Source: Syntrophales bacterium (GTDB lineage: Bacteria > Desulfobacterota > Syntrophia > Syntrophales > PHBD01). From it: a stretch of 64,000 nt of DNA. The stretch covers positions 3,040,001-3,104,000 of the forward strand of contig OY764159.1 in assembly GCA_963668175.1 (NCBI GenBank), in the 5' to 3' direction. Each line of letters opens with the position of its first letter. The first letter of the stretch is position 1. Both the position numbers and the translations under genes were made by a program. This document shows, in pieces, positions 1 to 64,000 of this stretch. The notes beneath the pieces are model-generated. The model saw only the letters and a list, made by a program, of their open reading frames with translations. It made no database searches and had not been told where the DNA came from.

Positions 1-812
1 ATGCCCTGGGGCTTGAAGCCCATTTCCTTGAAGGTCTTCGTGAAGAGGATGGCGTCGGTGATATAGGAGGCATGCATCAGGACGTCCGGCTTGCTCTTGA
101 TCAGGGTGCCGACCTCGCTCGTCACGTCGGTGGCGTTGGCCGGATAGGAGATGTCGGCAACGACCTGGTACCCGAAGTCACCGGCGTATTTCTTGGCGTA
201 CTTGCCGACGTTGGCACCGAACTCGGTGTTTTCGTACAGAAGGGCGACTGTTTTCACCTTCTTGCCTGTCTTCTTTTCGAGGTCCTTCAGGTACTGGAAC
301 CAGTCACGGGCGAAGATCGCGTCGTGGGGGCTGACCCTGAAGAAATACTTAAAGTTCCTCTCGGTGAGCGTCGGCGAGGATGAGTCGGAGCAGACGTACG
401 GCACTTTCAGCCTTTCCGTGGCCTGGCTCGCCGTCTTGGTCACCGAGCTCTGATAGGCCCCGATGATCGCCGACACCTTTTCCTGGGTGATCAGGCGTTC
501 CGCCTCGGACATGCCGTTCTTCGGATCGCCCTTCGTGTCGGCATAGACGATTTCCAGCTTCGCGCCACCAAGGTTCGGCAATCCCCCCGATTTCGCCATG
601 GGCAGGTTGAGGTCCTTTCCGTATTTGCCGTTGATGATGTCCACCGCCAGGTCGACGCCGCGCTTACAGTCGAGCCCGGTGGAGGCGATGTTTCCCGACA
701 GGGGGTAGACGGCCCCGATCTTGATGACTTTCTGCTGCGCCATAACTCCCGTGGAGAAGGCAAACAGCACTACCAGAGACAGACAGACACCGAACCATAC
801 TTTGCATCTCAT
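1..812 (-). CDS. ABC transporter substrate-binding protein, LivK/branched-chain family (3' end runs off window)
   Basis: Manual translation from ATG at 812 (RBS GGAGG): MRCKVWFGVCLSLVVLFAFSTGVMAQQKVIKIGAVYPLSGNIASTG...ADTKGDPK...IIGAYQSSVT; signal peptide and Peripla_BP_6-type motifs. Confidence 0.85.
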   Translation of the reverse strand, partial: MRCKVWFGVCLSLVVLFAFSTGVMAQQKVIKIGAVYPLSGNIASTGLDCKRGVDLAVDIINGKYGKDLNLPMAKSGGLPNLGGAKLEIVYADTKGDPKNGMSEAERLITQEKVSAIIGAYQSSVTKTASQATERLKVPYVCSDSSSPTLTERNFKYFFRVSPHDAIFARDWFQYLKDLEKKTGKKVKTVALLYENTEFGANVGKYAKKYAGDFGYQVVADISYPANATDVTSEVGTLIKSKPDVLMHASYITDAILFTKTFKEMGFKPQG

Positions 813-903
813 CCTGGCACCTCCCTCAAATATGGGTTTCTTTGAATCGGTTAAGGGTGGAACAACGCTTCTTCGGGTATTTATTTCATGTTCTCTTGGT
901 TTC

Positions 904-943
904 GTATGATCATACTTTATATGATATAATGATTATACGTCAA
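904..943 (-). promoter_or_regulatory. Sigma-70-like promoter with palindromic operator GTATGATCATAC (GntR/FadR-like) upstream of the binding-protein gene
   Basis: Perfect 12-bp palindrome at 904-915; minus strand TTGACG-N16-TATAAA; second palindrome TATAAT-G-ATTATA at 925-937. Confidence 0.5.
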
Positions 944-1017
944 GCTGTTTTTTCCGCAACGTCTGTCGGTGGTTAGAGCATAACGGCGGTTTTATCGCGG
1001 CGGCGTCGCCGCCGCTT

Positions 1018-2346
1018 TCATTCGATCAGGACGGTCTGGATGTCCATCACGTTCGTGCCCGTGGGCCCCGTGGTGAAGAGGCCGCCCTCGGCCTTGAAGA
1101 AGGTATAGGAGTCGTTGTTCGTGAGGTATGATTCGGCCGACATTCCCATTTTCGCCGCCCGTTCAAGCGTAGCCCCGTCGGCGAAGGCCCCGGCGGCGTC
1201 CGTCGGACCGTCCGTCCCGTCCGTACCGGCGGAGAGGAGCGTGATGCCCTCCGTCCCGGCAATGGCTTCGGCAAAGGCCAGCGCCAGTTCCATGTTCCGC
1301 CCTCCCCTGCCGCCGCCCCGGACGGCAACCGTCGTTTCGCCGCCGGCGATCAGGCAGATTTTCCTGCCCTGGTTGCCTGCGAGAGTCCGCTTGGCCTCAC
1401 GCGCCTTCCCGGCCAGCCACCGGCCGGCATCGGCTGCCTCGCCCGTGAGCTCCGCCGTGAGGATCTCCGTTTCGCAGCCGGCCTCCCGGGACTTGGCCGC
1501 AGCGACACCCAGGGCGATCCGGCTGTTACCGATAATGATGTTTTTCACTTTCGCGAAGACGGTGTCCCCGGCCTTCGGCGTTTCCGGAAGTTCCCGGCGG
1601 ACGCCCTTCTCCAGGGTTTCCGTCACGGCGCGGGGAATCCTGCCGCGCAGTTTATATCGGTCGATGACGGCCAGGGCGTCCCCGTAGGTCGTCTCGTCCG
1701 GCGCCGTGGGGCCCGAGGCGATCACGTCGAGGGGGTCGCCGATCACGTCGGAAAGGATGAGGGATAGGACCTCCGCCGGATAGGCGATCTCCGCGAGCCT
1801 CCCGCCCTTGACGCGCGAGACATGCTTCCGGACGGTATTCAATTCCCTAATGTCGGCGCCGGCCGTAAGCAGCGCCTGGGTAAGTTCACGCTTTTCCTGA
1901 AGAGTGACAGGGGGAAGCGGCGCGGCCAAAAGGGCCGATCCGCCGCCGGAGACGAGACACAAGACGAGCGTCCGTTCGTCGGCCTCCTGCAGGGCGCGGA
2001 CGATTTCGACGGTTGCGTTCAGGCCGTTTTCGTCGGGTACGGGATGGGCCGCCTCGAAACACGCGATGGCCCCGGGCAGGGCCTCGGTGCCGAAGTGGCC
2101 GTATTTGGTGACGATCTTGCCGCCCGTCGCGATATCGAAGGATGTATCCGCCACGGCCTTCGCCATGGGATAGGCCGCCTTGCCGAAACCGACGACGAGA
2201 AGCCGGTTGAAATTTCCGCGGCGGCGGGTCTCGCCGATCCGGCCGAGTTCATTTTTAACCAGGGTGTAGGGGTCCACGGCTTTGATGACGGCCTGGAAGA
2301 TATCGGCGAGCAGCCGGCGGTTCTCTTCAGGGATTGTCCGGTCCAT
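1018..2346 (-). CDS. Glycerate 2-kinase (MOFRL/DUF4147, TtuD-like)
   Basis: GFGKAA, EAAHPVPD, LVSGGGSAL, RKHVSRVKGG, GGETTV..GGGRGGRN, GTDGTDG, TGPTGTNVMD. Confidence 0.92.
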   Translation of the reverse strand: MDRTIPEENRRLLADIFQAVIKAVDPYTLVKNELGRIGETRRRGNFNRLLVVGFGKAAYPMAKAVADTSFDIATGGKIVTKYGHFGTEALPGAIACFEAAHPVPDENGLNATVEIVRALQEADERTLVLCLVSGGGSALLAAPLPPVTLQEKRELTQALLTAGADIRELNTVRKHVSRVKGGRLAEIAYPAEVLSLILSDVIGDPLDVIASGPTAPDETTYGDALAVIDRYKLRGRIPRAVTETLEKGVRRELPETPKAGDTVFAKVKNIIIGNSRIALGVAAAKSREAGCETEILTAELTGEAADAGRWLAGKAREAKRTLAGNQGRKICLIAGGETTVAVRGGGRGGRNMELALAFAEAIAGTEGITLLSAGTDGTDGPTDAAGAFADGATLERAAKMGMSAESYLTNNDSYTFFKAEGGLFTTGPTGTNVMDIQTVLIE

Positions 2347-2594
2347 AAGCGTCGATGAGCCCTCCGATCCGGTCCATCGTGAAGACTGGCGCGAAGACGG
2401 GGTTTAAGGGAATACGGTACGCCGCGGGCTGATGAAAAACTGTTGTTGCTGCCTTTTTCAATTTACGCGAGGAATCGTATTCAGTCAATGTCAAAATTTC
2501 TCGTGCAATCGGGTGCCCCTATCATTTATAATCTTGTCGTCTCCACGGGACATATCCTTTCTCCCGTATTTCCTTCAACCGAGGTGATGGCGCA

Positions 2595-3758
2595 TTGGAA
2601 TTCATGGGTTTCCGCCGTCCGGACGGTAAAGTCGGCATTCGCAACGAGGTTATCGTCATCCCGTCGGTCGCCTGCGCGAACCGCGTCGCCCGCGGCATTG
2701 CGCAGCTTGCGTCCGGGTCGGTCTGGGTCGAGCACCAGCACGGCTGCACGCAGCTCGGCGCCGACGCGGAACTGACCAGACGGGTCCTTGTCGGGCACGG
2801 CACCCATCCCAACGTCGCGGGCGTTGTCGTCGTGGGCCTGGGTTGCGAGACCATACGGGCCGAGGACATCGCCGCCGACATTGGGCGTATCGCGCCCTAT
2901 AAACCCGTCCGCCTCGTCAATATTCAGATGGAAGGCGGGTCTGTCAAGGCCGTTGCCGCCGGGGCCGCCGCCGCGAGCACCCTCCTGGAAGAGGCGTCCC
3001 GCCTTGCGCGCACACCCGTAGACGCCACCGAACTGATTCTCGGCACGGAATGCGGCGGTTCGGACGCCTGCTCGGGCCTCTCGGCCAACCCGGCCCTGGG
3101 AACGGCCTGCGACCTTCTGATCGAGGCCGGAGGGACGGTTATCCTTGCGGAAACGACCGAACTCATCGGCGCCGAACATCTCCTCGCCGCCCGGGCCGTG
3201 AACGAACGCGTCGCCGCCCGCTGCTTCGAGGTGATCGCAGCCTGCGAAGACGCCGCGAAGAGGATGGGCGTCGACATGCGGGGCGGCCAGCCCACGCCCG
3301 GCAATATCGAAGGGGGGCTTTCTACCATCGAGGAGAAGTCCCTCGGCTGCATCTACAAGGCCGGCAGGCACCCCCTCCGCGATGTTATCGACTACGCCGC
3401 CCCCGTTGCGGGTAAGGGCCTCATCTGGATGGACACGCCGGGCCACGACATCGAACAGATGACGGGCATGGTCGCCGGCGGCTGCCATCTCATCGCCTTC
3501 ACGACGGGCCGGGGCACCTGTTGCGGCTCGCCCGTGGCGCCGACGATCAAGATAGCCTCCAACACGGCTATGTACAACCATATGAAGGACAACATGGACA
3601 TGAACGCCGGGACGATTGTCTCCGGCGACGAGACGGCAGCGGAAGTCGGCCGCCGGATTTTCGCCGAGATCCTGGCCGTGGCGTCTGGCAGACGATGCCG
3701 CGCGGAGATCCTCGGGTTCAACGACTTCGCCATACGTAGAATAGGACCGAGCATGTAG
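2595..3758 (+). CDS. UxaA/GarD/SuyB-family dehydratase large subunit
   Basis: GFRRPDGKVGIRN, HQHGC, GLGCE, ECGGSD, GNIEGGLSTIEEKSLG, FTTGRG; TTG start with GAGG RBS. Confidence 0.9.
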   Translation: MEFMGFRRPDGKVGIRNEVIVIPSVACANRVARGIAQLASGSVWVEHQHGCTQLGADAELTRRVLVGHGTHPNVAGVVVVGLGCETIRAEDIAADIGRIAPYKPVRLVNIQMEGGSVKAVAAGAAAASTLLEEASRLARTPVDATELILGTECGGSDACSGLSANPALGTACDLLIEAGGTVILAETTELIGAEHLLAARAVNERVAARCFEVIAACEDAAKRMGVDMRGGQPTPGNIEGGLSTIEEKSLGCIYKAGRHPLRDVIDYAAPVAGKGLIWMDTPGHDIEQMTGMVAGGCHLIAFTTGRGTCCGSPVAPTIKIASNTAMYNHMKDNMDMNAGTIVSGDETAAEVGRRIFAEILAVASGRRCRAEILGFNDFAIRRIGPSM

Positions 3759-3771
3759 GGGAACCGGGAGG

Positions 3772-4068
3772 ATGGCGATGCCGAAAGAGATAGCCCTCGT
3801 CATGGAAGCCCATGACAACGTGGCCACGGCCCTGGAAGAGATCGCGCCGGACACGGAGGTCACGTTGACCGTCGCGGGCGTGTCCGTCCGGGTCAGGATT
3901 TCCGAACGCATCCCCTTCGCCCATAAATTCGCCCTGGCGGACATTCCGGAGGGCGCTCTCGTCGTCAAATACGGGCAGGCCATCGGTGCGGCCACGGCTG
4001 CAATCCCAGCCGGCCGCCACGTGCACATCCATAACCTCGAAAGCAGACGGGGACGGGGGGACCGATAG
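3772..4068 (+). CDS. UxaA-family SAF-domain small subunit
   Basis: DNVATAL, IPFAHKFAL, VKYGQAIG, GRHVHIHN. Confidence 0.9.
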   Translation: MAMPKEIALVMEAHDNVATALEEIAPDTEVTLTVAGVSVRVRISERIPFAHKFALADIPEGALVVKYGQAIGAATAAIPAGRHVHIHNLESRRGRGDR

Positions 4069-4144
4069 TTCCCGGCGATTCTTTATTCACCTTCAAAGAA
4101 AGACGATCGCATTCACCGATGCGAAAGCGGAAAGGACTTGCGTT

Positions 4145-5020
4145 ATGGAAAAGATCGGCTGGATCGGTACGGGCGTCATGGGAAATGCGATGTGCCGTCA
4201 CATCATGAACAAGGGTTATGCCTTGTCCGTCTATAACCGGACGAGGGACAAATGCGACGAGCTGTGCGGATGCGGGGCCGTATGGTGCAGCAGCCCCGGC
4301 GACGTGGCCGCCCGAAGCGACATCGTCTTTACGATGGTGGGCGAGCCCCCCGACGTCGAGGAAGTCATCCTCGGCGAAGGCGGCATTCTCGCGAAGGCCC
4401 GGCCCGGCTCCGTCATCGTGGACATGACGACCTCGGAGCCTTTCCTCGCACAGCGGATATACCGGGAGGCGAAGGCCAAATCCGTGGCGTCCCTCGATGC
4501 CCCCGTTTCCGGCGGCGACATCGGCGCCCGGGAAGGAACGCTCGCCATCATGGCGGGCGGCGACGAAACGGCCTTCAAGCGGGTCCTGCCGGTGTTCGAA
4601 CTGATGGGCAAAAACATCGCCCTCATGGGCGGACCGGGCATGGGGCAGCATACGAAGATGAGCAACCAGATCCTCATCGCCGCCAACATGATCGGCGTCG
4701 TCGAGGCCCTCCTTTACGCCCGCAAATCAGGCCTGGACCCGGCGCGCGTCATCGACGTCGTCGGCCAGGGCGCAGCGGCTTCCTGGTGTCTGAACCAGCT
4801 CGGACGGCGGATTCTCAAGGGCGATTTCGCGCCCGGTTTCTATATCCGCCATTTCGTGAAAGACATGGGCATCGCGCTTGCCGAGGCGAGGAGAATGAAG
4901 CTTTCGCTGCCGGGGCTCGCGCTCGTCAACCAGTTCTACCTCGCCGCCGTGGCGGAAGGTCTGGAGACGGACGGAACGCAGGCCCTCTACAAGGTCCTGG
5001 AAAGAATGAATACCCTGTAG
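4145..5020 (+). CDS. NAD(P)-dependent beta-hydroxyacid dehydrogenase (tartronate-semialdehyde reductase/3-hydroxyisobutyrate DH family)
   Basis: IGWIGTGVMG Rossmann motif, LDAPVSGGDIGA, KMSNQ, F..RHFVKD; ATG at 4145 in frame with ORF 3986. Confidence 0.9.
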   Translation: MEKIGWIGTGVMGNAMCRHIMNKGYALSVYNRTRDKCDELCGCGAVWCSSPGDVAARSDIVFTMVGEPPDVEEVILGEGGILAKARPGSVIVDMTTSEPFLAQRIYREAKAKSVASLDAPVSGGDIGAREGTLAIMAGGDETAFKRVLPVFELMGKNIALMGGPGMGQHTKMSNQILIAANMIGVVEALLYARKSGLDPARVIDVVGQGAAASWCLNQLGRRILKGDFAPGFYIRHFVKDMGIALAEARRMKLSLPGLALVNQFYLAAVAEGLETDGTQALYKVLERMNTL

Positions 5021-5050
5021 CTTCCTTAAACACTTAGGGAGGGAAAAGGA

Positions 5051-5707
5051 ATGACGGCAACAACCGTTATTGTCGCTGCGGCCGTTCCCCTTTTGGCCGG
5101 CCTGCTCCTCGCCGCCTCGCGGGAATCTCTGGGCGGAACGCTCCTGACGAAGCCCCTGCTCTCCGCCCTGTTCGTCGCGACGGTCTGGACGGCCCCCCAT
5201 CGGGACCCGCTCTATTTCGGCCTGGTAACGGCCGGACTGGTCCTGTGCCTGGCCGGCGACGTCTTCCTCATCTTCACGCGGTCGGCCAATCTTTTCCTGG
5301 CGGGACTCGTATCGTTCCTTCTGGGGCATATCCTTTACGGGACGGCCTTCTTCGCCGTATCTTCTCCGGGGGCCTGGACCGCGGCGGCTGCGATTGTCCT
5401 TGCAGCCCTCGGCATCGCCGTTTTTAACTGGCTGAAACCGCACCTGGGCAGGATGAAAATTCCCGTAACGGCATATCTTACGGCCATCACCCTCATGGTC
5501 GTCGCCGCCGCAACGCTTGCCGGAGACCGCGGCCATCCTTTCACCGGCCGCATGCTGGCCCTTATCGGCGCGGTCCTCTTCTACGCCTCGGACATCTTCG
5601 TGGCCCGGCATCGTTTCGTCCGGAAGGAATTCCGGAACCGCCTGATCGGGTTGCCTCTCTACTATGCAGGCCAGTTCATGATCGCCGCTTCCGTCCGTTT
5701 CTTTTAG
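5051..5707 (+). CDS. Lysoplasmalogenase / YhhN-family membrane protein
   Basis: Multi-TM; LTKP, AGDVFL, FLLGHILY, FYASD, LYYAGQ. Confidence 0.85.
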   Translation: MTATTVIVAAAVPLLAGLLLAASRESLGGTLLTKPLLSALFVATVWTAPHRDPLYFGLVTAGLVLCLAGDVFLIFTRSANLFLAGLVSFLLGHILYGTAFFAVSSPGAWTAAAAIVLAALGIAVFNWLKPHLGRMKIPVTAYLTAITLMVVAAATLAGDRGHPFTGRMLALIGAVLFYASDIFVARHRFVRKEFRNRLIGLPLYYAGQFMIAASVRFF

Positions 5708-5731
5708 GAAACGGCACCGGCCGATCCCGTC

Positions 5732-6607
5732 TCAGGCCTTCAAATAGGCGTCGAACCAGGCAAGGCATCTCCTCCAGCCGTCCTTCGCGGCCTCTTCCCG
5801 GTAGCTCGGCCGGTAATCGGCGAAGAAGGCATGGGGCGCCTTGGGATAGACGACGAATTCGCACGTCTTACCCGCCGCCTTGAGACGCGCCTCCATCTCC
5901 TTCACGTCGGCCACGGGAATCCCCAGGTCTTCCGCCCCGTACAGACCGAGGACAGGGGCCTTGATGTCTGCGGCGACATCGAGCGGACCGAAGGTGCGGA
6001 CGCCGGGCGTTACGTCCGGCTTGATCTGGCCGTACCAGGCGACGGCGGCCATGACGTCGCGGTTATGGGCCGCGAAGAGGAGCGTGTACATCCCGCCCCG
6101 GCAGAATCCTGTCACGCCGATACGGTCGGCCCTGGCCGCCGGATGCGTCTTGGCGTAGGCTGTCAGGGCGTCCAGGTCGCCCATGACGCGCGCGTCGGGA
6201 ACAGGATCGACGACTTTGCGCACGGCGGCGATATCGGGCAGCGTCAGGACGCCTCCTTCTCGGGCGTACGGCTCGAAGGTCAAGCTGAGGAATCCCGCAT
6301 GGGCGAATCGCCTCGTCACATCCTTGATATGCTCGTGCATGCCGAACACTTCCGGAATGACCAGGACTACCGGGTACTTCCCGGCCTTCGCCGGCCGCGC
6401 CTCGTAGACGGGCATCGGGAACGTTCCCGAGGGAACGGTCCCTTCCCTGACCTCGATGCCGGTGAGCGTCGTGTTGATAATCTCGCCCGCCACGGGCGAG
6501 GCGGCCATGGCAAACCCCGCAAGCGACACGCCGGCGATGCCGGCCTTCGCCAGGAACTGCCTCCGCGACATACCTTCATACGCATTGGCCAGCCAGTCTT
6601 CGACCAT
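5732..6607 (-). CDS. Dienelactone hydrolase family protein with Tat-like signal
   Basis: SRRQFL; PEVFG, GFCRGG nucleophile Cys, EDLGI, HAFFADYRPSY. Confidence 0.9.
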   Translation of the reverse strand: MVEDWLANAYEGMSRRQFLAKAGIAGVSLAGFAMAASPVAGEIINTTLTGIEVREGTVPSGTFPMPVYEARPAKAGKYPVVLVIPEVFGMHEHIKDVTRRFAHAGFLSLTFEPYAREGGVLTLPDIAAVRKVVDPVPDARVMGDLDALTAYAKTHPAARADRIGVTGFCRGGMYTLLFAAHNRDVMAAVAWYGQIKPDVTPGVRTFGPLDVAADIKAPVLGLYGAEDLGIPVADVKEMEARLKAAGKTCEFVVYPKAPHAFFADYRPSYREEAAKDGWRRCLAWFDAYLKA

Positions 6608-6714
6608 AAGGACCTCCTGATTTGATATGAACAGATGGTTTGTCTGACGGATTAACGCTCTTGATCGAACCGGTAAACGACTTTGTATAAAAGGCGGATC
6701 TTTCGTCGGAAGAT

Positions 6715-6915
6715 AAAAAACAACTGCCGGCTGAGTGAATCTTTATTCCCGAGGGCTCGGCCGGCAGTCTCTTATCCAAGGACTCCCCCCGTCCTTGGGT
6801 TTATTTCGGTGTGTGAAGACATTCTTTGGCTTGGAGGATTGGAGGCGTTTGGTGTCCTACAGGCTTCCTCCCTGCCCGGCATGAAACCTTTCCCGCGTAA
6901 GGAGATCTCACACTT
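6715..6915 (-). ncRNA. Candidate structured RNA (sRNA or attenuator leader)
   Basis: Three stems (6811-6816/6908-6913; 6776-6783/6791-6798; 6723-6735/6756-6768 followed by U6 on minus); TTGAAA-N17-TTAAAT at 6951-6923; strand uncertain. Confidence 0.4.
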
Positions 6916-7035
6916 GAATTACATTTAACAACATTTTATCTCATGTTTCAAGAAAAAAAGCGCGGAGCGCACAGCCGGAGAGTCTTCAGTCAACCTAATC
7001 GTTTGTCCTGTAAGTTGTTTCGCCGATTGCCAGTT

Positions 7036-8259
7036 CTACTTTCCGGATGGATTTGCCGGATGCGGCAGGAGTCGTTGGTCTTGAACGAGGGTTCGCGCCA
7101 GCGTTTCGGCGACAAGGGTGTTGCCCCTCTCATTGAAGTGCAACTCGTCGTAGAACGCCGACGTATCCTTCGGAATCTGCGACGCCAGGTCGATGCACAT
7201 CACGCCTCGCGTGCGGCAGACGTCGAGGAGCGTTTCGTTGTAGCGCTTCATCCCTTCCATCAGTGCCCTGGCCGTGTAGTAGCGCCGGGACTTGAGGCTC
7301 TCGATCCACCCGCACCACAGGAGGTCGTTCTCCCTGTCCGTAAGATCGGCCCGCCACATGGAAGGCTGGGTCATGAAGAGAATCCGGATCGACCGGGCTT
7401 CGGCCATGTCGATGATTGTGTTCAGGTTCCTGCGGTATTCCCCCAGGGCCGGCCCCAGGTCGGGCAGGGTGTCGACAAATGCCGCCGCTTCCTTTCTCTG
7501 TTTCCGCAGATTGACGAACATGCCGCCCGCCTGGTCCTGATAGAGGTCCTTGTGGGTGCGTTGCTCCTTCCATTTCTTGTAGAGGCTGCCGATGGCGGAC
7601 TCGTCGTAATACCCGAACCGGAGACGGTATTTCCCGGGGAAATAGGGAACGACCGTGAAAGCCCCGCGGATGAGCCTTTGCTTCCAGGCTTCGTAGTGGT
7701 CGAGGAAATCAGGGTCGTACTTGTCGTCTTCGATGAGTCGCCGGAGGAGATCGTTGCCGCCGGTAAGTATAACGACCATATCGATTTTCGGCAACTGAGG
7801 GACGAGGTACTTCATGTGCATGTAGTGTTCACGCGTGTCGAGGCCGCTCTTGCCTGCGCTTCCGACCCAGACGGAGCCGGGACGGACCGCGTTGATCCTG
7901 CGTTGCAGGGCATAGGGCCAGGAGAGTTCCTGATCGATATAGAGGCACTCCGTCGTGCTGCCGCCGACCGTCAATATCTTGAAGACCTGCCCTTTCGGGA
8001 TATCGTCGCCCCGCAATCCCTCCCTGTTCGTCAGAAACCGTCCCTCCTTCGTCACGCCGGGCATAACCCCCGCCGCCGGCCGGTAAACGGTCTTCATATT
8101 CGGCGGCCAGACGTAATATTTGTTGTCCTTCTGATGAGCCAGGTAGAAACGCAGGCCGAATTCGCCCATCACAAGCGATAAGACAAGCCCGAAGACGACG
8201 AGGATCAGGCGGTAGAGGTTCTCGCGGTTGAATATCGTTTTCAAGATACGCTTCAGCAT
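7036..8259 (-). CDS. Membrane-anchored SGNH/GDSL hydrolase
   Basis: N-terminal TM; GGSTT, GGNDL, FYDELHFN blocks. Confidence 0.85.
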   Translation of the reverse strand: MLKRILKTIFNRENLYRLILVVFGLVLSLVMGEFGLRFYLAHQKDNKYYVWPPNMKTVYRPAAGVMPGVTKEGRFLTNREGLRGDDIPKGQVFKILTVGGSTTECLYIDQELSWPYALQRRINAVRPGSVWVGSAGKSGLDTREHYMHMKYLVPQLPKIDMVVILTGGNDLLRRLIEDDKYDPDFLDHYEAWKQRLIRGAFTVVPYFPGKYRLRFGYYDESAIGSLYKKWKEQRTHKDLYQDQAGGMFVNLRKQRKEAAAFVDTLPDLGPALGEYRRNLNTIIDMAEARSIRILFMTQPSMWRADLTDRENDLLWCGWIESLKSRRYYTARALMEGMKRYNETLLDVCRTRGVMCIDLASQIPKDTSAFYDELHFNERGNTLVAETLARTLVQDQRLLPHPANPSGK

Positions 8260-8316
8260 ATGATGTCAAGGCGGTCTCCGCCTTCCCGTGAAAGCCCGTC
8301 GGGTTGTCTTAAAGTA

Positions 8317-8826
8317 TTACCTTACACATTGGCCGAGGGAACCTTCTTTGCACTTGCTGCCGTCCATCCAGATGGCATCGTCGAACCTGGTTCCGGTAAT
8401 ATTGGCCCCCGTGAGATTCGCGCCGACGAGGTTGGCGCGGGAAAGATCGGCGCCCGTGAGATTCGCCCCGGTGAGGTTCGTACCGGCGAACCACGCATCG
8501 GCGAGCCTGGCCCCGGTGAGGTTCGCACCGCTCAAATTCGCGTCCCTCAGGTTCGCTTTGGAAAGGATGGCTCTCGTAAGATTGGCGCGGGACAGGTTCG
8601 TCCCGTACAGCGACGCATTGGTCAGGTTGGCGCGGCTCAAATTGGCCTCGCTCAGGTTCATATTCACCTTCCTGGCGTTAATCATTTCGGCCCCCGAAAG
8701 ATCGCATTTCGGGCAATCCTCCATCTTGTTCACCCTGATAAGTTCGCCCTGGTTGAATCCCTGGACCGCACCGGCCCAGAGCATACAGAATGTGCCGATA
8801 AATATCGTGAACCATGTCTTTCGCAT
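8317..8826 (-). CDS. Secreted pentapeptide-repeat protein
   Basis: Signal peptide; CPKCDL; about 20 A(N/D)LXX repeats; WMDGSKC C-terminus. Confidence 0.9.
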   Translation of the reverse strand: MRKTWFTIFIGTFCMLWAGAVQGFNQGELIRVNKMEDCPKCDLSGAEMINARKVNMNLSEANLSRANLTNASLYGTNLSRANLTRAILSKANLRDANLSGANLTGARLADAWFAGTNLTGANLTGADLSRANLVGANLTGANITGTRFDDAIWMDGSKCKEGSLGQCVR

Positions 8827-8862
8827 GCCCCCTCCTTCGAAGAAATTCCATTTGAGGAATCC

Positions 8863-9558
8863 TTATTGAATATCATCTTTCTTGTGTTTCTTGCTGTGCC
8901 GTTTCAGGGTGTCCAGTATTTTTTCCCGATAAACAAAAGCCGGAACAATGACGACGACACTTGCGACAACAACGATAAACAAAAGCAGGTACTGCTCGCT
9001 GCGCACGCAGTGCCCGCAGACGGAAAGCATCGCCGTTCCCATAAGCCGTCCCACCGTCGAGATTACAAGAAACGTGACGACGGGCATATGACTCAAGCCC
9101 ATGATATAACAGAGATAATCCTTAGGGAATCCCGGGATCACGAAGAGCAGGAAGGAGACAACCGCCCCCTGGTGCTCCATGAAGAGGTCGAATTTCCTGA
9201 TGGCCTCAGGGCTGACGACCTTCTCCACGAACTGCATCCCGAAGAAACGGGAAAGCATGAAGGCCAGCCAGGAGCCTATGGTCAGGCCGATCGTGGAATA
9301 GACGGTCCCCATAACGGGACCGTAAAGGTATCCCCCGATGAGGCCGGTCGCCTCGCCGGGTATGGGCGCGGCGACCACCTGGCCGATTTGCAATATGATG
9401 AAGATGATTCGATCGTACGGATGATAAGCATTGAGGAGCTGTATGGCTTTGTCCCGATCGACGAAATAGACATACCAGCCGTAATGAAAGAAAAGATACG
9501 CCCCCAACGCGACCATGATGACGAAGGACAATATCTTGAGAAAGGGGCGCAGATTCAT
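8863..9558 (-). CDS. TVP38/TMEM64 (DedA/VTT) family membrane protein
   Basis: QVVAAPIPGE, GYLYG, IPGFPKDYLCY. Confidence 0.88.
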   Translation of the reverse strand: MNLRPFLKILSFVIMVALGAYLFFHYGWYVYFVDRDKAIQLLNAYHPYDRIIFIILQIGQVVAAPIPGEATGLIGGYLYGPVMGTVYSTIGLTIGSWLAFMLSRFFGMQFVEKVVSPEAIRKFDLFMEHQGAVVSFLLFVIPGFPKDYLCYIMGLSHMPVVTFLVISTVGRLMGTAMLSVCGHCVRSEQYLLLFIVVVASVVVIVPAFVYREKILDTLKRHSKKHKKDDIQ

Positions 9559-9580
9559 GGGGATGATTCGGCGTATCCGT

Positions 9581-9781
9581 CTATTCCTTCTTGTCTTCCG
9601 GCTTCTTGGCCGCGGGAATCTCTTCCGGCTTCTTATCAGGTTCCTCCATGGCCCGCTTGAACCCCTTTATGGCTTTACCGATGGATCCGCCCAATTCCGG
9701 CAGTTTGCCGGGTCCGAAAACAACCAGGACGATAATCAGGATCACGATCAGATGCATCGGCTGAAAAAGGCCTTCGAACAT
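9581..9781 (-). CDS. tatA: Twin-arginine translocase subunit TatA/E
   Basis: TM followed by FGPGKLPELGGSIGKAIKGFK. Confidence 0.93.
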   Translation of the reverse strand: MFEGLFQPMHLIVILIIVLVVFGPGKLPELGGSIGKAIKGFKRAMEEPDKKPEEIPAAKKPEDKKE

Positions 9782-9913
9782 GATCTTTCCTCCCTTGTTT
9801 ATATTTCCTGTTATCCACCCTATAGCAGATACGGCAAGGTGTCAAATAAATATCATCGGAAGGAATGCCGGGGAAAGGGAGGATATAACAAAAGGTTATA
9901 TACTGTCGTGGTG

Positions 9914-10387
9914 TTAGGAACCCAGTCGATGCTCTGCCATATAGGAGCGGATTCTTGCCGCGTGGTCCTTGTCGGCCTCGTTCAACTCCTTGAAAATATC
10001 GTCGATTCTCGCAATCGACTCGCCGCTCATGTATTTCTGGTAATGGATTTCGCCCGCGGTCTCTTCGATATCGACCGCGGCAAGAAAGGCCTCCCGCCTC
10101 GACGGCGGTGTGCTTCGGTATCGTTCGATCAGGGCGCCGATTTTGGCATTGGAGCGTTTAAGCTCCTCCCGCGGTGCGGTAAACAGGCCGGACGGAACCA
10201 GACCTATCGTCAGAAAGAAATCCTTGACGGTGCGAATGAGGGCCGCATGGTTTTTCTCTTCGTCGGCCAATCGATCCCAGAAGTCCGCATCCTCCGGAAA
10301 GGCTTCCTTGAAGAGGGAATAGAGTCTCGCGACATTCTTTTCGAGAAGAACGGCTTCGGCGATAAGTTGTTCCAACTCGTCGTCCAT
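9914..10387 (-). CDS. Rubrerythrin/ferritin-like protein
   Basis: Paired E..Y / EExxH motifs (LEKNVARLY, DEEKNHA, ADKDHA). Confidence 0.75.
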   Translation of the reverse strand: MDDELEQLIAEAVLLEKNVARLYSLFKEAFPEDADFWDRLADEEKNHAALIRTVKDFFLTIGLVPSGLFTAPREELKRSNAKIGALIERYRSTPPSRREAFLAAVDIEETAGEIHYQKYMSGESIARIDDIFKELNEADKDHAARIRSYMAEHRLGS

Positions 10388-10407
10388 GGCTCCCGCCTCC
10401 TTCAGCG

Positions 10408-11880
10408 TTACTTCGTTTTCTGTTCACCCTTCCCGTCCGCCGGCGCTTTTCCCGCATCCACGCGATCGCCGTTCAGCACGGACACGTCCCATCCTCCCCC
10501 CAGGGCCTTGATCAGGAGGACCGACGCCGTCTGTCTCTGGCCGGCGATGCCTACTGCCGTCCTTTCGTTCGTCAGGGCGATCGCCTGGGTGGTGATGACG
10601 TTCAGATAACTGACAATGCCCGCCTTATACTGGTTGGCGGTCAGAAGAACCGATTCCCTGGCGGAGGCCACCGCCCGTTCCTGGACATGCCCTTCCTCCT
10701 CCAGGATGCGGAGCGCCGCAAGGTTGTCCTCCACCTGCTGGAAACCCGAGAGAACCGTCTGACGGTACACGGCCACTGTTGCATCATACGAGGCGATAGC
10801 CTGATCCGTCAACGATTTTCGCGCCCCGGCGTCGAAAATCGTCTGCGCGAGCGTCGCCGGCCCCAGGGCCCAGAAGAAGCTGGGCGCCCGGAAAAGATCG
10901 GCCAGGGCCGAGCTCTGGTATCCCGTGGAGGCGCTGAGAGAAAGCGACGGATAGTAGGCCGCCTTCGCCACGCCGATCTGGGCGTTCGCCGCGGCGACTC
11001 TCCGCTCGGCGGCGGCGATATCGGGGCGCCGTTCCAGCATTTCGGAAGGTATGGCCGTAGGAATTTGCGGCAGCGCCATGGCGACGGGCGTTTCCCCGAT
11101 GGATAACTCCGCGGGCGATTTGCCGACGAGGACGGCGATGGCGTGTTCCAGTTGGGCGCGCTCCACGCCGATGTCGATGGCCTGCGCCTGCGTCGTTTCG
11201 AGCTGCGTCTGGGCCGCTGCGACGTCGGCCTTGGCGGCCACGCCCGCCGCGTAGCGGTTTTTCGTAAGCTGAAGGGCCTTCTCGTAGGCCGCAATCGTAT
11301 CCTTATAGAGCTTCGTCTGCGCATCCAGCGTCTTCAATTGGAAATAATTCTGGGCCAGTTGCGCCTGGAGGGAAAGCGTCAGGGCGCGGAGGTCGGCATC
11401 GCTCGCCTGGGCCGAAGCGGACGCCGACTCGACCTGGCGCCGCACCTTCCCCCACAGGTCGATCTCCCAGTTCGCATTGAGTTGCAGCGAATAGCTGGTG
11501 GTCGTCTCCTGGGGCGATGTGGCGGTCGCCGGTCCCCGGGAACGGCTGGCGGCTGCCGCGCCGCCCAGCGTGGGGAAGTAGTTCGCCCTTGCCCCCCGGA
11601 CAATAGCCTGGGCCTGGCGGAACTGCGCCTCCGCCTGGGCCAGGGACTGGTTGGAGACAGTCACCTGCTCCTCGAGGGCGTTCAGTTGCGGATCGTTGAA
11701 GACCTTCCACCAGTCCGAGGATATTCTTCCGTCGCGGGGCGTCGCCTCTTTCCAGTTCTTCGCCTCTTTGAAGGCCCCGGGAACGTCCACCGGGGGACGG
11801 GTATAGTCCGGCCCCACCGCGCAGGCGGAAAGGGCTGCCAGGGTCATAAACAGGGCATATCGCAGGAACGTCTTCGTCAC
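10408..11880 (-). CDS. RND efflux outer-membrane lipoprotein (NodT/OprM family)
   Basis: Lipobox [37 protein letters not shown]. Confidence 0.93.
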
Positions 11881-14800
11881 GGTCGGATTCCTCCAGGTTC
11901 GCCTACGGCGAGTTTATGGTTACGGCCCTTTCGGCCGAAAACGGACAGGCAGAAAAGCCGAAAGCGGTCCAGATACAGGTAGACCACCGGCGTCGTGTAC
12001 AGGGTGAGCATCTGGCTCACGATCAGGCCGCCGACGATGGAAATACCCAGGGGGCGGCGCAGTTCCGAACCTTCCCCCGAACCGATCATGAGCGGGACCG
12101 CCCCGAGCAGCGCCGCCAGGGTGGTCATCATGATCGGCCGGAAGCGGATCAGGCAGGCCTCGTAAATGGCCTCCTGCGGCGGTTTTCCCTGCTTCCTCTC
12201 CACGTCGAGGGCGAAGTCGATCATCATGATGGCGTTCTTCTTGACGATGCCGATGAGGAGGATGACGCCGATCAGGGCCATGATGCTGAATTCCGTCCGG
12301 AAAAGCAAGAGGGCCAGCAGCGCGCCGACACCTGCCGAGGGCAGCGTGGAGAGAATCGTGACCGGATGGACGTAGCTTTCATAGAGGATGCCGAGGACGA
12401 TGTAAATGCTGACAAGGGCCGCGAGAATAAGCCAGGGCTGGCTCTCCAAGGACGTCTGGAACGTCCGGGCAGTCCCCTGGAAGCTCCCCCGGATGGAATC
12501 GGGCACGCCGATCCGGTTCATCATGTCGCCGATAGCCGCCGTCGCATGGGAAAGAGATACGTTGGGCGGCAGGTTGAAGGAGATCGTCGATGCGGCAAAC
12601 TGCCCCTGGTGGTTGACCTGGAGGGGCGTATTGCTGAGGTCGTAGGAGGCGAACGTCCTGAGGGGCACCTGGGCGCCCGCCGTCAGGAGCGTGGAAGCGG
12701 GCACGGTCACATACACGTTCTGAAGGGCCTCGGCGCTTTCCGAATAGCGGGGGGCCACTTCCATGACGACCCGGTACTGGTTGAGGGGGTTGTAGATCGT
12801 CGATATCTGGCGCTGGCCGAAGGAGTCGTACAGGGTGGCGTCGACGAGGGCCGCCGTCGCCCCCAGGCGCGACGCCGCTTCCCGGTCGATAGTCACGGCC
12901 GTCTGCAGCGCCCGGTCCTGCTCGTCGGTGTTGACGTCCACCAGTTCCGGCAGCTGCCCCATGGCCTCCCGTATCTTCTTCTCCCAGAACCGCAGTTCCG
13001 TGAGATCGTCGCTCTGAATGGTGTATTGGTAAAGGGCGCCCCCGGCGCGTCCGCCCACGCGGATATCCTGCGCCGGCTGCAGGAAGAGGCGGGCTCCCGG
13101 CTCCCGGGCGAGTTTCGGACGGAGCCGAGCCATGACCCGGTCCACGTTGACCTTCCTTTCCTTAAGGGGCTTCAGGGTAACGAACATGTAGCCGGCGTTC
13201 GTCTGGCCGCCGCCGATGAAGCCGGCAGCGCTCTCCACGGCCGGGTCCTGCCGGATGATCGTCATGATGTTGACCAGCTTCTGCTGCATCGCCTTGAAGG
13301 AGATGTTTTGATCGGCCTGGATCATGCCCATCAGCCTCCCGATGTCCTGCTGCGGGAAGAATCCTTTCGGAATCGTCGCATAGAGATAAAAGTTCAGGCA
13401 TACCGTGAGAAGAAGGACAACCATCGTGAAGCGGCTGTGACGAAGCGCCCAGTTGAGGGAACGCTCGTACCGGCTGTGCATCCAGTTAAAGACATGTTCG
13501 CTGATGCGGTTGAACCGGCCGGTCTTTTTCTCCTCTTTTGCCTTGAGTAAACGGGCGCACATCATCGGTGTCGTCGTCAGGGAAACGACGAGGGAAACGA
13601 GGACCGCCGCCGAGAGCGTGACGGCGAATTCGCGGAATATCCGGCCGATGACGCCCCCCATGAGGAGGATCGGGATGAAGACCGCAACCAGGGAAAGGCT
13701 CATGGAGAGCACTGTGAAGCCCACCTCGCGGGCTCCCTGAAGCGCGGCCCGGAAGGGCTTCATGCCCGCCTCGATGTGGCGGGAGATATTCTCCAGGACG
13801 ACGATCGCGTCGTCGACGACAAATCCCGTGGCCACGGTCAGCGCCATGAGGGACAGGTTGTCTATGCTGTAGTCGGCAAGATACATGACTCCGAAGGTGC
13901 CAACAAGGGACACGGGCACCGCCACGCTGGGAATCAACGTGGACCTGAAATTGCGCAGAAAGAGAAAGACGACCATGATGACGAGGCCGATGGCGATCAC
14001 CAGGGTCCGCTCGACCTCGTTCAGGGAGGCGCGGATGCTGGGCGTGCGGTCCATGGCCACCGTGATCTTGATGGCGGCGGGCACCGAGGCCCGGAGTTGT
14101 TCCAGCTGTTCCTTGATGCTGTTGATGGTCTCGATAACATTGGCGCCCGGCTGCTTGGTGATGATGAGAAGAACCGCCTGTTTGGCGTCGTACAAACCTT
14201 CGTTGCGGATGTCCTGGACGGAGTCGACAACCTCCCCGAGATCGCCCAGGCGGATGGCGGCCCCCTTCTGGTACGTGACGATCACCGGGATATAGTCCTT
14301 CGCCCGCTTGGCCTGGTCGTTGGCGTAGATCTGCCAGTGGCGCTCGTTGTCTTCGAGGGAGCCCTTGGGCCGGTTGACGTTGGCGGCGGCGACAGCCAGC
14401 CGGACGGACTCCAAGCCGATGCCGTACTGGTTGAGGCGCGTGGGGTTGAGCTCGATACGGACCGCCGGGAGCGAACTTCCGCCCACGTTGACCTGGCCGA
14501 CGCCCTTCACCTGGGAGAGCTTCTGGGCCAGCATCGTCGAGGCCACATCGTACATCTGGCCGCGGGTCATCGTGTCGGACGTCATGGCGAGGATCATGAT
14601 CGGCGCATCGGCCGGATTGACCTTCCGGTAGGTCGGGTTGTTCGGCAAACCGGACGGCAGGAGGCTCCTGGAGGCGTTGATCGCCGCCTGCACGTCCCGG
14701 GCGGCCCCGTCGATGTTGCGGTCCAGGTCGAACTGGAGCGTGACGCGCGAGTTCCCCAGGGTGCTGACGGACGTCATCTCCGTGACGCCGGCGATGCGCC

Positions 14801-15014
14801 CGAGCGAGCGCTCCAGGGGCGTCGCCACCGTCGCGGCCATGGTCTCCGGGCTTGCCCCCGGCATGGAGGCGTTTACCGATATGGTCGGGAAATCGACCTG
14901 GGGTAACGGCGCCACGGGCAGGAAGATCAAGGCGACGGCGCCGGCCAGGAGAACGCCGACCGTGAGCAGGGTCGTCGCTACGGGCCTGCGGATGAAGGGC
15001 GTGGATACACTCAT
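11877..15014 (-). CDS. mdtC: Multidrug efflux RND permease MdtC
   Basis: [38 protein letters not shown]; second of tandem RND pair. Confidence 0.9.
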
Positions 15015-18000
15015 GCAACCCTCCCTTCTTCGTCGCCGTCTTCGTCAACGGGATTGAACGGCGATTCGAAGCGCCGGCTGAGGCGGTCGAAGGCCAGGTA
15101 GATGACCGGCGTGGTGAAGAGCGTGAGAATCTGGCTTAAGATGAGCCCCCCGACCATCGTGATCCCCAGGGGATGGCGCAGTTCCGAACCGACGCCCGTA
15201 CCCACCATCAGCGGCAGGGCGCCAAGCAGCGCCGACATGGTCGTCATGAGGATCGGACGGAAACGGAGCAGGCAGGCCTGGAAGATGGCCTCGCGGGGCG
15301 GTTTGCCCTCCTTGCGTTCCAAATCGAGGGCGAAGTCGATCATCATGATGGCGTTCTTCTTGACGATGCCGATCAGAAGGACGATCCCGATGATGCCGAT
15401 GATGCCGAGATCGGTCCTTGAGATCATGAGGGCAAGCAGAGCCCCGACCCCCGCCGACGGCAGGGTCGAGAGGATCGTGATCGGATGGATGTAACTCTCG
15501 TAAAGGATGCCGAGGACGATGTAAACGGCCACGATGGCGGCGAGGATCAGAAGGAGCGTGCTCGTCAGGGAGGCGCGGAACGCCAGGGCGGCGCCCTGGA
15601 AGCCGGTCTTGATGCTTACGGGCATGCCGATCTCCCGTTCGGTCTTTTCGATAACGTCGACGGCGTCGCCCAGGGAGACGCCGTCCGCCAGGTTGAAGGA
15701 GATCGTCGCCGCGGGAAACTGGCCGATATGGTTGACGACGAGGTTCGTCGGCTTCTCCTGGACCGAAACGATCGAGCTTAGGGGCAGTTGGGTCCCCGCC
15801 GTCGAGGCGACATAGAGATCGTTCAGGGAGGAAAGGCCCTTTTTGTATTCGGGCTGCACCTCCAGGACGACACGGTACTGGTTAGATTGGGTGAAGATCG
15901 TGGAGACAAGCCTCTGGCCGAAGGCGTCGTACAGGATGTTGTCGATGGCGGCCATCGTCACGCCCATACGCCCGGCGGCGTCGCGGTCGACGGCGACGTA
16001 GGCCTGGAGTCCCTTGTCCTGCAGGTCGCTTGCCACGTCGGCCAGTTGCGGCAGGCGGACGAGCTTGTCCACGAGCAGGCCGTTCCAGCGGCTGAGCTCC
16101 TCGGAATCGGCGGTCTCCATGGTGAACTGATACTGCGTGCGGCTCACCCGGTCTTCGATGGTAAGGTCCTGAACGGGCTGCATATAGAGGGCGATGCCTT
16201 CAACGCCCGCGAGCTTCTTCTGCAGGCGGCGGATCACCCCCATGGCGTCGAGGTTGCGTTCGTGCTTCGGTTTGAGATTGATGAGCATGCGCCCGCTATT
16301 GAGCGTCACGTTGGTCCCGTCGACGCCGATGAACGACGACAGGCTCTCGACGGCCGGGTCCTGAAGGATGACTTTGGCGAGGGCCTGCTGCCGCTCCGCC
16401 ATCGCCGGGAAGGAGATGGACTGCGGGGCTTCCGATATGCCCTGGATCATCCCTGTATCCTGGACGGGGAAGAAGCCCTTGGGGATGAAGACATAGAGCA
16501 GGACCGTGAGGATCAGGGTGCCGATGGCGACGATCAGGGTCGAGCGCTGGTGGTCGAGAACCCAGTTGAGCATCTCGCCGTAACGGGCGATGACCCGCTC
16601 GAAGAAGAGGCCGCTCGCGTGATAGAAGCGCCCCTGCTTCTCCTCGGGCACGTGGTGCAGCAATTTAGCGCACATCATGGGCGTCAGCGTCAGAGACACC
16701 ACGGCGGAGATGAGGATCGACACAGCCAGGGTGATGGCGAATTCGCGGAAGAGACGGCCGACGACCTCTCCCATGAAAAGAAGCGGAATCAGGACCGCGA
16801 CGAGGGAAAAGGTCAGGGAGATGATCGTGAAGCCGATCTGCTCCGAGCCCTTGATTGCCGCCTCCAGGGGCGGATCGCCTCTCTCGATGTAGCGGGCGAT
16901 GTTTTCGATGACGACGATGGCGTCGTCCACGACGAAACCCGTGGATATCGTGAGGGCCATGAGCGTCAGGTTGTTGATGCTGAACCCCGCGAGATACATG
17001 ACGCCGAAGGTGCCCACGAGGGAGAGCGGGACGGCGACGCTTGGAATCACCGTGGCCGACAGGTTGCGCAGGAAGAGGAAGATCACCATAACGACGAGCG
17101 CCACGGCGAGGATCAGTTCGAACTGGACATCCTGGACGGAGGCACGGATCGTCGTCGTCCGGTCCGACAGGAGCGTGATGTCCACGGAAGCCGGGATGGA
17201 CGCCCGCAGCTGCGGCATGACGCGCTTGATCCGGTCCACGACCTCGATCACGTTGGCGCCGGGCTGGCGCTGGATGTTGACGATGACGGCGGGGACGTCG
17301 TTATACCATGCGGCCAGGCGGACGTTCTCCGCATCGTCGCGGAGGACCGCGACGTCCGACAGGCGGATGGGGGCGCCGTTACGGTAGGCGACGACGAGGC
17401 GCTCGTAATCGGTCGCCGACTTGAGCTGGTCGTTCGCGTCGATCAGGGACGCACGGGACGGCCCGTCGAAGCTCCCTTTCGCCTGGTTGACATTGGCCGT
17501 ATTGATGACCGTGCGCAGGTCTTCGAGGGTCAGTTTATAGGAGGCCAGCGCCCGGGGATTCGCCTGGATGCGGACCGCCGGCCGCTGCCCGCCGCTGATG
17601 CTGACAAGCCCCACCCCCGGAAGCTGCGATATCTTCTGCGCGAGGCGCGTATCGACGAGGTCCTGGACCTTGGGCAGCGACAGCGTCTTGGACGTCACGG
17701 CCAGGGTCAGGATCGGCGCATCGGCCGGGTTGACCTTGCTGTAGATCGGCGGCATGGGCAGATCGGTGGGCAGAAGGTTGCTCGCCGCGTTGATCGCCGC
17801 TTGCACCTCTTGCTCGGCCACGTCGAGATCGAGGCTGAGTGCGAATTGCAGGGTAATGACCGACGCCCCCCCGGAACTCGTGGAGGACATGCGGTTCAAG
17901 CCCGGCATCTGTCCGAACTGGCGCTCCAGGGGCGCCGTGATGGAGGATGTGATGACTTCGGGGCTGGCGCCCGGATACAGGGTGACGACCTGGATGGTCG

Positions 18001-18127
18001 GATAATCCACCTGCGGCAGGGCCGAAATCGACAGCACCTTGTAGGCGATAAGGCCCGACAGGAAGATGGCCGCCATGAAGAGGGATGTGGCTACAGGTCT
18101 CAGGATGAAAGGTCGCGAGGGGTTCAT
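15011..18127 (-). CDS. mdtB: Multidrug efflux RND permease MdtB
   Basis: [28 protein letters not shown] typical of MdtB/MuxB. Confidence 0.92.
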
Positions 18128-18181
18128 AGGTCAGCACCTGTTGCGGCAAAGGCGGCCGCGGAATCGTTCATTCAATAGTCT

Positions 18182-19450
18182 TCAGCGTTTCTCCTTGCGG
18201 GCTCCGTCCCGGGGCCTTTTTCCGCCCTGGGCCGATGCACCTGCCGCGCCGTCGCCCGTGACCGTTTCCACTTTAGTGCCCTCCCGCAGCTTGTCCCCGC
18301 CGACGACGACAACCCATTCCCCCGGGGCAAGACCGGCCGTGACGGCCACATTCTCGCCCTCTGCGGGTCCGAGCGTCACCTGGCGGACGGCAATGCTCTT
18401 GTCCTCTTTAACGATATAGACAAAAGTGCCGATGGAACCCCGCTGAATCGCGGCAGTAGGCATGACGGTCGCGCCCTCAAGCGTATCGATCTTCATGACG
18501 ATGTTGACGAACTGGTTGGCGAATAGCTCGTTTTTCTTGTTTTCAAACCGGGCCTTCATCTTGATGGTGCCCGTTGTGGTGTCTATCTGGTTGTCGACGG
18601 CCAGCAGCGTCCCCTCGGCGATCTGCGTCTTGCCGTCCTGGCTCCAGGCGGAGACGGGGATCTCATCCCCGGATCTTACCCGTTTCATGATTGCGGGCAG
18701 ATTGTCCTGGGGCACGGAGAAGACGACGTTGATGGGCTGAAGCTGCGTGACCACGGCGATTCCGGTCGAGTCGTTCGCCTGGACCATGTTTCCGGGGTCC
18801 ACAAGCCTGAGGCCGATGCGCCCCGATATGGGCGAAACGATGCGCGAGTAGGTGAGCTGCAATTTGGCGTTGGCGACCTGCCCCCGGTCGGTCTTCACGG
18901 CCCCCCGGTATTGCTGGACGAGCGATTCCTGGGTTGTCACCTGCTGATCGGCGATGGAATCCTGCGACAGAAGCAGTTTGTAGCGTGCCAGATCGCCCTC
19001 GGCGTTTTTCAGGAGGGATTCGTCGCGGGCCAGTTGGCCTTCCGCCTGCATGAGCTGGACTTCAAAGGGACGGGGGTCGATCTCGGCCAGAAGCGTGCCG
19101 GCCTTGACGATCTGTCCTTCATTATAATGGACCCTGAGGAGCTGGCCGCTGACCTGGCATTTCACGGTGACCGTATAGACCGGCGTTACGGTGCCCAGGG
19201 CCCGCAGGTTGACATTCATATCGGCCTTCAGGGCCTGTTTGGCCGTAACCGGCAGGGGGCGCTGCCCTTCCGCCATGCCCTTCCGGTCCGCCCCGTTCTG
19301 AGCCGGTTTTAAAACACCGATATAGATAACGGCGGCCGCTCCCGCGACGATCAGGAGCCAGAGCCACCATCGCCTCTTCAGGTGTGACAGGATGCCCGCC
19401 GTCCTGCGGGGTTTTTCGGCTTCCGTTCCTGGCTGTGTGTCCATGTCCAC
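18182..19450 (-). CDS. mdtA: Multidrug efflux periplasmic adaptor MdtA
   Basis: N-terminal TM; ALGTVTP, IDPRPF, RIGLRLVDPGN, DNQIDTTTGT. Confidence 0.92.
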   Translation of the reverse strand: MDMDTQPGTEAEKPRRTAGILSHLKRRWWLWLLIVAGAAAVIYIGVLKPAQNGADRKGMAEGQRPLPVTAKQALKADMNVNLRALGTVTPVYTVTVKCQVSGQLLRVHYNEGQIVKAGTLLAEIDPRPFEVQLMQAEGQLARDESLLKNAEGDLARYKLLLSQDSIADQQVTTQESLVQQYRGAVKTDRGQVANAKLQLTYSRIVSPISGRIGLRLVDPGNMVQANDSTGIAVVTQLQPINVVFSVPQDNLPAIMKRVRSGDEIPVSAWSQDGKTQIAEGTLLAVDNQIDTTTGTIKMKARFENKKNELFANQFVNIVMKIDTLEGATVMPTAAIQRGSIGTFVYIVKEDKSIAVRQVTLGPAEGENVAVTAGLAPGEWVVVVGGDKLREGTKVETVTGDGAAGASAQGGKRPRDGARKEKR

Positions 19451-19639
19451 GCTCGTTCCCCCTCCTGCACGATATTAAAATACCATATATAGCGCTGTCT
19501 GCGCCTTTCCGCCCGGGACATGTCCGGGACAGACGACCCTATACTCCGGGCATCGCTTTTTTGCAAGGCGCCTCACCGTGACGCCCTTCCGGACAGTATC
19601 GGCCCATCGGTGTTTCCCGTCATGATGGGAGCAGAATGA

Positions 19640-19655
19640 AGCAAACGCCATGCCA
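19640..19655 (-). promoter_or_regulatory. Sigma-54 (-24/-12) promoter facing mdtA
   Basis: Minus strand TGGCATGGCGTTTGCT matches TGGCAC-N5-TTGC. Confidence 0.7.
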
Positions 19656-19723
19656 TCCGGTCCGCCTCATTTGCAAGTACACGATTATATAGCATAGATG
19701 ATCCGGGAAGCCAAGAAGACGCT

Positions 19724-19792
19724 TGGATATATAGGTTCCATAGATGGATAAAGAGTATCCACCGCGGTATCCACCTGCGTAGAATGTATCCA
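19724..19792. promoter_or_regulatory. Putative enhancer array TGGATA-N5-TATCCA
   Basis: Perfect site TGGATAAAGAGTATCCA at 19745-19761 plus degenerate copies at 19724-19740 and 19776-19792. Confidence 0.65.
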
Positions 19793-19853
19793 GTCATGCC
19801 TTGGTTCCCCGCGCCATAAACGCTGCTGCGCTTCTCTTCTCAATATTACCGCC

Positions 19854-19895
19854 TTGACAAGAAACGGTTTCTCCATTATACTCGCATACTAGTAT
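19854..19895 (+). promoter_or_regulatory. Sigma-70 promoter with overlapping MarR-type palindrome
   Basis: TTGACA-N17-TATACT; ATACT-N8-AGTAT at 19878-19895. Confidence 0.65.
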
Positions 19896-19924
19896 ATGGC
19901 ATGCCAAATTATTGCAGGCGAGCA

Positions 19925-20344
19925 ATGGACTCTCAAGCGTGCATCTTCTTCAATCTCTCCAAGGCCAACCAGGCGGCCCTGCGCTTTCTCGCGCAGAAGG
20001 TCGCGGAGCTCCATATTACGCCCGTGCAGGCCATGGTCCTCGGGTTTCTCCACCGCGGCGACCGCGTTACGTCGAGCGCCCTCGGAAAGATGACGGAACT
20101 GGACAGCGCCACCCTGACGGGCATCCTCGACCGCCTGGAGACCGCCGGGCACATCAGGCGTCATATGCATCCCCATGACCGGCGCTCCATCGAAATCCAT
20201 CTGACACCGGAAGGAAAAGAACTGGCCGCGTTGTCCGTCGGGGCCATCGACGAGGCGAACCGTGAATTCCTGGCGGCTTTCACTCCGGCCGACCGGAGCG
20301 GGCTTCTGGAGTTGCTCGGAAAATTGCGGGACAAGTCGCCGTAA
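19925..20344 (+). CDS. MarR family transcriptional regulator (alternative start 19901)
   Basis: ITPVQAMVL, LDSATLTGILDRLE, HPHDRRS. Confidence 0.9.
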   Translation: MDSQACIFFNLSKANQAALRFLAQKVAELHITPVQAMVLGFLHRGDRVTSSALGKMTELDSATLTGILDRLETAGHIRRHMHPHDRRSIEIHLTPEGKELAALSVGAIDEANREFLAAFTPADRSGLLELLGKLRDKSP

Positions 20345-20390
20345 GAGAATATATCTTTTATAACATCGCTTTAAGAAAAGGGGGTCTTCT

Positions 20391-22625
20391 ATGGGTACGG
20401 TGCACACCACGGGCTGCGTCCTTTGCGCCCAGAATTGCGGCCTCAAGGTGGAAGTCGAGAACAACCGCATGGTCAAGGCGAAGGGGGATAAGGAAAACCT
20501 CCGCAGCGAGGGTTACGTCTGCCGGAAGGGCATGAACGTCGCCTATCACCAGCACAACGCCGACCGCCTGAAATACCCCCTGAAGCGTTCGGGCGATTCG
20601 TGGGAGCGCATCTCCTGGGACCAGGCCTTAGACGAAATCGCCGCGAGACTGAAAAATATTGTGACCGAGCACGGCGCCCGGTCCTTCGCCTACATGGGCG
20701 GCGGCGGCCAGGGATGCCACTTCGAGGCCGCCTTCGGCGTCCGTCTTCTGCGAGGTTTGGGCTCCCAGTATCACTATAACGCCATCGGCCAGGAATTCTC
20801 CGGCATGTTCTGGGTGCACGGCCGCACGTACGGCCGCCAGTACCTCTACACCGAACCGGATATCGAGGAAACGGACATGCTGCTCGCCATCGGCTGGAAC
20901 GGCATGCAGAGCCACCAGATCCCCCAGGCCCCCAGGCACATCCAGCGGCTATCCAGGGACCCGGACAAGCTTTTGGTCGTCGTCGACCCGAGAAAGTCGG
21001 AAACGGCGGCGCTGGCCGACATCCATCTGCCCATCCGCCCCGGGACCGACGCCCTCCTCCTTCGCGCCATGATCGCCATCGTGCTTCAGGAAGGTTGGGA
21101 GAACAAGGAGTACATAGAAAAGCATACCACCGGATTCGATGCGATCAGGCCCCTTTTCGCCGGATTCGACACCGAAGCCGCCGTCCGCACCTGCGGTCTC
21201 GATTACACCCGAATCCGCGAGGTCTGCCGCCTTTTTGCTACCCGTAAATCGTCCCTGCGGAACGACCTCGGCATCTACATGAACCGCCACAGCACCGCCG
21301 CATCGTACCTGGAGGTCGTCTTCCTCGCCCTTTGCGGGCGCATCGGCGTCCGGGGCGGCAACATCTTTCACGGCCACCTCATGCCCATCGGCGCCCACTG
21401 CGACGAACGGAACCCCAAGACATGGAAGACCGTCGCCACGGGCTTCCATCCCGTGCTGAGCGTCTTTCCGCCGAACTGTCTCCCGGAGGAGATTCTCTCG
21501 GACCGTCCGGAGCGCATCCGGGCCGTCTACGTCACCGGCGCGAACCCCCTGCGTTCCTTCGCCGACACAACCGCCTACGAAAAGGCCTTCGGGAAGCTCG
21601 ATCTCCTCGTCACGGCGGAAATGGCCATGACGGAGACGGCGGCGCTCTCCCACTACGTCCTGCCGTCGCTTTCGGCATATGAGTCCTGGGACGGGACGTT
21701 CTTCGCCCACACCTTCCCGGGCATCTTCTTCCAGATGCGCCGTCCCATCGTGGCGGCGGAGGGAGAGCCCCTGGAGATCGCCGAAATCCATCTCCGCCTC
21801 GCCGACCGCCTCGGGCTGATCCCGCCCATCCCGGACAGCCTGCACGAGGCCGCCAAGGCCGACCGCATGACCTTCGGCATGGCCCTCCTCGATTTCGTCC
21901 AGAAGGAGCCGGCGGCCGTGAAGTCCCTGCCCTTCATCCTGGGCAAGACCCTGGGCCGGGCCATGGGGTCCGTGAATCTCGCCGCACTCTGGGGCATGCT
22001 CCAGACGCTGCCAAAAACCTTCCGCAAACATGCCGCCCGGGCGGGGTTTCCCACGGGTCTGGAAATGGGCGAAGCACTTTATCAGAAAATCGTGGACCAT
22101 CCCGAAGGGCTCTGGATCGGACAGACCGACCCGGAGAAGAACATGGAAAACCTCCAGACGGAGGACGGAAAGATCAACCTCGTCATCCCCGAATTGAATT
22201 CCTGGATCGAGGGCATCACTGCGGAGAACGAGGAAGCGGCCCTCAAGCCCGATGCGGCTTTCCCGTTCGTCCTCATGGCCGGGCGGCACTTCAGCATGAA
22301 CGCGAACACCCTGATGCGGGACCCCGCCTGGAACGAAGGCAAGAGGGATTGCACGCTCCTTATGCACCCCGAAGACGCAGCCGACCTTTCCCTCGCCGAC
22401 GGTCAGACCGTCCGCGTGACGACGGAGGCGGGTGCCGCGGATATAGCCGTCGAACTGACGGACACGGCCCACCGGGGCCACGTGGTCATTCCCCACGGCT
22501 TCGGCCTCGTCTATGACGGCAAGGTTTACGGCGTCAACGTGAACCGCCTCACGAAGAACACCCACCGGGACCCGCTGGGAACGCCGATCCACCGCTACGT
22601 CCCCTGCCGGATCGAGGCGGTATGA
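20391..22625 (+). CDS. Cytoplasmic molybdopterin (Mo/W-bisPGD) oxidoreductase, DMSO-reductase superfamily
   Basis: CVLCAQNC..C 4Fe-4S motif, RLKYPLKR, ISWDQALDEIA, IRPGTD, C-terminal MHPEDA domain; no Tat signal. Confidence 0.9.
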   Translation: MGTVHTTGCVLCAQNCGLKVEVENNRMVKAKGDKENLRSEGYVCRKGMNVAYHQHNADRLKYPLKRSGDSWERISWDQALDEIAARLKNIVTEHGARSFAYMGGGGQGCHFEAAFGVRLLRGLGSQYHYNAIGQEFSGMFWVHGRTYGRQYLYTEPDIEETDMLLAIGWNGMQSHQIPQAPRHIQRLSRDPDKLLVVVDPRKSETAALADIHLPIRPGTDALLLRAMIAIVLQEGWENKEYIEKHTTGFDAIRPLFAGFDTEAAVRTCGLDYTRIREVCRLFATRKSSLRNDLGIYMNRHSTAASYLEVVFLALCGRIGVRGGNIFHGHLMPIGAHCDERNPKTWKTVATGFHPVLSVFPPNCLPEEILSDRPERIRAVYVTGANPLRSFADTTAYEKAFGKLDLLVTAEMAMTETAALSHYVLPSLSAYESWDGTFFAHTFPGIFFQMRRPIVAAEGEPLEIAEIHLRLADRLGLIPPIPDSLHEAAKADRMTFGMALLDFVQKEPAAVKSLPFILGKTLGRAMGSVNLAALWGMLQTLPKTFRKHAARAGFPTGLEMGEALYQKIVDHPEGLWIGQTDPEKNMENLQTEDGKINLVIPELNSWIEGITAENEEAALKPDAAFPFVLMAGRHFSMNANTLMRDPAWNEGKRDCTLLMHPEDAADLSLADGQTVRVTTEAGAADIAVELTDTAHRGHVVIPHGFGLVYDGKVYGVNVNRLTKNTHRDPLGTPIHRYVPCRIEAV

Positions 22626-22926
22626 CCTGAGAGCGTCGGGATCACCGTAATAGAATGCCTTCCTGCCGCGTCATTGCGGCTTCAAGAAGGGCATGTTCCC
22701 CGCCGTTTCGCCGTGCACCGCTGCCTATGCCATGCCCTGCCCTCTTTCCTGCCGGGTGTACAAAAAGAGGCCCGTTTTCCTTGATCGCCCGTCTTGACAT
22801 TTTTCAAATCGTGACCATCTATATTTCATAATCAGATCCCTGCATTTTTAATCTTATCACAGCAAGTCCCCTTTTCCCCGAAAGACAGGGCGAAAACCGG
22901 GGACGGATTTATTGAGGAGGATATGT

Positions 22927-24834
22927 ATGTCGGCAAAGAAAGAGACCCACGCATTCAAGACCGAAGTTCAGCAGTTACTAAAAATTATTATCAACTCCCT
23001 CTATTCGCATCCGGAGATCTTCCTGCGGGAGCTGATATCGAACGCCTCGGACGCCATCGACAAGCTGCGCTTCCGGGCCCAGACGGACGGCGACATCCTG
23101 GGTGACGACACGGAATTCAGGATCAAGATTATCCCGGACAGAAAGAAGCGGACGCTTACGATCGCCGACAACGGCATCGGGATGACCTACGACGAGGTCG
23201 TGGAGAACATCGGGACAATCGCCCGCAGCGGGACGGCGGGCTTCCTCGAAGCCGCGGCGGCGGGCAAGGACGCATCTTTGCCCGAACTGATCGGCCAGTT
23301 CGGCGTAGGTTTCTACAGCGCGTTCATCGTGGCCGACAAGGTCACGCTGATCACGAAGGCCGCCGGGAGCGACCGGGCGGTCAAATGGGAGTCGGACGGC
23401 GCCGGCGATTATACCATCGAGGAGACGGAGAAAGACAGTCGGGGGACGACCGTCGTCCTGAAGCTGAAAAAGGCCGAAAAAGACGGCCAGGATTTCACCG
23501 ACGAATGGACGATCCGGCAGATCGTCAAGACCCATTCCGACTTCGTCGCCTATCCCGTCGTCATGGACGTCGAAAAGAGCGAACCCGTCCTCGACAAGGA
23601 CGGGAAACCCGAGAAAGACGCGACAGCCAAGGTCGTCCGGGAAGAGACCCTGAACTCCATGAAGGCGATCTGGAGCAGGGATAAAAAGGAAGTCACGGAG
23701 GAGGAGTACGAGGAGTTCTACCGCCACATCGGCCACGATTGGAACCCGCCCCTGGCCCGGCTCCACGTCAAACTGGAAGGGGCTACGGAATATAACGCCC
23801 TCCTGTACATCCCGTCGCGGGCGCCATTCGACCTCTTCCACCGGGAAAAGAAGCACGGCATCCAGCTTTACTGTAAGCGTGTCTTCATCATGGACAACTG
23901 CGAGGAGCTGATGCCCCCTTACCTCTCCTTCATCAAGGGCGTCGTGGACGCCCCGGACCTGAGCCTCAACATCAGCCGCGAGATCCTCCAGCAGGACGCC
24001 CTCGTCCGGAACATCCGCAAGAACCTCGTCAAGAAAATCCTGGACCTCCTGGACGGCATGGAGAAGGAAAAATACGACGCCTTCTTCAAGGAATTCGGGC
24101 CGGTCTTCAAGGCGGGCATCGCCCAGGATACGGACAACAGGGCGAAACTGACGGAGCTTCTGCGCTTCCGGTCGACAAAATCCGACGGCGCCTGGATATC
24201 GCTCAAGGAGTATGCGGAGCGGATGCCCGCCGAGCAGAAAGAAATCTACTACATCACGGGCGACAGCCTGAACACGCTCCTCAACAGTCCGCACCTGGAG
24301 CGCCTCAAGGCCCGGGAGTACGAAGTGCTCCTCATGACGGACCCTATCGACGAGCTCGTCATCGGCTACCTCAACGAATACGATAAGAATCCTTTCAAGA
24401 GCGCCGAGAAGGGCGATCTGGACCTTGACGCCGGCGACGACGGGAAGAAGGAGGCATTTAAGGACCTCTTCGCCTTCATCAAAACCAGACTGGAAGAGAA
24501 GGTCAAGGATGTCAAGCCTTCCACCCATCTGCAGGATTCGGTGGCCTGCCTGTCGGGCGACAGCCACGACATGAGCGCTTATATGGAGAAGATTCTGAAG
24601 GCCGCCGGGCAGGAGACGCCCCCGGTCAAGCGCGTTCTGGAACTCAACATGGGGCACCCTCTGGTTGGGAAAATCAAGGAGATGTACGAGACGAACAAGG
24701 ATTCCGCCGTTCTGGGAGATTTATGCCTTCTCATCTTCGACATGGCGGTGATCGCCGAAGGAGGCAAGCCGGAGAACCCATCCCGGTTCGGAAAAATGAT
24801 CGGCGACCTGATGGCCACGGCCCTGGATTCGTGA
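22927..24834 (+). CDS. htpG: Molecular chaperone HtpG (Hsp90)
   Basis: [48 protein letters not shown]. Confidence 0.97.
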
Positions 24835-24946
24835 AGGGTCGTGTCCAAAAGGCCGCCGTTCCGGCAGTATATATAGAGTCATTGGCATGGGTGAGGGGTG
24901 AACAAGGATACGGGAGGCTGCAAGCAGCCCCCCGCTTGGTGAGGAG

Positions 24947-25612
24947 CTAGAAACCCATGCCAATGACGTTTTTCATGACCAAGCGCGCCTTCTCTTCCAG
25001 GGCCTTGACGGCAGCGGCGAGAGGCTGCCCGTTTTCGCGATACTGCATATCGTAGACCGCCATAATCGCTTCACGCTCCGGTCCCTTGGGAGCCGCTTCC
25101 AGCTTCTCCCGAAACTCCTCGATCCACGCTACGTGGTCGCGGTAGGCCCCGACGACGGTGACTGCTTCGGCGTCGAGTTCCGGGAAATAGAGGCTGGCGA
25201 TGAGGTGGATCGTGTTGATCGGCGGCGGAGACGTCTCGGCGGACGGTCTGAAGATCATGACGTCCCGCTCCCTTTCTTGCCAGTGATCGAGTTCAAACAG
25301 GGCCGTCAGCAGTTCCTCCAGCTTATAGCGCCTCAGGGTGTTGTATTCCTTCAGGGCCCAGTCTTTTCTTTCAAGCCGGGATTTATCGTCGGCATCCGCC
25401 GGCGGCGCTTCATCGCGGCGATGAGGGATGACGCCGTATCGCGTTTTGAAGGCAAACATCCGCATGCGCCCGCGGAAGAACTCGCTGATGAAACTGCCGG
25501 CGCAGGCGGCGGAAAACATCAGGACCGTGAAGACGAAATAGAATTTTCCTGAAAAGAATACCTGGCTGTCGATCATTTGTCTGGCCGTTTCGTAGGCCGC
25601 GGCGGTGTTCAT
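24947..25612 (-). CDS. Hypothetical protein with N-terminal TM helix
   Basis: 221-aa ORF with GGAG RBS; no recognisable family. Confidence 0.6.
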   Translation of the reverse strand: MNTAAAYETARQMIDSQVFFSGKFYFVFTVLMFSAACAGSFISEFFRGRMRMFAFKTRYGVIPHRRDEAPPADADDKSRLERKDWALKEYNTLRRYKLEELLTALFELDHWQERERDVMIFRPSAETSPPPINTIHLIASLYFPELDAEAVTVVGAYRDHVAWIEEFREKLEAAPKGPEREAIMAVYDMQYRENGQPLAAAVKALEEKARLVMKNVIGMGF

Positions 25613-25911
25613 ATCTTCTCCGCTTACCTTATCTATTGTATCAGAATGCCGTTCCGGCGGAACCCTTTTGACGCTGCCATAGGCGCATGGGGCGGTGTCT
25701 CGTATTGCGTGACCTTGCGGGCCCGGCCGTTTCTTTTGCTGCGGCGGGTCGGAATGAGGAAACAGTTCTCCGTTGCTCCGTCACGTTTTGAGCGATAATA
25801 AACGGGCCGGTCTGAAAATTCGGTGATTCAGATCACAAAAAATCGAGAATCGACGCCGGGATAAATCGGGCGGAAATGCCGGGTGCGGCGGGTCTTAAAC
25901 GCACCTTCCTC

Positions 25912-27015
25912 TTAGAGGCGCAGTGCGAGTTTTTCTTTGAGATCATACGGATAGGGAGGGCAGCCCCTGACGGCGACGTCGCAGGACCGGCCCTTCTTGA
26001 CGCTGCAGTTGCCGAAGGCGATCCGGCACCCGGAATCGCCCGGGACGCGTGCCTTTTTCGACCCCAGGAAAACGTGCAATTTTTCCGGAATCTCTTGTCC
26101 CAGTATCTCGAATGAAAGGTACAGGGCATTCATGCAGGAACTGCATGCATCGCTTTCATGGATGGTACATCCCGGCGGCACCTTCGCAGCGACCGCCGCT
26201 TTTTTGAAAGGATGCTTCACGGCGTCCACCGTTTCGCCGACCGTCTCGATCCGGGCAGGATCGATGCCGTTGTCCCTGAGGTAGAGATCGAGGTGTTTCA
26301 CGTCGTCCAGGGTATGCTCCATGATCCGGGCGCCGACGCAATCGACCTCGGCGCTCGACACCCCGGCGATGACGAGGTTGAGATCGACGGGGTCCCCGCC
26401 CCGCGGCCCCATGCGCTCCATGCAGCGTGTGGCGTCCACGATGTTGAGGTCCGGCTTGATCGTGCTGTTCAGGTCGACGATGGCCCTATCCAGCCCGGCT
26501 TCGTGGAAATGCCTCTTCGCATCCAGCACCAGGAGGCCTTTCAGGTTCTTCAGGGCCAGGGTGATGCCTGCGGCGTAGTGGACCTTCATGACGGGGATGT
26601 TGATGATCCGGTCGGCCGCGAAGACCTCCCGGGCGATCTTCAGGGTCTTCATGACATGCGGGTTTTTGACGGGCACGTCCACCGCCTGCGACCGGTTCAG
26701 GTTCATGAGCGAGATGCCGTAGCGCGAAGCGAGATCGGCATAGCCCGATTTTGCGAAGAACATGTCGGTCATCTTTTCGCTGCCGAAGGTCGCCTCGCCG
26801 ATGAAGATCTTCCTCGCGCTCATATCCTTGAGAAGCACGATGAGCGATTCCACGAGTTCAAGGCTCGTTACGCCCTCCGTGCCGTTGATGTTCGGTTTGA
26901 GCATGATGACGTCCCGGGGGCGCACGAAGGCCCCGAGCCCCCCGATCAGATCGAGGGCCTTAACCAGCGCGGGGGCGATGCCTGAGTCTGTCCTGACGAT
27001 GCTTACTTTTCCCAT
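25912..27015 (-). CDS. DUF362 domain protein with Cys-rich C-terminus (probable Fe-S)
   Basis: IMLKPN, IPVMKVH, TLALKNLKG, CSSC..GNC..GCPP. Confidence 0.85.
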   Translation of the reverse strand: MGKVSIVRTDSGIAPALVKALDLIGGLGAFVRPRDVIMLKPNINGTEGVTSLELVESLIVLLKDMSARKIFIGEATFGSEKMTDMFFAKSGYADLASRYGISLMNLNRSQAVDVPVKNPHVMKTLKIAREVFAADRIINIPVMKVHYAAGITLALKNLKGLLVLDAKRHFHEAGLDRAIVDLNSTIKPDLNIVDATRCMERMGPRGGDPVDLNLVIAGVSSAEVDCVGARIMEHTLDDVKHLDLYLRDNGIDPARIETVGETVDAVKHPFKKAAVAAKVPPGCTIHESDACSSCMNALYLSFEILGQEIPEKLHVFLGSKKARVPGDSGCRIAFGNCSVKKGRSCDVAVRGCPPYPYDLKEKLALRL

Positions 27016-27098
27016 GATGTCCTTTCCGTTACGCTACTTTTTCCAACACCCGCCCGTCGTTCCGGTCTTCCCGTCAATGTACCGCCCTTTGCACGAAC

Positions 27099-27881
27099 CT
27101 ATTTCCCTTCCTGTTTGAAGACATCCGTCAGGGGGATGCTCAATCCCACTTCGGGCCGGTAGCGGAGAAACGCCGGGATGGGATAGCGGACGCCCTTCTC
27201 GTGGGTCCGGGCGAGCCCCTCGACAAGATCGGCCAGATGGGACGCCGGAAGCGCATAGGCCATCTCGTGGTCCTGGGCCGTGGCCCAGACGCGGTCGCCG
27301 TTGCCCGGCACCACGACCTTCGGGAGCTGGTCGAGATGGGCGGCAATAACGCCTTCCGTACAGGAAGCCGCCCGGCCTGAGAAAGAGGAGACGACGGCCC
27401 GGCCCGTGCGATACGTGCTGCCGTGGAGACAGCGCATCAGCTGGGCCGGATTCATGTAGATGAGAACGACATCCGGTTCGACCTTCGTCCGCTCCAAAGG
27501 GGAATAGACCATGGCCTCGCACTGCCCCGGCGCCAGCGTCCGGAAGGAGGATAAAATCGTCTCGGCGGCCTCGCTGTCGGCGGCATAGTTCATCTTGAGG
27601 AGGAAGGCCATCGCCCCTTCTTTCCGGGCAGGCTCCCAGCCGTACGTGTGGTTGGCAATGGCGCAGCCCGAATCATCCTTCGTCAGGGCGACCGTCCAGC
27701 CGTACTTGCGCGCCATGGCCTGCAGCTGGCAGTGCGCCATGCGGACACCGAGGTCCTTGACCGGCGTCCGCGTCCCCGCAGGGATATCCCCGCTGTTCTT
27801 ACAGAATTTCACCGCCACGGGAAGCGTTTCGGTTTTCAGGTACTGATTCAACTCACCGCCAAGCTCCTGCCATGCCTTCAT
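27099..27881 (-). CDS. DUF169 family protein
   Basis: TLPVAVKF, AHCQ..ARKYG, EPDVVLIY.NPAQLMR, PGNGDR. Confidence 0.85.
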   Translation of the reverse strand: MKAWQELGGELNQYLKTETLPVAVKFCKNSGDIPAGTRTPVKDLGVRMAHCQLQAMARKYGWTVALTKDDSGCAIANHTYGWEPARKEGAMAFLLKMNYAADSEAAETILSSFRTLAPGQCEAMVYSPLERTKVEPDVVLIYMNPAQLMRCLHGSTYRTGRAVVSSFSGRAASCTEGVIAAHLDQLPKVVVPGNGDRVWATAQDHEMAYALPASHLADLVEGLARTHEKGVRYPIPAFLRYRPEVGLSIPLTDVFKQEGK

Positions 27882-27999
27882 GTTTCCCCCCTTATTTATA
27901 GCAAGTTGGATTTATGGTCCTTGAACAAATGAGTCGTCCAGGACAGACGGCAGCGTCTTCCTTGTTCGTTCCGGGAAGGACGGCTCTATGTATTTTCGC

Positions 28000-28965
28000 T
28001 TACGGTCCGGAAACATCGACCACGCGTTTCTGCAGGGCTTCCGCCAACGATCTTGCCGCTTGCTCATCCTTGAATCGGATGGCGCCGATAAGATGTTTTC
28101 CCCGGCGGCCGACGATGACCTTTCCAAAGAGCGGGTCGGCGGCGGCGACAAAGCCGCCCTCTCCGATGCCCTTGTCGTTCGGCTTTCCCAGGTAGGCCAG
28201 GTATTCGCCCAGGGCCTTCCGGGCCGCGGCTTCCGAATCCTCGATAACGGCGAAAACCTGAATGCGTTCACCGGAAAGCAAGGCCTCGGCGACGATGCCC
28301 CGGCGGAAGAAGGCATATCCCAGAAGGCTTTTGGCGATATACCGCTCGCTTTTCGGAATGACGCCCTGAAGGGCGAACGCTTCAAGCTCGCGCGGCTTGG
28401 CGGCCGACGGCGGCAGACGCCGGGAGATATCCCGGGCCAGCCCGGTCAGGATTTCCTGATCGAGCTTATCCGCCCCGGAGACGGAGAGCCTCACGAAATA
28501 GCGGTCCTGGTAGAAGAGGAGCTGCGCCGAAGAGACGAATCCCTCGGCCCCGACCTTCACGGCCGTCGTATCGTCCGAGCGCCGGTAATTGGAGTAGATG
28601 CCGAAGGCGTCGAGCAGCGAGCCCATCCGGTAAACGTCAGCGACGACGGCCAGATCGGCGTTGGCGGCGTTTATATACGTCACCGCGGCAAGCTCGGCAA
28701 AGCCGTAAGGCATATAGAGTTCCGCCTCGCCGTCAATATGGTCGAAAAGATTATCTTTATCGAAAAGACGGACCGGACCCTCGGCCTTCCAGCCCCGGGC
28801 AAAGGCGGGTATGGGCAGCGCATCCGCCGTCGATTTCATCTCTTTTATGGCCGCGGCCTTCGCATCGGCTGCCGGTCGGTCATCGGCGGCCGCCCAGGTC
28901 GAAGCCCCCGGGGCAAGGAATAGGATGACGGCGGCCAGAACCGCCGCTAACTTCATTCTGATCAT
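28000..28965 (-). CDS. Exported protein, DUF6599-like
   Basis: Signal peptide; NLFDHIDGEAELY..YGF, DVYRMGS.LDAFGIYS. Confidence 0.7.
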   Translation of the reverse strand: MIRMKLAAVLAAVILFLAPGASTWAAADDRPAADAKAAAIKEMKSTADALPIPAFARGWKAEGPVRLFDKDNLFDHIDGEAELYMPYGFAELAAVTYINAANADLAVVADVYRMGSLLDAFGIYSNYRRSDDTTAVKVGAEGFVSSAQLLFYQDRYFVRLSVSGADKLDQEILTGLARDISRRLPPSAAKPRELEAFALQGVIPKSERYIAKSLLGYAFFRRGIVAEALLSGERIQVFAVIEDSEAAARKALGEYLAYLGKPNDKGIGEGGFVAAADPLFGKVIVGRRGKHLIGAIRFKDEQAARSLAEALQKRVVDVSGP

Positions 28966-29003
28966 GTCATTCTCTCGTTGTCTTGTTTAACAGGCCCTGT
29001 TCA

Positions 29004-30179
29004 TCAGGCGAAGAGCCGCCGCGCCCGCGCCATCTTCCCGGCGACGTCGAGGCCGTTGACGCACCTGGCCGTGCACGTGGCGCAATCTCCGCACGCCGCC
29101 GCCGACCGGTCCGGCGGTATCTCGCCGTATGCGGAACGGGCCAGCGCGACATCCCCGTATCCGTCGGCATACATGAGGCTGCGGTTGACCACGCTGATTT
29201 TCACGCCGCGGGGGCACCCCTTTTCGCAACGGGTGCAAAGGTGGCAATAGTAAGGTTTGATCGCCGCCCCGTAACTTTTCAGGATCATCTTGTCGAGAAC
29301 GCCGAATTTCATCCCCATGACGGCGACGTCCTCCATGAGGTGGGACATGTCCCTCATGCCGGGGATGGCGTTCGTGATATGGGGACTCTGCAGGGCCCAC
29401 TTGAGGGTCGCCTGGTGGGAGCTGATAGGACCGAGGGAATCCGTCGGATAGCCGCCGGCCTGGGTCTTCATGGCGATGATCCCGATACCGGCCCGGGCCG
29501 CACGGGCCACGGCCTCCCGGATGTCGGCGCTGCTCTGGAAGTTGTAGGCCACGAGGGCCGTGTCGAAGAATCTGTCCTTGTCATCGACGAGGCCATTGAC
29601 GACTTCCGCCTGGTTGCTGTGGGTCGTGATCCCGAAAAACCGGACTTTGCCCTGCTCCCGGAGCCGGACCAGGGCCTCACGGGTCTCCATATTGTAAATC
29701 CTCTCCGTGTCGGTGAGGCTGTGGAGCTGGATGACGTCGATGTGGTCGGTGCCAAGCGCCTTCAGGCTGGTCTCCACGTCGTTCGTGATCGCCTTCCGGG
29801 ACTTCGAGGAAGGCTGTGTCTTCGTGGCGACGTAGACCTTATCCCGTAGTCCCTTAAGCGCCCGGCCGACGATCTCCTCGTTCCGGCCGCCCATATAGCG
29901 CCGGGCCGTATCGACATAATTGATGCCGTGCTCGAAGGCGACGCGGATCACCTCCGACTCCGGCGTCAGCATGGCCCCGAAGCTCACGATGGTGACCTTC
30001 AATCCCGTCCGGCCGAGGGTCCTGTAAACGGGCTTGGGAAAGATGAAGTTCGCCGGCGCCGCATGCGCGATACTTTCGGCCAGTATCTCGCCGCCGAGAA
30101 CGGCCGACGCCGTCCCGGCCAGGCCCGCCTTGAGAAAATCCCGGCGGTTCATCCCCTTCCCTTCCGTCCTGATGCGCAT
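29004..30179 (-). CDS. Aldo/keto reductase with Tat signal and C-terminal 4Fe-4S domain
   Basis: NRRDFLK; RTLGRTG, DTARRY, ATK, QLH; CHLCTRCEKGCP and CGDCATCTARC. Confidence 0.88.
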   Translation of the reverse strand: MRIRTEGKGMNRRDFLKAGLAGTASAVLGGEILAESIAHAAPANFIFPKPVYRTLGRTGLKVTIVSFGAMLTPESEVIRVAFEHGINYVDTARRYMGGRNEEIVGRALKGLRDKVYVATKTQPSSKSRKAITNDVETSLKALGTDHIDVIQLHSLTDTERIYNMETREALVRLREQGKVRFFGITTHSNQAEVVNGLVDDKDRFFDTALVAYNFQSSADIREAVARAARAGIGIIAMKTQAGGYPTDSLGPISSHQATLKWALQSPHITNAIPGMRDMSHLMEDVAVMGMKFGVLDKMILKSYGAAIKPYYCHLCTRCEKGCPRGVKISVVNRSLMYADGYGDVALARSAYGEIPPDRSAAACGDCATCTARCVNGLDVAGKMARARRLFA

Positions 30180-30248
30180 ATCGTCCTCCTTTATAAAAAG
30201 CCTGTCCCGTTTCTATCCCTTCCGGTGTCAACGCACCGCAACGCCTCA

Positions 30249-31832
30249 TCAATAGCCCAGCCGGACGGCATTCTTTCGCGCCTGCTCCTTGAGGGGTCCC
30301 GAGAAACCGACCTGTACATAAATGTCGTAGGCCTGGCGATAATAACGGCCCGCCGCGTCGCGGTCCTTTTTCTTCTCCATCGCGACGCCCATATTATACA
30401 TAAGGTTGGCGTAATCGGCCGTGTTCTGGAGCTTCAGGGCGTCCCGGATCGCCTGTGCCTCGCGGTACACGCCGAGGGCCCGGTCCGTGTCGCCCTTGCC
30501 GGTATAGGCCACCCCCATGTTCGCCAGGAGGTTGGCATAGGGCCCCGTCTGCTGGAGGCCCAGCGTGTCCCGGAGGGACCGGGAATCCTCATAGAACCTG
30601 AGGGCCTCGTCCGTCCGGCCCTGCCGCCGGTGGATGACACCGATGTTCATGAGGAGCAGGGCGTACTGGGATGTATTCTTCCGGCCCAGCTGGTCGCGAA
30701 TCGCCTGGGAATCGAGGTAATACCTGAGGGCCTGGTCGTTGTCGTTCTTCTTGTCGTAAGCGACGCCGATATTCATGAGCACAAGGGCATACTGCTCCGT
30801 ATTCTGCTGGCCGAGTTTGTCGCGGATATCCCGGCACTCCTGAAAGTACCTCAGCGCCTCGTCCGCCTGCCCCTTGACCAGGTAAGCATTGCCCATGCTC
30901 AGGAGCACGTTCGCGTATTCGCCCGTCGTCTGCATATGGAGCTGCTCGCGCAACCGCCGGGCGTCTTCGTAATAGACCAAGGCCGTATCCGGCTGTCCCT
31001 TGGCATTATAGATACTGCCCAGGGTCACATTGAATTTTGCGTAGTCCGACGAATTCACGTCCTTTCTTTCTTTAAAGATCCGATCCGCTCTCCCCAGGTA
31101 GGCCAGGCTCTCCTCAAACCGGTTGAGCGTGTTTCCCGAGACGTAACCGGCCTGGATCAGGGCATCGATATACCGGCTGTCCTTTTCCAGGGCCTGTTGG
31201 AAAAGGGCGAGGGAACCGCGGGGGTTCGTTCCCATCAACTGCAGCCCTTTTGCATAGAGCTCGTAGGCATCCTTATTGGTCCGCTGCTTCCCGGCGATCT
31301 TCTTCTTCTCGTCGTCGGCGATTCTTATCTGGGGAATGTGGGCGATCTGAACTTTTTCCGTTTCCGAAAGCAGGCTGAAAACAACCCGGTCCTGAAGATC
31401 GAAGATACCGTCCATCACACCGTCCAGCTTGGTCGTGCTTTCGACCCTGCCCGATTCGACGTTCATCAGTTTGGCGTTGACCCTGATCCTGTCTCCCGCC
31501 ACGAGGTAACTTCCCGAGAAGATGATGTTGGCCCCCGTCATCTTGCCGATGGCGACCATGTTTTCCTCGCTCGCCATACCGGAGCGGCTGAATTTCATCT
31601 CCTCCAGGGCGCGCTTCCGGTCGCTTTCCGAAACGACGGAAATTTCCTTGATCTTTCCGAGATCGGAGATCACCGTGTCTGTCATGCCTGCCGATATCCA
31701 GGCAAATTTCTGGTCGCCCGTGTTCTCGAAGGGATAGACGAGGATGTTCATTTGCCTTGCCTGCGCCGGACCGGACACGAGGATGGCGACAGCCGCCAGG
31801 ACTGCAATGTGTAAAGGACAATGTTTACGCAT
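30249..31832 (-). CDS. Exported TPR-repeat protein with N-terminal TolB-N/FlgO/CsgG-like domain
   Basis: Signal peptide; VYPFENTGD..WISAG..GSY..GDRIRVNAKL; tandem ~42-aa YA.LL.N.G..Y...G..D.AL.YY repeats. Confidence 0.8.
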   Translation of the reverse strand: MRKHCPLHIAVLAAVAILVSGPAQARQMNILVYPFENTGDQKFAWISAGMTDTVISDLGKIKEISVVSESDRKRALEEMKFSRSGMASEENMVAIGKMTGANIIFSGSYLVAGDRIRVNAKLMNVESGRVESTTKLDGVMDGIFDLQDRVVFSLLSETEKVQIAHIPQIRIADDEKKKIAGKQRTNKDAYELYAKGLQLMGTNPRGSLALFQQALEKDSRYIDALIQAGYVSGNTLNRFEESLAYLGRADRIFKERKDVNSSDYAKFNVTLGSIYNAKGQPDTALVYYEDARRLREQLHMQTTGEYANVLLSMGNAYLVKGQADEALRYFQECRDIRDKLGQQNTEQYALVLMNIGVAYDKKNDNDQALRYYLDSQAIRDQLGRKNTSQYALLLMNIGVIHRRQGRTDEALRFYEDSRSLRDTLGLQQTGPYANLLANMGVAYTGKGDTDRALGVYREAQAIRDALKLQNTADYANLMYNMGVAMEKKKDRDAAGRYYRQAYDIYVQVGFSGPLKEQARKNAVRLGY

Positions 31833-32079
31833 GGTGGACCTCGCTGAACTGGATTCTGTTCTCATTTGGGAAAGGGGCATGCCGGTTGATCGCCGACGGG
31901 AAGGTCAGCCTTGTTGCTTCACCGGCCTGCGCATTTATACATCAACCGCGCCGAAACCTCAAGTTTGCTCTTTGAGTCCGGATGGTTCGCCCGTCTTCAC
32001 CGGATGCCGGTTCCGGGCGGCTCTGGAAAATGCATTTTCACCTTTCCTTCGGCGGGCGATTACGTGTAGAATGAAGGAC

Positions 32080-32283
32080 ATGAACACAGAAGGCAATAAC
32101 AGGTCCGCGATCAGGGCGGGTTTGCGCGTCCGGGTCGTCCGGAAAGAAGACCAGAAGACGGGCAGGCTGACGGAGGGCATCGTTGCGGATATTCTCACCC
32201 GCTCCGCCACGCATCCACACGGCATCAAGGTGCGCCTCCAAAACGGCATCGTCGGCCGCGTCCGCGAAATACTTACGGGATAA
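32080..32283 (+). CDS. YwbE (DUF2196) family protein
   Basis: KEDQKTGRLTEGIVADILTRSATHPHGIKVRL. Confidence 0.88.
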   Translation: MNTEGNNRSAIRAGLRVRVVRKEDQKTGRLTEGIVADILTRSATHPHGIKVRLQNGIVGRVREILTG

Positions 32284-32376
32284 AAGACATCACGTTTCCG
32301 CGCTTTGCGGCGAAGTCTCGGAGTTTCACGGAAACAACGGCCGGCATCCTTTATGCCCGGCTGTTTTTCGCCTGCG

Positions 32377-32862
32377 CTACTTTTTCCAGTCGATCCGCCC
32401 TTCCTTCCGGACGACGAATTCGTGGCTGCCGAAGAATGTCGAGATTGTGGCGCGGCCCTCGATGGTATAAGGCAGATCGCGGGCGGTGATCAGGGCGATC
32501 AGGCTGCCCCCGGGATTCCTGAAAGTGGCTGCGACGGGCGCCTCCACCTGGGCAACCGATGAGGCCGGCAGGAGGATTTCCTTTTCCAGGCTGCCGGAGC
32601 CCAGTTCCTCACCATTGACCGCGATCTTATAGGTAAAGGACTTGAGCGTAAGGTCGAAGCCGTTCGGATTGCGGACCTCCAGGCCGAAGGACATGGCCAT
32701 TTCCGTAAGCGAACGGGGGTTGACGACAATCCTGTTGACGGCGATCTCGGGCTCCTTCAAGAACCAGCCAAGACAGGAAACGAGCAGCAAAGAAAGGACG
32801 ATTACGGCGGCGGCCTTTACAGTGGCCGTCCTTCGTCGCGTTTTTCCCGATACCGTCGGCAT
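32377..32862 (-). CDS. LEA type 2 / WHy-domain lipoprotein
   Basis: LVSC lipobox; LEVRNPNGFDL..Y.IAVNG. Confidence 0.82.
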   Translation of the reverse strand: MPTVSGKTRRRTATVKAAAVIVLSLLLVSCLGWFLKEPEIAVNRIVVNPRSLTEMAMSFGLEVRNPNGFDLTLKSFTYKIAVNGEELGSGSLEKEILLPASSVAQVEAPVAATFRNPGGSLIALITARDLPYTIEGRATISTFFGSHEFVVRKEGRIDWKK

Positions 32863-33137
32863 CCGTTATTTCCCCCCTTCTTTTGCGTGATAACGTCGGC
32901 AAACCATAATGAGAACCCGCCGCCTTGTCAAGGGAGACGATGGTAAAGGGATCGTCCGTCGTCTTCCTGCCCGGGCAATTTTCCGAATACCGGTGAAAAT
33001 CACCGCCGGACGGGAAAATCGCCGCTTCCGGCATGTTGTCCGGGGGGTGTCGAGGATGTGCAAGGGGAACCCCTGATTGTCATATCCATTCATTATCACA
33101 GGCATTTATCGATTATTCCGCTTTCGCAGCACCGCTT

Positions 33138-33153
33138 TGGCACACGCCTTGCT
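33138..33153 (+). promoter_or_regulatory. Sigma-54 promoter
   Basis: TGGCACACGCCTTGCT, about 65 bp before the 33220 start. Confidence 0.7.
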
Positions 33154-33219
33154 CTGGCGTGAGGCGAGTCTGCCGGGAGGGGCGGAAAAACGAACAAGGA
33201 TTAAGGAAGGAGAGTACCG

Positions 33220-33540
33220 ATGAGATCTTTGAAGATACGCGAATTAATCAACGACCAGAAACGGAAGGCCGTCATCACGGCCGCCTCGGGCATGAGCCTC
33301 TTTACCGCCAGTCTGCTCTTCAGCAACTATTTTAAAGGCCTCTTTTCCGTGGCCGCCGTCGGCTTCGTCATTGCCGCAGCCGGGATTCTGTTCCTTCAAT
33401 TCGGCCTCAGCTGCCCCCGGTGCCGTGGGCGGATCGGCAACGTCATCAACAATTCCCTGGGGCCCTTTACGCTGTCGCCGAAAATCCGCTACTGCCCCTT
33501 TTGCGGCGTCGCCCTCGATTCCGACCTCAAACGTCGGTAA
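33220..33540 (+). CDS. Small 2-TM membrane protein with C-terminal zinc ribbon
   Basis: AAGGAG RBS; two hydrophobic helices; CPRC..CPFCG. Confidence 0.75.
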   Translation: MRSLKIRELINDQKRKAVITAASGMSLFTASLLFSNYFKGLFSVAAVGFVIAAAGILFLQFGLSCPRCRGRIGNVINNSLGPFTLSPKIRYCPFCGVALDSDLKRR

Positions 33541-33774
33541 GGACGGAGATTTTCCCTCCGGCCCGGGAGGTATTATCGACCCTGCCGGACTTTCTACCTA
33601 CGGCGTCCATCTATAACCGGCCATATCTTGCCTCCATCTCCGCGGCGGCACGGCGCGGTCAACCGACAACCGCTTGCCGCCGCTTTTCGTTCCGCCGTCT
33701 TTCCGCAAGTCCCTGTGGAAGCGCAGCGGTATTTATACATATATAATTATTTCAGACTGTTAGACATTTATTCC

Positions 33775-33866
33775 AAAAAAAAAGAAGGCAGGGTGCTGGT
33801 GGCCCTGCCTGTTGAGGGGAGTTAGAAAGGAGATTTGGAGTGATGGGTGTTTGTGGTTACATCTTT
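33775..33866 (-). ncRNA. Candidate trans-acting sRNA (~90 nt)
   Basis: TTGTCT-N17-TATTCT promoter (33901-33873); C/A-rich body; AGGCAGGG/CCCTGCCT hairpin followed by U9. Confidence 0.65.
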
Positions 33867-34103
33867 AACTGTAGAATATGAACTTAATATCTGAAAGACA
33901 ATACGGGATAAGTAGTGGTTTTACGGTAAGCAAAAACTACCATATAGAAAAGTGTGAGATATCATCCGGATAATCGGTGGGCTTTGCTGTTTCCGGACCC
34001 TGCGTTTCCCCGGCGGTCCGGCGGGATGCCTGAGGATAGCGACAGGTCCCGTCCGCCGCCACGGCATCCGGCGGACAGGATATACTACGGAGTCGGAAAG
34101 GAG

Positions 34104-34541
34104 TTAGGCCAGCGCCTGGAGACCGGCTTTCGCGATCTGCCCGTCTTCACCGGCGGTCCCGCCGGAAACGCCGATGGCGCCGACGATCTTGCCGTCCATA
34201 AGGATCGGCAGGCCGCCCTCGACGGTGCAGATGCCGTCCAGCGTGAAAATCGCCAGCCTGCCGTCGCTGATGGCATCTTCAAAGGCTTTGGTCGGTCTTT
34301 TGTAGGCTACGGAACATTTCGCTTTATGAATGGCCACATCGACGCTGCCGAACTGGACGGCATCGAAGCGCTCCAGGTAAAGGAGATTACCGCCCGCATC
34401 CACAATCGCGATGGCGACGTTGACTTTCATGAGCGTCGCCGCCGCCGCGGCTCCGGCGGCCACCTTTTTGGCTGCAGCGAGCGGAATGTTGGCCCCGTAA
34501 GGATTGACCATTTGCTGCGATACTATTTTTCTTTCGGCCAT
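34104..34541 (-). CDS. GlcG/HbpS heme-binding family protein
   Basis: AIAIVDAGG, AIHKA, EGGLPI..DGKIVGAIGVSGG..EDGQIA; start 34541 with GGAGG RBS. Confidence 0.88.
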   Translation of the reverse strand: MAERKIVSQQMVNPYGANIPLAAAKKVAAGAAAAATLMKVNVAIAIVDAGGNLLYLERFDAVQFGSVDVAIHKAKCSVAYKRPTKAFEDAISDGRLAIFTLDGICTVEGGLPILMDGKIVGAIGVSGGTAGEDGQIAKAGLQALA

Positions 34542-34808
34542 AAGACCCTCCTCTTTGCGGCAGTTCAAAACCTTTCTATATATAAACCGGAGACTTCCCC
34601 ATGTCAACGCCATTTCCGGACGGGAGGCGATTCCCCCGGCACCATTGCAATCCCCTCCCGTGAAGGGCGTTACGTCTTATTGACAGCCGCTGCTGAATGC
34701 TGATATGAACGTTTTTACACAGCATCGGCGTTAACGGCTGAACGTGGACGGCGCCGCCGCCGTCATGCCCGGACACAAGCCAGGTTCACCGCTCATTTTG
34801 GAGGCACC

Positions 34809-35591
34809 ATGAAACCAAGACGCCTTGTAGACCTCAGCATCGCCATCGAGCCGTCCCTGCCCTCGGACCCGCCCATGATGTACCCGAAGATCGATTACGC
34901 CGATCATGCCCGGGGAGCCGTCCAGATGCTCGATTTCTTCCCGGGGATAAGACAGGACCAGCTTCCCGGCGGTCTGGGCTGGGCGATGGAATTCATGACC
35001 CTGACGACCCACAGCGGCACCCACCTGGACGCCCCGTACCACTACCATCCCACCCAGGATGGGGGAAAACCCGCGCAGACGATCGACCAGATACCCCTTG
35101 AATGGTGCCTGAGCGACGGCGTCATCCTCGATTTCCGTCACAAGGCCGACGGCGAGCGCATCACCGCCGACGACTGCCGGAAGGAACTCGACCGGATTGC
35201 CTACCGTCTCAAACCCCTGGACATCGTCCTCGTCCGGACGGGGGCCGACGCGGTATGGGGAACGGCCGAATACCTCGTGAAGGGCCCCGGCATGACCCGG
35301 GAGAGCACCCTTTTCCTGACGGAGCAGGGGGTACGTGTCGTGGGCATCGACGCCTGGAGCTGGGACCGACCGCTGCCCTTCCTCGCCGCCGAATTCAAGG
35401 AGAAGGGCGACCCCAGGGTCGTGTGGGAGGCCCACTTTGCCGGCATCGAACGGGGATACTGCCACATGGAGAAAATGGCCAATCTGGCCGCCATCGGCCG
35501 TCCTCACGGATTTACCGTCTGCTGCTTCCCGGTGAAGATCAAGGGGGCTTCGGCCGGCTGGTGCAGGCCCGTGGCCATTATCGAGGACTGA
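34809..35591 (+). CDS. Cyclase family metal-dependent hydrolase (kynurenine formamidase-like)
   Basis: THSGTHLDAPYH, GIDAWSWD, HMEK. Confidence 0.9.
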   Translation: MKPRRLVDLSIAIEPSLPSDPPMMYPKIDYADHARGAVQMLDFFPGIRQDQLPGGLGWAMEFMTLTTHSGTHLDAPYHYHPTQDGGKPAQTIDQIPLEWCLSDGVILDFRHKADGERITADDCRKELDRIAYRLKPLDIVLVRTGADAVWGTAEYLVKGPGMTRESTLFLTEQGVRVVGIDAWSWDRPLPFLAAEFKEKGDPRVVWEAHFAGIERGYCHMEKMANLAAIGRPHGFTVCCFPVKIKGASAGWCRPVAIIED

Positions 35592-35670
35592 CGGGCGTCG
35601 GACCCGCCCGGCGGCGCAAGCTCTGCCGCAAGAGGATGCCGCCTGAGACAGGAGGCTGATTTTATCCGGA

Positions 35671-36444
35671 TTGCCCGATTTTAAGGAGGATGACCTGGAC
35701 GCAATATTTCTGGGCACAAACGGCTGGTTCGAGACGAATACGGGGGCCACTGTATCTGTTCTCGTGAGGACCGCCGACTTCCATATCATCTTCGATGCCG
35801 GCAGCGGCCTGGCGAAGGCCGACCGGTATATCGCCGAGGCGGACGAGAGGCCCGTCTACATCTTCCTCAGCCATTTCCACCTGGCCCATATCCTGGGCCT
35901 CAATACCCTCGTCAAGTTCCGCTTCGCCGGGGGCCTCCATATCGCCGGCCCCGCGGGGACCAGGGAAGCGCTCCGGATGATCGTCAACAGCCCCTATATG
36001 CTCCCCGTATCCCAGATGCCCTATCCCGTCAAGGTCGTCGAACTCCCGGAAGAGAAAAACCGCATCCCCTTCCGGATCGAGACGCGCGCCCTGCGTCACG
36101 GGGTGCTGACGATAGGCTTCCGGATCGAGATCGAAGGCAAGGCCATCGCCTACTGTCCCGACACGGTCTACTGTCCCGCCGCCGTTGACCTGGCGCGGTC
36201 CGCCGACCTGCTCATCGCCGAATGCTCCTACAAGAGAGGCCAGGCAAGCGACCGGCGCCCCCACCTGAACCCCGAGACCGCCGCCAGTATCGCCTATGAG
36301 GCCGACGCCAGGAAGCTGGCCCTAGTCCATTTCGACGCACAGGCACATCCCTTTCTGGCCGACCGGCAGGATTCGGAAAACGCGGCCCGCGACATTTTCA
36401 AGAATTCCTACGCCACCCGCGACGACTTGCGCATGGACATCTGA
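35671..36444 (+). CDS. Metallo-beta-lactamase fold protein, RNase Z-like (true start possibly CTG at 35695)
   Basis: FLGTNGW, FDAGSG, SHFHLAH (HxHxDH variant), CPDT, PHL, LVHF. Confidence 0.8.
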   Translation: MPDFKEDDLDAIFLGTNGWFETNTGATVSVLVRTADFHIIFDAGSGLAKADRYIAEADERPVYIFLSHFHLAHILGLNTLVKFRFAGGLHIAGPAGTREALRMIVNSPYMLPVSQMPYPVKVVELPEEKNRIPFRIETRALRHGVLTIGFRIEIEGKAIAYCPDTVYCPAAVDLARSADLLIAECSYKRGQASDRRPHLNPETAASIAYEADARKLALVHFDAQAHPFLADRQDSENAARDIFKNSYATRDDLRMDI

Positions 36445-36483
36445 CGGAAATATCCCGAACGGGTTTCCTATGAAATCGCAACG

Positions 36484-38226
36484 CTATGCGGCGGAAGACT
36501 TTCCCGCCCCGGAGGTTTCGGCATCGAGGTCCATCTGGAAGCGTACCGGACCGCGGCAGCCTTTGCCGAAGACCTTGTGGACGGCGCACGCGGAGCCCGG
36601 ATCCGTCCAGGAGGTCGCGATGGCGCCGTGGCCTTTCGGAAAAGGCGTCACCTCGACGTCGATGAACCCGACCGGCGACAGGGCCGACTCACTGTCCACG
36701 AGATCGTCCCCTTCCGCGTAGCAGAGGAGCCATTTGATGCCCCGCTCCGGAATGCCCCGGTAATTCAAGGTCTTGCCGAACATCGTCACCGGGAGCGTCC
36801 CGTCTTCGGAAACGGGTATCGTATAAGAGTCGAAACTGAGCTTCGTGATCGCCTCCGGCAGGTCGGAACGGTCGTAGATCAGCCAGTTGTTCAGGGCGGC
36901 GGCCGTCTTGCTGATGTTGATCTTGTGCCCGTCGTGGCCGCTGAACAGCATCAGGTCCTTGTAAAGGGTCGCCACCGGGGCCTCCTTCTCCATGCTTTTC
37001 AGCTTGTAGACCCAGCTCATGACCTTGCCGTCGACGACGCTGTTGCCGTTCGGAAGCTGCTTCAGGGCGTAATCGAGATCGCGGAAGCGGGGCGGCAGAT
37101 GCTCCATGTATTCCTTGAGGGACTTGCTCCTCGTTCCGTCCATCGGCGCCACGCAGGTGATGAGCGCATCGACGAGGCCGTCGAGCTCGCCGGACAGGAT
37201 ATCGAGGAGCGCGATGAAACCGCCCTGGCAGAAGCCGTTCAGGGTGACCTTCCTTCCATGGATCGCTTTCAGTTTTTTGCAGATAACCCGCGTGTCGGCC
37301 GCGTCATCCTCGCCCGTCATCAGCTGCACCGCCGGGGTCATGTGAATGTCCTTCAGGATCCTGATATAGGTCGGGATGCCCTGGTCGGCGAAGGCGTGGA
37401 CATAGCTCTTTTTCTCTCCCGGCAGAAAGGCCAGGATGTTCGGGCCCAGGACGTACGGGTGCATGATGAGGACGGGCTTGCCGCCTTTCTTCGCCTTGAT
37501 GGACTTGTCCCGGGAAAAGACCTGGTAGACGATGAAACGTTCCGTTTCGACGATCTTTTTATAGCCGCCGTCGTCAAAGTGAAAGCCGAATTCGGGCTCG
37601 ATCGCCCGGATCGCCTCCGGATAATCGTAAATGACCGTCTCCAGGAGATGGTCCAGTTTCGCCGTGTAATCGCGTAGCACACCCGCATCCTGGGTCGAAA
37701 TGGCCTTTACGACGGCATCGAAGGCCTTTTGGCCTTCGGCCCTGTGAAACTGGAGCAGGTCCTTGGCCGTGCCGTTCACCGACTCCCCGGCGATCTGGAT
37801 GTTGAACTTGAGGAGTTCCAGGTAATCCATGGCGCTCTCCAGGGGTGTGCGGTTCACGAGCTTCTCTTTCTCAAGGTTCAGGAAGGCCTCAAGGGCCGTC
37901 CAGTAAGGATTCATGAACTCGCTTAAGTACTTGAGCAGCCCCAGGAAGTAATGCTGGCCCGCCTCCAGGGATTCGGTCGTCGTTTCGGCCGTCGATTCGA
38001 TCCCGCTCATCCGTTCTTCCATGTTCAGACGGATGAATGTTTTGAGGTTGTTCCAGAACGGCAGCGCCGCGTCTTCGGGGTAACTCATGAGACCCAGCCA
38101 GTACTTCTGGTTCTCAAGCCATGCCCGGCCTGCCGTTTCAATGGCCTTGTCCCGGTAATCCTCCAGCTTTCGCCTTTCGTCTGCGAATATCTCGTATGCC
38201 TTCGTCGGCCACAGCGTATGCTTCAT
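36484..38226 (-). CDS. PHA synthase (PhaC)-like alpha/beta hydrolase with long helical N-terminus
   Basis: PVLIMHPYV, NGFCQGG lipase box with Cys, GDDLVD, KGHGAI. Confidence 0.65.
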   Translation of the reverse strand: MKHTLWPTKAYEIFADERRKLEDYRDKAIETAGRAWLENQKYWLGLMSYPEDAALPFWNNLKTFIRLNMEERMSGIESTAETTTESLEAGQHYFLGLLKYLSEFMNPYWTALEAFLNLEKEKLVNRTPLESAMDYLELLKFNIQIAGESVNGTAKDLLQFHRAEGQKAFDAVVKAISTQDAGVLRDYTAKLDHLLETVIYDYPEAIRAIEPEFGFHFDDGGYKKIVETERFIVYQVFSRDKSIKAKKGGKPVLIMHPYVLGPNILAFLPGEKKSYVHAFADQGIPTYIRILKDIHMTPAVQLMTGEDDAADTRVICKKLKAIHGRKVTLNGFCQGGFIALLDILSGELDGLVDALITCVAPMDGTRSKSLKEYMEHLPPRFRDLDYALKQLPNGNSVVDGKVMSWVYKLKSMEKEAPVATLYKDLMLFSGHDGHKINISKTAAALNNWLIYDRSDLPEAITKLSFDSYTIPVSEDGTLPVTMFGKTLNYRGIPERGIKWLLCYAEGDDLVDSESALSPVGFIDVEVTPFPKGHGAIATSWTDPGSACAVHKVFGKGCRGPVRFQMDLDAETSGAGKSSAA

Positions 38227-38471
38227 GATCCCTCCCCCTCTCCCTGAAAGCTCCCTCAAGCACGATGCCCCTTTTTCCTATGCCCGCATTTTACACGGAA
38301 GGTTTCCGAGTTGAGCGACTTTCTCCGGTCTGTCGCCCTGCCCGTAAGCCTGCCGGCCGTCATCATCGCCCCTCGACATGACGCAGGGGACCTCCGGAAA
38401 TATATGGAACACGTCCAACCGATGAATTGTCTTTTTAAAATAATGGCCGCAGCGCCGTTTGTCAAGACATA

Positions 38472-38607
38472 ATGTTGCAATGCAATATATTTTCGCATCT
38501 ATCCCATAGGTCTGCATTTATTCATATCCATATTATATATTTATATCTTTATATACATCCTGAAACGATTTTCATCCGTGATTCCTGACAACATATTGCA
38601 CCGCAAT
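38472..38607. promoter_or_regulatory. Two PhaR-like TTGC-N3-GCAA boxes upstream of the phaC-like promoter
   Basis: TTGCAATGCAA at 38475-38485 and ATTGCACCGCAAT at 38595-38607; minus-strand TTGACA-N17-TATTTT adjacent. Confidence 0.5.
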
Positions 38608-38900
38608 GCCGCCGCCCCGCCGCCGGAAACGGCGCGCACCTTCATGGCGGCAGCCGTTGCCGCGGCCTATTTCAGACTTGACATCCGTATCCCGAAGGGC
38701 ATAAGAGGAGGACATGCTCCGCCGGTATTTCGGACGAATCGGGGGCTTGGCATAACCGAACATCTTGATTTATGCCTTCTTGCCTTGTCCGGCGGTGCGG
38801 GATACGTTATGGTCATTCCGGCGTCCCCGCGACGGGAGGCGTTCTCGAAGAACGGCCATGAAGCAACAGCGATACATTATAGAATGGAAAGGATGACAAC

Positions 38901-39632
38901 ATGTTAAAATTCGGTGGGATGGTGTTGGCGGCCATGGCATGTGGCGTTATTTTAATGACCGGCGGGCAGGCGTGGGCCGCGGACGAGGCCGCCAAGAAAG
39001 CGCAGGCGCCCCAAATGACCGACAAGGAAAAACTCAGCTATACCCTGGGCGTCAATACGGGAAAGAACATTCAGCAGCAGGCCATCGATATCGATCCCGA
39101 CCAGTTCTCGAAGGGCATGAAGGACGCCCTGTCGGGGGCGAAACCGGCCCTGACGGACGAAGAAATGCTCCAGTCCATCATGGCCCTGCAGAAGGACATG
39201 CAGGAAAAACAGGCGGCCAAAATGAAGGGCCTGGCAGAAGAGAACAAGAAGAAGGGCGAAGCCTTCCTGGCCGAAAACAAGAATAAGGAAGGGGTCAAAA
39301 CCCTGCCCAGCGGCCTTCAATACAAAATCATCAAGAACGGCAAAGGCAAGTCCCCGAAACTTACCGACACGGTAACGGCCAACTATAAAGGAACGTCGAT
39401 AGACGGTACGGAATTCGACAGTTCCTACAAGCGGGGCGAGCCCGCGAAGTTCCCCCTCAAAGGCGTCATCCCCGGCTGGATCGAGGCCCTTAAACTGATG
39501 AAGGTCGGATCGCAGTGGCAGATCTTCGTCCCGGCAAATCTCGGTTACGGCGAACGGGGTGCAAGTCCCGTCATCGGGCCTAACGAAACGCTGATTTTTG
39601 AAATCGAGCTTCTGAAGATCAGCTCGAAGTAG
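38901..39632 (+). CDS. FKBP-type peptidyl-prolyl isomerase (Mip/FkpA-like)
   Basis: Signal peptide; KLSYTLG, LPSGLQYK, FDSSYKRG, VIPGWIEAL, YGERG. Confidence 0.95.
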   Translation: MLKFGGMVLAAMACGVILMTGGQAWAADEAAKKAQAPQMTDKEKLSYTLGVNTGKNIQQQAIDIDPDQFSKGMKDALSGAKPALTDEEMLQSIMALQKDMQEKQAAKMKGLAEENKKKGEAFLAENKNKEGVKTLPSGLQYKIIKNGKGKSPKLTDTVTANYKGTSIDGTEFDSSYKRGEPAKFPLKGVIPGWIEALKLMKVGSQWQIFVPANLGYGERGASPVIGPNETLIFEIELLKISSK

Positions 39633-39821
39633 CCAAACGGCCGCTTATCCTATCCCTGAGAAATGACCTTCCCGGCGGCGGGCCGAAGCGGATTGGAGTG
39701 TTTTCCATATCCCCGGTTCGCCGCTGCAGACCGAAACCCCCAGCGTTCTTCAAGATCATATCCTTTGACATTGCCGGTGCATTCATTTATAACGCAATCA
39801 AAGGATAGTGATTTCAAAGAT

Positions 39822-40169
39822 ATGAAGATCACACACAAAATCTGGCTCGAGAAAGACGGCCAAATCGTCTTTGGCGAAGGCCGGGAAGAAATCCTCACGG
39901 CCGTCGCCGAATGCGGCAGCCTGTACAGTGCGGCCCGGCGTCTCAAAATGTCGTACCGTTCCGCCTGGGGTAAGATCAGGAAAGTCGAGGAGCGCCTCGG
40001 CCTGAAACTCGTCGAAGCACCCCAAGGCGGCCGGGGGCTGCAACTGACCCCCGAAGGAAAAATGCTGCTCGACGAATTTCATCGCCTGGAGGCGGATGTC
40101 CGCTCTTTTATCGGGAGCCGGTCATACAACTTCGCCCTAATCGAAAAACCCCCCGAAAACAGCAAATAA
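39822..40169 (+). CDS. modE: ModE-type winged-helix regulator, DNA-binding domain only
   Basis: KIWLE..FGEGR, GSLYSAARRLKMSYRSAW, GGRGLQLT; no TOBE/Mop domains; own promoter TTGACA-N17-TATAAC at 39765-39793. Confidence 0.82.
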   Translation: MKITHKIWLEKDGQIVFGEGREEILTAVAECGSLYSAARRLKMSYRSAWGKIRKVEERLGLKLVEAPQGGRGLQLTPEGKMLLDEFHRLEADVRSFIGSRSYNFALIEKPPENSK

Positions 40170-40253
40170 TTTCTTCCCTCCCCGGCCCCTCGTCCCGTCA
40201 CGCCCTTGATGTCTCCGGCTACGCCGATCCACCCCATTATGCTCGGCCGCACA

Positions 40254-40323
40254 TATATCAAAAGTGACATAACTATTTAATTTAATTATACTTCTTGACT
40301 TGCCGCCGATTCCTGTATACAAT
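40254..40323 (+). promoter_or_regulatory. ModE-like box plus sigma-70 promoter of the Mo-enzyme operon
   Basis: TATATC-N6-GACATA(AC) at 40254-40271; TTGACT-N17-TACAAT at 40295-40323. Confidence 0.65.
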
Positions 40324-40420
40324 ATTTTCCGCAATAGATATTCCGGGTCGGGGCGGTTTCGCCGTCTCCCGGCAGGCAATATCGACAAGCTTACACTTAT
40401 TTGGACAGGAGGTACGTTGT

Positions 40421-43000
40421 ATGGAGCATCGCCATGAAATGGACCGAAGAGGTTTCCTGAAGATCGCCGGCGCCGTGGGAATCGGCGCGGCGGCAACCGC
40501 TTTTCCCTTCAGGAATCTTCAGCAGGCCTGGGCTTTTGGAGAACATCCCCAGGAAAAACCGTCATATGTATACAAGAAGAAAGTGCCGCAGGTTTGCGCC
40601 CGTGCCTGCGAAGCGGATTGCGCCTATTATGTCGTCATGGGCGTAGACCCGGCAACGGGATTGGAAAGGGCCATCACCCTGGAAGGCCGTCCGGAGGACC
40701 CTGTCTCCCGCGGCAAGTTCTGCATCAAGGGCCTCGGTTTCGTCGACTCCGTCTACGATCCCGACCGCCTCATGGTCTCTCTCAAACGGACCAACCCGAA
40801 AAAGGGAACGGATGAGGACCCCGGCTGGGTGACGATGAAGACATCCGACGCCGTAAAGGAAGTCATTGAGGGTCTTAAGAAGGTGAAACGCGAAGAGATC
40901 CTTTTCGCCTCGCCCGGCGACCCCTATACGAACCGCCTCTGCCTGTCGCTCGGTTCCACGAGAAGCGACCAGCGGACGGAATGTTTCGGCACCCACTACT
41001 ACATCAACTGCCTGACGCTGACGAACCCGCCGAATAAATACTACATGAGCACGTACACGCCGAGCCATCACGTCTGCGGCTACGATTACGACAACGCCAA
41101 GTACCAGGTCTGGTTCGGCTTCGATTCGTTCTCCAAGTGCGGCAAGGCGGGCATGCTCAATCACTGGGCGACCGGCAAGAAGAACGGCGCCAAGATCGTC
41201 ATGTTCAACCCCGTCCGGACCCCGCTGTGCGACGGCTACGCCAGCGAATTTCATACCATCAAACCCGGCACGGATCTGGCGGTGGCCCTGGCCATGATCC
41301 AGATCATAACTTCCGGCAAGAAATACAACACCTCTTTCCTGAAGAAATATTCGGATGCCGCAGCCCTTGTCGACGTCAAGACCAAGATGACGATCAAGGG
41401 TGAAAACGACACCTTGCTCGCCTGGTGTGTCAAGCACAAGAAGGCCGAACCCATCGACGAATGTCACGAGCCGGCCCTGGGCGGCGGCCCCTTCAAAGTG
41501 ACGATCGGCGGAGAGACGGTGAATGCCAAACCCGTCATCGGGCTCCTTGCCGAATCGGTCAAGACCTGCACCCCCGACTGGGCGTCAAAAATCTCCGAAG
41601 TTCCGGCCAAGTCGATCCGCAAGATCGCCCTGGAGTTTGCCGCCGCGGCGCCGCGATCCTTCATTCCGACCTACAAGCGCGATGCCGCAGGCCCCAACTA
41701 CGCCAACAGCTGGCGGCTCCGCCATGCCATCAGCGTCCTGAACACGCTGAACGGCGCCATCGATCATGACGGCGGCGTGCTCCTGGTCCACGGAGTGAAA
41801 ATTCCCTGGCTGGAAGAAATGTACCCGCCGGCCGTACCGTTCCCCGAACAGCCCGCCGAACCGGTGGACTTCCGGAACGAGTTTCCCGTCACGGACAACA
41901 TATACCGTAAAAAGGACTTCTCCGCCCCCGGCCATTACGGCATGGTGGGTTGGGGTCTCTACAATACGAACCGGGCCAAGGTCATTTTCTTCCGCAATCC
42001 GCACCGGGGGCTTTTCGCCATGATCCAATCCCAGATGCTGGAGAAGGCTACGGATAAGATGCAGATGGTCGTCGACTGGAACCTCTACCTGGACGACCTG
42101 GGCTACTTCTGCGACTACGTCATCCCGGCGCCGCATCAATTCGAGGAAGCGAAACTCGACACCAGGCTCTACTATCCCAAAAATCCCTGTCTCGTCGGCG
42201 GTGCCCCCATCCAGAAATCGCCGGGCGACCAGATCGGCTGGGGCGGATTCGCCATGGCCATCGGCCTGGCCATGGCCCCCAAATACTGGACCACCGACGG
42301 CAGCGAAGATCCCGCGAAGAAGATCTCCACCAATATCGGCGATGTGGCCGTTAAGAACACCGGCGCCGGCGATAACACGGGCGACTTCATGAATAAGGGC
42401 GCGTTCTGGATCGACAAGAAGCCTTACGAGGATTACAAGCAGCTCGGCGAGATCGGGTACGGCAGGCCCAACGGACGCATCCGGATGTACATCGACGAAT
42501 TCGTTCCCGTCGGCCACGAGCCCCTTCCCAAATGGGCCGCACGCTGGCATACGTCCACCGGTCCCTATAAGTTCTCTTTGCTTATCACCCGCGCGCCCTG
42601 GTATATGCATGCCGATCCCAACTTCGTGAACAACGCCGTTCTCAGGGAAGCGACCGTGAGAAATCACATGGACTGCGTCTGGATGAACCCGGAGGCGGCC
42701 AAGAAGCTTGGTTTGCAGGAAGGCGACATGATCATTCTGGAGAACGACCCCGCCTTCATGAAGGTCCTCCCCAGGCCCCAGAAAGCCAAGCTTCACTTGA
42801 CGAAACGCATCACCCGGCAGGATTGCATCCTGACCTTCCACGGCATCGGTCACCGCGCCAAGAACCTGAAGGTTGCTAAGGATTTCGGTTACCGTGACGG
42901 CGATCTCATCCCCCAAAAGGATCCCAACATCGTGAAGAAGCACGATCCCACCGGGATGGGCTGGGTGGAAGACGTCTTCGTCAGTATCAAAAAAGCATAA
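40421..43000 (+). CDS. Tat-exported Mo/W-bisPGD oxidoreductase catalytic subunit, Psr/Phs/Arr-related
   Basis: DRRGFLK; CARACEADC..C; YDPDRL..LKRTNPKKG.DEDP; IKPGTD; WMNPEAA. Confidence 0.88.
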   Translation: MEHRHEMDRRGFLKIAGAVGIGAAATAFPFRNLQQAWAFGEHPQEKPSYVYKKKVPQVCARACEADCAYYVVMGVDPATGLERAITLEGRPEDPVSRGKFCIKGLGFVDSVYDPDRLMVSLKRTNPKKGTDEDPGWVTMKTSDAVKEVIEGLKKVKREEILFASPGDPYTNRLCLSLGSTRSDQRTECFGTHYYINCLTLTNPPNKYYMSTYTPSHHVCGYDYDNAKYQVWFGFDSFSKCGKAGMLNHWATGKKNGAKIVMFNPVRTPLCDGYASEFHTIKPGTDLAVALAMIQIITSGKKYNTSFLKKYSDAAALVDVKTKMTIKGENDTLLAWCVKHKKAEPIDECHEPALGGGPFKVTIGGETVNAKPVIGLLAESVKTCTPDWASKISEVPAKSIRKIALEFAAAAPRSFIPTYKRDAAGPNYANSWRLRHAISVLNTLNGAIDHDGGVLLVHGVKIPWLEEMYPPAVPFPEQPAEPVDFRNEFPVTDNIYRKKDFSAPGHYGMVGWGLYNTNRAKVIFFRNPHRGLFAMIQSQMLEKATDKMQMVVDWNLYLDDLGYFCDYVIPAPHQFEEAKLDTRLYYPKNPCLVGGAPIQKSPGDQIGWGGFAMAIGLAMAPKYWTTDGSEDPAKKISTNIGDVAVKNTGAGDNTGDFMNKGAFWIDKKPYEDYKQLGEIGYGRPNGRIRMYIDEFVPVGHEPLPKWAARWHTSTGPYKFSLLITRAPWYMHADPNFVNNAVLREATVRNHMDCVWMNPEAAKKLGLQEGDMIILENDPAFMKVLPRPQKAKLHLTKRITRQDCILTFHGIGHRAKNLKVAKDFGYRDGDLIPQKDPNIVKKHDPTGMGWVEDVFVSIKKA

Positions 43001-43015
43001 GCGAGGTGAACAACT

Positions 43016-43717
43016 ATGAAAGAATATGCCATTCTGCTCGACAATACCTTCTGCACCGGCTGCAACACCTGCAGTTACCGGTGTGTCCAGGAGTTCCGAT
43101 ATCACGATCAGGCGGCGAAAGGACTTTTCCGGACCTTCGTCACGATCAATGACGAAGGCCTCTATCATAAACGATGCATGCACTGCCTCGATCCGCAGTG
43201 TGTCAAGAACTGCCCCGTCAAGGCCCTGACGAAATCCGATTACGGCCCCGTTCTCTACAGCAGGGAGACCTGCATCGGCTGCCAGATGTGCACGAAGGTC
43301 TGTCCTTTCCACATCCCGCAGTTCGACGAAGCGACGAAGAAGATCGTCAAATGCAGCCTCTGCGCCCATCGTGTAGGCGACGGCAAACAGCCCGCCTGCG
43401 TCGAGGTCTGCCCGACCGGAGCGCTGCAATTCGGCGAATACCAAGCCATCAAGGATCAGGCACTGAAGCTGGCCAAGACGAAGAAGCTCAACCTGTATGG
43501 CTATGAGGAAAACGGCGGGACCCATCTCTTTGTCCTCGCCAAGGAGAATTTCGCAGCGGCCGGCTATCCGAAGGTCGCCAAACGCAAGATCAACGTGGGC
43601 GGCGTCAACCTCGGTGACGGCCTGACCGTTCCCGCCATGGCGGCGGCCATGGCCGCGACCGGTTTCAAGAAACTGGCCGACCGCAAAGACCGGATCGCCA
43701 AAGAAGAAAAGGAATAA
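43016..43717 (+). CDS. Four-cluster Fe-S electron transfer subunit (FdnH/HybA/DmsB-like)
   Basis: CTGCNTCSYRC, CMHCLDPQCVKNC, CIGCQMCTKVC, CSLC..PACVEVC; NGGTH; hydrophobic tail. Confidence 0.92.
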   Translation: MKEYAILLDNTFCTGCNTCSYRCVQEFRYHDQAAKGLFRTFVTINDEGLYHKRCMHCLDPQCVKNCPVKALTKSDYGPVLYSRETCIGCQMCTKVCPFHIPQFDEATKKIVKCSLCAHRVGDGKQPACVEVCPTGALQFGEYQAIKDQALKLAKTKKLNLYGYEENGGTHLFVLAKENFAAAGYPKVAKRKINVGGVNLGDGLTVPAMAAAMAATGFKKLADRKDRIAKEEKE

Positions 43718-43734
43718 GACGTTTAAGCTACGAT

Positions 43735-43766
43735 GACGGGCGGCATGATCGTGCCGCCCGTCTTTT
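43735..43766 (+). terminator. Rho-independent terminator
   Basis: GACGGGCGGCA/TGCCGCCCGTC stem followed by TTTT. Confidence 0.75.
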
Positions 43767-43831
43767 ATTCCCGCAATGAGAACCCTATTCGTCCGGTTGA
43801 CGCCGAACCGGAATCGAGGTAGAATACATCC

Positions 43832-44470
43832 ATGACTGCAATGAGCAACACCGATCGACTGCCCCATATCATGGCCCGGGCCGGGATCTTCCGCCATCTC
43901 GCCGACGGCTTCAATTACCCGGATGAGGTCCTTGTCCAGGCCCTTGCGGAAGGCGCTTACGCTGCAAACCTGGCCGACGCCCTGAAACGAACCGGTCTCG
44001 ATGCCGCCGCCGGCATTCTGGCCGATGCCGCCCCCGAGATGCCGGCAAGCCAGATCGATCTGGAGAAGGATTATACCTGGATGTGTTTCGCTTCGAAGCC
44101 GCGGCAGGTCTACCTTTTCGAATCGGTCTACCGCGAAGGCAAACTCCTTCAGGAATCCACCTTTCAGATCGCCAGACTCTATTACGAAGCGGGCCTGCAA
44201 TTGAGCGAGGCTTTCAAGCTGCCGCCGGACCATATCGCCGTGGAACTCGAATTCATGGCGTTCCTCTTCTTCAATGAAGCCGAGGCCGTCCGCGAAGGCC
44301 ATGCCGAGAAGGCGAACCTGGCGGTACGCCTGCAGGGCGAGGCCTTGCAGAAGCATCTCATGCCTTTCGGCCTGTCCGTCGCCGAAAGAATGGAAAAGCA
44401 CGCCAGGACCGTTTTCTATCGAACGTTGGCCCGGGTTCTCCGTGCCGTTCTGGAAGGCCCGGCCGTTTAA
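43832..44470 (+). CDS. TorD/DmsD family Mo-enzyme maturation chaperone
   Basis: ESVY, PPDHIAVELEFM. Confidence 0.9.
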   Translation: MTAMSNTDRLPHIMARAGIFRHLADGFNYPDEVLVQALAEGAYAANLADALKRTGLDAAAGILADAAPEMPASQIDLEKDYTWMCFASKPRQVYLFESVYREGKLLQESTFQIARLYYEAGLQLSEAFKLPPDHIAVELEFMAFLFFNEAEAVREGHAEKANLAVRLQGEALQKHLMPFGLSVAERMEKHARTVFYRTLARVLRAVLEGPAV

Positions 44471-44778
44471 CGCAGCCGCCGTCCGGATCCTCCTTGCCGT
44501 ATCCTGCGCCGGACCTTGTTCCGTCTTCCGCCGGGGAACGCCGCCGGACACATTGATCGTTATTCCAGCAAATATTCTTTGGGTTTCCGGAATATTAACG
44601 CCGCGATGCCCTGTACTCCGGTATCCGGCATACCCCTTACACGTTTCCCGCCCTATGGCTTTAACGATCTTTATTGCATCTGCCGTTATTCCTGCTATAT
44701 AATCTACATCAGTCGTCATGATCGGGATGTCCCGATCGTGTTTGACCCCATCGATCATCGAGAAGAGACAGCCAGGCC

Positions 44779-47700
44779 ATGCAGGAAACCGAACGACCAG
44801 CCAAGACGAAAGCCGTCTCCCGCCAGCGCCCGAAAGACGAATCCTCCCGGTCGGCGAAAGCCGTCACGGCACGGATGCCACGGCCGGGAGAGAAAGGCCT
44901 TCGCAAAGAGCCGCTGCTGGCGAAGACAAGGGATACAGGGTCCGGGGAGCCGAAACAGTCGGCGGCGGAACTGGAAGCGATCTTCGCCGCTCAGAGCGAC
45001 GCGGTGCTTCTGTACGACACCGGGATGAACGTCAGGAAGGCCAACCCGGTTTTCGCGTCCGTATACGGTTTCGATCCCGTCGGTCTTAACGTCCGCGAAA
45101 TCATCAAACGGGTTTCCTGCCGCTGGCTGGACGGACGGCCGTTCGACCTGGCGGATCAGCCCACGCCGCGGGCGTTGAAGGGCGAGAAAATCACCGGGGC
45201 CATATTCCAGGTGACACGCGGCGACGGGTCCGAGGCGGTCGTCGAAACATCTTCGGCGCCGGTCCTTGCGGGAGGCCGCATCGCCGGTTCCGTGACGGTC
45301 TGGCACGACATTTCGGCCATTAAACAGGCCGAAAACGGCCTGAAAGAGAGTGAAGAAAGACTGCGTCAGACGCAAATCTTCCTCGAAGAAGTGACCCGGG
45401 GAGCGAAGGTGCTGATCGCCACGGTGGACAGAGACTTTCGCTACACCTACTTCAACGAAGAACACCGACGGGAATTGAAACGCCTTACCGGCCTGGATAC
45501 AAGGATCGGCATGAGTCTGCATGAGGTTTTGGACGCTATGCCGGACCAGCGCCTGGCAGCATTTGACGTGTGGGGACGCGCTCTCAAGGGCGAGACGATT
45601 ATCCAGACGATGATGTTCGGCGACCCCGGACGCTATCGGAGATGGTACGAAACCCGCCACACGCCGATCCACGATGCCGACGGCGTCATCGTGGGCGCCG
45701 GGGAAGTCACTTCCGACATTACGGAATTGAAACAGGCGGAGGAGGTTTCCCGGACGGTCCTTCAGCGCTTCTTCACCATCCTTTCCAGCATCCACAGCGC
45801 CATACTCCTCGTCGATCAGGACGACCGCATCGAATACGCCAATCAGGCCTTCTGCGACTATTTCGCCCTGCCGGATAAGCCCGCCGAGCTGATCGGCCTG
45901 ACCGCAATGGAAACAACGTCGAGAATCAAGCAAGGCTACCTTCATCCCGACAGGGAAGTCGCCCGCATCCGCGAAATCGTCGAGAAGAGAGAACCGGTCC
46001 GCGACGAAGAAATTGCCATGCGGGACGGCCGGACGTGCCTGCGGGATTTCATCCCCGTCGAAATCGCCGGGGAAATGCACGGGCGGCTCTGGCATCACTA
46101 CGACATTACCGGGCGGAAGCAGGCCGAAGAGGCCCTCGCGGAGAGCGAAAAACGCTACCGGACGGTGGCGGATTTCACATACGACTGGGAATTCCTGCTT
46201 GGCCCCGACGGCAGGTTTTCATACGTCTCCCCGTCGGCCGAGCGGATCGTCGGCCGCCGGATCCCTATGGACATAACGGCCAAAGAATGGTTGAGGCTGA
46301 CCGTTCACCCGGAGGACCTGGATAAGCGCCTCCTGCATCTGAAGGAAGAATTGGAAGGCCGGGGCCCCAGCGAGCTTGAGTTCCGTATCGTCCGGCCGGA
46401 CGGCGACGTCCGCTGGCTGCACCACGTCTGCCAGCCCATTCACGACGATCGGGGCGTCTTTCTAGGCAGCCGGGGCTCGAACCGGGACATCACGGAACGC
46501 CGCCATACCGACGAGAACCTGCGCGAAACGCGCCAGCGCCTCGAAACCCTCGTGGACAGCATCTCCGACGGCTTCTACGCCCTGGATCGGGATTGGCGTT
46601 TCACCCATGTCAACGACGCGGCCCTCTCCCACATGGGCAGAACGAAGGAAAACGTTCTCGGTCTGACGCTTTTCGACGTCTTCCCCAAAACCCGGGGCAG
46701 CGCCGTCGAGGAAGAATACCGGCGCGCGATGGAAAGCCGGGAACCGCGCCACTTCGAAAACCCGTCGCTGATCTCAGGGCGCCTCCTCGAAATCCACGCC
46801 TACCCGGGCCGCGATATTCTCAGCGTCATCTTCAGGGACGTCACGGAGCAGGAACGCATGGCGGCGGCCCTCAGGGAAAGCGAAGCGCGTTACCGCCTCC
46901 TGGCCGACACGGCCGGACGCCTGCTGCGTTCGGAAGACCCCCAGGCGATTGTGGAAGGCCTGTGCCGGGGCGTCATGGCGCATCTCGACTGCCAGACGTT
47001 TTTCAATTTTCTTCTGGACGAGCGCCAAGGCAGGCTGCACCTGAACGCCTGCGCCGGAATCTCCCGCGAAGAGGCCCGTGCCATCGAGTGGCTGGATTTC
47101 GGCGTCGCCGTCTGCGGTTGCGTCGCCCGGGATGCGCAACGCATCATCGCCGAGGATATCCAGAACACACCCGACGAACGCACCGTCCTCGTCAAATCCT
47201 ACGGCATCCAGGCCTACTGCTGCCACCCCCTCATGGCGCAGGACCGCCTCATCGGCACCCTCTCCTTCGGCACGAAGACGCGGCCGCATTTTACCCCCGA
47301 GGAAGTGGAAGTGATGCGCACGGTCGCGGACCAGGTCGCCGTGGCCATGCAGCGCAAGCAGGCCGAACGCTACCTCCAGGAAGCAAACGACGAACTGGAG
47401 CGGCGCGTTACTGAAAGAACGCAAGAGCTGCAGGCCGCATCCGTCTATACGCGACGCCTTATCGAAACCAACCTCGATCCCCTGGTGACGATCAGCGCGG
47501 AAGGGAAGATTACGGACGTCAACGCCGCCACGGAGCTTGCCACGGGCCACTCTCGAAGCGAACTTCTCGGCTCTGACTTTTGCGATTATTTCACCGAGCC
47601 GGAAAAGGCAAGGATCGGATACACAAGAGTCTTCCTCGAAGGATTTGTCCGGGACTACTCCCTGGCCATCCGGCACCGGTCCGGGCGGATCACCGAGGTC

Positions 47701-48591
47701 ATCTATAACGCCTCGGTTTACAAAAACGAGAAGGGAGAGATCCTGGGGGTCTTCGCCGCGGCGCGCGACGTGACGGAATTGAGGCAGGCCCAGCTCGAGC
47801 TGCGCCAGTCCTACGAGGAATTGGAGCGACGTGTCGAAGAGCGGACCGCCGACCTGAAAGTGAGGACGGAACAGCTGGAGGCGGCCAACAAGGAACTGGA
47901 GAGCTTCAGCTATTCCATCTCCCACGACCTCCGCGCCCCCCTCCGGGCCATCGACGGTTACGCCCGCATGCTCCTCAAAAAACACGGGGATTCGTTCGAC
48001 GAGGAATCGTCCCGCCGCTTCAATACCATCCGCAGCAACGCCCAGATGATGGGTCAGCTCATCGACGATCTCCTCTCCTTCTCCCGCCTGAGCAGGGCGC
48101 GCCTCTCCCTGGCGGACCTGGACATGACGGGTCTGATCGCGGAGGTGTGGGGGGAATTGACGGAAAACAGCGAACGCCGTCCCGAATTTCTGTACGACGG
48201 CATTCCCCCGTGCATGGGCGACCGGGCGCTCATCAGACAGGTCCTTTCAAACCTTCTGTCCAATGCCGTCAAGTTCTCGTCCAAAAACGACCGGGCTTGC
48301 ATAGAGATGGGCGGCCGGCGGCAGGGTAGCGAAAACGTCTACTACGTCAGGGACAACGGCGTGGGTTTCGACATGCAGTATCACGACAAGCTCTTCGGCG
48401 TCTTCCAGCGCCTCCACGGGGCCGACGAATTCGAAGGCACGGGCGTGGGGCTCGCCATCGTCCAGCGGATCGTCCATAGGCACGGCGGCCGCGTCTGGGC
48501 CGAATCGAAGGAGAACGAAGGGGCGATTTTCTTCTTTTCCCTTCCCGTATCGGATACGAAGCAAGACCCGTCGTGGGATCGCGGCGTCTGA
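44779..48591 (+). CDS. Cytoplasmic multi-PAS/GAF sensor histidine kinase
   Basis: About six PAS/PAC units, GAF (CGCVARDA), SYSISHDLRAPLRAI, NLLSNAVKF, DNGVGF, GTGVGLAIV. Confidence 0.92.
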   Translation: MQETERPAKTKAVSRQRPKDESSRSAKAVTARMPRPGEKGLRKEPLLAKTRDTGSGEPKQSAAELEAIFAAQSDAVLLYDTGMNVRKANPVFASVYGFDPVGLNVREIIKRVSCRWLDGRPFDLADQPTPRALKGEKITGAIFQVTRGDGSEAVVETSSAPVLAGGRIAGSVTVWHDISAIKQAENGLKESEERLRQTQIFLEEVTRGAKVLIATVDRDFRYTYFNEEHRRELKRLTGLDTRIGMSLHEVLDAMPDQRLAAFDVWGRALKGETIIQTMMFGDPGRYRRWYETRHTPIHDADGVIVGAGEVTSDITELKQAEEVSRTVLQRFFTILSSIHSAILLVDQDDRIEYANQAFCDYFALPDKPAELIGLTAMETTSRIKQGYLHPDREVARIREIVEKREPVRDEEIAMRDGRTCLRDFIPVEIAGEMHGRLWHHYDITGRKQAEEALAESEKRYRTVADFTYDWEFLLGPDGRFSYVSPSAERIVGRRIPMDITAKEWLRLTVHPEDLDKRLLHLKEELEGRGPSELEFRIVRPDGDVRWLHHVCQPIHDDRGVFLGSRGSNRDITERRHTDENLRETRQRLETLVDSISDGFYALDRDWRFTHVNDAALSHMGRTKENVLGLTLFDVFPKTRGSAVEEEYRRAMESREPRHFENPSLISGRLLEIHAYPGRDILSVIFRDVTEQERMAAALRESEARYRLLADTAGRLLRSEDPQAIVEGLCRGVMAHLDCQTFFNFLLDERQGRLHLNACAGISREEARAIEWLDFGVAVCGCVARDAQRIIAEDIQNTPDERTVLVKSYGIQAYCCHPLMAQDRLIGTLSFGTKTRPHFTPEEVEVMRTVADQVAVAMQRKQAERYLQEANDELERRVTERTQELQAASVYTRRLIETNLDPLVTISAEGKITDVNAATELATGHSRSELLGSDFCDYFTEPEKARIGYTRVFLEGFVRDYSLAIRHRSGRITEVIYNASVYKNEKGEILGVFAAARDVTELRQAQLELRQSYEELERRVEERTADLKVRTEQLEAANKELESFSYSISHDLRAPLRAIDGYARMLLKKHGDSFDEESSRRFNTIRSNAQMMGQLIDDLLSFSRLSRARLSLADLDMTGLIAEVWGELTENSERRPEFLYDGIPPCMGDRALIRQVLSNLLSNAVKFSSKNDRACIEMGGRRQGSENVYYVRDNGVGFDMQYHDKLFGVFQRLHGADEFEGTGVGLAIVQRIVHRHGGRVWAESKENEGAIFFFSLPVSDTKQDPSWDRGV

Positions 48592-48700
48592 GAAATCGTC
48601 CATCGCCGTCCGCGGACATTCCTCCATAAAACCGTACAGAACAGAACGGCACGAAGGCCTCTTCCGGCGGAGCATCGGCGAAACGCACCGCCGCCCCGGG

Positions 48701-48762
48701 TGGATACTTTGGACCCGGGCGGATACACCCGGCCGGATACATTCTATCCATCCATCTATCCA
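48701..48762. promoter_or_regulatory. Putative enhancer array (T/C)GGATA-N5-TATCCA
   Basis: CGGATACATTCTATCCA at 48734-48750 plus half or degenerate sites at 48701, 48720, 48757. Confidence 0.65.
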
Positions 48763-48842
48763 TCCGTGCGCCAGGAATAATCAAGCCCCTTCGGAACGCC
48801 CGCAGAACGGGACTTGCCGCGCGACAAGATTTTTCTTTCCTT

Positions 48843-48858
48843 TGGCACCGAGATTGCT
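48843..48858 (+). promoter_or_regulatory. Sigma-54 promoter of spy/cpxP-like gene
   Basis: TGGCACCGAGATTGCT. Confidence 0.78.
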
Positions 48859-48897
48859 ATAGTGTTTTTAGCAACCCAGCGAGGACAGAGTATCGTC

Positions 48898-49443
48898 ATG
48901 AAAAGAACCGGCCTGATGGCAACCCTATTCCTGTTGTTCTTCCTCTGTTCCCATGCCGGCGCCGCCGAATGGGGAAGGGGACGGGGCGGTCCTCCCGGCC
49001 AGGGAGGGGATTTTACGGCCATTACGGGCCTCAATCTTACAGCCGAGCAGATTAACGCCATCAAAGCCCTCAGACAGGCCCATCTCACGGACATCAGGCC
49101 CCTTCAGGACAAGATGATGGCGAAACGCGAAGAACTGAAAGCGTTGTGGCTTGAAACCTCCCCGAATCGCGAAAAGATCGCGGTCGCCCAGGAGGAAACG
49201 GACAAGCTGCGGATGGAGATGCACGACAAGATAGCCGTCTACCGCCTGTCCGTCTACAGAATCCTGACGCCGGAACAGCAGGAGAAGGTCCGCTCCGCCG
49301 TCGAGGAAAGGACATTCCGCCGCGGCCCCCGATGGGGGCGGGAACGGCAGGACCGTCCGGGAATGGGGTGGGGCCAGGAACAAGCGGATCGCCCCAGTCC
49401 GCGGCCCGGGCAGGATCGTCCAGACAGGACAGGATACCGATAG
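48898..49443 (+). CDS. Spy/CpxP/ZraP family periplasmic chaperone
   Basis: Signal peptide; two LTxxQ motifs (LNLTAEQ, ILTPEQ). Confidence 0.87.
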   Translation: MKRTGLMATLFLLFFLCSHAGAAEWGRGRGGPPGQGGDFTAITGLNLTAEQINAIKALRQAHLTDIRPLQDKMMAKREELKALWLETSPNREKIAVAQEETDKLRMEMHDKIAVYRLSVYRILTPEQQEKVRSAVEERTFRRGPRWGRERQDRPGMGWGQEQADRPSPRPGQDRPDRTGYR

Positions 49444-49514
49444 GGCATGATACCGCCGGATATCCCGTTAATGTCACGATACATCCGTGACAATAGTAAC
49501 CCCGCCGCAGCGCT

Positions 49515-52500
49515 TCAGAGCTTTTCAATCGTTGTTTCCGCGCCCGCCCGTTCCGGGACGCGTCCATTCCTGTACAATTCGTAATAAAGCAGCGGCACGG
49601 CGATGAGGGTCAGCACCGTCGAGGTCACGGCGCCGAACATCATGGCGATGGCGAGGCCCTGAAAAATCGGATCGAAGACCATGACGAAAGAGCCCACAAC
49701 GACCGCCGCCGCCGTGAGGACGATGGGCCGGAAGCGGACGGCCCCGGCCTTGAGAAGGGCGCTGCGAAGCTCCCCCGTATCCCGCCATTCCAGTTCGATG
49801 AAGTCCACAAGCAGGATCGAATTGCGGACGACGATTCCCGCAAGCGCAATGAATCCGATCATCGAGGTCGCCGTGAAGAAGGCCCCGAAAAGCCAGTGTC
49901 CCGGCAGAATCCCCACGAGGGTCAGGGGGATGGGGGCCATGATGACGAAGGGCGTGAGGAAGCTCCGGAACCAGGCCACGACCAGGATGTAGATGATGAC
50001 GAGGACCACGGCAAAGGCCGCGCCGAGGTCCCGGAATACCTCGTAGGTGATGTGCCATTCGCCGTCCCACTTCATGGCGTATCGGTCTTCCAGCCACGGG
50101 GCGGCGGAAAAGTACTGTTTCAGGCCGTAACCCTCGGCAAGCTTGAGCCCCGCAATCGCCTCCTTCATTTTAAGAATCGCATAAACGGGGCTCTCTTCCG
50201 TTCCGGCGACGTCGCCCGTCACATACGTGACCTTTTTCAGATTCTTGTGATAGATCGACTTCTCCTCCGTCCCCTGCCTGATGTCGACGAGTTCGCCCAG
50301 CGAGACGGCCTTTCCCGAAGGCGTCGGGACCGTAAGCGACTTGAGGGCGTTAATGTCCGCCCGCTTGTCCAGGGGCATCCGCAGGAATATCTCCACGGGC
50401 TCCTTCTCACGGTCGAAGTGTACCAGTCCGGCCGCCGCCCCCGAAAGGGCGGTCTGAAGCGTCCGGGCGATCGCCTCCGTCGTGATGCCGTTTCCAGCGG
50501 CCTTCTCCCTGTCCACCGCAAAGAAGAGCTTCCGCTGGTCCGCCTCAACCATCCAGTCCACGTCGACGACGCCGCCCGTCTTGGCGAAGATATCCCGCAC
50601 CTGACGTGCGATTTCGATCTGGCGGGACGTCTCGGGTCCGTAGATTTCCGCCACGAGCGTCGAGAGGACCGGGGGTCCCGGGGGGATTTCCGCCACCTTG
50701 AGGCGGGCGCCGTAACGGTCGCCGATATTCCTGAGTTCCGGCCGCAGGCGCTTGGCGATGTCGTGGCTCTGGGCCTTCCGGTCGCCCTTGGCCGCGAAGT
50801 TGACCTGGATATCGGCGACGCTGCCGCCCGAGCGGAGGAAGTAATGGCGCACCAGCCCGTTGAAGTTATAGGGGGAGGCCGTCCCGATATAGGCCTGGTA
50901 GTCCGTCACTTCCGGCACGGTCTTCAGGTACTCGGCCATCGCCCGTGTAACGGCCGCCGTCTCCTCCAGAGTCGAACCCTCGGGCATGTCGATAACCAAC
51001 TGGAGTTCGCTCTTGTTGTCGAAGGGCAGCATCTTCATCGTCACCGCCTTCAGGGGTACGAGAATCAGGGCTACAAGCAGAAGGCCGAGGATGACCGCAA
51101 GGGCCGTCAGGCGCTTCTTCCGGGCATCGATGAGGGGACCGAGCCATTTCTCGTAGAAGCGTGCCAGTCCCTGCCCTTCCCCGCCGTGGCCGCCGTGGCT
51201 CGCGCCCCGCAGCACGATGAAGGCCAGCCAGGGACTCACGATAAAGGCCACGAGAAGCGAGAAGAGCATGGCGGCCGACGCCCCGACGGGGATGGGCCGC
51301 ATGTACGGCCCCATGAGGCCGGAGACGAAGGCCATGGGGAGAAGCGCGGCGATGACGGTGAACGTCGCCAGGATCGTGGGGTTGCCGACCTCGTCCACGG
51401 CCCGGACCGCCGTTTCGGTATCGACCTTCCCCATGAGGAAATGGCGGTTGATGTTTTCCACGACGACGATGGCGTCGTCGACGAGGATGCCTATGGAAAA
51501 GATGAGGGCGAAAAGCGTCACGCGGTTCAGGGTGTAGCCGTAGAGGTAATTGATGAGGAGGGTGAGGGCCAGCGTGACGGGAACGGCGACGGCCACGACG
51601 ACCGACTCCCGGCGCCCCAGGGCCAGGGCGATGAGGACGATCACGGAGATCGTGGCGATGAGCATATGTTCCAGGAGCTCGTCCGATTTTTCCTTGGCCG
51701 TCTCCCCGTAGTTCCGGGTGACGGTGACCTCCACGTCTGCCGGGATGAGCCCGCCCTTGAGGGCTGCAACCTTCTTCAGGGCCTCCTCGGCCACGACGCT
51801 TGCATTCGCGCCCTTCTGTTTGGAGACGGCGATGGTCACCGCCTCGGCCTGACCGGCGGCGTCGCCCTTAAGGCCTTTCTTCGCCGCGGCGGGCCCCAGG
51901 CCCATGAAGACATAATTCGCCGCTTCCTCCGGGCCGTCGGCTACTTTTGCCACGTCCTTGAGATAGACGGGGCGTCCGCCCGAAACGGAGACGACGAGAT
52001 CCCCCACTTCCTTCGCGTCCTTGAAGAACCGGCCCGTCTCGACGATCGTCTCCCGGTTCCCCGCCGGGAAGGACCCTGAGGGCACGACAATGTTGGCCTC
52101 CCTGAGGCCGTTCATGATCTGGAAGGCCGAAAGCCCGTACGCCCGCAGGCGCTGGGGGTCCAGGACGACGCGCACCTGCCGCCGCTGGCCGCCGATGACG
52201 GAAAACTCCGAAACGTTGGCGTCCTTCTTGAGTTCGCCCGCAAGCGAAAGCGCTATCCGTCGCAGCTCGTAGCCCGTATACTGGGCCTGCCTGCTCCAGA
52301 GGGTGAGGGCCAGCACGGGGACATCGTCGATGGACTTGGGCTTCACGAAGGGCTGGGAGACGCCGGGGGGGATCAGGTCGTAATGGGACATGAGCTTGTT
52401 GTAGACCCTGACGAGGCTGTCCTCCATGTTTTCGCCCACGTAGAAACGGACGATAGTCAGGTTCCCGCCCGGCCTGGCGATGGAATAGACGTATTCTACG

Positions 52501-52745
52501 CCCTTGATTTCCCAGAGGAGCTGCTCCATGGGCACCGTCACGCGCTCCTCCACCTCCCGGGGCGTCGCCCCCGGATAGGCGACGAAGACGTCGATCATGG
52601 GGACGACGATCTGGGGTTCTTCTTCGCGGGGGGTGACGACAACGGCGAAGACGCCGAGAAGAACGGCGGCGATGACGAGAAGGGGCGTCAGCTTCGACCG
52701 GATGAAGGCGCCGGCTATTTTTCCCGAAATCCCGACTCCCTTCAT
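49515..52745 (-). CDS. RND efflux permease (AcrB/CusA superfamily)
   Basis: [39 protein letters not shown]. Confidence 0.92.
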
Positions 52746-53854
52746 CGGCCCTTCCCTCCGTCGCCGCTCCCGCCGACGATTCCGCCGTCCACGGCCTTTT
52801 CGACGCCGTCCGTCACGATCCGCTCGCCCGGATTGAGGCCGGATAAAATTTCCATGCCGCTCGGATAGACGGTACCGGTGCGGACAAGACGGTAGGTGAC
52901 GACGCCCTGGCCGTCGACGGCGTAGACGCCCGTCAACTGGCCCTTCGCGACGACCGCCTTCCCGGGTACGAGAAGGGCGTCTTTCGCGCCGAGCGTGATC
53001 CGGATGCGGGCGAAGAGACCGCTCCGCGCCTGGTCGTCCCTGATGCCGACCTTGACGATACGGGTCCGTGACAGGGGATCGACGGCGGGGAGAACTTCCC
53101 GCACCTTTCCCGAAATCCGCCGGTTGCCTTCGGCGAGCAGGATGTCGGCCGGCATGCCGGCTTTTACGCGGTTGGCGAGGCTTTCGTCCACGGCCGTCTC
53201 GACGTAGGAGGCGCCGCCGCTCTCGATGACGAAGAGGGGCATCCCGGGAGAGGCCATACTGCCCAGTTCGATGCGTTTTTCCGTGATCCTGCCGGAGACG
53301 GGGGCATGGATTTTCGTGAAGGAACGGCCCGTTTCGGCCTCCTCGGCCATGGCTCTTGCCCGCTCGTATTCCGCCTCGGCCACTTTCTTCTGCGTTTCGA
53401 CCTGGTCCATCTCCTGCTGCGACAGGGCCTTTTCGTTATAGAGGTTCCGGTAGCGCTGCCACGTGGTCTCCGCCATGGCCTTATTCTCCTTCGCTGCAGC
53501 CACGGCCATGGACGCGGCCCGGACCCTCTGTCCCGCGTCGCGGTCGTCGATAGTCAAAAGCAGCTGGCCCGCCCGGACGCTGTCACCTTCCCTCACCAGA
53601 AGGGATGTTACTGTCCCCATCGCCTTGCTCGCGACGAGGCTCGTCCGCTCGGACCGCACCGTTCCCGTGGTCTCGTAGATATCGTCCACCCGGGAGAGTT
53701 CGACGGCGGCGACGGTGACGCCCGTAATGGCGGGCCGCTTCACGTCACCCTTTTCTCCTGTCCCCTGGCAGCCCTGAGCCAGCAAGGCCAGCACAACTGC
53801 CGCAGGGAGAAAGCCGGACAACATGCTGCGAAAGCCGGTTTGTCCCTTAACCAT
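52742..53854 (-). CDS. RND periplasmic adaptor subunit
   Basis: Lipobox [25 protein letters not shown]. Confidence 0.9.
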
Positions 53855-53880
53855 CGGTCTTCATATCCTCCGTTTCGCAC

Positions 53881-55245
53881 TTATTTTTCTATCTTCAGAT
53901 CGGACAGGATCGTTCCGCTCTCGTAGCTCAACGCGGCCAGGGCGGTCCTGTAGGCGTTGTCCCGTTCGACGAGACCGGCCCTTGCCTGTTCCAGGCTGGC
54001 CTGGGCGCTCAGGAGATCCGCCAGGGGCGACAGGCCGTTTTCATAACGTATCTTGAGAAGCCGTCTGCCCTCTTCGGCGGTTTTCAAGGCTTCCCGCGAA
54101 AGCTCGATATTCTTCCGGGCCTCGTCGATGTTCAGGTGGGCTTCGTAGATCCGAAAAGAGATGCCCTTCCTCATGGCGGCAAGGAATTCGTCGGCCTGCG
54201 ACGCCAGGTGTTTCGCCTTCACCCGCTCGTACTCCCGCTTCGTCCCGTCGAAGAGGTCCCAGCGGAGGAAGGTCATGACCTGCCAGTTCCGTCCCTCGGA
54301 ACCGAAGGGCTGGTTGTGGTCGTTGAACTGGTAGCTCCCGCCGATGCCCAGGTAGGGGAAATAGCCCGCTTCGGCTAGCTGGATATTTTTCTTCGCGTTT
54401 TCACCCCGAAGCTCCGCGGCCTTGAGGTCTTGGCGCGATTCGGCCGCCTTGGCATAGTAGGACAGGTCCCTGAACGGCAATTCCAGAGTGCCGTCGACGA
54501 TATCGACGGGATCGTTCGTTGCGAGAATGAGCCCCAGGCCGCGCTTGGAGAGACTCACATTCTTGTCGGCCACGATCTTTCTCTGCCGGGTTTCCGTGAG
54601 GGCGGTGGAGGCGCGGAGCACATCGGCATACTGGCTGAGGCCGTTCTTATAGCGCACCTCCGTCACCCGCAGGTGCTCCCGGGCTTCCTCGACGCCTTCC
54701 TCCGCGGCCCGCGCATAGGCCTTCGCACTGACCACTGCCAGACTCGCCCTGACGACCTGGAAAGCCACCTCTTCCTTCTTGCGTTTCAGGTCCGCCTCGG
54801 AAGCCTCCGTCTCCGTCCGGGACATGTCGAGGCCGATAAAGGCCTTTCTGATGTAAAGGGGCTGCTCGACGACCAGGGAAGACTGGTAGTCGTTGATAGC
54901 ATCCGGCTGGTTCAGGAAGTCGGGATTGAAATCCTTCTGTTCGATCCTTGCCTGGTTGAGCCTGGCCATAAAGGCCCAGCCGGGGTTCGTCGTCCGCAGA
55001 TACCGTTCCTCGAAGGATACCTTGGGAAGGAGATAGCTCCGGGCAATGCCGATGTCCTTCTCTTTCGCCAGGGCGGCGTTTTTCTGGACGTTGATTTCAT
55101 GGCTGTCCTGCAGCGCCGCCCGGACGGCATCCGCCACCGTCATCCTTCGTTCGCCGTCGCCGGCGCAAACGGCCGCGGCCTGTAATAAAAGGAAGATAAG
55201 GACCGTTCCCGTTATTCTTCCATACCGGCACACGGATTTCCTCAT
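53881..55245 (-). CDS. TolC family outer-membrane efflux protein
   Basis: Signal peptide from ATG 55245; ARSYLLP, RYKNG, WDLFDG, RYENG. Confidence 0.88.
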   Translation of the reverse strand: MRKSVCRYGRITGTVLIFLLLQAAAVCAGDGERRMTVADAVRAALQDSHEINVQKNAALAKEKDIGIARSYLLPKVSFEERYLRTTNPGWAFMARLNQARIEQKDFNPDFLNQPDAINDYQSSLVVEQPLYIRKAFIGLDMSRTETEASEADLKRKKEEVAFQVVRASLAVVSAKAYARAAEEGVEEAREHLRVTEVRYKNGLSQYADVLRASTALTETRQRKIVADKNVSLSKRGLGLILATNDPVDIVDGTLELPFRDLSYYAKAAESRQDLKAAELRGENAKKNIQLAEAGYFPYLGIGGSYQFNDHNQPFGSEGRNWQVMTFLRWDLFDGTKREYERVKAKHLASQADEFLAAMRKGISFRIYEAHLNIDEARKNIELSREALKTAEEGRRLLKIRYENGLSPLADLLSAQASLEQARAGLVERDNAYRTALAALSYESGTILSDLKIEK

Positions 55246-55268
55246 GAACGCACCCTCCATTCGTTTCG

Positions 55269-55463
55269 TCAGCATTTTCTCGCCACACCGAGTTTTTCCA
55301 GGATATTTTCCATCAGGCACCATTTCGTGAAAGCCGACTGAAGAAGATTGAGCCCGACAAAGGCCGTAAAAAAGAGCCAATACCGGTGATGGAAATAACT
55401 CAGTGCGAGGGAGACCAGGATAAATGTCCCGGCGATGGCCCGAATCATCTCTTCCATCTTCAT
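55269..55463 (-). CDS. DUF2892 (YgaP-like) small membrane protein
   Basis: RAIAG, FVGLNLLQSAFTKWC; AAGGAGG RBS. Confidence 0.9.
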   Translation of the reverse strand: MKMEEMIRAIAGTFILVSLALSYFHHRYWLFFTAFVGLNLLQSAFTKWCLMENILEKLGVARKC

Positions 55464-55844
55464 AGGTCTTTCCTCCTTTGCAGATGAGTCCTTCTCTGTG
55501 ATTCGTCCCGCCTGCGACACCGAACCTCCGCTTCATGAGGGCCGCGGACGATGCCCGTTCCAGGCTGAACCCCGTTTCCGCCCGATATAACGCCGTCAGT
55601 TATTTGCTATTCTACCATAATCATTTTCCGTCGGCAGTCAATAATTGCGAAAATAGAATTTGTATGTAAAGGATTGCCTCTCCCGGACGGTGCGACACGC
55701 CGGCGTCGGACTGAGTATGGTACGATTGCAGTTATTTCCGGAAAACGAGGAGTCCAAGCCTGTCGCCCGAATTTTATGAGCACGAAGATTTACCGGCACG
55801 GGCAACGCGGCTGACCTTGTCTTCCTGGCTCTTTCCGTTTCTTC

Positions 55845-55892
55845 TTGCGATCATCGGGACTTTGTGCCATCATATATGTTAATTGTGACATA
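55845..55892 (+). promoter_or_regulatory. modA promoter with ModE-like box over the start site
   Basis: TTGCGA-N17-CATCAT, then TATGTT-N6-GACATA at 55875-55892. Confidence 0.65.
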
Positions 55893-55913
55893 TAACATCT
55901 GGGAGGTTGTATC

Positions 55914-56660
55914 ATGCTGAAACGATTCCTTGTCCTGGCCGTTCTTCTTTCTCTTGTTTTCGGCGTTCAGACGACGCCGGCCCAGGAAAAAATCCGTTGC
56001 GCCGTGGCCGCGAACTACATCCAGGCCTTCCAGGAAATTTCCGCCGCCTTCGAGGCGAAGACCGGCGTCAAGGTGGAGGGAACATTCTCGTCTTCAGGAA
56101 ATCTTTACAGCCAGATCGTGAACGGCGCCCCGTACGACCTCTTCCTGTCGGCCGACGAGGAGCGCCCCGCCCGCTTGCTGAAAGAAGGTTTTGCGGAGAG
56201 GCCCTTTGTCTACGCCCGGGGCCGCGTCGTCCTCTGGTCGGCAAAGAAGGTTTTTTGCACGAAATCCGGGTGGCAGGAAGCTCTCAGGGGAGCGGATGTC
56301 AAGAAGATCGCCCTGGCCAACCCGGTGACGGCTCCCTATGGCACCGCCGCCCAGGCGGCCATGCAGAAGACCGGCCTCTGGTCCTCTTTGAAGGATAAAT
56401 GCGTCCAGTCCCAGGATATCGCCCAGGCCTTCCAGTATGCCGCGACCCAGTCCGTGGACGCAGGCTTTTGCGCCCTCTCCTCCGCCGTCTCGCCGGAGGG
56501 ACGCAAAGGCTGTTACTACGCCGTGCCGGAGGCACCGGATATCGTCCAGTCCGCCTGCATCGTCTCCCGGACGAAGAACCGCGCCGCCGCCGAGCGCTTC
56601 GCCGCCTTCCTCCAATCCTCCGAGGCAGCCGCCGTCAAGGAAAAGCTGGGTTACAAGTGA
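55914..56660 (+). CDS. modA: Molybdate ABC transporter substrate-binding protein
   Basis: AVAAN, SSGNLYSQIVNGAPYDLFLSAD, ANPVTAPYG. Confidence 0.93.
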   Translation: MLKRFLVLAVLLSLVFGVQTTPAQEKIRCAVAANYIQAFQEISAAFEAKTGVKVEGTFSSSGNLYSQIVNGAPYDLFLSADEERPARLLKEGFAERPFVYARGRVVLWSAKKVFCTKSGWQEALRGADVKKIALANPVTAPYGTAAQAAMQKTGLWSSLKDKCVQSQDIAQAFQYAATQSVDAGFCALSSAVSPEGRKGCYYAVPEAPDIVQSACIVSRTKNRAAAERFAAFLQSSEAAAVKEKLGYK

Positions 56661-56700
56661 TACGCAGATTTCAGCTTTGCAGGAAATATTTTCGTTGCAT

Positions 56701-56730
56701 AAAAAAGCCAGGGCCGGAAACGGCCCTGGC
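56701..56730 (-). terminator. Intrinsic terminator between convergent modA and PEP-CTERM genes
   Basis: GCCAGGGCCG-GAAA-CGGCCCTGGC with A6 tract (U6 on minus). Confidence 0.8.
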
Positions 56731-56757
56731 CCATATCGGAATTCTGATTGGAAGGAT

Positions 56758-57408
56758 TCACTTCTTCAAACGTTTGCGCGACACCGCCGCACCCAGGAGA
56801 CCAGCCCCGAGAAGCAGCATCGTCGCCGGTTCGGGAACGGCCGTCGGCGGTCCCTGCAGCGTAATATTCTCGGACAGGAGCGCACCGGCTTTCCTGCCGT
56901 CCGCATTGACATAGCGTGCCTTGATGCTCGCCTGGTCCGCACCGATCAGAAGCGCACCGTTGTCCACGGTAATATCGAAGACGAATTCATAGTCGGTCCC
57001 GACACCGTTGCCCGTGGTCACGGCAACGCCTTTGCCGCCGTTGGCCAGACCGTAAGCACAGTCGAAGCCGCTGCCGCTTCCCGAACAGCCGCCGGCGTTC
57101 AGGCCGCCCGCCTCGACTCCCCAGTTGGCGACGCCGCCCGGAGCACTTACGACAACGAAGTTCTCCACCTGAGAGGCGACCTTGACCGCGATGTCGGCAA
57201 GGTACAGTCCGCCGCCGTTATACGCATTCGTATCGATATCGAGCGTAATCCGGTAAGTTTCGTGCAGAGGATCGGAATCCGCAAGGGCATATCCGTTGTA
57301 AGAGAGCGTATAAGCCGCCCCCTGGAAAGTAATCGTCTCGGCACAAGCCACGCCCGATAAAAGCAGGAATGCCAGTCCTGCCAGAAGCGTCCACCTCTTT
57401 TTCAACAT
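56758..57408 (-). CDS. PEP-CTERM sorting domain protein
   Basis: Signal peptide; VPEPATMLLLGAGLLG..RKRLKK. Confidence 0.93.
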   Translation of the reverse strand: MLKKRWTLLAGLAFLLLSGVACAETITFQGAAYTLSYNGYALADSDPLHETYRITLDIDTNAYNGGGLYLADIAVKVASQVENFVVVSAPGGVANWGVEAGGLNAGGCSGSGSGFDCAYGLANGGKGVAVTTGNGVGTDYEFVFDITVDNGALLIGADQASIKARYVNADGRKAGALLSENITLQGPPTAVPEPATMLLLGAGLLGAAVSRKRLKK

Positions 57409-57471
57409 AATGCATCTCCTCATGGTTATATTCGGTCCGTCCACCCCGCAAACCAGACAGGCTAAAAACCA

Positions 57472-57487
57472 AGCAATTCATAGGCCA
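57472..57487 (-). promoter_or_regulatory. Sigma-54 promoter of the PEP-CTERM gene
   Basis: Minus strand TGGCCTATGAATTGCT. Confidence 0.68.
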
Positions 57488-57859
57488 TAATTTCAATATC
57501 CCGATATTCCGTACTATTTTATAAAACGGATTTTTTCCTGTGTAACATATTTGTATAATTCACCAGCACAGTCAAGCAACTCAAGAGACAATATAAGCAT
57601 TATACTCATATATCGTCCTGCTGCGAGTATGACGTCAAAAATAATATATGTAGCTTCTTCGCCTCGCCTGATGCGGTTTTGCGATACTCGTCTATGCGTA
57701 TAACAAATTACCTGACATGCCGCCGGAAACCGCAGGCAAAATTTTCCGTGTCTCCTCGGTCCTTGAAAGAAACCCGCCGAAACCCGGCACCATCGACGGA
57801 CGCCGCATCTTCGGCACGATGTCGGCGCAACGCTTCCTTCTTCCCTGACACGTTGCCGC

Positions 57860-57905
57860 TTGACAGGCCTTCCCATAGGTGCTATTATTTTTTAATTAGT
57901 AACAC
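57860..57905 (+). promoter_or_regulatory. Sigma-70 promoter overlapped by a NikR-like operator
   Basis: TTGACA-N17-TATTAT (57860-57888); GTGCTA-N15-TAACAC (57879-57905). Confidence 0.62.
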
Positions 57906-58080
57906 GACAACGCTATCTGCTTAAGCTTATGTCAAATCTAGTGCATTATTATTTCTATTGTTATTAATGTGTTATTAATATTTATCATATACGCATCGTA
58001 GCACGATTGCAATTTTAATATCTAGGAAAGGCATCGAATCGCCTGCCGTAGCCTGTGGCCGGCAGCGTTCTCTTCGATCC

Positions 58081-58758
58081 ATGAGCCCACAGCGCCTCCA
58101 TATCGCCGCTTCGTTAACCCTTCACGCCGTCTTCTTTTCCCTGATTATTCTCCTGCCGGAGACGCGCCATCAGACTATGCCCGGCATGATCCATATCCAT
58201 CTGATCGAAGCCTCTTCTTCCGCCGGTGTCAAGGATACGGCGCCTCGTCAGGCCACGCGGGCCGTGCCGCCGGTTCCCGCAAAACAGGAAGCCGCCGTTG
58301 CGCCGCCCTTGCCTGAAAATGAAATAACAGCCGCCATAAAGTCAGGGGAAACGGCAGACGCCGGCAACGCACAAAATCGACTTCCCGCGGGCAATTCCAT
58401 GGTCATCGCCGCAAAGCATACCGGCTGGGGAGATCAGGCAGGCACGGCTCCGGCGGCAAGGCATGCCGTTATCGAAACATCCTTCGGCGCAACGGGTGCA
58501 CCGGCGTTCATGCACCGGGAGTCGCCGGTTTATCCTCCGGCTGCGAGAAGGCTGGGAAAGGAAGGGAGGGTCGTCTTAAGGCTCACGATCGACAGCGAAG
58601 GCCGCCTGCAGGCCGTCGAGATCGTCGAAGACGCCGGTTACGGTTTTTCCGAGGCCGCCGTGGAGGCCGTCCGGAAATCGACGTTTGCCCCGGCCCTTCA
58701 GAACGGACAGCGGATAGCGGCCCGGGCGGTTCTGCCCGTTCGTTTCCGTCTTCAGTGA
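58081..58758 (+). CDS. tonB: TonB energy transducer
   Basis: TM SLTLH; PVYPPAARRLGKEGRV..LPVRFRL. Confidence 0.9.
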   Translation: MSPQRLHIAASLTLHAVFFSLIILLPETRHQTMPGMIHIHLIEASSSAGVKDTAPRQATRAVPPVPAKQEAAVAPPLPENEITAAIKSGETADAGNAQNRLPAGNSMVIAAKHTGWGDQAGTAPAARHAVIETSFGATGAPAFMHRESPVYPPAARRLGKEGRVVLRLTIDSEGRLQAVEIVEDAGYGFSEAAVEAVRKSTFAPALQNGQRIAARAVLPVRFRLQ

Positions 58759-58950
58759 AGCGGAGGATGACAAACCGCAAGGAAGGGGGGTAACACGGGC
58801 AGCAGGCAGGAAAAGGATAAGGTCGGAACAGGGAATCCTCGGCAAAGGCGTTTCCCTGCTCCGGAAGGGCAATGTTGTCAACAACATCACCTCTTGAAAG
58901 ACATCGTATCAGAAAAGGAGGTGAAAGGCAAAAAGGAAAGGAGAAAGCCG

Positions 58951-61167
58951 ATGTTCGCACGATGGGGTTGGATATTGATGCTGTTTATGATGGCTTCCCC
59001 GGCATTCGGGGTTGAGAGGGCGGCGGCCAAGACGGAGGGGAAGGACGGAACCAGGATGGAAGAAATCGTCGTCACGGCGACCAGGACGGAAAAGGAACTG
59101 GACACCGCTCCCGGCAGCGTGAACGTCGTGACGAAAAAGGACATTGAAAAGAGGGGAATGCAGACGCCGGACAGCGCCCTGAATACGGTCCCCGGCGTCT
59201 TCAATAGGCGGCAGTCGCTCGCGGATACGCTGTCGAGCATCTCGCTCCACGGCATCCCCGAGCAGAAACGGACCCTGATCATGAAGGACGGCATTGGGAT
59301 CAACAACGCCTACGACGGCGGCGTGGTCTATACGGGCCTGCCCCTGGAAGACGTGGAACGGATCGAGGTCGTGCAGGGCCCGTTTTCCAGCTTGTACGGC
59401 GGTTACGCCATGGGAGGCGTCGTGAATATCGTCACCCGCATGCCGGAAAAGCGGGAAATCGTCGCCAAGGCCGGTTACGGTTCAAGCTGGCACCGGGGGG
59501 AAGCGCCGGACGATCTCCAGAGATACTATGTCTCCTACGGCGACAGGTTCATGGACAAGTGGAGCATCCTGGCAAGCTACGGCTACCGCGGCACCAACGG
59601 CTATTCGAAGGATATCAACGTCCAGTCGTCGAAGCCCACTGCCGGCATCGCCGGCTGGTCTTACACCGGCACGACCGCCGGCGACACCCGTTACGCCATC
59701 GGCGACAAGGGAGACAACGCCTTCTGGGACGACAACCTGAACCTCAAGACACGCTTCGACTTCTCGAAGGCGACGAAGCTGGACCTCTCCTTCATGCGGA
59801 CCCGCTACAAATACAGCTACGACGAACCCCATACGAACCTCAGGAACGCCGCCGGCAATCCCGTCTACGCCTACGGCACGGTTCGGGAGAACAGTTTTCT
59901 CAGCGGCTTCGGCGGCAAGGAGATCAACCGCTACAACGTCGGCTACGAAACGGAATTCGGCCCGGTGAAGACAAAGTTCACCGCCGGTCTGAACGACGAG
60001 GAGAAATCGTGGTACACGACGCCCAACAGCAGCGCCCCCTACGCCACGATCAACGACGGCCCCGGCAAGGTCTCCACAAGCCCCAACCAGAATTACAATG
60101 CCGACCTCCAGTTTACCTTCCCCGTCTTCGGCCGGCAGGTCGTCACGGTGGGAGGGTCCGTGAAGACAAACACCGTCAAGGTCGAGGAGTTCAGCATCAA
60201 CAACTGGAAGAACGAGGACTCCCGGACCGCCCTCACCTACAATGCCGGAGGCAAGGACCGGACCTACGCGGTCTTCCTCCAGGACGAGATCATGATCCTC
60301 CAGAACCTCACCGCCTATGCCGGGTTCCGGGAGGATTTCTGGGAGACCTACGACGGCTACGCCAACCAGTCGGACTCGCCCGGCTACCCGAAGGCGTACG
60401 ATTCGAGAAGCGCGTCGTCGTTCAGTCCGAAGCTGTCCCTCGTCTACAAGCCCCTGGAGAAGACGACCCTTCGAGCATCGGCGGGCCAGGCCTTCCGGGC
60501 GCCGTCCGTCTACGAGCTTTACCGGACTTGGACCTCGACCACAGGCGTCACCTACAACGGCAACCCGGACCTGCAGCCGGAAACGGTGCGGTCGTGGGAC
60601 GCCGCCGTGTCGCAGGGCCTCTGGAAAGGGGCGAAGGTCGGCGCCACTTACTTCGAAAACTATCTCTATGACCTGATTTACCGGAAGACGACATCGGCCA
60701 CGCAATCGGACTACATCAACGCCGGCCGGGCCAAGAGCAAGGGCGTCGTCCTGGAAGCCGAACAACGCTTCGACAAATGGCTCAAGCTTTTTGCCAACTA
60801 CACCTATACGGACGCACGGATCAACGAGAATACGGCGAGCCCCGCCTCGGAGGGAAAAAGGATGACCTTCATGCCCGACCATCTGCTGAACGTCGGAGCG
60901 GAATTCGAAGCGGGCCCCGTATCGGCGTCCGTCACGGGCCGGTACGTCGGCAAGCGTTACGGCAACGACACGAACAGCGACCAGGTGAATGGCGTCTACA
61001 CATCCTACGACCCCTTCTTCACCGCCGATGCCAAGGTGTCCTGCAAGATCATGAAGTTCGCCACGGTATCCGTCTCCATGGAAAACATCCTGGGCGAATC
61101 CCATTTCGAATATTACCAGGCCCCCGGCAGGTCGGTCTTCGCCGAAGTGGAATGGAGGTATTTTTGA
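58951..61167 (+). CDS. TonB-dependent outer-membrane receptor
   Basis: EEIVVTATRT TonB box, VERIEVVQGPFSSLYG, GNPDLQPE, C-terminal PGR..F; AAGGAG RBS. Confidence 0.95.
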   Translation: MFARWGWILMLFMMASPAFGVERAAAKTEGKDGTRMEEIVVTATRTEKELDTAPGSVNVVTKKDIEKRGMQTPDSALNTVPGVFNRRQSLADTLSSISLHGIPEQKRTLIMKDGIGINNAYDGGVVYTGLPLEDVERIEVVQGPFSSLYGGYAMGGVVNIVTRMPEKREIVAKAGYGSSWHRGEAPDDLQRYYVSYGDRFMDKWSILASYGYRGTNGYSKDINVQSSKPTAGIAGWSYTGTTAGDTRYAIGDKGDNAFWDDNLNLKTRFDFSKATKLDLSFMRTRYKYSYDEPHTNLRNAAGNPVYAYGTVRENSFLSGFGGKEINRYNVGYETEFGPVKTKFTAGLNDEEKSWYTTPNSSAPYATINDGPGKVSTSPNQNYNADLQFTFPVFGRQVVTVGGSVKTNTVKVEEFSINNWKNEDSRTALTYNAGGKDRTYAVFLQDEIMILQNLTAYAGFREDFWETYDGYANQSDSPGYPKAYDSRSASSFSPKLSLVYKPLEKTTLRASAGQAFRAPSVYELYRTWTSTTGVTYNGNPDLQPETVRSWDAAVSQGLWKGAKVGATYFENYLYDLIYRKTTSATQSDYINAGRAKSKGVVLEAEQRFDKWLKLFANYTYTDARINENTASPASEGKRMTFMPDHLLNVGAEFEAGPVSASVTGRYVGKRYGNDTNSDQVNGVYTSYDPFFTADAKVSCKIMKFATVSVSMENILGESHFEYYQAPGRSVFAEVEWRYF

Positions 61168-61214
61168 AGCCCGGAGATGTTTGGAATGATCCATTCAGCA
61201 GGAAGGTGCTTGAC

Positions 61215-62579
61215 ATGATTATCTTCGATTCCTTCAGCTTTACCTATCCCGGCATGGACACGCCTGCCTTGCGGGACATCAGTCTCCGGATTGAAGAAGG
61301 TGAGATGGTGTTGTTGCGCGGCCCTTCGGGATCGGGAAAATCGACCCTGCTTTACGCTTTAAACGGCTTGATTCCCCATGTGTTTGCCGGAAAGACCCAC
61401 GGAGACGTCCTGGTGAACGGGCTGAACCCGTCCGGCGTACCTGTACGGGAGATGGCGCGCGTTGTGGGAACGGTCTTCCAGAATCCGGAAAGCCAGATAT
61501 TTATGATGCGCGTGGCAGACGACGTCGCCTTCGGCTGCGAAAACCTGCTTATGCCTCGTGAAGAGATTATCAGCCGCCGCGACATGGCCCTCCGCGCCAT
61601 GGACCTGTGGCATCTGCGGCATCGGGAAACAGCCAGGCTTTCCGGAGGACAGAAACAGCGCCTGGCTGTCAGTTCGATTTATGCCATGGGGCCGGGCGTT
61701 TTCCTGTTCGACGAACCCTCCACAGACCTGGACGACGCGGGAAGGCTGGACTTTAAAAGGATTATCGCAAGACTGAAGGAAGAAAAGAAGACCGTCATCC
61801 TGGCGGAGCATCAGTACGAAGATTTCCTGCCACTCATGGACCGCGTGATAACCTTCGCCGGAGGCGCTATCGCCGGTGAAAGTGACCTCAACGGCGCCTC
61901 CGCCGACGCATCGGGAAGAACCGCAACTTACAGTGGCCTTGCGATATCCTTGCAGGGTATCCATTGCGGCTATGAGCCGGGCAAATCCGTACTCTGCGAC
62001 ATCCATTTGACCGTCGGGCGGGGCGAATTCGTGGCGCTCTGCGGCGCCAACGGGTCCGGCAAGACGACGATCCTGAAAGTCATGGGGGGACTGCTCAGGC
62101 CCAACAAGGGGACAATGACGATTCTTGATGTCCGCCGACCAACCGTCGATGCCCTGGTGGGACGCGTGGGCTTTCTCTTCCAGAATCCCGACGAGCAACT
62201 CTTCTCCCGCACGGTCGCGGAAGAAATTGCCTTCGGACCTTCCCAACTGGGAAAGAGGGCTGACGTGGAGCGCTATCTGGAAATCGGCGGACTGAAACAT
62301 CTCAGACACCGCCATCCGCAAACGTTGTCGCGCGGACAGAGGCAAATCCTGGCGGCGTTATCCGTCATGGCGATGGAGCCGGACCTGTTGCTCCTCGACG
62401 AGCCGACCACGGGCCTCGACGGCGAAAGCTGGAAACGTCTTTTATCGCTTCTCCGCAATTACGCCGACACCGGGAAAACGGTCGTCTTCTCGACGCATAA
62501 CAAAACAGCGGCAGCAGCAGCGCTGCGCAGGATAACGATGCACGAAGGGAGAATCATAGGCGATGAAGTATCTCGATAA
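61215..62579 (+). CDS. ECF transporter fused double ATPase (EcfAA')
   Basis: Two Walker A motifs (GPSGSGKST, GANGSGKTT), FQNPE/FQNPD, LSGGQ/LSRGQ. Confidence 0.92.
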   Translation: MIIFDSFSFTYPGMDTPALRDISLRIEEGEMVLLRGPSGSGKSTLLYALNGLIPHVFAGKTHGDVLVNGLNPSGVPVREMARVVGTVFQNPESQIFMMRVADDVAFGCENLLMPREEIISRRDMALRAMDLWHLRHRETARLSGGQKQRLAVSSIYAMGPGVFLFDEPSTDLDDAGRLDFKRIIARLKEEKKTVILAEHQYEDFLPLMDRVITFAGGAIAGESDLNGASADASGRTATYSGLAISLQGIHCGYEPGKSVLCDIHLTVGRGEFVALCGANGSGKTTILKVMGGLLRPNKGTMTILDVRRPTVDALVGRVGFLFQNPDEQLFSRTVAEEIAFGPSQLGKRADVERYLEIGGLKHLRHRHPQTLSRGQRQILAALSVMAMEPDLLLLDEPTTGLDGESWKRLLSLLRNYADTGKTVVFSTHNKTAAAAALRRITMHEGRIIGDEVSR

Positions 62580-63354
62580 CGACACCTTCATTCACCGACT
62601 GGACCCGAGGACCAAGATCGTCCTGGGCCTTCTGGGGGCCGTGTCTCTCGTCACGCTGAAGACGCCGCTGAGCCTTGCGCTCCTTTTCCTGTGCGTTTTG
62701 GTCTTTTTCGCCGTTGTCCGCCCGCCCCGCAAAACGATATGGACCACAGCTATGATTATGGCCACGGCACTCTGTTTCACCATGATATCTCAAGGATTCT
62801 TTTACGGGCTCCATCCCCGGACCGCAATCCTGACGCTGGTGCCGCCGGACGCAGGGATCGCCGGCCGCATTACGGGAGGCATCGTTCTGTATCGGGAAGG
62901 CCTGGTCTACGGGGCGCTTCAGAGTCTCAGGCTCTTTTCCGCCATGCTTTTGAGCTCCATTATCGTCATGTCCACCTACCCTTCCGATCTTCTGCTCGGG
63001 ATGGAAGAACTCGGCGTTCCGGAAAAAATCGGATTTGTCGTCGCCGTCAGCATCCGCTTTCTCCCGACCCTCATCGAGGAGGCGGGACGCATCCTTCTGG
63101 CTCAGAAACTCAGGGGTGTTCATGCAAAAGGTGTCCGGGGCGGCTTCAGGGCCTTCCGCCATTTATTGCCGCCGCTTGTCATCGACAGCCTGAGGAATGC
63201 CCGCCGAACTGCCATCGCCGCTGAAATCCGCGCTTTTACGGGCAAGAGGACCAAGGTCACGGCGTTGAAGTTCACGCGAAACGACTGGCTGTTTCTCGCT
63301 TTTTCCATCGCCGGCATATTGATATTGATCTTCGGTCAGGAATTACAGTCATGA
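62563..63354 (+). CDS. ecfT: ECF transporter transmembrane T component (CbiQ/EcfT)
   Basis: HRLDPRTK, IRFLPTL, AQKLRG, AEIRAF. Confidence 0.92.
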   Translation: MKYLDNDTFIHRLDPRTKIVLGLLGAVSLVTLKTPLSLALLFLCVLVFFAVVRPPRKTIWTTAMIMATALCFTMISQGFFYGLHPRTAILTLVPPDAGIAGRITGGIVLYREGLVYGALQSLRLFSAMLLSSIIVMSTYPSDLLLGMEELGVPEKIGFVVAVSIRFLPTLIEEAGRILLAQKLRGVHAKGVRGGFRAFRHLLPPLVIDSLRNARRTAIAAEIRAFTGKRTKVTALKFTRNDWLFLAFSIAGILILIFGQELQS

Positions 63355-63971
63355 ATCTCTACATCGGCTCCGTCATCTTCATCGCCCTTCTGGGGGCCGC
63401 CGCGTTCCATCTCATGAAGACGCGCAAGGCGATTCCTGCCTTCAGCATCCAGGACCTGGTCATTGCTGCGCTTTTTTGCAGCCTCCTTTATATAGCCATT
63501 CTGCCGTTCAAATTCGGCCTGAGCCGCATACCCTTCGTCCAGTCCTTTTTCTTTTCCATACCGTACACGGCCGTCCTGTTCATAGGCATCCGTCTCATTC
63601 CCCGGCCGGGAACCGCCACGCTCATCATCTGCGGCCATACCCTCCTGTCCCAGACGATTTCCAGCGGCATCAATCCGCTCTGGTGGCCCTACGCTCTCCT
63701 GCCGAGCTGCATCCTGGAACTCTATTTCCTCGCGACGGGGAATTATCTGGAAACTGTGGGCAATGCCCTGGGGGCCGGCTTCCTGCGCGGCTTGACCGTT
63801 TACATCTATTTCTATTGCTTTTCCGCCCCCTTCATCTGGCACCAGTTTTATGCGCCCTGGTACATCGCCGTCCAGACGGTGCAGGGTACAGCAGGTTCCA
63901 TGATAGGGGCCCTGCTCGGCGTGTATCTGGGCAAACCGATCATCAGCGCCTCCCGTTACGGGGGAATCTAA
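63351..63971 (+). CDS. Putative ECF S component (MptD/Trep_Strep-like)
   Basis: 6-7 TM; FSIQDLVIAALF, IPRPG; overlaps the ecfT stop. Confidence 0.7.
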   Translation: MNLYIGSVIFIALLGAAAFHLMKTRKAIPAFSIQDLVIAALFCSLLYIAILPFKFGLSRIPFVQSFFFSIPYTAVLFIGIRLIPRPGTATLIICGHTLLSQTISSGINPLWWPYALLPSCILELYFLATGNYLETVGNALGAGFLRGLTVYIYFYCFSAPFIWHQFYAPWYIAVQTVQGTAGSMIGALLGVYLGKPIISASRYGGI

Positions 63972-64000
63972 GGAAGGATACGTCATGGCATTCTACAAAG

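Follow-up and report, generated by a model that had tools for sequence, protein, structure and literature searches.

A candidate small RNA with a G-free, C-rich body and an orphan terminator in the convergent gap downstream of glcG in a Syntrophales bacterium

In a Syntrophales bacterium, the minus strand between two convergent genes carries an intrinsic terminator that works in one direction and is not assignable to a neighbouring gene, and ahead of its hairpin lies an accessible stretch of 50 nt without a single G. These two elements, the 563-nt gap between the genes and the AT-rich island inside that gap all exceed chance, while a promoter-like sequence, an inverted repeat, the count of CUCC motifs and the predicted pairing with ribosome-binding sites are all at chance level. 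A small RNA is a plausible reading of the locus. The sequence elements that an earlier, sequence-only reading had described here are all present on the minus strand between the convergent genes, with the weight now on features other than those first stressed. That some discrete small RNA ends at this terminator is given slightly better than an even chance; the narrower proposal, a non-coding minus-strand RNA of ~85-95 nt that ends at 33775-33810 and carries a C-rich seed, is tentative and stands somewhat below even.

The window, meaning the whole 64,000-nt stretch of DNA that was analysed (64 kb), has a G+C content of 59.8%. The locus within it is composed of the following features:

33220-33540, plus strand: gene for a 106-aa membrane protein with relatives (GC3 0.75; Shine-Dalgarno sequence AAGGAAGGAG)
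33642-33690, plus strand: terminator-like hairpin GCGGCGGCA...TGCCGCCGC, then TTTTCGTT (stem-loop to 33683)
33690-33998, no strand: AT-rich island, GC 0.41 and locally down to 0.31, around the whole candidate unit
33775-33866, minus strand: predicted small RNA of ~92 nt, its 5' end inferred from a start ~7 nt past TATTCT
33775-33810, minus strand: intrinsic terminator with an 8-bp stem, a 9-nt loop, UC and U9 (stem scan and fold)
33810-33859, minus strand: G-free stretch of 50 nt, 44% C, predicted to be single-stranded, the proposed seed
33873-33901, minus strand: promoter-like TTGTCT-N17-TATTCT, an 8/12 match to sigma-70
33913-33942, no strand: imperfect inverted repeat TAGTGGTTTT-N10-AAAACTACCA (on the minus strand TGGTAGTTTT-N10-AAAACCACTA), centred ~61 bp upstream of the inferred start
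34047-34080, minus strand: GC-rich hairpin with a 12-bp stem and no U tract, 24 nt past the glcG stop
34104-34541, minus strand: glcG (HbpS-like/GlcG; Pfam PF03928, 2.7e-30)

The gene upstream of the candidate on the same strand, glcG, starts with an ATG at 34541 that is preceded by the Shine-Dalgarno sequence GAGGAGGG. The closest named relatives of its product come from MAGs labelled Deltaproteobacteria or Syntrophales (~70% identity), and one metagenomic protein cluster reaches 97% identity, followed by close relatives at 78% and 77%. A search of the GTDB species representatives with GlcG peptides retrieved neither the genome nor the genus of the window, its best match being at 60%, against the 97% metagenome relative in the protein collection; the host seems, from these comparisons, to belong to a poorly sampled, uncultured lineage. 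The convergent ORF at 33220-33540 on the plus strand is a real gene. Its 106-aa product has 10 full-length metagenomic relatives (51-91% identity, the closest at 91%, 82% and 81%) and a C-terminal CxxC...CxxC arrangement of the form CPRC...CPFC; it falls in no curated family, the sole match being a sub-threshold one to DUF7575.

Both genes have a hairpin of their own near the stop codon. The one at 33642-33690 on the plus strand probably terminates the 106-aa gene, and the one at 34047-34080 may be the 3' end of glcG itself, either as a U-less terminator or as a stabilising 3' hairpin. The ~160 nt of non-coding DNA that separate the 106-aa gene from the AT-rich island (33541-33700; GC 0.60-0.65) fold strongly (z = -2.4). 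Directly upstream of the island, positions 33961-33974 form a near-perfect 14-bp palindrome, ATTATCCGGATGAT, with no second good copy in the window.

The gap between the two genes is wide. In a GC3-based gene map of the window the other five convergent pairs are separated by 24, 39, 71, 97 and 112 nt, and the 563 nt found here are about five times the next largest value. The island at 33690-33998 is the largest of 28 AT-rich islands in the window; the majority of the remaining ones lie at the 5' ends of genes. Plasmid and phage collections contain no match to the locus, which thus gives no sign of a mobile origin. A search for terminal inverted repeats and target-site duplications flanking the locus returned just short, chance-like matches, and a search for tRNA and tmRNA genes found none.

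The terminator is well defined. The arms AGGCAGGG (33810-33803) and CCCTGCCT (33793-33786; CCCUGCCU as RNA) form a perfect stem with 6 G-C pairs among its 8, and after TC the strand runs into T9 at 33783-33775, so the 8-bp GC hairpin with U9 of the sequence-only reading is present. T runs of at least 7 occur only twice on both strands of the 64 kb; the T9 is one of them, and the other, a T7, lies 77 nt past a stop codon. On the plus strand no T run follows the hairpin, which means that the terminator serves the minus strand only. A standard terminator scan, restricted to loops of at most 8 nt, passed over it, the loop here having 9 nt. In a scan of the window for perfect stems with T-rich tails, two hairpins stood out as clear gene terminators, at distances of 18 and 27 nt from their stop codons, and the distance from the glcG stop to the candidate hairpin is 294 nt. 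The hairpin with its U9 is an orphan: it is far from any gene end and not assignable to a neighbouring gene.

Ahead of the hairpin, ~55 nt of A/C/U-rich sequence separate it from TATTCT, and the predicted RNA would start ~240 nt past the glcG stop. The G-free part of this sequence (33859-33810) is the longest run in the window that lacks either G or C. Shuffling the island 20000 times produces a run of this length in 0.43% of cases, and in Markov simulations of 64 kb (n = 100) the longest run has a mean of 30.9 and a maximum of 50. A 50-nt body without G cannot fold on itself and would stay single-stranded. The RNA fold agrees with the unstructured body that had been described: the terminator hairpin alone is stable (-15.6 kcal/mol, z = -2.3), the predicted unpaired probability is at least 0.9 across the C-rich part, and the C-rich motifs thus lie in unpaired regions. 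As an ORF, the minus-strand body offers ATG-TAA alone, and the short plus-strand ORFs have no genuine homologues, in keeping with the earlier view that the unit contains no credible ORF.

The three motifs that had been read as anti-Shine-Dalgarno sequences are CTCC at 33840-33837, CTCC at 33832-33829 and CTCCCCTC at 33821-33814 on the minus strand (CUCC, CUCC and CUCCCCUC as RNA), all within the G-free stretch. They are present and unpaired, but their clustering does not exceed simulation. The window has 12 clusters of three CTCC within 32 nt, where simulated sequence has 8.7 +/- 2.9; the CUCC count of the body is at chance level, not enriched. A separate resemblance concerns the 15-nt sequence CTCCTTTCCGACTCC directly after the glcG stop (34089-34103, minus strand), which recurs in the core of the candidate as CTCCTTTCTAACTCC (33818-33832, minus strand) with 13/15 identical positions. 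The 13-base pattern common to the two has two exact matches in the window, at these sites alone. Duplication, shared function or chance could each account for it, and it links the two regions weakly.

The sequence-only reading recognised no family for the candidate, and the covariance-model searches agree at three settings. Rfam 15 (4227 models) gives 0 matches at the gathering threshold across the whole window and 0 matches at E<=10 in 901 nt around the candidate; with the laxest filters, 186 nt yield 3 matches of 9-13 bits against gathering thresholds of 45-65 (E 5-7). A search among distant relatives likewise returned no homologue. A genome scan seeded with GlcG collected 32 loci, all with at most 60% protein identity, from other phyla and none of the lineage of the window, and when the candidate was compared by blastn and nhmmer with the 32 loci and the window, it retrieved itself alone, with neither homologue nor paralogue.

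Several known groups of small RNAs share parts of this layout, and action through unpaired C-rich motifs that bind Shine-Dalgarno regions is well established for small RNAs (PMC2790875; PMC3771888). In the staphylococcal Rsa RNAs, RsaE and RNAIII, C-rich unpaired motifs are described as pairing with the Shine-Dalgarno sequence and blocking formation of the initiation complex (PMC2790875). The candidate resembles the Rsa RNAs, RsaE/RoxS and RNAIII, as portrayed there, in combining several C-rich unpaired motifs with a classical 3' terminator (PMC2790875). It differs in that the Rsa RNAs mostly have a 5' hairpin and carry their motifs in loops, whereas the candidate is a linear G-free stretch with no 5' hairpin; it also belongs to a different lineage and has no sequence or structure match to the Rfam families. 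The Xanthomonas RNA sX13 is reported to direct C-rich motifs at G-rich motifs near translation starts (PMC3771888), and in the terms of that account the two share a G+C-rich Gram-negative host and C-rich motifs (PMC3771888). Unlike sX13, which has three stable stem-loops with 4C/5C apical loops, the candidate has none beyond the terminator and no Rfam match.

The modular small RNAs of enterobacteria, in the outline given by PMC3771888, begin with a single-stranded seed and end in a Rho-independent terminator that carries a U tail. The layout of the candidate, in which an unstructured targeting domain leads into the terminator hairpin and its long U tract, is that modular design as outlined there. 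The differences are that no A/U-rich site stands directly before the hairpin (CCCUCAACA occupies this position) and that the seed of the candidate is unusually long and G-free. For 3'-derived small RNAs, PMC7821165 distinguishes type I, with its own promoter within or just after the coding sequence, from type II, which is processed. Measured against that scheme, the candidate is similar in lying on the same strand downstream of glcG, where it would share the last terminator of that unit; it is dissimilar in starting ~240 nt past the stop, with a separate hairpin between the coding sequence and the candidate. With no model match and no stem-loops beyond the terminator, the candidate is a member of none of these families.

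The promoter and its surroundings carry less information. TTGTCT (33901-33896), a 17-nt spacer and TATTCT (33878-33873) are in place, and an overlapping alternative, TTCAGA-N16-TACAGT, also scores 8/12. The window contains 193 matches at 8/12, 50 of them in ~3800 AT-rich positions, from which two to three are expected in this island. Upstream of the 23 ordinary genes listed, the best promoter match varies between 6 and 11 of 12 positions (median 8), and the candidate does no better than this median. Several clear TTGACA-17-TAnnnT promoters occur in the window, which indicates that the organism uses this promoter type; the score of the candidate promoter is what AT-rich DNA yields by chance and does not discriminate. 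The AT-rich island around it does speak in favour of a promoter. A sigma-54 promoter was considered by eye at TGGTAGTTTTTGC and rejected, because its GG and GC are two bases too close for the consensus spacing.

The inverted repeat upstream of the -35 element fares similarly. It is present, with 8/10 positions complementary as DNA and 9/10 as minus-strand RNA when one G-U pair is counted, and a repeat as good (8/10) appears at least once in 58% of 300 shuffles of the island (mean 1.4 per shuffle). No second copy or half-site cluster exists elsewhere in the window. Since the repeat is at chance level and has no second copy in the window, the activator control that the sequence-only reading had attached to it is left without support.

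The same reading had proposed specific pairing with GGAG ribosome-binding sites. GGAGG-type Shine-Dalgarno sequences precede 23/32 of the starts listed, under a start-picking rule that itself favours such starts; the host uses strong GGAGG-type sites, so anti-Shine-Dalgarno pairing is chemically plausible. Specificity does not follow. When 41 initiation regions of the window are scanned for local duplexes, the body reaches a mean of -11.7 kcal/mol against -10.9 +/- 0.8 kcal/mol for shuffled bodies, and shuffled bodies are equal or better in 7/40 cases on the mean and in 17/40 on the best value, which leaves the proposed pairing without support beyond chance. A looser scan of 32 regions gives p ~0.05; cofold target predictions were discarded as over-permissive. 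The predicted pairing is a property of base composition, and a C/U-rich strand of any other sequence would perform roughly equally.

Among the individual regions, the best predicted partner is the start region at 38226 (minus strand; -20.1 kcal/mol), and the Shine-Dalgarno sequence of the 33220 (plus strand) gene, with 10 contiguous bp of predicted pairing, is also among the best. The start at 38226 belongs to a gene at 36484-38226 (minus strand) whose 580-aa product falls in neither a Pfam nor an NCBIfam family and which has an exceptionally G-rich leader (38190-38260, minus strand), with GAGGGAG...GGGAGAGGGGGAGGGAUC ahead of the AUG. Beyond it lies a 606-nt divergent intergenic region (38277-38883) that includes an AT-rich island (38393-38617, GC 0.38) and, at 38515-38561, a G-free, AT-rich run of 47 nt; the whole-window Rfam search at the gathering threshold has nothing in 38277-38883 either.

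How such an RNA might work can be outlined from these elements. An RNA would be made from the minus strand and would end at the hairpin with U9. Its source would be either a weak sigma-70-type promoter of its own in the AT-rich island or the glcG transcript, as in type I or type II 3'-derived small RNAs. The C/U-rich stretch may then act as a seed that pairs with purine-rich, GGAG-type ribosome-binding regions, and this pairing would block translation initiation or alter mRNA stability. Long U tails of this kind bind an RNA chaperone in other bacteria.

As a small transcription unit that ends in a terminator, the ~90-nt RNA of the sequence-only reading has indirect support from the orphan terminator, the G-free stretch, the gap and the AT-rich island, and none from the promoter. 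The strongest alternative, which that reading had itself named and which is less likely than the small RNA, is that the hairpin with U9 is the terminator of glcG, which would give this gene a ~330-nt 3' UTR that shields the 106-aa gene from antisense transcription, with no separate small RNA. The C-rich motifs would then act in cis, for example on the glcG ribosome-binding site (cf. the icaR 3' UTR), or not at all. The hairpin directly after glcG lacks a U tract and so may not terminate, the candidate promoter does not exceed chance, the sequence CTCCTTTCCGACTCC after the glcG stop recurs in the candidate body at 13/15 positions, and both long 3' UTRs and pairing between 5' and 3' UTRs are documented in the account of PMC7821165. 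A long UTR is nevertheless at odds with the two clear gene terminators, which follow their stops at 18 and 27 nt rather than 294, and has no need of an AT-rich island with a GC minimum of 0.31. Nor does the glcG initiation region rank in the top ten of the partners predicted for the body among the 41 regions scanned.

Another possibility is that the terminator alone is functional and the remainder is AT-rich spacer with chance motifs. The chance-level promoter, inverted repeat, CUCC count and target pairing all agree with such a spacer. Signal at the locus came from three features alone, namely the terminator without a gene of its own, the run without G and the unusually wide gap between the convergent genes; reading the sequence for a promoter, an operator or motifs yielded none. 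An inert spacer is improbable all the same, as it leaves both the 50-nt G-free run and the 563-nt gap unexplained.

The G-free, C-rich stretch might instead load or sponge a protein, serving as a Rho utilisation site on read-through transcripts or as a platform for an RNA-binding protein. Sites at which Rho loads (rut sites) are C-rich, G-poor stretches, and 50 nt without G, 44% C and unstructured, would suit this role; the lack of a target signal beyond composition also fits a function without pairing. Rho would, however, be redundant with a strong intrinsic terminator directly after the site, and no repeated protein-binding motif (GGA, AAnAAnAA) is evident in the sequence, which makes a protein site quite improbable.

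A bolder version of the small-RNA reading is a long shot. It holds that the candidate is a lineage-specific RNA of an uncultured Desulfobacterota-like bacterium whose G-free arm was selected to stay naked, and that it would compete generally with the ribosome for strong Shine-Dalgarno sites. The central CUCCUUUCU of the candidate would, on this view, copy the anti-Shine-Dalgarno tail of 16S rRNA. Such an RNA would damp many mRNAs with strong sites at once instead of a few specific targets, and the lack of target specificity beyond composition would fit this behaviour.

Two further readings, which turn on short ORFs, are very unlikely. In the first, the plus strand is functional and the minus-strand RNA is its cis-antisense regulator. 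Antisense to the candidate, the plus strand carries a perfect Shine-Dalgarno site, AAAGGAG (33826-33832), followed by a 12-codon ORF (ATG at 33843) that shares an ATGA overlap with a 31-codon ORF (33878-33973). The spacing from AAAGGAG (10 nt to the ATG, 7 nt to a GTG), the overlap and a TATAAT at 33742-33747 (plus strand) speak for translation. Across the window, however, 11/23 AGGAG-N5-10-ATG sites open ORFs of at most 33 codons, which makes the arrangement no more than chance would give. A search of 1.84 billion representatives with the 31-aa ORF retrieved no genuine homologue, the 2 matches being weak per-repeat ones to repeat proteins of 924 and 1803 aa, and a 65-aa ORF on the plus strand has no match. 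The peptides are not hydrophobic, and the strand offers no -35 element, no terminator and no downstream gene.

In the second, the element is the 5' leader or attenuator of a 48-codon Cys-rich ORF (MYKYRC...; 33740-33597, minus strand) that begins 35 nt past the U tract. The ORF exists, bears a weak resemblance to Zn_ribbon_8 (E 0.11) and has an AATAAT 5 nt ahead of its ATG, with which it could be leaderless, but it has no Shine-Dalgarno sequence, its GC3 is ~0.56 by hand count against 0.69-0.86 for real genes, its Pfam match of 13 bits is far under the cutoff of 34.4 bits with none in NCBIfam, and the supposed leader is unstructured, unlike riboswitches and attenuators. Pfam and NCBIfam searches of the short ORFs gave nothing except this one match.

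A literature search for small RNAs found none for Syntrophales and almost nothing for Desulfovibrio, with a bioRxiv preprint as the only relevant item. The candidate would leave the understanding of small-RNA regulation unchanged. If it exists, it would add one more independent example of a C-rich seed directed at ribosome-binding sites, and it would stand among the very few small-RNA candidates described in an anaerobic lineage that is little studied and mostly uncultured.

Follow-up and report, generated by a model that had tools for sequence, protein, structure and literature searches.

A putative tail-anchored molybdenum or tungsten oxidoreductase from an uncharacterised bacterial branch of the polysulfide/thiosulfate-reductase group

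Among described members of the DMSO reductase superfamily, PsrABC of Thermus thermophilus (2vpw) is the best solved and PhsABC of Salmonella (NF012032) the best curated relative of the enzyme reported here. In Shewanella, the quinol dehydrogenase that serves ArrAB is the tetrahaem CymA, which is encoded elsewhere, and formate dehydrogenases carry a His directly after the residue that binds the metal. According to PMC10924467, a tail-anchored Fe-S protein exported by Tat has as its partner either an FdnI-like cytochrome b or a quinol oxidase of the HybB/NrfD type, and CbcL is presented in bioRxiv 10.1101/2022.08.31.506072 as an inner-membrane bc-cytochrome and menaquinone oxidase.

The window, i.e. 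the whole stretch of 64,000 nucleotides that was analysed, contains at 40421..44470 a three-gene unit encoding alpha, beta and a TorD/NarJ-type chaperone, all on the + strand, together with the following features:

39813..40169, + strand: ModE-N-like winged-helix regulator, no molybdate-binding domain
40238..40272, + strand: motif resembling an operator, in part palindromic (TATGY-N8-RCATATRY-N8-RCATAA), immediately before the -35 box on its 5' side
40295..40323, + strand: sigma-70-like promoter TTGACT-17-TACAAT, score 10/12
40421 (ATG) to 43000 (stop), + strand: alpha, predicted Tat-exported Mo/W-bis-pyranopterin catalytic subunit, 859 aa
43016..43717, + strand: beta, four-cluster ferredoxin-type subunit, 233 aa, PF13247 at 87.3 bits
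43735..43762, + strand: terminator-like hairpin (12 pairs, 9 G-C) and T-run in the beta/chaperone gap
43797..43825, + strand: promoter-like site TTGACG-17-TAGAAT 5' of the chaperone gene, 10/12, consensus match only
43832..44470, + strand: TorD/NarJ/DmsD-family maturation chaperone, 212 aa, PF02613 at 86.9 bits

By its sequence, alpha is a member of a tight, uncharacterised bacterial branch of the polysulfide/thiosulfate-reductase group. Its best NCBIfam model is PhsA, with 177 bits against a cut-off of 694 and against 240-627 bits for the unnamed neighbours, while the ArrA model gives 80 bits (cut-off 1600). Indeed, alpha reaches no NCBIfam equivalog or curated family cut-off, and neither does any of its 60 nearest representatives. 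PsrA (2vpw) is the best solved relative whether the search starts from the single sequence (E 5.8e-40), a clade profile (6e-60) or a bridging profile (5e-108). The relatives fall into 104 clusters with at least 53% identity, followed by an archaeal pair at 36-38% and then by proteins at 32% or less; among 1.84 billion representatives, the bacterial clade corresponds to one representative (1514 bits), the archaeal sister to one other (1148 bits), with 520 bits for the full-length protein that comes next. Both trees recover the clade as monophyletic (SH-aLRT 100) on a long stem of 0.73-0.76, give it the Nitrososphaerales pair as its sister (SH-aLRT 100) and nest the two among unnamed Psr/Phs-like proteins; E. 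coli DmsA, TorA, NarG and FdnG lie outside this cloud. No publication on the clade was found in the literature searched. The Arr/Psr-like scaffold and uncharacterised clade proposed in the original prediction are thus borne out. The hosts are mainly syntrophic and sulfate-reducing anaerobes, with a strong enrichment in syntrophs from three phyla, between which the identity is at least 60%.

All the alpha motifs of that prediction are found at the places it gave: a Tat motif (DRRGFLK) at the N terminus, the CARACEADC of the FS0 cluster at residues 59-67 (C59/C63/C67, with C101 in FCIKG), KRTNPKKG at 122, DEDP at 131, ASPGDP at 163 and Cys188 within residues 178-192 (GSTRSDQRTECFGTH). The Pfam TAT_signal model gives 19.6 bits, below its cut-off of 22.7, and an RR.[FL][LI] motif occurs in 86 of the 98 full-length clade members. 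Cys188, already proposed as the Mo ligand, is invariant in 83/83 aligned sequences and is likely the metal ligand: in profile alignments it shares a column with Cys173 of PsrA and with the corresponding Cys in both ArrA and acetylene hydratase, a match resolved by these profiles only, as a single-sequence alignment sets PsrA Cys173 opposite the non-conserved Cys197. Ligand and pocket assignments in alpha are based on sequence alignment alone, and the metal may be Mo or W, between which the sequence does not discriminate.

The Cx3Cx3C spacing of FS0, the insert of 12-14 residues after the ligand and SPGDP are clade-derived traits. The spacing is present in 97/98 clade members, against Cx2Cx3C in both archaeal proteins and in all 14 nearest relatives, and is a one-residue insertion originating within the clade. 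The DmsA-type spacing noticed earlier is therefore real and clade-specific (97/98 vs 0/16 nearest relatives), but is no sign of kinship with DmsA, which lies outside the cloud in the tree. The insert specific to the clade spans about residues 193-206, an NPPN insert is found in 98/98 members and SPGD[PA] in 86/98; as had been claimed, ASPGDP stands in place of the ArrA RGRY region in the alignment. Of 104 clade-specific positions in alpha, several affect residues conserved in the neighbours (R->P165, H->Q184, Y->R529, R->G594, R->W709, Y->S719), and the surroundings of the ligand gain aromatic or polar residues (Y193, Y194, H216, W709). Since several basic residues of the Psr-like neighbours are thus replaced, the substrate need not be anionic. 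The residue after Cys188 is a Phe, and the KRDAAGPNY motif, which holds the residue aligned with PsrA Arg332, is common to the clade and the nearest Psr-like proteins.

In beta there are four Cys groups and no signal peptide, and its best NCBIfam matches (HybA, HmcB and FDH-beta) are all below cut-offs. Its residues 3-215 align with E. coli FdnH, tail included (33% identity, E 2e-34), in agreement with the FdnH/HybA-like subunit with a hydrophobic tail described previously. The C terminus is a conserved Ala/Gly-rich hydrophobic tail followed by KK..RR, kept in 14/15 aligned relatives; its hydrophobicity is weak, with a Kyte-Doolittle value over 19 residues of 1.13 for the window and of 1.1-1.85 for relatives. 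The chaperone, which among NCBIfam models scores highest with TIGR03482 for type II DMSO-reductase chaperones (75 bits, cut-off 152), occupies the last third of the interval 40421..44470 and was absent from the original prediction, as was the upstream ModE-N-like regulator. Alpha, beta and, 3' of beta, the chaperone gene occur together in 60/70 clade loci, and several of the remaining 10 end at a contig edge. The terminator placed after beta corresponds to the hairpin and T-run at 43735-43762, and a hairpin of -10 kcal/mol or lower before a T-run is found at the same place in 19/61 units (60 loci and the window).

The regulator ORF is open from 39663, with the Met at 39813 as its likely start; it matches PF00126 HTH_1 (Pfam, 51.5 bits) and, below the cut-off of 98.5, the ModE repressor domain TIGR00637 (NCBIfam, 61.8 bits). 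A homologue lies directly 5' of alpha in 12 related loci. The operator-like motif occurs once in the window, with none expected from 100 shuffles, and recurs exactly in 10/76 loci, each time 130-250 bases ahead of the alpha start and each time in a locus that encodes a ModE-N-like regulator. Furthermore, a TTGACA box is conserved across the aligned upstream regions (n=11), and the AGGAGG ribosome-binding site 5' of alpha is invariant in 11/11 aligned relatives. In the neighbourhoods of related loci, no conserved substrate-related gene adjoins the unit. Regulators with PAS sensors are frequent neighbours there.

Searches of the 64-kb window yielded neither an NrfD gene nor an FdnI-type cytochrome b nor a multihaem cytochrome c; for NrfD the search was a tblastn with the NrfD of one relative, which limits its sensitivity. 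The lack of a quinone-reactive subunit, as originally proposed, thus holds for the window but not as a family trait, since partner genes lie beside the unit in 17/70 related loci. An FdnI-type cytochrome b with a multihaem cytochrome c is found near the unit in 13/70 (12 loci by HMM and one more by Pfam), mostly directly 3' of the chaperone gene, as in the Syntrophomonas loci, where an FdnI-like cytochrome b follows the unit; an NrfD gene lies immediately 5' of alpha in 4/70; and the flanks of 53/70, many of them short, hold no partner gene. Multihaem cytochromes occur in 14 related loci. The cytochrome b either has a pentahaem cytochrome c beside it or forms a fusion with a domain of 11-19 haems, and five loci encode a protein of 712-924 aa in which 11-19 CXXCH motifs accompany a cytochrome b domain of the FdnI/HydC type. 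The electron partner, previously given as unknown, is therefore partly predictable from these genes.

On balance, we consider it fairly probable that the unit encodes a periplasm-facing, tail-anchored alpha-beta oxidoreductase of respiratory type, with a Mo/W-bis-pyranopterin centre, a new substrate and modular quinol partners. The chaperone would hold the alpha signal peptide until cofactor insertion, after which alpha-beta would be exported folded via Tat, beta riding along, and the beta tail would insert into the membrane. Electrons would travel between menaquinone and the metal centre by way of FS0 and the clusters of beta. Their route into or out of the quinone pool would be a module with genes of its own, which in relatives is an FdnI-type cytochrome b accompanied by a multihaem cytochrome c, or else a protein of the NrfD type; in this genome the module would have to lie outside the window, unless beta couples to another complex. 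A role as terminal reductase of a small periplasmic substrate is the most likely one for the enzyme. For this substrate kinship would suggest, as a default guess, an inorganic sulfur, chalcogen or metalloid compound, and the remodelled active site indicates one other than those used by PsrA, PhsA or ArrA.

That PsrA leads among solved relatives and PhsA among NCBIfam models, that the clade nests in the Psr/Phs-like cloud, that KRDAAGPNY with its Arg332-aligned residue is common to the nearest Psr-like proteins and that an NrfD gene is kept at 4 loci would all suit a divergent polysulfide/thiosulfate reductase, a PsrAB/PhsAB orthologue having lost its linked PsrC gene; some hosts do reduce sulfur compounds, such as Thermodesulfovibrio (PMC5165239). 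We hold this to be unlikely, given the PhsA score of 177 bits (240-627 in unnamed neighbours, cut-off 694), the long private stem (0.73-0.76), the altered FS0 spacing and 12-14-residue insert, the replacement of six neighbour-conserved residues (P165, Q184, R529, G594, W709, S719) and the Pro165 opposite PsrA His145. Moreover, many clade hosts are syntrophs with no known respiration of sulfur compounds.

The loss of basic residues and the gain of Y193, Y194, H216 and W709 around the ligand could also point to an organic, uncharged substrate used as electron sink at the membrane's outer face (for example phenolic dehydroxylation, S-/N-oxide). Record titles trace many hosts to methanogenic consortia that degrade hydrocarbons or aromatics, PAS-sensor regulators are frequent nearby, language-model features place MopB clusters of Actinomycetota nearest (score 0.98, a lead only), and periplasm-facing Tat catechol dehydroxylases with an Fe-S partner and membrane anchor support respiration (PMC7028382, PMC12771579). 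Such dehydroxylases are, however, defined as nearer to acetylene hydratase than to any other family (PMC7028382), which sets them apart from a clade nearer to PsrA than to acetylene hydratase (365 vs 196 and 206 vs 113 bits), and no conserved aromatic-catabolic gene is found near related loci; an organic substrate thus seems doubtful. An oxidative role (donor:quinone or donor:cytochrome, on the pattern of FdnGHI or Arx), or else a part in an outlet of reverse electron transport in syntrophy, appears quite improbable, with alpha far below the formate dehydrogenase cut-offs (TIGR01553 55/814, TIGR01591 64/666), FdnG outside the cloud and, after the ligand Cys, a Phe where formate dehydrogenases have a His. 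In its favour, beta and gamma in the Syntrophomonas loci have the architecture of formate dehydrogenase-N, since beta is FdnH-like with a tail anchor and the cytochrome b is of the FdnI kind. Syntrophs of three phyla, with at least 60% identity between them, are also strongly enriched among the hosts, and according to PMC6895022 formate dehydrogenases that face outwards and are linked to quinone have a central place in syntrophy.

The terminal reductase with modular partners that we favour combines features of several known systems. With PsrABC and PhsABC it shares a Tat-exported alpha, an N-terminal FS0 cluster, a four-cluster beta and, in 4/70 clade relatives, an NrfD-type subunit; the ligand position is also common (Cys188 of alpha, Cys173 of PsrA), and Lys419 provides a basic residue at the position of PsrA Arg332. 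On the other hand, FS0 is Cx3Cx3C instead of Cx2Cx3C, alpha carries the 12-14-residue insert after the ligand and a segment (316-372, about 57 residues) missing from PsrA and the nearest Psr-like proteins, Pro165 aligns with PsrA His145, and beta has a C-terminal tail anchor, with no PsrC gene in the window. Shewanella ArrAB (6cz7) is likewise a two-subunit periplasmic enzyme with its quinol dehydrogenase encoded elsewhere; the ArrA segment MRTNPKKGRDQDP matches KRTNPKKGTDEDP of alpha and the ligand Cys position is common, but SPGDP replaces the RGRY region and ArrA ranks below PsrA in all three solved-structure searches. ArrB is not known to have a tail anchor.

In E. coli FdnGHI (1kqf), FdnH is matched by beta over its whole length, tail included, and the signal-less beta would similarly travel with the Tat-signal-bearing alpha; however, alpha is not a formate dehydrogenase (55 vs 814 for TIGR01553, 64 vs 666 for TIGR01591), and there is no gamma subunit in the window, the cytochrome b of relatives coming with a pentahaem cytochrome c or as a fusion with an 11-19-haem domain. 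Beta also resembles the HybA/HmcB type of tail-anchored Fe-S proteins, for which pairing rules are given in PMC10924467. The fusions of multihaem and cytochrome b domains in 5 related loci, none of them in the window, resemble Geobacter CbcL by description. Finally, the x3-x3 spacing of FS0 recalls E. coli DmsABC, residues 350-372 of alpha align with 353-383 of the type II enzyme PcrA, and among curated models the one for chaperones of type II enzymes (NarG, PcrA, EbdA) fits the chaperone best, whereas the tree keeps DmsA, TorA and NarG apart from the cloud to which the clade belongs (98 SH-aLRT), alpha scores far below the cut-offs of TIGR02166 (79 vs 778) and TIGR03479 (71 vs 985), and its ligand is a Cys where DmsA and the type II enzymes have Ser or Asp.

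The unit is a real and well-delimited feature, whose genes and elements lie at the following positions of the window:

39813-40169, ModE-N-like regulator gene (winged-helix part of ModE only), directly 5' of the unit
40238-40272, operator-like motif TATGY-N8-RCATATRY-N8-RCATAA, one occurrence (0 expected in 100 shuffles)
40421-43000, + strand, alpha, the molybdoenzyme catalytic subunit, 859 aa; twin-arginine motif DRRGFLK at the N-terminus, CARACEADC at residues 59-67 with the fourth Cys at 101, KRTNPKKG at residue 122 with DEDP at 131, ASPGDP at residue 163, GSTRSDQRTECFGTH at residues 178-192
43016-43717, + strand, beta, the Fe-S subunit, 233 aa
43735-43762, strong terminator-like hairpin of 12 pairs with a T-run in the gap between the beta and chaperone genes, followed by a promoter-like site
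43832-44470, + strand, TorD/NarJ-family chaperone gene, 212 aa (PF02613 86.9 bits, cut-off 22.2)

Two observations support the start of alpha: all 11 aligned upstream regions have the AGGAGG site without change, and its relatives are equally long. All the motifs that the original prediction had read in alpha were found at the residues it gave. The third gene of the interval had been left unnamed; its product carries the Pfam Nitrate_red_del domain and reaches no NCBIfam equivalog. An antisense ORF (41585-44758, minus strand, 1057 aa) was considered as a gene and rejected as a shadow frame of G+C-rich DNA; that shadow ORFs turn up opposite the alpha, beta and chaperone genes in other loci too reflects nothing more than the conservation of the coding strand.

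Examination of the active-site region by alignment points to Cys188 as the likely metal ligand, as had been proposed. This residue is invariant in the 83 sequences of the alpha alignment (A2), it occupies the column of the conserved Cys of 14 of 14 Psr-like proteins and, in profile alignments, it stands opposite Cys173 of PsrA, the Cys of the SSVC motif of ArrA and the Cys of the YMC motif of acetylene hydratase, all of them metal ligands. Cys197 or Asn202 would be the ligand according to single-sequence alignments to PsrA and PcrA, in which the region is shifted; this reading was rejected because position 197 is variable (70 Cys, 22 Ser, 2 Thr, 1 Ala, 1 Asn and 2 unmatched by the pattern, n = 98) and because the whole segment is missing from the archaeal sister, a pair of Nitrososphaerales proteins, and from the outgroups. 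Since the stretch YYINCLTLTNPPNK, of 12-14 residues, is absent from the archaeal sister and every outgroup, it is regarded as an insert right behind the ligand.

The DmsA-type spacing of the N-terminal Fe-S cluster (FS0) proved to be real, Cx3Cx3C occurring in 97 of 98 clade members, with Cx2Cx3C in both archaeal and all 14 nearest proteins; Cx3Cx3C alone was found in only 1 of 126 full-length representatives. Furthermore, the FS0 hairpin of the clade has a five-residue addition, and SPGD[PA] is found in 86 of 98 members, Pro165 aligning with His145 of PsrA and with the RGRY region of ArrA, where the original prediction had placed ASPGDP. On the alignments, the Cx3Cx3C spacing, the FS0 addition and SPGD[PA] are taken to be derived traits of the bacterial clade. 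Altogether, 104 positions are clade-specific, with a residue that at least 95% of the clade shares and that the 14 outgroup sequences practically lack. Among these positions, the outgroups have Arg at P165 (10/14), His at Q184 (14/14), Gly at H216 (13/14), Tyr at R529 (13/14), Arg at G594 (11/14), Arg at W709 (10/14) and Tyr at S719 (11/14). PsrA Arg332 aligns with Lys419 of a shared KRDAAGPNY motif; roles have been ascribed to both His145 and Arg332 of PsrA. A segment of about 57 residues (316-372), whose end aligns with PcrA 353-383, is common to alpha and the archaeal sister and is lacking in PsrA, ArrA and the nearest Psr-like proteins.

A word-indexed search retrieved 104 clusters (P0001-P0104) with 53-100% identity to alpha, below which come the two Nitrososphaerales proteins (36-38%) and then Psr/Phs-like proteins at no more than 32%; source names for the clade proteins are generic only. 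Several Pfam domains of the C2H2 zinc-finger type occur in one of these entries (P0097, 942 aa, 60% identical to alpha), a probable assembly chimera, which was excluded from alignments and trees. In an exhaustive search of 1.84 billion representatives at the 50% identity level, the whole bacterial clade is one representative (1514 bits) and the archaeal sister another (1148 bits), followed by a few fragments and, as the next full-length protein, a match of 520 bits. Of the 60 nearest full-length representatives, not one passes an NCBIfam cut-off; PhsA is the top listed model for 55 of them (240-627 bits) and ArrA for one, and four have no NCBIfam match at E 1e-70 or better. On plasmids, tblastn retrieved nothing close to alpha, the best matches having 24-28% identity over part of the protein.

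Phylogenetic analysis relied on two IQ-TREE trees (LG+G4, short search, SH-aLRT only) with rows hand-picked from the cluster and exhaustive searches, fragments below 650 aa being left out. In the 78-row tree the bacterial clade is monophyletic (SH-aLRT 100), its stem amounting to 0.73 changes per site and its inner branches to 0.05-0.5; the archaeal pair is its sister (100), and both are nested among unnamed Psr/Phs-like representatives. The same picture emerges from a 54-row tree with E. coli NarG, DmsA, TorA and FdnG added (L077-L080), in which the stem is 0.76, DmsA, TorA and NarG split from the whole cloud (98) and FdnG lies at its unresolved base, the exact placement of FdnG and NarG being unsure because both are long branches. 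The comparison with reference sets suggested by the original prediction is thereby answered for DmsA, TorA and NarG, which fall outside the cloud, but not for characterised Psr, Arr, Ttr and Srr enzymes or dehydroxylases, which are not among the rows, labels being NCBIfam scores and solved-structure ranks. That the clade is uncharacterised agrees with the curated cut-offs, none of which is reached, and with the literature: searches of open-access papers and bioRxiv, including PMC10100899, PMC7331816, PMC5165239, PMC6895022, PMC10689502, bioRxiv 10.1101/197269 and bioRxiv 10.64898/2026.08.18.745454, gave no description of it, and the Dethiosulfatarculus proteins mentioned in PMC12771579 are xanthine-oxidase-family homologues, not alpha.

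A scan of species-representative genomes gave 76 loci, L001-L070 belonging to the clade, L071 to the archaeal sister and L072-L076 to Psr-like proteins. According to the record titles, the hosts comprise Syntrophaceae, Syntrophales, Smithella, Syntrophorhabdaceae, Desulfomonilia, Desulfarculia including the isolate Dethiosulfatarculus sandiegensis, Desulfobacula, Desulfotignum, Nitrospirota, Acidobacteriota, Syntrophomonas, Syntrophaceticus, Thermacetogenium and Clostridia DTU068. The genes for alpha, beta and the chaperone occur together in 60 of the 70 clade loci, several of the other ten stopping at a contig edge, and clustering of the neighbouring ORFs of all loci detected nothing besides this trio in more than 20 loci. 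The recurrent neighbours are a sigma-54 activator with PAS domains (20 loci), histidine kinases, response regulators and, in 12 loci, the ModE-N-like regulator; around the trio, only the partner modules and the regulators are conserved.

The original prediction had stressed the lack of a quinone-reactive subunit. Indeed, no quinone-reactive module is found within the 64 kb of the window, but such a module accompanies the unit in at least 17 of the 70 related loci, a lower bound because many loci have short flanks; the idea of a missing partner is to be refined in this sense. Downstream of the chaperone gene, seven Syntrophomonas loci encode a pentahaem cytochrome c, an FdnI-like cytochrome b and ResB; five loci (L019, L020, L028, L050, L066) encode a protein of 712-924 aa combining 11-19 CXXCH motifs with a cytochrome b domain, which an HMM built from the Syntrophomonas proteins detects (E ~1e-40); in L054 a cytochrome b lies between two multihaem cytochromes; and in L031, L038, L039 and L043 an NrfD gene ends about 15 bases 5' of alpha. 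The synteny comparison thus yielded the trio and these partner modules but no clue to the substrate, the neighbours being varied regulators, differing transporters and unrelated genes.

Three peculiarities of individual loci deserve mention. In Dethiosulfatarculus sandiegensis, two separate stretches (L062, 5722-6681 and 6712-7569) encode the PAS and the AAA+/HTH part of the sigma-54 activator, while in a Desulfarculia locus (L030) the same PAS sigma-54 activator is one gene of 611 aa upstream of alpha; the split may be a frameshift or sequencing error. In two loci titled Nitrospirota/Nitrospiraceae (L001, L044), alpha is 80-81% identical to that of the window, as close as in Syntrophaceae MAGs (L002-L004), with which they also have the regulator and operator in common; such closeness points to recent transfer or to faulty binning or labelling. 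Finally, in the archaeal sister locus (L071, 7299-10460, a Nitrososphaerales MAG) the chaperone gene precedes alpha and the contig ends before any beta gene appears; the archaeal alpha keeps Cx2Cx3C, has no insert after the ligand and possesses the ~316-372 segment.

Beta has no signal peptide and displays four Cys groups and a four-cluster ferredoxin fold. Its residues 3-215 align with E. coli FdnH, tail included (33%, E 2e-34), whereas the alignment with DmsB is confined to the ferredoxin core, and all NCBIfam scores are under cut-off (HybA 128 vs 263). Some 15 residues rich in Ala and Gly, ahead of the positive cluster KK..S.RR, make up the tail. It is only weakly hydrophobic and is kept in all but one of 15 aligned relatives, the exception being an ORF that is cut short. 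The FdnH-wide alignment, the conserved tail and the hairpin with its T-run agree with the description of beta as an FdnH/HybA-like protein with a hydrophobic tail, followed by a terminator. According to Palmer and colleagues (PMC10924467), formate dehydrogenase bears the signal on its catalytic subunit and the C-tail on its Fe-S partner, and the partner of Tat tail-anchored Fe-S proteins, which beta resembles and whose C-terminal transmembrane helix its tail may represent, is an FdnI-related cytochrome b or a HybB-like quinol oxidase. The third Cys group is incomplete in three beta genes of Acidobacteriota and Nitrospirota (L037, L047 and L029, about 10590-11300), reading, for example, GKKVAAACPF or DKKCVAACPF instead of CxxCxxCxxxCP as elsewhere, and these proteins may bind three clusters rather than four.

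Regarding regulation, a three-part motif beside the -35 box is common to 11 upstream regions taken from loci that encode the ModE-N-like protein. This operator-like motif is exact in 10 of 76 loci, 130-250 bases 5' of the alpha start (for instance L001 7834-7868, L002 2681-2715 and L007 7756-7790), and only in loci that also encode the ModE-N-like regulator. The regulator corresponds to the HTH part of ModE only (118-168 aa; TIGR00637 61.8 vs 98.5), and Pfam detects no molybdate-binding Mop domain in it, full ModE having two at the C-terminus. Because a hairpin with a T-run recurs 3' of beta (19 of 61 units), the chaperone gene is suggested to be partly uncoupled from alpha-beta. No Rfam riboswitch was found in the window at gathering thresholds or in 39600-44900 at E up to 1, and the 5' leader hairpin is no better than those of shuffled sequences (z -0.96). 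After a gap of 308 bases from the chaperone gene, the window encodes a cytoplasmic sensor kinase of 1270 aa (44779-48591) with at least five PAS domains, GAF and HisKA/HATPase; at the same site, relatives encode different signalling proteins with many PAS domains (in L007, HD-GYP response regulators). Elsewhere in the window, a CpxP/Spy-like periplasmic protein (Metal_resist/LTXXQ) adjoins a divergent RND efflux set of AcrB-like, HlyD-like and outer-membrane factor genes (48814-55536), and there is a second AcrB-like gene pair (11877-18127).

Mo/W-bisPGD enzymes set the range of inorganic and organic compounds available to anaerobes for respiration. Assembly and export of the alpha-beta pair would follow the steps established for Tat-dependent molybdoenzymes and their chaperones, and the neighbours in 17 relatives together with the type of beta suggest a connection to the quinone pool. 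As to the substrate, kinship favours a sulfur, chalcogen or metalloid compound, but two features, the missing conserved Arg and His residues and the insert next to the ligand, speak against polysulfide, thiosulfate or arsenate in the manner of the known enzymes; rival readings are an organic substrate without charge and an oxidative or syntrophy-linked role. A further reading would make the clade a horizontally shared periplasmic Mo/W enzyme linked to syntrophy, a so far unrecognised extracytoplasmic outlet or inlet for electrons in at least three phyla of obligate anaerobes, wired to quinones by interchangeable bc-cytochrome/NrfD modules, and possibly reducing a diffusible shuttle or a carbon or sulfur compound traded with partners. 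We consider this further reading improbable; in its favour are hosts, by record titles and source names, such as Syntrophales/Smithella, Syntrophorhabdaceae, Syntrophomonas, Syntrophaceticus, Thermacetogenium and Thermodesulfovibrio, identity of at least 60% across hosts and an active site that, by its predicted residues, would be unlike that of every characterised relative.

Methanogenic digesters, aquifers and sediments are common sources of the clade, which combines identity of at least 60% across Thermodesulfobacteriota, Bacillota, Nitrospirota and Acidobacteriota with a private set of changes in the active site. The clade probably stands for a reaction that today's metabolic reconstructions do not contain; they would label it a generic molybdopterin oxidoreductase or, wrongly, a thiosulfate/polysulfide reductase. 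Cultured carriers appear to exist, namely Dethiosulfatarculus sandiegensis SPR (L062) and Thermodesulfovibrio species (cluster P0080). Furthermore, the changing membrane partners offer a natural example of a catalytic alpha-beta module re-plugged into different quinol dehydrogenases.

Comparison with known families places alpha in the MopB superfamily (PF01568 28.4, cut-off 26.8), the two other MopB Pfam domains being slightly under cut-off (PF04879 21.7 vs 22.7, PF00384 19.1 vs 24). PsrA comes first in every search of solved structures, whether with the single sequence (2vpw, E 5.8e-40), with the clade profile (E 6e-60, then PcrA, acetylene hydratase and ArrA) or with a profile including Psr-like bridging sequences (E 5e-108, against 8e-68 for ArrA and 8e-57 for acetylene hydratase); it thus outranks acetylene hydratase, which served in place of Dadh as the proxy for the catechol dehydroxylase/acetylene hydratase group, in all three. 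Alpha reaches no curated NCBIfam model; the Arr/Psr-like scaffold foreseen from the sequence is supported. From PsrA/PhsA, alpha differs by the PhsA equivalog score (NF012032, 177.5 bits vs 694), by CARACEADC (Cx3Cx3C) in place of Cx2Cx3C at FS0 and by the lack of an NrfD-type PsrC/PhsC subunit gene within the window, 4 of 70 related loci having one. It falls short of the ArrA equivalog (NF041714, 80.2 vs 1600) and lacks the (R/K)GRY motif that defines that family. Its sole agreement with DmsA and the type III enzymes is the FS0 spacing: the DmsA/YnfE subfamily model is not reached (TIGR02166, 78.6 vs 777.7), a Cys and not a Ser stands at the ligand position, and E. coli DmsA and TorA branch outside. 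Likeness to type II (Nar/Pcr/Ebd/Ser) is partial and limited to residues 350-372, which align with PcrA, with no Asp ligand, a score of 71.3 against 984.75 (TIGR03479) and NarG outside the cloud. The formate dehydrogenase equivalogs are likewise not reached (TIGR01591 63.6 vs 666, TIGR01553 55.2 vs 814), and FdnG lies outside the Psr/Phs-like cloud that holds alpha, at its unresolved base. The DMSO reductase superfamily has many unnamed branches, and the alpha unit is an uncharacterised variant of this known kind of enzyme.

Follow-up and report, generated by a model that had tools for sequence, protein, structure and literature searches.

The window analysed here, i.e., a stretch of 64,000 nucleotides from a Syntrophales bacterium, ends in a single operon on the + strand with the gene order tonB-TBDR-ecfAA'-ecfT-S-rSAM. 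The first gene, tonB (58081-58758, 225 aa; TonB_C 75 bits, TIGR01352 60 bits), is followed by the gene of a TonB-dependent outer-membrane receptor (TBDR; 58894-61167) with a plug (82 bits) and a barrel (179 bits) domain. The ORF of the receptor opens with a TTG at 58894, but its likely start is the ATG at 58951, with a signal peptide behind it. The fused ECF ATPase EcfA-EcfA' (61209-62579, 456 aa) contains two ABC_tran stretches and scores 338 bits against TIGR04520 (cut-off 315). The following gene, which overlaps that of the ATPase by 17 nt, encodes the EcfT / CbiQ-family transmembrane component (62563-63354, 263 aa; PF02361 (CbiQ) 113 bits, cut-off 25) and is succeeded by the S component (63351-63971, 206 aa, seven predicted helices), recognized by an AF2 model and fold comparison. 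The last gene, encoding a radical SAM enzyme (rSAM), starts at 63985, reaches the end of the window at 64000 and continues beyond it to window-equivalent position 64722 (G000:C1:3104722; 6985-7722 in the extracted locus L002). The genes of the ATPase, T component, S component and rSAM are joined by overlaps or short gaps (17 nt, 4 nt and 14 nt, respectively). ORF calls and domain matches thus confirm the series of tonB, receptor, fused ECF ATPase, EcfT and a further membrane protein described in an earlier note on this DNA, and the ORF noticed there at 63985 is real, encoding a protein of 245 aa.

With its plug and barrel domains, its signal peptide and the cognate tonB upstream, the receptor has the features of a TonB-dependent transporter. 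Equally, two ECF-type ATPase domains, a CbiQ-family T component and a six-helix S fold, with no binding protein in the operon, characterize the inner-membrane system as a dedicated group I ECF transporter. No soluble substrate-binding protein is encoded between tonB and rSAM, and the statement that no periplasmic binding protein is in view holds for the window. Concerning the substrate class of the receptor, no NCBIfam equivalog reaches its cut-off: the best match, TonB-hemin, scores 199.5 bits (cut-off 316.85), and the second best, TonB-B12, 173 (cut-off 600). Solved relatives match mainly in the plug, CntO in the plug only.

Promoter and predicted operator

The operon is preceded by a near-consensus sigma-70-type promoter (57860-57888, +) composed of a -35 hexamer TTGACA (57860-57865), a spacer of 17 nt and a TG-extended -10 hexamer TATTAT (57883-57888); with 11 of 12 matches, it is the best of five promoter-like sites within 8.8 kb (L002 300-9100). 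At 57879-57905, without assigned strand, it is overlapped by the palindrome GTGCTAT-N13-GTAACAC, the half-sites of which (57879-57885 and 57899-57905) enclose 13 positions of pure A/T. This predicted NikR-type operator extends over the -10 hexamer as well as the position where transcription should begin. The AT-rich leader of about 185 nt (57906-58080, +) contains the isolated half-sites GTGTTAT (57969) and GTAGCAC (57998).

The NikR consensus given for delta-proteobacteria in an excerpt of PMC545781 is GTGTTAC-[N13/14]-GTAACAC, from which the box of the operon differs by two mismatches; from the D. vulgaris nikMQO site in the same excerpt (GTGTTAt-N13-GTAACAC) it is one mismatch away. Half-sites of this type also flank the genome's own nikR and nikM. 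The 4.57-Mb genome, scanned with a relaxed pattern (GTGTTAY/RTAACAC, any orientation, N13/14), contains two perfect sites, five with at most one mismatch and 90 with at most two. Both perfect sites are situated at nikR/nikM (nikR-nikMQO operon), and the box of the present operon is among the five. When the 621 bp upstream were shuffled locally, a box with at most one mismatch arose in 7 of 2000 cases. The palindrome reported earlier as overlapping the promoter is therefore corroborated by the sequence itself, the -10 overlap, the genome-wide scan and the shuffle control, and its assignment to the NikR type by the excerpted consensus and the half-sites at nikR and nikM. These findings support its interpretation as an operator of NikR type placed to repress the promoter, to which NikR is predicted to bind.

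Conservation and linkage to nikR

The genome does encode nikR, the lack of which had been considered to speak against a nickel function: one protein with RHH and NikR_C domains was found (a single NikR_C match, 112 bits). In the source genome, no nikR adjoins the operon; among 15 Syntrophales loci, however, the gene is present within the fetched flank in ten. In the genome G191, the genes and boxes are arranged as box-nikR-boxes-tonB-exbB-exbD-TBDR-ecfAA'-ecfT-S-rSAM. Operon-linked NikR copies retain the HxHx5C motif. Of the 15 loci, 12 retain the whole core TBDR-ecfAA'-ecfT-S-rSAM; contig ends truncate it in two others, and the last shows a rearrangement. Upstream of all 14 orthologous operons scanned, there is a box with at most two mismatches (shuffle chance 4-10% each), and upstream of eight of these 14 one with at most one mismatch (0.2-0.7% each), counts that are not independent since the loci are kin.

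The source genome already carries nikMQO, which counts against a nickel function of the operon; its NiFe hydrogenases and two CODH catalytic subunits imply that the organism needs nickel. From these comparisons of sequences, we infer that the operon probably responds to nickel.

S component

The AF2 model of the S component (pLDDT 86.9) has its top Foldseek match in 5edl (E 3.6e-4), which we take to be YkoE with thiamine bound, and in a structure ranking with VIA the top 14 entries are all ECF S components. The scores are highest for 5edl (Z 16.3, rmsd 3.1 Å over 172 residues), followed by 4huq_S (12.9) and RibU (11.7). Identity to 5edl amounts to 19-22%, and the protein possesses an extra N-terminal helix, as in NikM/CbiM. 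It has no match in Pfam and none in NCBIfam at E<=0.01, and a profile of its family finds nothing among PDB sequences even at E<=10. PF09819 matches seven of 24 family members weakly (best E 0.0089), the window protein itself not being among them; in 25 remote relatives of the family it matches nine at E<=0.01, three of these above the cut-off of 25.2 bits. Some family members (P0184, P0190) are fusions of EcfT and S, and four of the listed relatives bear the JGI label 'ABC-type thiamin/hydroxymethylpyrimidine transport system permease subunit'.

To judge from the model, the 206-aa protein is a genuine ECF S component, and it appears to belong to a small, divergent new family remotely linked to PF09819. 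Two other assignments were considered and rejected. A NikM/CbiM identity finds no PF01891 match, the N-terminus reads MNLYIGS, compared to the metal-binding motif MHIPDGY in the genome's own NikM (PF01891 199 bits), and the structural match to 4m5c reaches only Z 10.1; the non-NikM nature proposed earlier thus holds. For an MptD/Trep_Strep identity (PF09605, TIGR02185), PF09605 matches only two of 24 members, with a best E of 0.21. The designation 'MptD-like S component' of the earlier note is consequently apt in a loose sense only, the nearest fold being 5edl, the sequence link leading to PF09819 and the MptD models being unconvincing.

Radical SAM enzyme

The rSAM (PF04055 60 bits) possesses one CX3CX2C motif (C22/C26/C29), the three cysteines of which are shared by all of 18 sequences. 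None of the named subfamilies is matched at cut-off, and the nearest structures are generic cores only (PFL-AE, MoaA, viperin and NifB). Its gene is the last of the operon, a position conserved in the orthologous loci.

The same enzyme (55-62% identical) is found in Planctomycetota, Verrucomicrobiota, Lentisphaerota and archaea, there in binding-protein/FecCD ABC operons. Of 65 loci from other phyla, 49 have the genes of a FecCD-type ABC system next to it, and the bacterial gene is often situated between those of the binding protein and the permease. A nikR homologue is nearby in 16 of 62 of these loci, and boxes of NikR type are more frequent upstream (21 of 55) than downstream (6 of 56); the Lentisphaerota loci mostly lack this box type despite a nearby nikR. 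The archaeal gene often stands alone, without a transporter, so that the enzyme may act on no imported ligand at all, and in two Methanomassiliicoccaceae loci it is followed by a GTPase of the CobW/HypB/UreG family. The rSAM is the signature gene of the system and its most informative partner; the module marked by this highly conserved enzyme is linked with NikR across at least five phyla.

Proposed mechanism and alternative readings

The operon probably constitutes a nickel-repressed uptake route across two membranes for a nickel complex, with processing by the cytoplasmic rSAM; all parts of the earlier interpretation that could be checked in silico passed. When nickel is plentiful, Ni-NikR would occupy the operator covering the -10 region and start site and block the sigma-70 promoter, whereas under nickel scarcity the operon would be expressed and the import route built. 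The TonB-energised receptor would then carry a nickel species, most likely nickel with a small organic ligand, over the outer membrane, and the group I ECF transporter (fused ATPase, T and YkoE-fold S component) would take over in the periplasm and deliver it to the cytoplasm, with no soluble binding protein involved. There, the rSAM may process the ligand brought in or contribute to the handling of nickel, a plausible outcome being the anaerobic release of the metal. On this scheme, nickel would enter as a complex and not as the free ion; for the reaction of the rSAM, we infer a function in line with this scheme.

A more far-reaching version of this route, possible but doubtful, would be an anaerobic nickel piracy: a nickelophore or nickel tetrapyrrole of other microbes (e.g., F430, a cofactor of methanogens) would be imported, and the rSAM would break the ligand without O2 and free the nickel, as a nickel counterpart of radical-SAM heme degradation. 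This would constitute a NikR-regulon function common to bacteria and archaea, in which the usual binding-protein/FecCD system has, in Syntrophales, given way to an ECF transporter that is equipped with a novel S component and operates immediately behind a TonB-dependent receptor.

It is unlikely that free Ni(II) or Ni-(His)2 is imported instead and that the rSAM is merely a co-regulated function of nickel starvation, e.g., in nickel sparing or in the maturation of a cofactor or metallocentre. FrpB4/NiuBDE of Helicobacter reportedly import free Ni(II) or Ni-(His)2. Such a role would fit the archaeal rSAM genes, which often stand alone behind their own NikR-type box and in two loci are followed by a methyltransferase besides the GTPase mentioned, and NikR-regulated TonB-dependent nickel receptors are on record according to an excerpt of PMC11247825. 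In bacteria, however, the rSAM gene forms part of a transporter operon in 12 of 15 loci from Syntrophales and in 49 of 65 from other phyla; since it is so closely linked to two kinds of importer that are not homologous, its function is more likely to concern the substance taken up.

It is quite improbable that the operon belongs to an adjacent B12 salvage island and imports a corrinoid, cobalt or another tetrapyrrole, with the palindrome incidental or belonging to another regulator. A B12 cluster does lie directly downstream: a BtuF-like gene (170 bp past rSAM, on the opposite strand and outside the window), two cobalamin riboswitches, btuC, btuD, a second receptor, CbiZ and a second TonB. A binding protein downstream, which the earlier note had named as evidence against its interpretation, is thus formally present; the gene is assigned to the B12 cluster on account of its synteny and since the riboswitch-controlled btuCD next to it would otherwise lack a binding protein. 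Riboswitch-controlled corrinoid uptake clusters of this kind neighbour the operon in three or more genomes of Syntrophales and in one locus of Verrucomicrobiota (the arrangement recurs in L028/L029 and, among Verrucomicrobiota, in L115), which leaves a corrin-like substrate some probability, and TonB-B12 is the second-best match of the receptor. The neighbouring B12 units, however, each have a riboswitch of their own, the only cobalamin riboswitches being situated at L002 8829-8998 and 10833-11007, in front of btuC and the second receptor, whereas the leader of the operon (57906-58080) contains neither a cobalamin nor a TPP riboswitch (Rfam, E<=1), and none precedes the orthologous or analogous operons in 10 + 18 loci (TPP at gathering threshold). 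Moreover, nikR adjacency and conserved NikR boxes would be unexpected for B12 genes.

Uptake of heme or an iron chelate, with anaerobic radical-SAM-dependent iron release analogous to ChuW/HutW, is very improbable. Iron systems typically encode a cytoplasmic enzyme within the chelate-uptake operon, and TonB-hemin is the best match of the receptor. There is, however, no good Fur box upstream of the operon (best match 12/19, while 648 sites in the genome score 13 or more), the rSAM with its 245 aa and single cluster motif is nearest to PFL-AE/MoaA and not HemN-like, and the NikR boxes and nikR linkage point elsewhere. A vitamin ECF importer of thiamine/HMP type is hardly credible, for the nearest solved fold (5edl), the JGI label on the four relatives and the resemblance of fused ATPase, T and S to YkoCDE are opposed by the low identity to 5edl together with the empty PDB profile search, by the absence of TPP riboswitches from L002 (E<=1) and, at gathering threshold, from the 28 related loci, and by the NikR evidence.

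The reading as a route for a nickel complex concerns a metal that is required for hydrogenases, CO dehydrogenase and methanogenesis and that limits anaerobic communities. The known bacterial nickel routes comprise NikABCDE, NikMNQO, NiCoT and FrpB4 with NiuBDE in Helicobacter, and in the literature searched no description of an rSAM-marked nickel module was found. The comparative evidence points to an uncharacterised nickel acquisition route that may be widespread in anaerobes. The locus would provide a concrete example of a TonB-dependent receptor feeding an ECF transporter instead of a binding-protein system, and of a non-orthologous replacement, ECF for FecCD-type ABC, around one rSAM enzyme. 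A widespread 'PFL-activase-like' family of radical SAM proteins, nameless in databases, would thereby acquire a possible function, and the locus might help to find out which natural ligands bind nickel in anoxic habitats.

Comparison with known systems

The operon resembles NikMNQO/NikKLMQO under NikR, as described for delta-proteobacteria in an excerpt of PMC545781, in its dedicated group I ECF transporter with a CbiQ-family T component and in the operator type GTGTTAC-N13/14-GTAACAC, for which the source genome's own copy has perfect half-sites. It differs in its S component, which is not NikM/CbiM, and in its fused A-A' ATPase, and it additionally comprises tonB, a TonB-dependent receptor and a radical SAM enzyme.

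In the nickel route of Helicobacter, the receptors FrpB4/FecA3/NikH with TonB are combined with the ABC importer NiuBDE (CeuE/FecDE). The FecCD-type importer of this route parallels the BtuF-like/FecCD versions of the rSAM module in other phyla, whereas the inner-membrane step in the present operon is an ECF transporter. TonB-dependent nickel receptors regulated by NikR are listed in an excerpt of PMC11247825; nickel-regulated TonB-dependent uptake through the outer membrane would accordingly be common to both, with the regulation predicted in the present case. The present receptor lacks specific similarity to a characterised nickel receptor, the match to CntO being confined to the plug. We know of no radical SAM partner in the Helicobacter route.

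The YkoCDE/YkoEDC architecture, a group I ECF transporter of fused ATPase, T and S, is that of the present operon, and its S component (5edl) provides the nearest solved fold. The present S component, however, is only 19-22% identical, shows no direct HMM match and has an extra N-terminal helix, and the operon possesses a NikR-type operator instead of a TPP riboswitch.

Anaerobic heme-uptake operons carry the radical SAM enzyme ChuW/HutW. The present rSAM, with 245 aa, one cluster motif and PFL-AE/MoaA-like cores, is not HemN-like, and its predicted regulator is NikR and not Fur; the common logic would consist in a receptor, an inner-membrane importer and a cytoplasmic, O2-independent rSAM acting on the imported metal chelate.

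Organization of the operon and its promoter

The window corresponds to G000:C1:3040001-3104000. The operon begins on the plus strand with tonB (58081-58758), followed by the gene of a TonB-dependent receptor (58894-61167; likely start at ATG 58951, with a signal peptide behind it). Then come the genes for an ECF ATPase whose two ABC domains are fused in one protein (61209-62579), for an EcfT/CbiQ protein (62563-63354), and for a 206-aa membrane protein, the S component (S; 63351-63971). This series of five genes (58081-63971) had been read from the sequence in the earlier note and is confirmed, as is the further ORF at 63985, which continues on the same strand past the window end and, according to the sequence fetched across that end (L002), encodes a 245-aa radical SAM protein (rSAM) with a CX3CX2C motif. 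Since the ATPase and EcfT genes overlap by 17 nt and the EcfT and S genes by 4 nt, and a gap of 14 nt separates S from rSAM, the six genes are taken to form a single operon.

The best sigma-70-like promoter within 8.8 kb (TTGACA-17-TATTAT with an upstream TG) is situated at 57860-57888, and the palindrome noticed earlier over the promoter is indeed present: a 27-bp element, GTGCTAT-N13-GTAACAC (57879-57905), spans both the -10 hexamer and the position at which transcription should start. Judged by gene order and motifs, the six genes form one operon with its promoter covered by a predicted NikR-type operator, and this operon encodes a complete outer-membrane step, i.e., TonB and receptor, together with every part of a dedicated ECF transporter, including a genuine S component. 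Concerning the receptor, similarity to PDB entries exists at plug level only, and its top family matches are sub-threshold ones to heme and B12 models, which counts against a nickel reading.

The AT-rich leader contains two lone NikR-type half-sites, GTGTTAT (57969) and GTAGCAC (57998), within 57969-58004; they lie 22 bp apart, the spacing of a full operator being 13 or 14 bp. An Rfam scan of the operon leader at E<=1 found no riboswitch and nothing before tonB, and the top Fur-box match before the operon (12 of 19 positions) is not distinctive, a score of at least 13 being reached at 648 sites of the genome. The divergent gene before the operon (56758-57444, minus strand) encodes a 228-aa PEP-CTERM protein, and about 80 bp ahead of its start a weaker NikR-like element with two mismatches is found (ATAAAAC-N14-GTAACAT, 57521-57548). 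Upstream, an outer-membrane efflux protein (OEP) is encoded on the minus strand (53881-55536) and a solute-binding protein of the SBP_bac_11 type on the plus strand (55914-56660); neither has an evident relation to the operon.

The adjoining corrinoid cluster

That no periplasmic binding protein is in view, as stated in the earlier note, holds for the operon genes, but a BtuF-like gene is located beyond rSAM on the opposite strand (L002 7892-8731); it has no riboswitch itself and lies beside btuC (FecCD) and btuD, which are preceded by a cobalamin riboswitch (L002 8829-8998, 68.5 bits). A second cobalamin riboswitch (L002 10833-11007, 94.4 bits) stands ahead of a unit that encodes another receptor, CbiZ, and another TonB. 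This corrinoid uptake and salvage island, directly past the window end (G000:C1:3104892-3111858, i.e., L002 7892-14858), is a separate, clearly corrinoid-related cluster. Because a B12 cluster also adjoins the nickel-type operon in the related loci L028/L029 and in the Verrucomicrobiota locus L115, the substrate may be a corrin-like nickel compound, or the operon may be functionally linked to corrinoid salvage. Ahead of the rSAM operons of other phyla, no cobalamin riboswitch was found in the 18 loci scanned; the one riboswitch match among these loci, in L115, lies on the opposite strand and is part of the adjoining B12 cluster. Between rSAM and the BtuF-like gene of L028 (genome G191), a 179-aa family-less protein and a 327-aa LCM-type (PF04072) methyltransferase are encoded on the operon strand (3594-5049), neither of which is present in the window organism.

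The predicted NikR-type operator

The delta-proteobacterial NikR signal is given in PMC545781 as GTGTTAC-[N13/14]-GTAACAC, and the Desulfovibrio vulgaris nikMQO site as GTGTTAt-[N13]-GTAACAC; the same paper mentions some NikR sites with other half-site orientations. The window genome possesses a single nikR, the first gene of a nikR-nikM-nikQ-nikO operon (L004 7360-7900 for its boxes, i.e., G000:C1:1357360-1357900), with GTGTTAT-N14-GTGTTAC ahead of nikR and GTAACAC-N13-GTAACAC between nikR and nikM. Both of these are direct repeats; the site before tonB is an inverted one, such that half-site orientation seems to be free. A strict scan of the genome for inverted-repeat palindromes yielded no perfect site and missed the nik operon too. 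As the nik boxes are direct repeats, the pattern was widened to GTGTTAY/RTAACAC in either orientation with a spacing of 13 or 14. This relaxed scan of the genome returned two perfect sites, which are those of the nik operon, five sites with at most one mismatch, the tonB site among them, and 90 with at most two. The other two sites at the one-mismatch level (2093094 and 3959185) seem to be chance matches, one of them being a GC-rich repeat. Against the strict consensus, the tonB-site box shows two mismatches, which counts against the NikR reading.

Orthologous operons and linkage to nikR

Four of nine genomes of the family and 20 of 339 of the class encode the S protein, the relatives carrying the public names Syntrophales, Smithella, and Syntrophorhabdaceae. 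The gene order from receptor through ATPase, EcfT, and S to rSAM is whole in 12 of 15 fetched loci; two of the others are cut by contig ends, and one is rearranged, with a divergent rSAM. Fourteen loci contain the receptor's start, and the 621-bp upstream region of each was scanned: a box with at most two mismatches is found in all 14 and with at most one in eight, L030 possessing a perfect GTGTTAT-N13-GTAACAC at -102. Local shuffles of each region reach the two-mismatch level in 4-10% and the one-mismatch level in 0.2-0.7% of trials. The 14 loci are kin and hence do not count as independent observations, although they come from at least five families.

All five operon-bearing genomes tested contain nikR. 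A copy lies immediately 5' of the operon's tonB in three of them (G188, G191, G102) and about 3 kb past rSAM in G100, and the sole copy of G003 is on a different contig; G191, G102, and G100 each possess another nikR elsewhere. The order in G191 is box, nikR, boxes, tonB, exbB, exbD, receptor, ATPase, EcfT, S, and rSAM. A tblastn search with the window organism's NikR found a homologue within the fetched flank of ten of the 15 Syntrophales loci. The operon-linked copies retain, as do those of nik operons, the N-terminal RFGVSL strand and the HxHx5C motif, known from E. coli NikR, where it binds nickel with high affinity. One operon-linked nikR (L031 547-950) aligns with residues 1-72 in one frame and with residues 73-135 in the adjoining one, which points to either a frameshift or an assembly error. 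Group II intron matches (RF00029, RF01999) are situated near the nikR-linked operon of G102 (L033 13117-13701). The NikR-like box of the earlier note is thereby supported at the sequence level, by the consensus in PMC545781, the nik boxes of the same genome, the 14 upstream regions, and the linkage to nikR.

The S component

For S, an AlphaFold model built from 24 family members shows seven helices, with a mean pLDDT of 86.9. Foldseek at E<=0.001 returned a sole match, the ECF S component 5edl (E 3.6e-4, TM 0.60), and in a VIA search, which is independent of Foldseek, ranks 1-14 are all ECF S components, 5edl (Z 16.3, rmsd 3.1 Å, 172 residues) being followed by 4huq_S, RibU, ThiT, FolT, BioY, PanT, the NikM-type 4m5c, and BtuM. 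The expectation of a non-NikM S component is borne out: the fold is that of an ECF S component, and S, which has no Pfam or NCBIfam match, is not NikM/CbiM. The former description as MptD-like fits only in part; the S-component identity stands, but the MptD/Trep_Strep models yield no convincing match. PF09819 matches are weak (7 of 24 family members, best E 0.0089); among 25 remote relatives, nine show PF09819, three of these above the gathering score, and three others are EcfT-S fusions. A profile of the S family found no match among PDB sequences at E<=10. By sequence the family is small and isolated, with 63 clusters in a collection of 5.8 billion sequences and 74 clusters at 50% identity among 1.84 billion proteins. 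Its invariant residues include N108, E123, R146, W163-H164, and an NPLWWP motif.

The radical SAM protein across phyla

The rSAM family is far broader than that of S, comprising at least 476 clusters, almost all of 245 aa, with 55-62% identity among Syntrophales, Planctomycetota, Verrucomicrobiota, Lentisphaerota, Anaerolineae, Methanomassiliicoccales, and Bathyarchaeota. Databases label it 'radical SAM protein' or 'pyruvate formate lyase activating enzyme'; an NCBIfam scan yielded no named family at cut-off, an ESM Atlas search generic names only, and sequence and fold searches of the PDB generic cores only, the nearest being PFL-AE (TMq 0.67), followed by MoaA, viperin, and NifB.

Among 65 loci surveyed outside the first set (L057-L121), a FecCD-type permease/ATPase adjoins rSAM in 49, often with rSAM immediately after a Peripla_BP_2 binding protein; three have the ECF/S arrangement, and 13, mostly archaeal or short contigs, have neither importer. 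The first gene of PVC operons usually encodes a DUF1559 pseudopilin-like protein, followed in Planctomycetota and Verrucomicrobiota (L070 6265-11748, L063, L076, L110, and many more) by a DUF3344/PEP-CTERM protein and then the binding protein; Lentisphaerota have the DUF1559 protein without the DUF3344/PEP-CTERM one. These proteins may substitute for the outer-membrane step. The Verrucomicrobiota locus L115 possesses a TonB-dependent receptor with 34% identity to that of the window.

Across 890 kb of the non-Syntrophales loci, 17 boxes with at most one mismatch are present. Within 3.5 kb of rSAM, boxes with at most two mismatches are found upstream in 21 of 55 loci, whereas downstream they are found in 6 of 56; at the one-mismatch level the numbers are 7 and 2. 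L070 and L076 have perfect boxes immediately ahead of the first operon gene, and in eight archaeal loci a box lies 37-92 bp ahead of rSAM itself. Of 62 non-Syntrophales loci, 16 (from Verrucomicrobiota, Planctomycetota, Lentisphaerota, and Bathyarchaeota) have a nikR homologue in their flank. Lentisphaerota loci mostly do not have NikR-type boxes, which counts against the nickel reading. Taken across phyla, rSAM accompanies nickel regulators and importers of metal-chelate type.

Two Methanomassiliicoccaceae loci (L107 8350-10619, L113 5714-7946) consist of a NikR-type box, rSAM, a Methyltransf_11 protein, and a 226-aa GTPase of the CobW/HypB/UreG family, and look like a compact archaeal nickel-starvation operon. 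None of the other fetched loci contains a counterpart of this methyltransferase or of the G3E GTPase, and a scan of the window genome yielded only two weak matches to the methyltransferase and none to the GTPase. The archaeal rSAM genes that stand alone suggest an intracellular role, such that rSAM may serve in nickel starvation inside the cell and not act on an imported ligand.

Proposed function and comparison with known systems

The reading preferred here, which follows the earlier note in its interpretation and is supported by sequence evidence, is that of a nickel uptake operon. Nickel-bound NikR would repress it, and at low nickel the receptor and then the ECF transporter would move a nickel species through the two membranes. 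TonB-dependent receptors, BtuF-like binding proteins, and FecCD permeases usually carry chelates, and the transported species would therefore be a nickel-ligand complex, with rSAM processing the ligand or freeing the metal in the cytoplasm. The window genome encodes NiFe hydrogenases and two CODH catalytic subunits, which demand nickel. The Syntrophales ECF transporter is read as holding the place of the binding-protein/FecCD system of other phyla, i.e., as a non-orthologous replacement around rSAM. The open-access literature yielded no description of a NikR-linked radical SAM protein, no link between a nickelophore and such an enzyme, and no nickel system combining a TonB receptor with an ECF transporter. 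The operon would represent NikR-controlled nickel acquisition with a widely conserved, unexplained enzyme at its core.

NikR-repressed nickel uptake, as proposed for the window operon, is shared with NikMNQO and with Helicobacter FrpB4/NikH and NiuBDE (the receptors as listed in PMC11247825). The window operon differs from both in the family of its S component, in the direct pairing of receptor and ECF transporter, and in its radical SAM partner.
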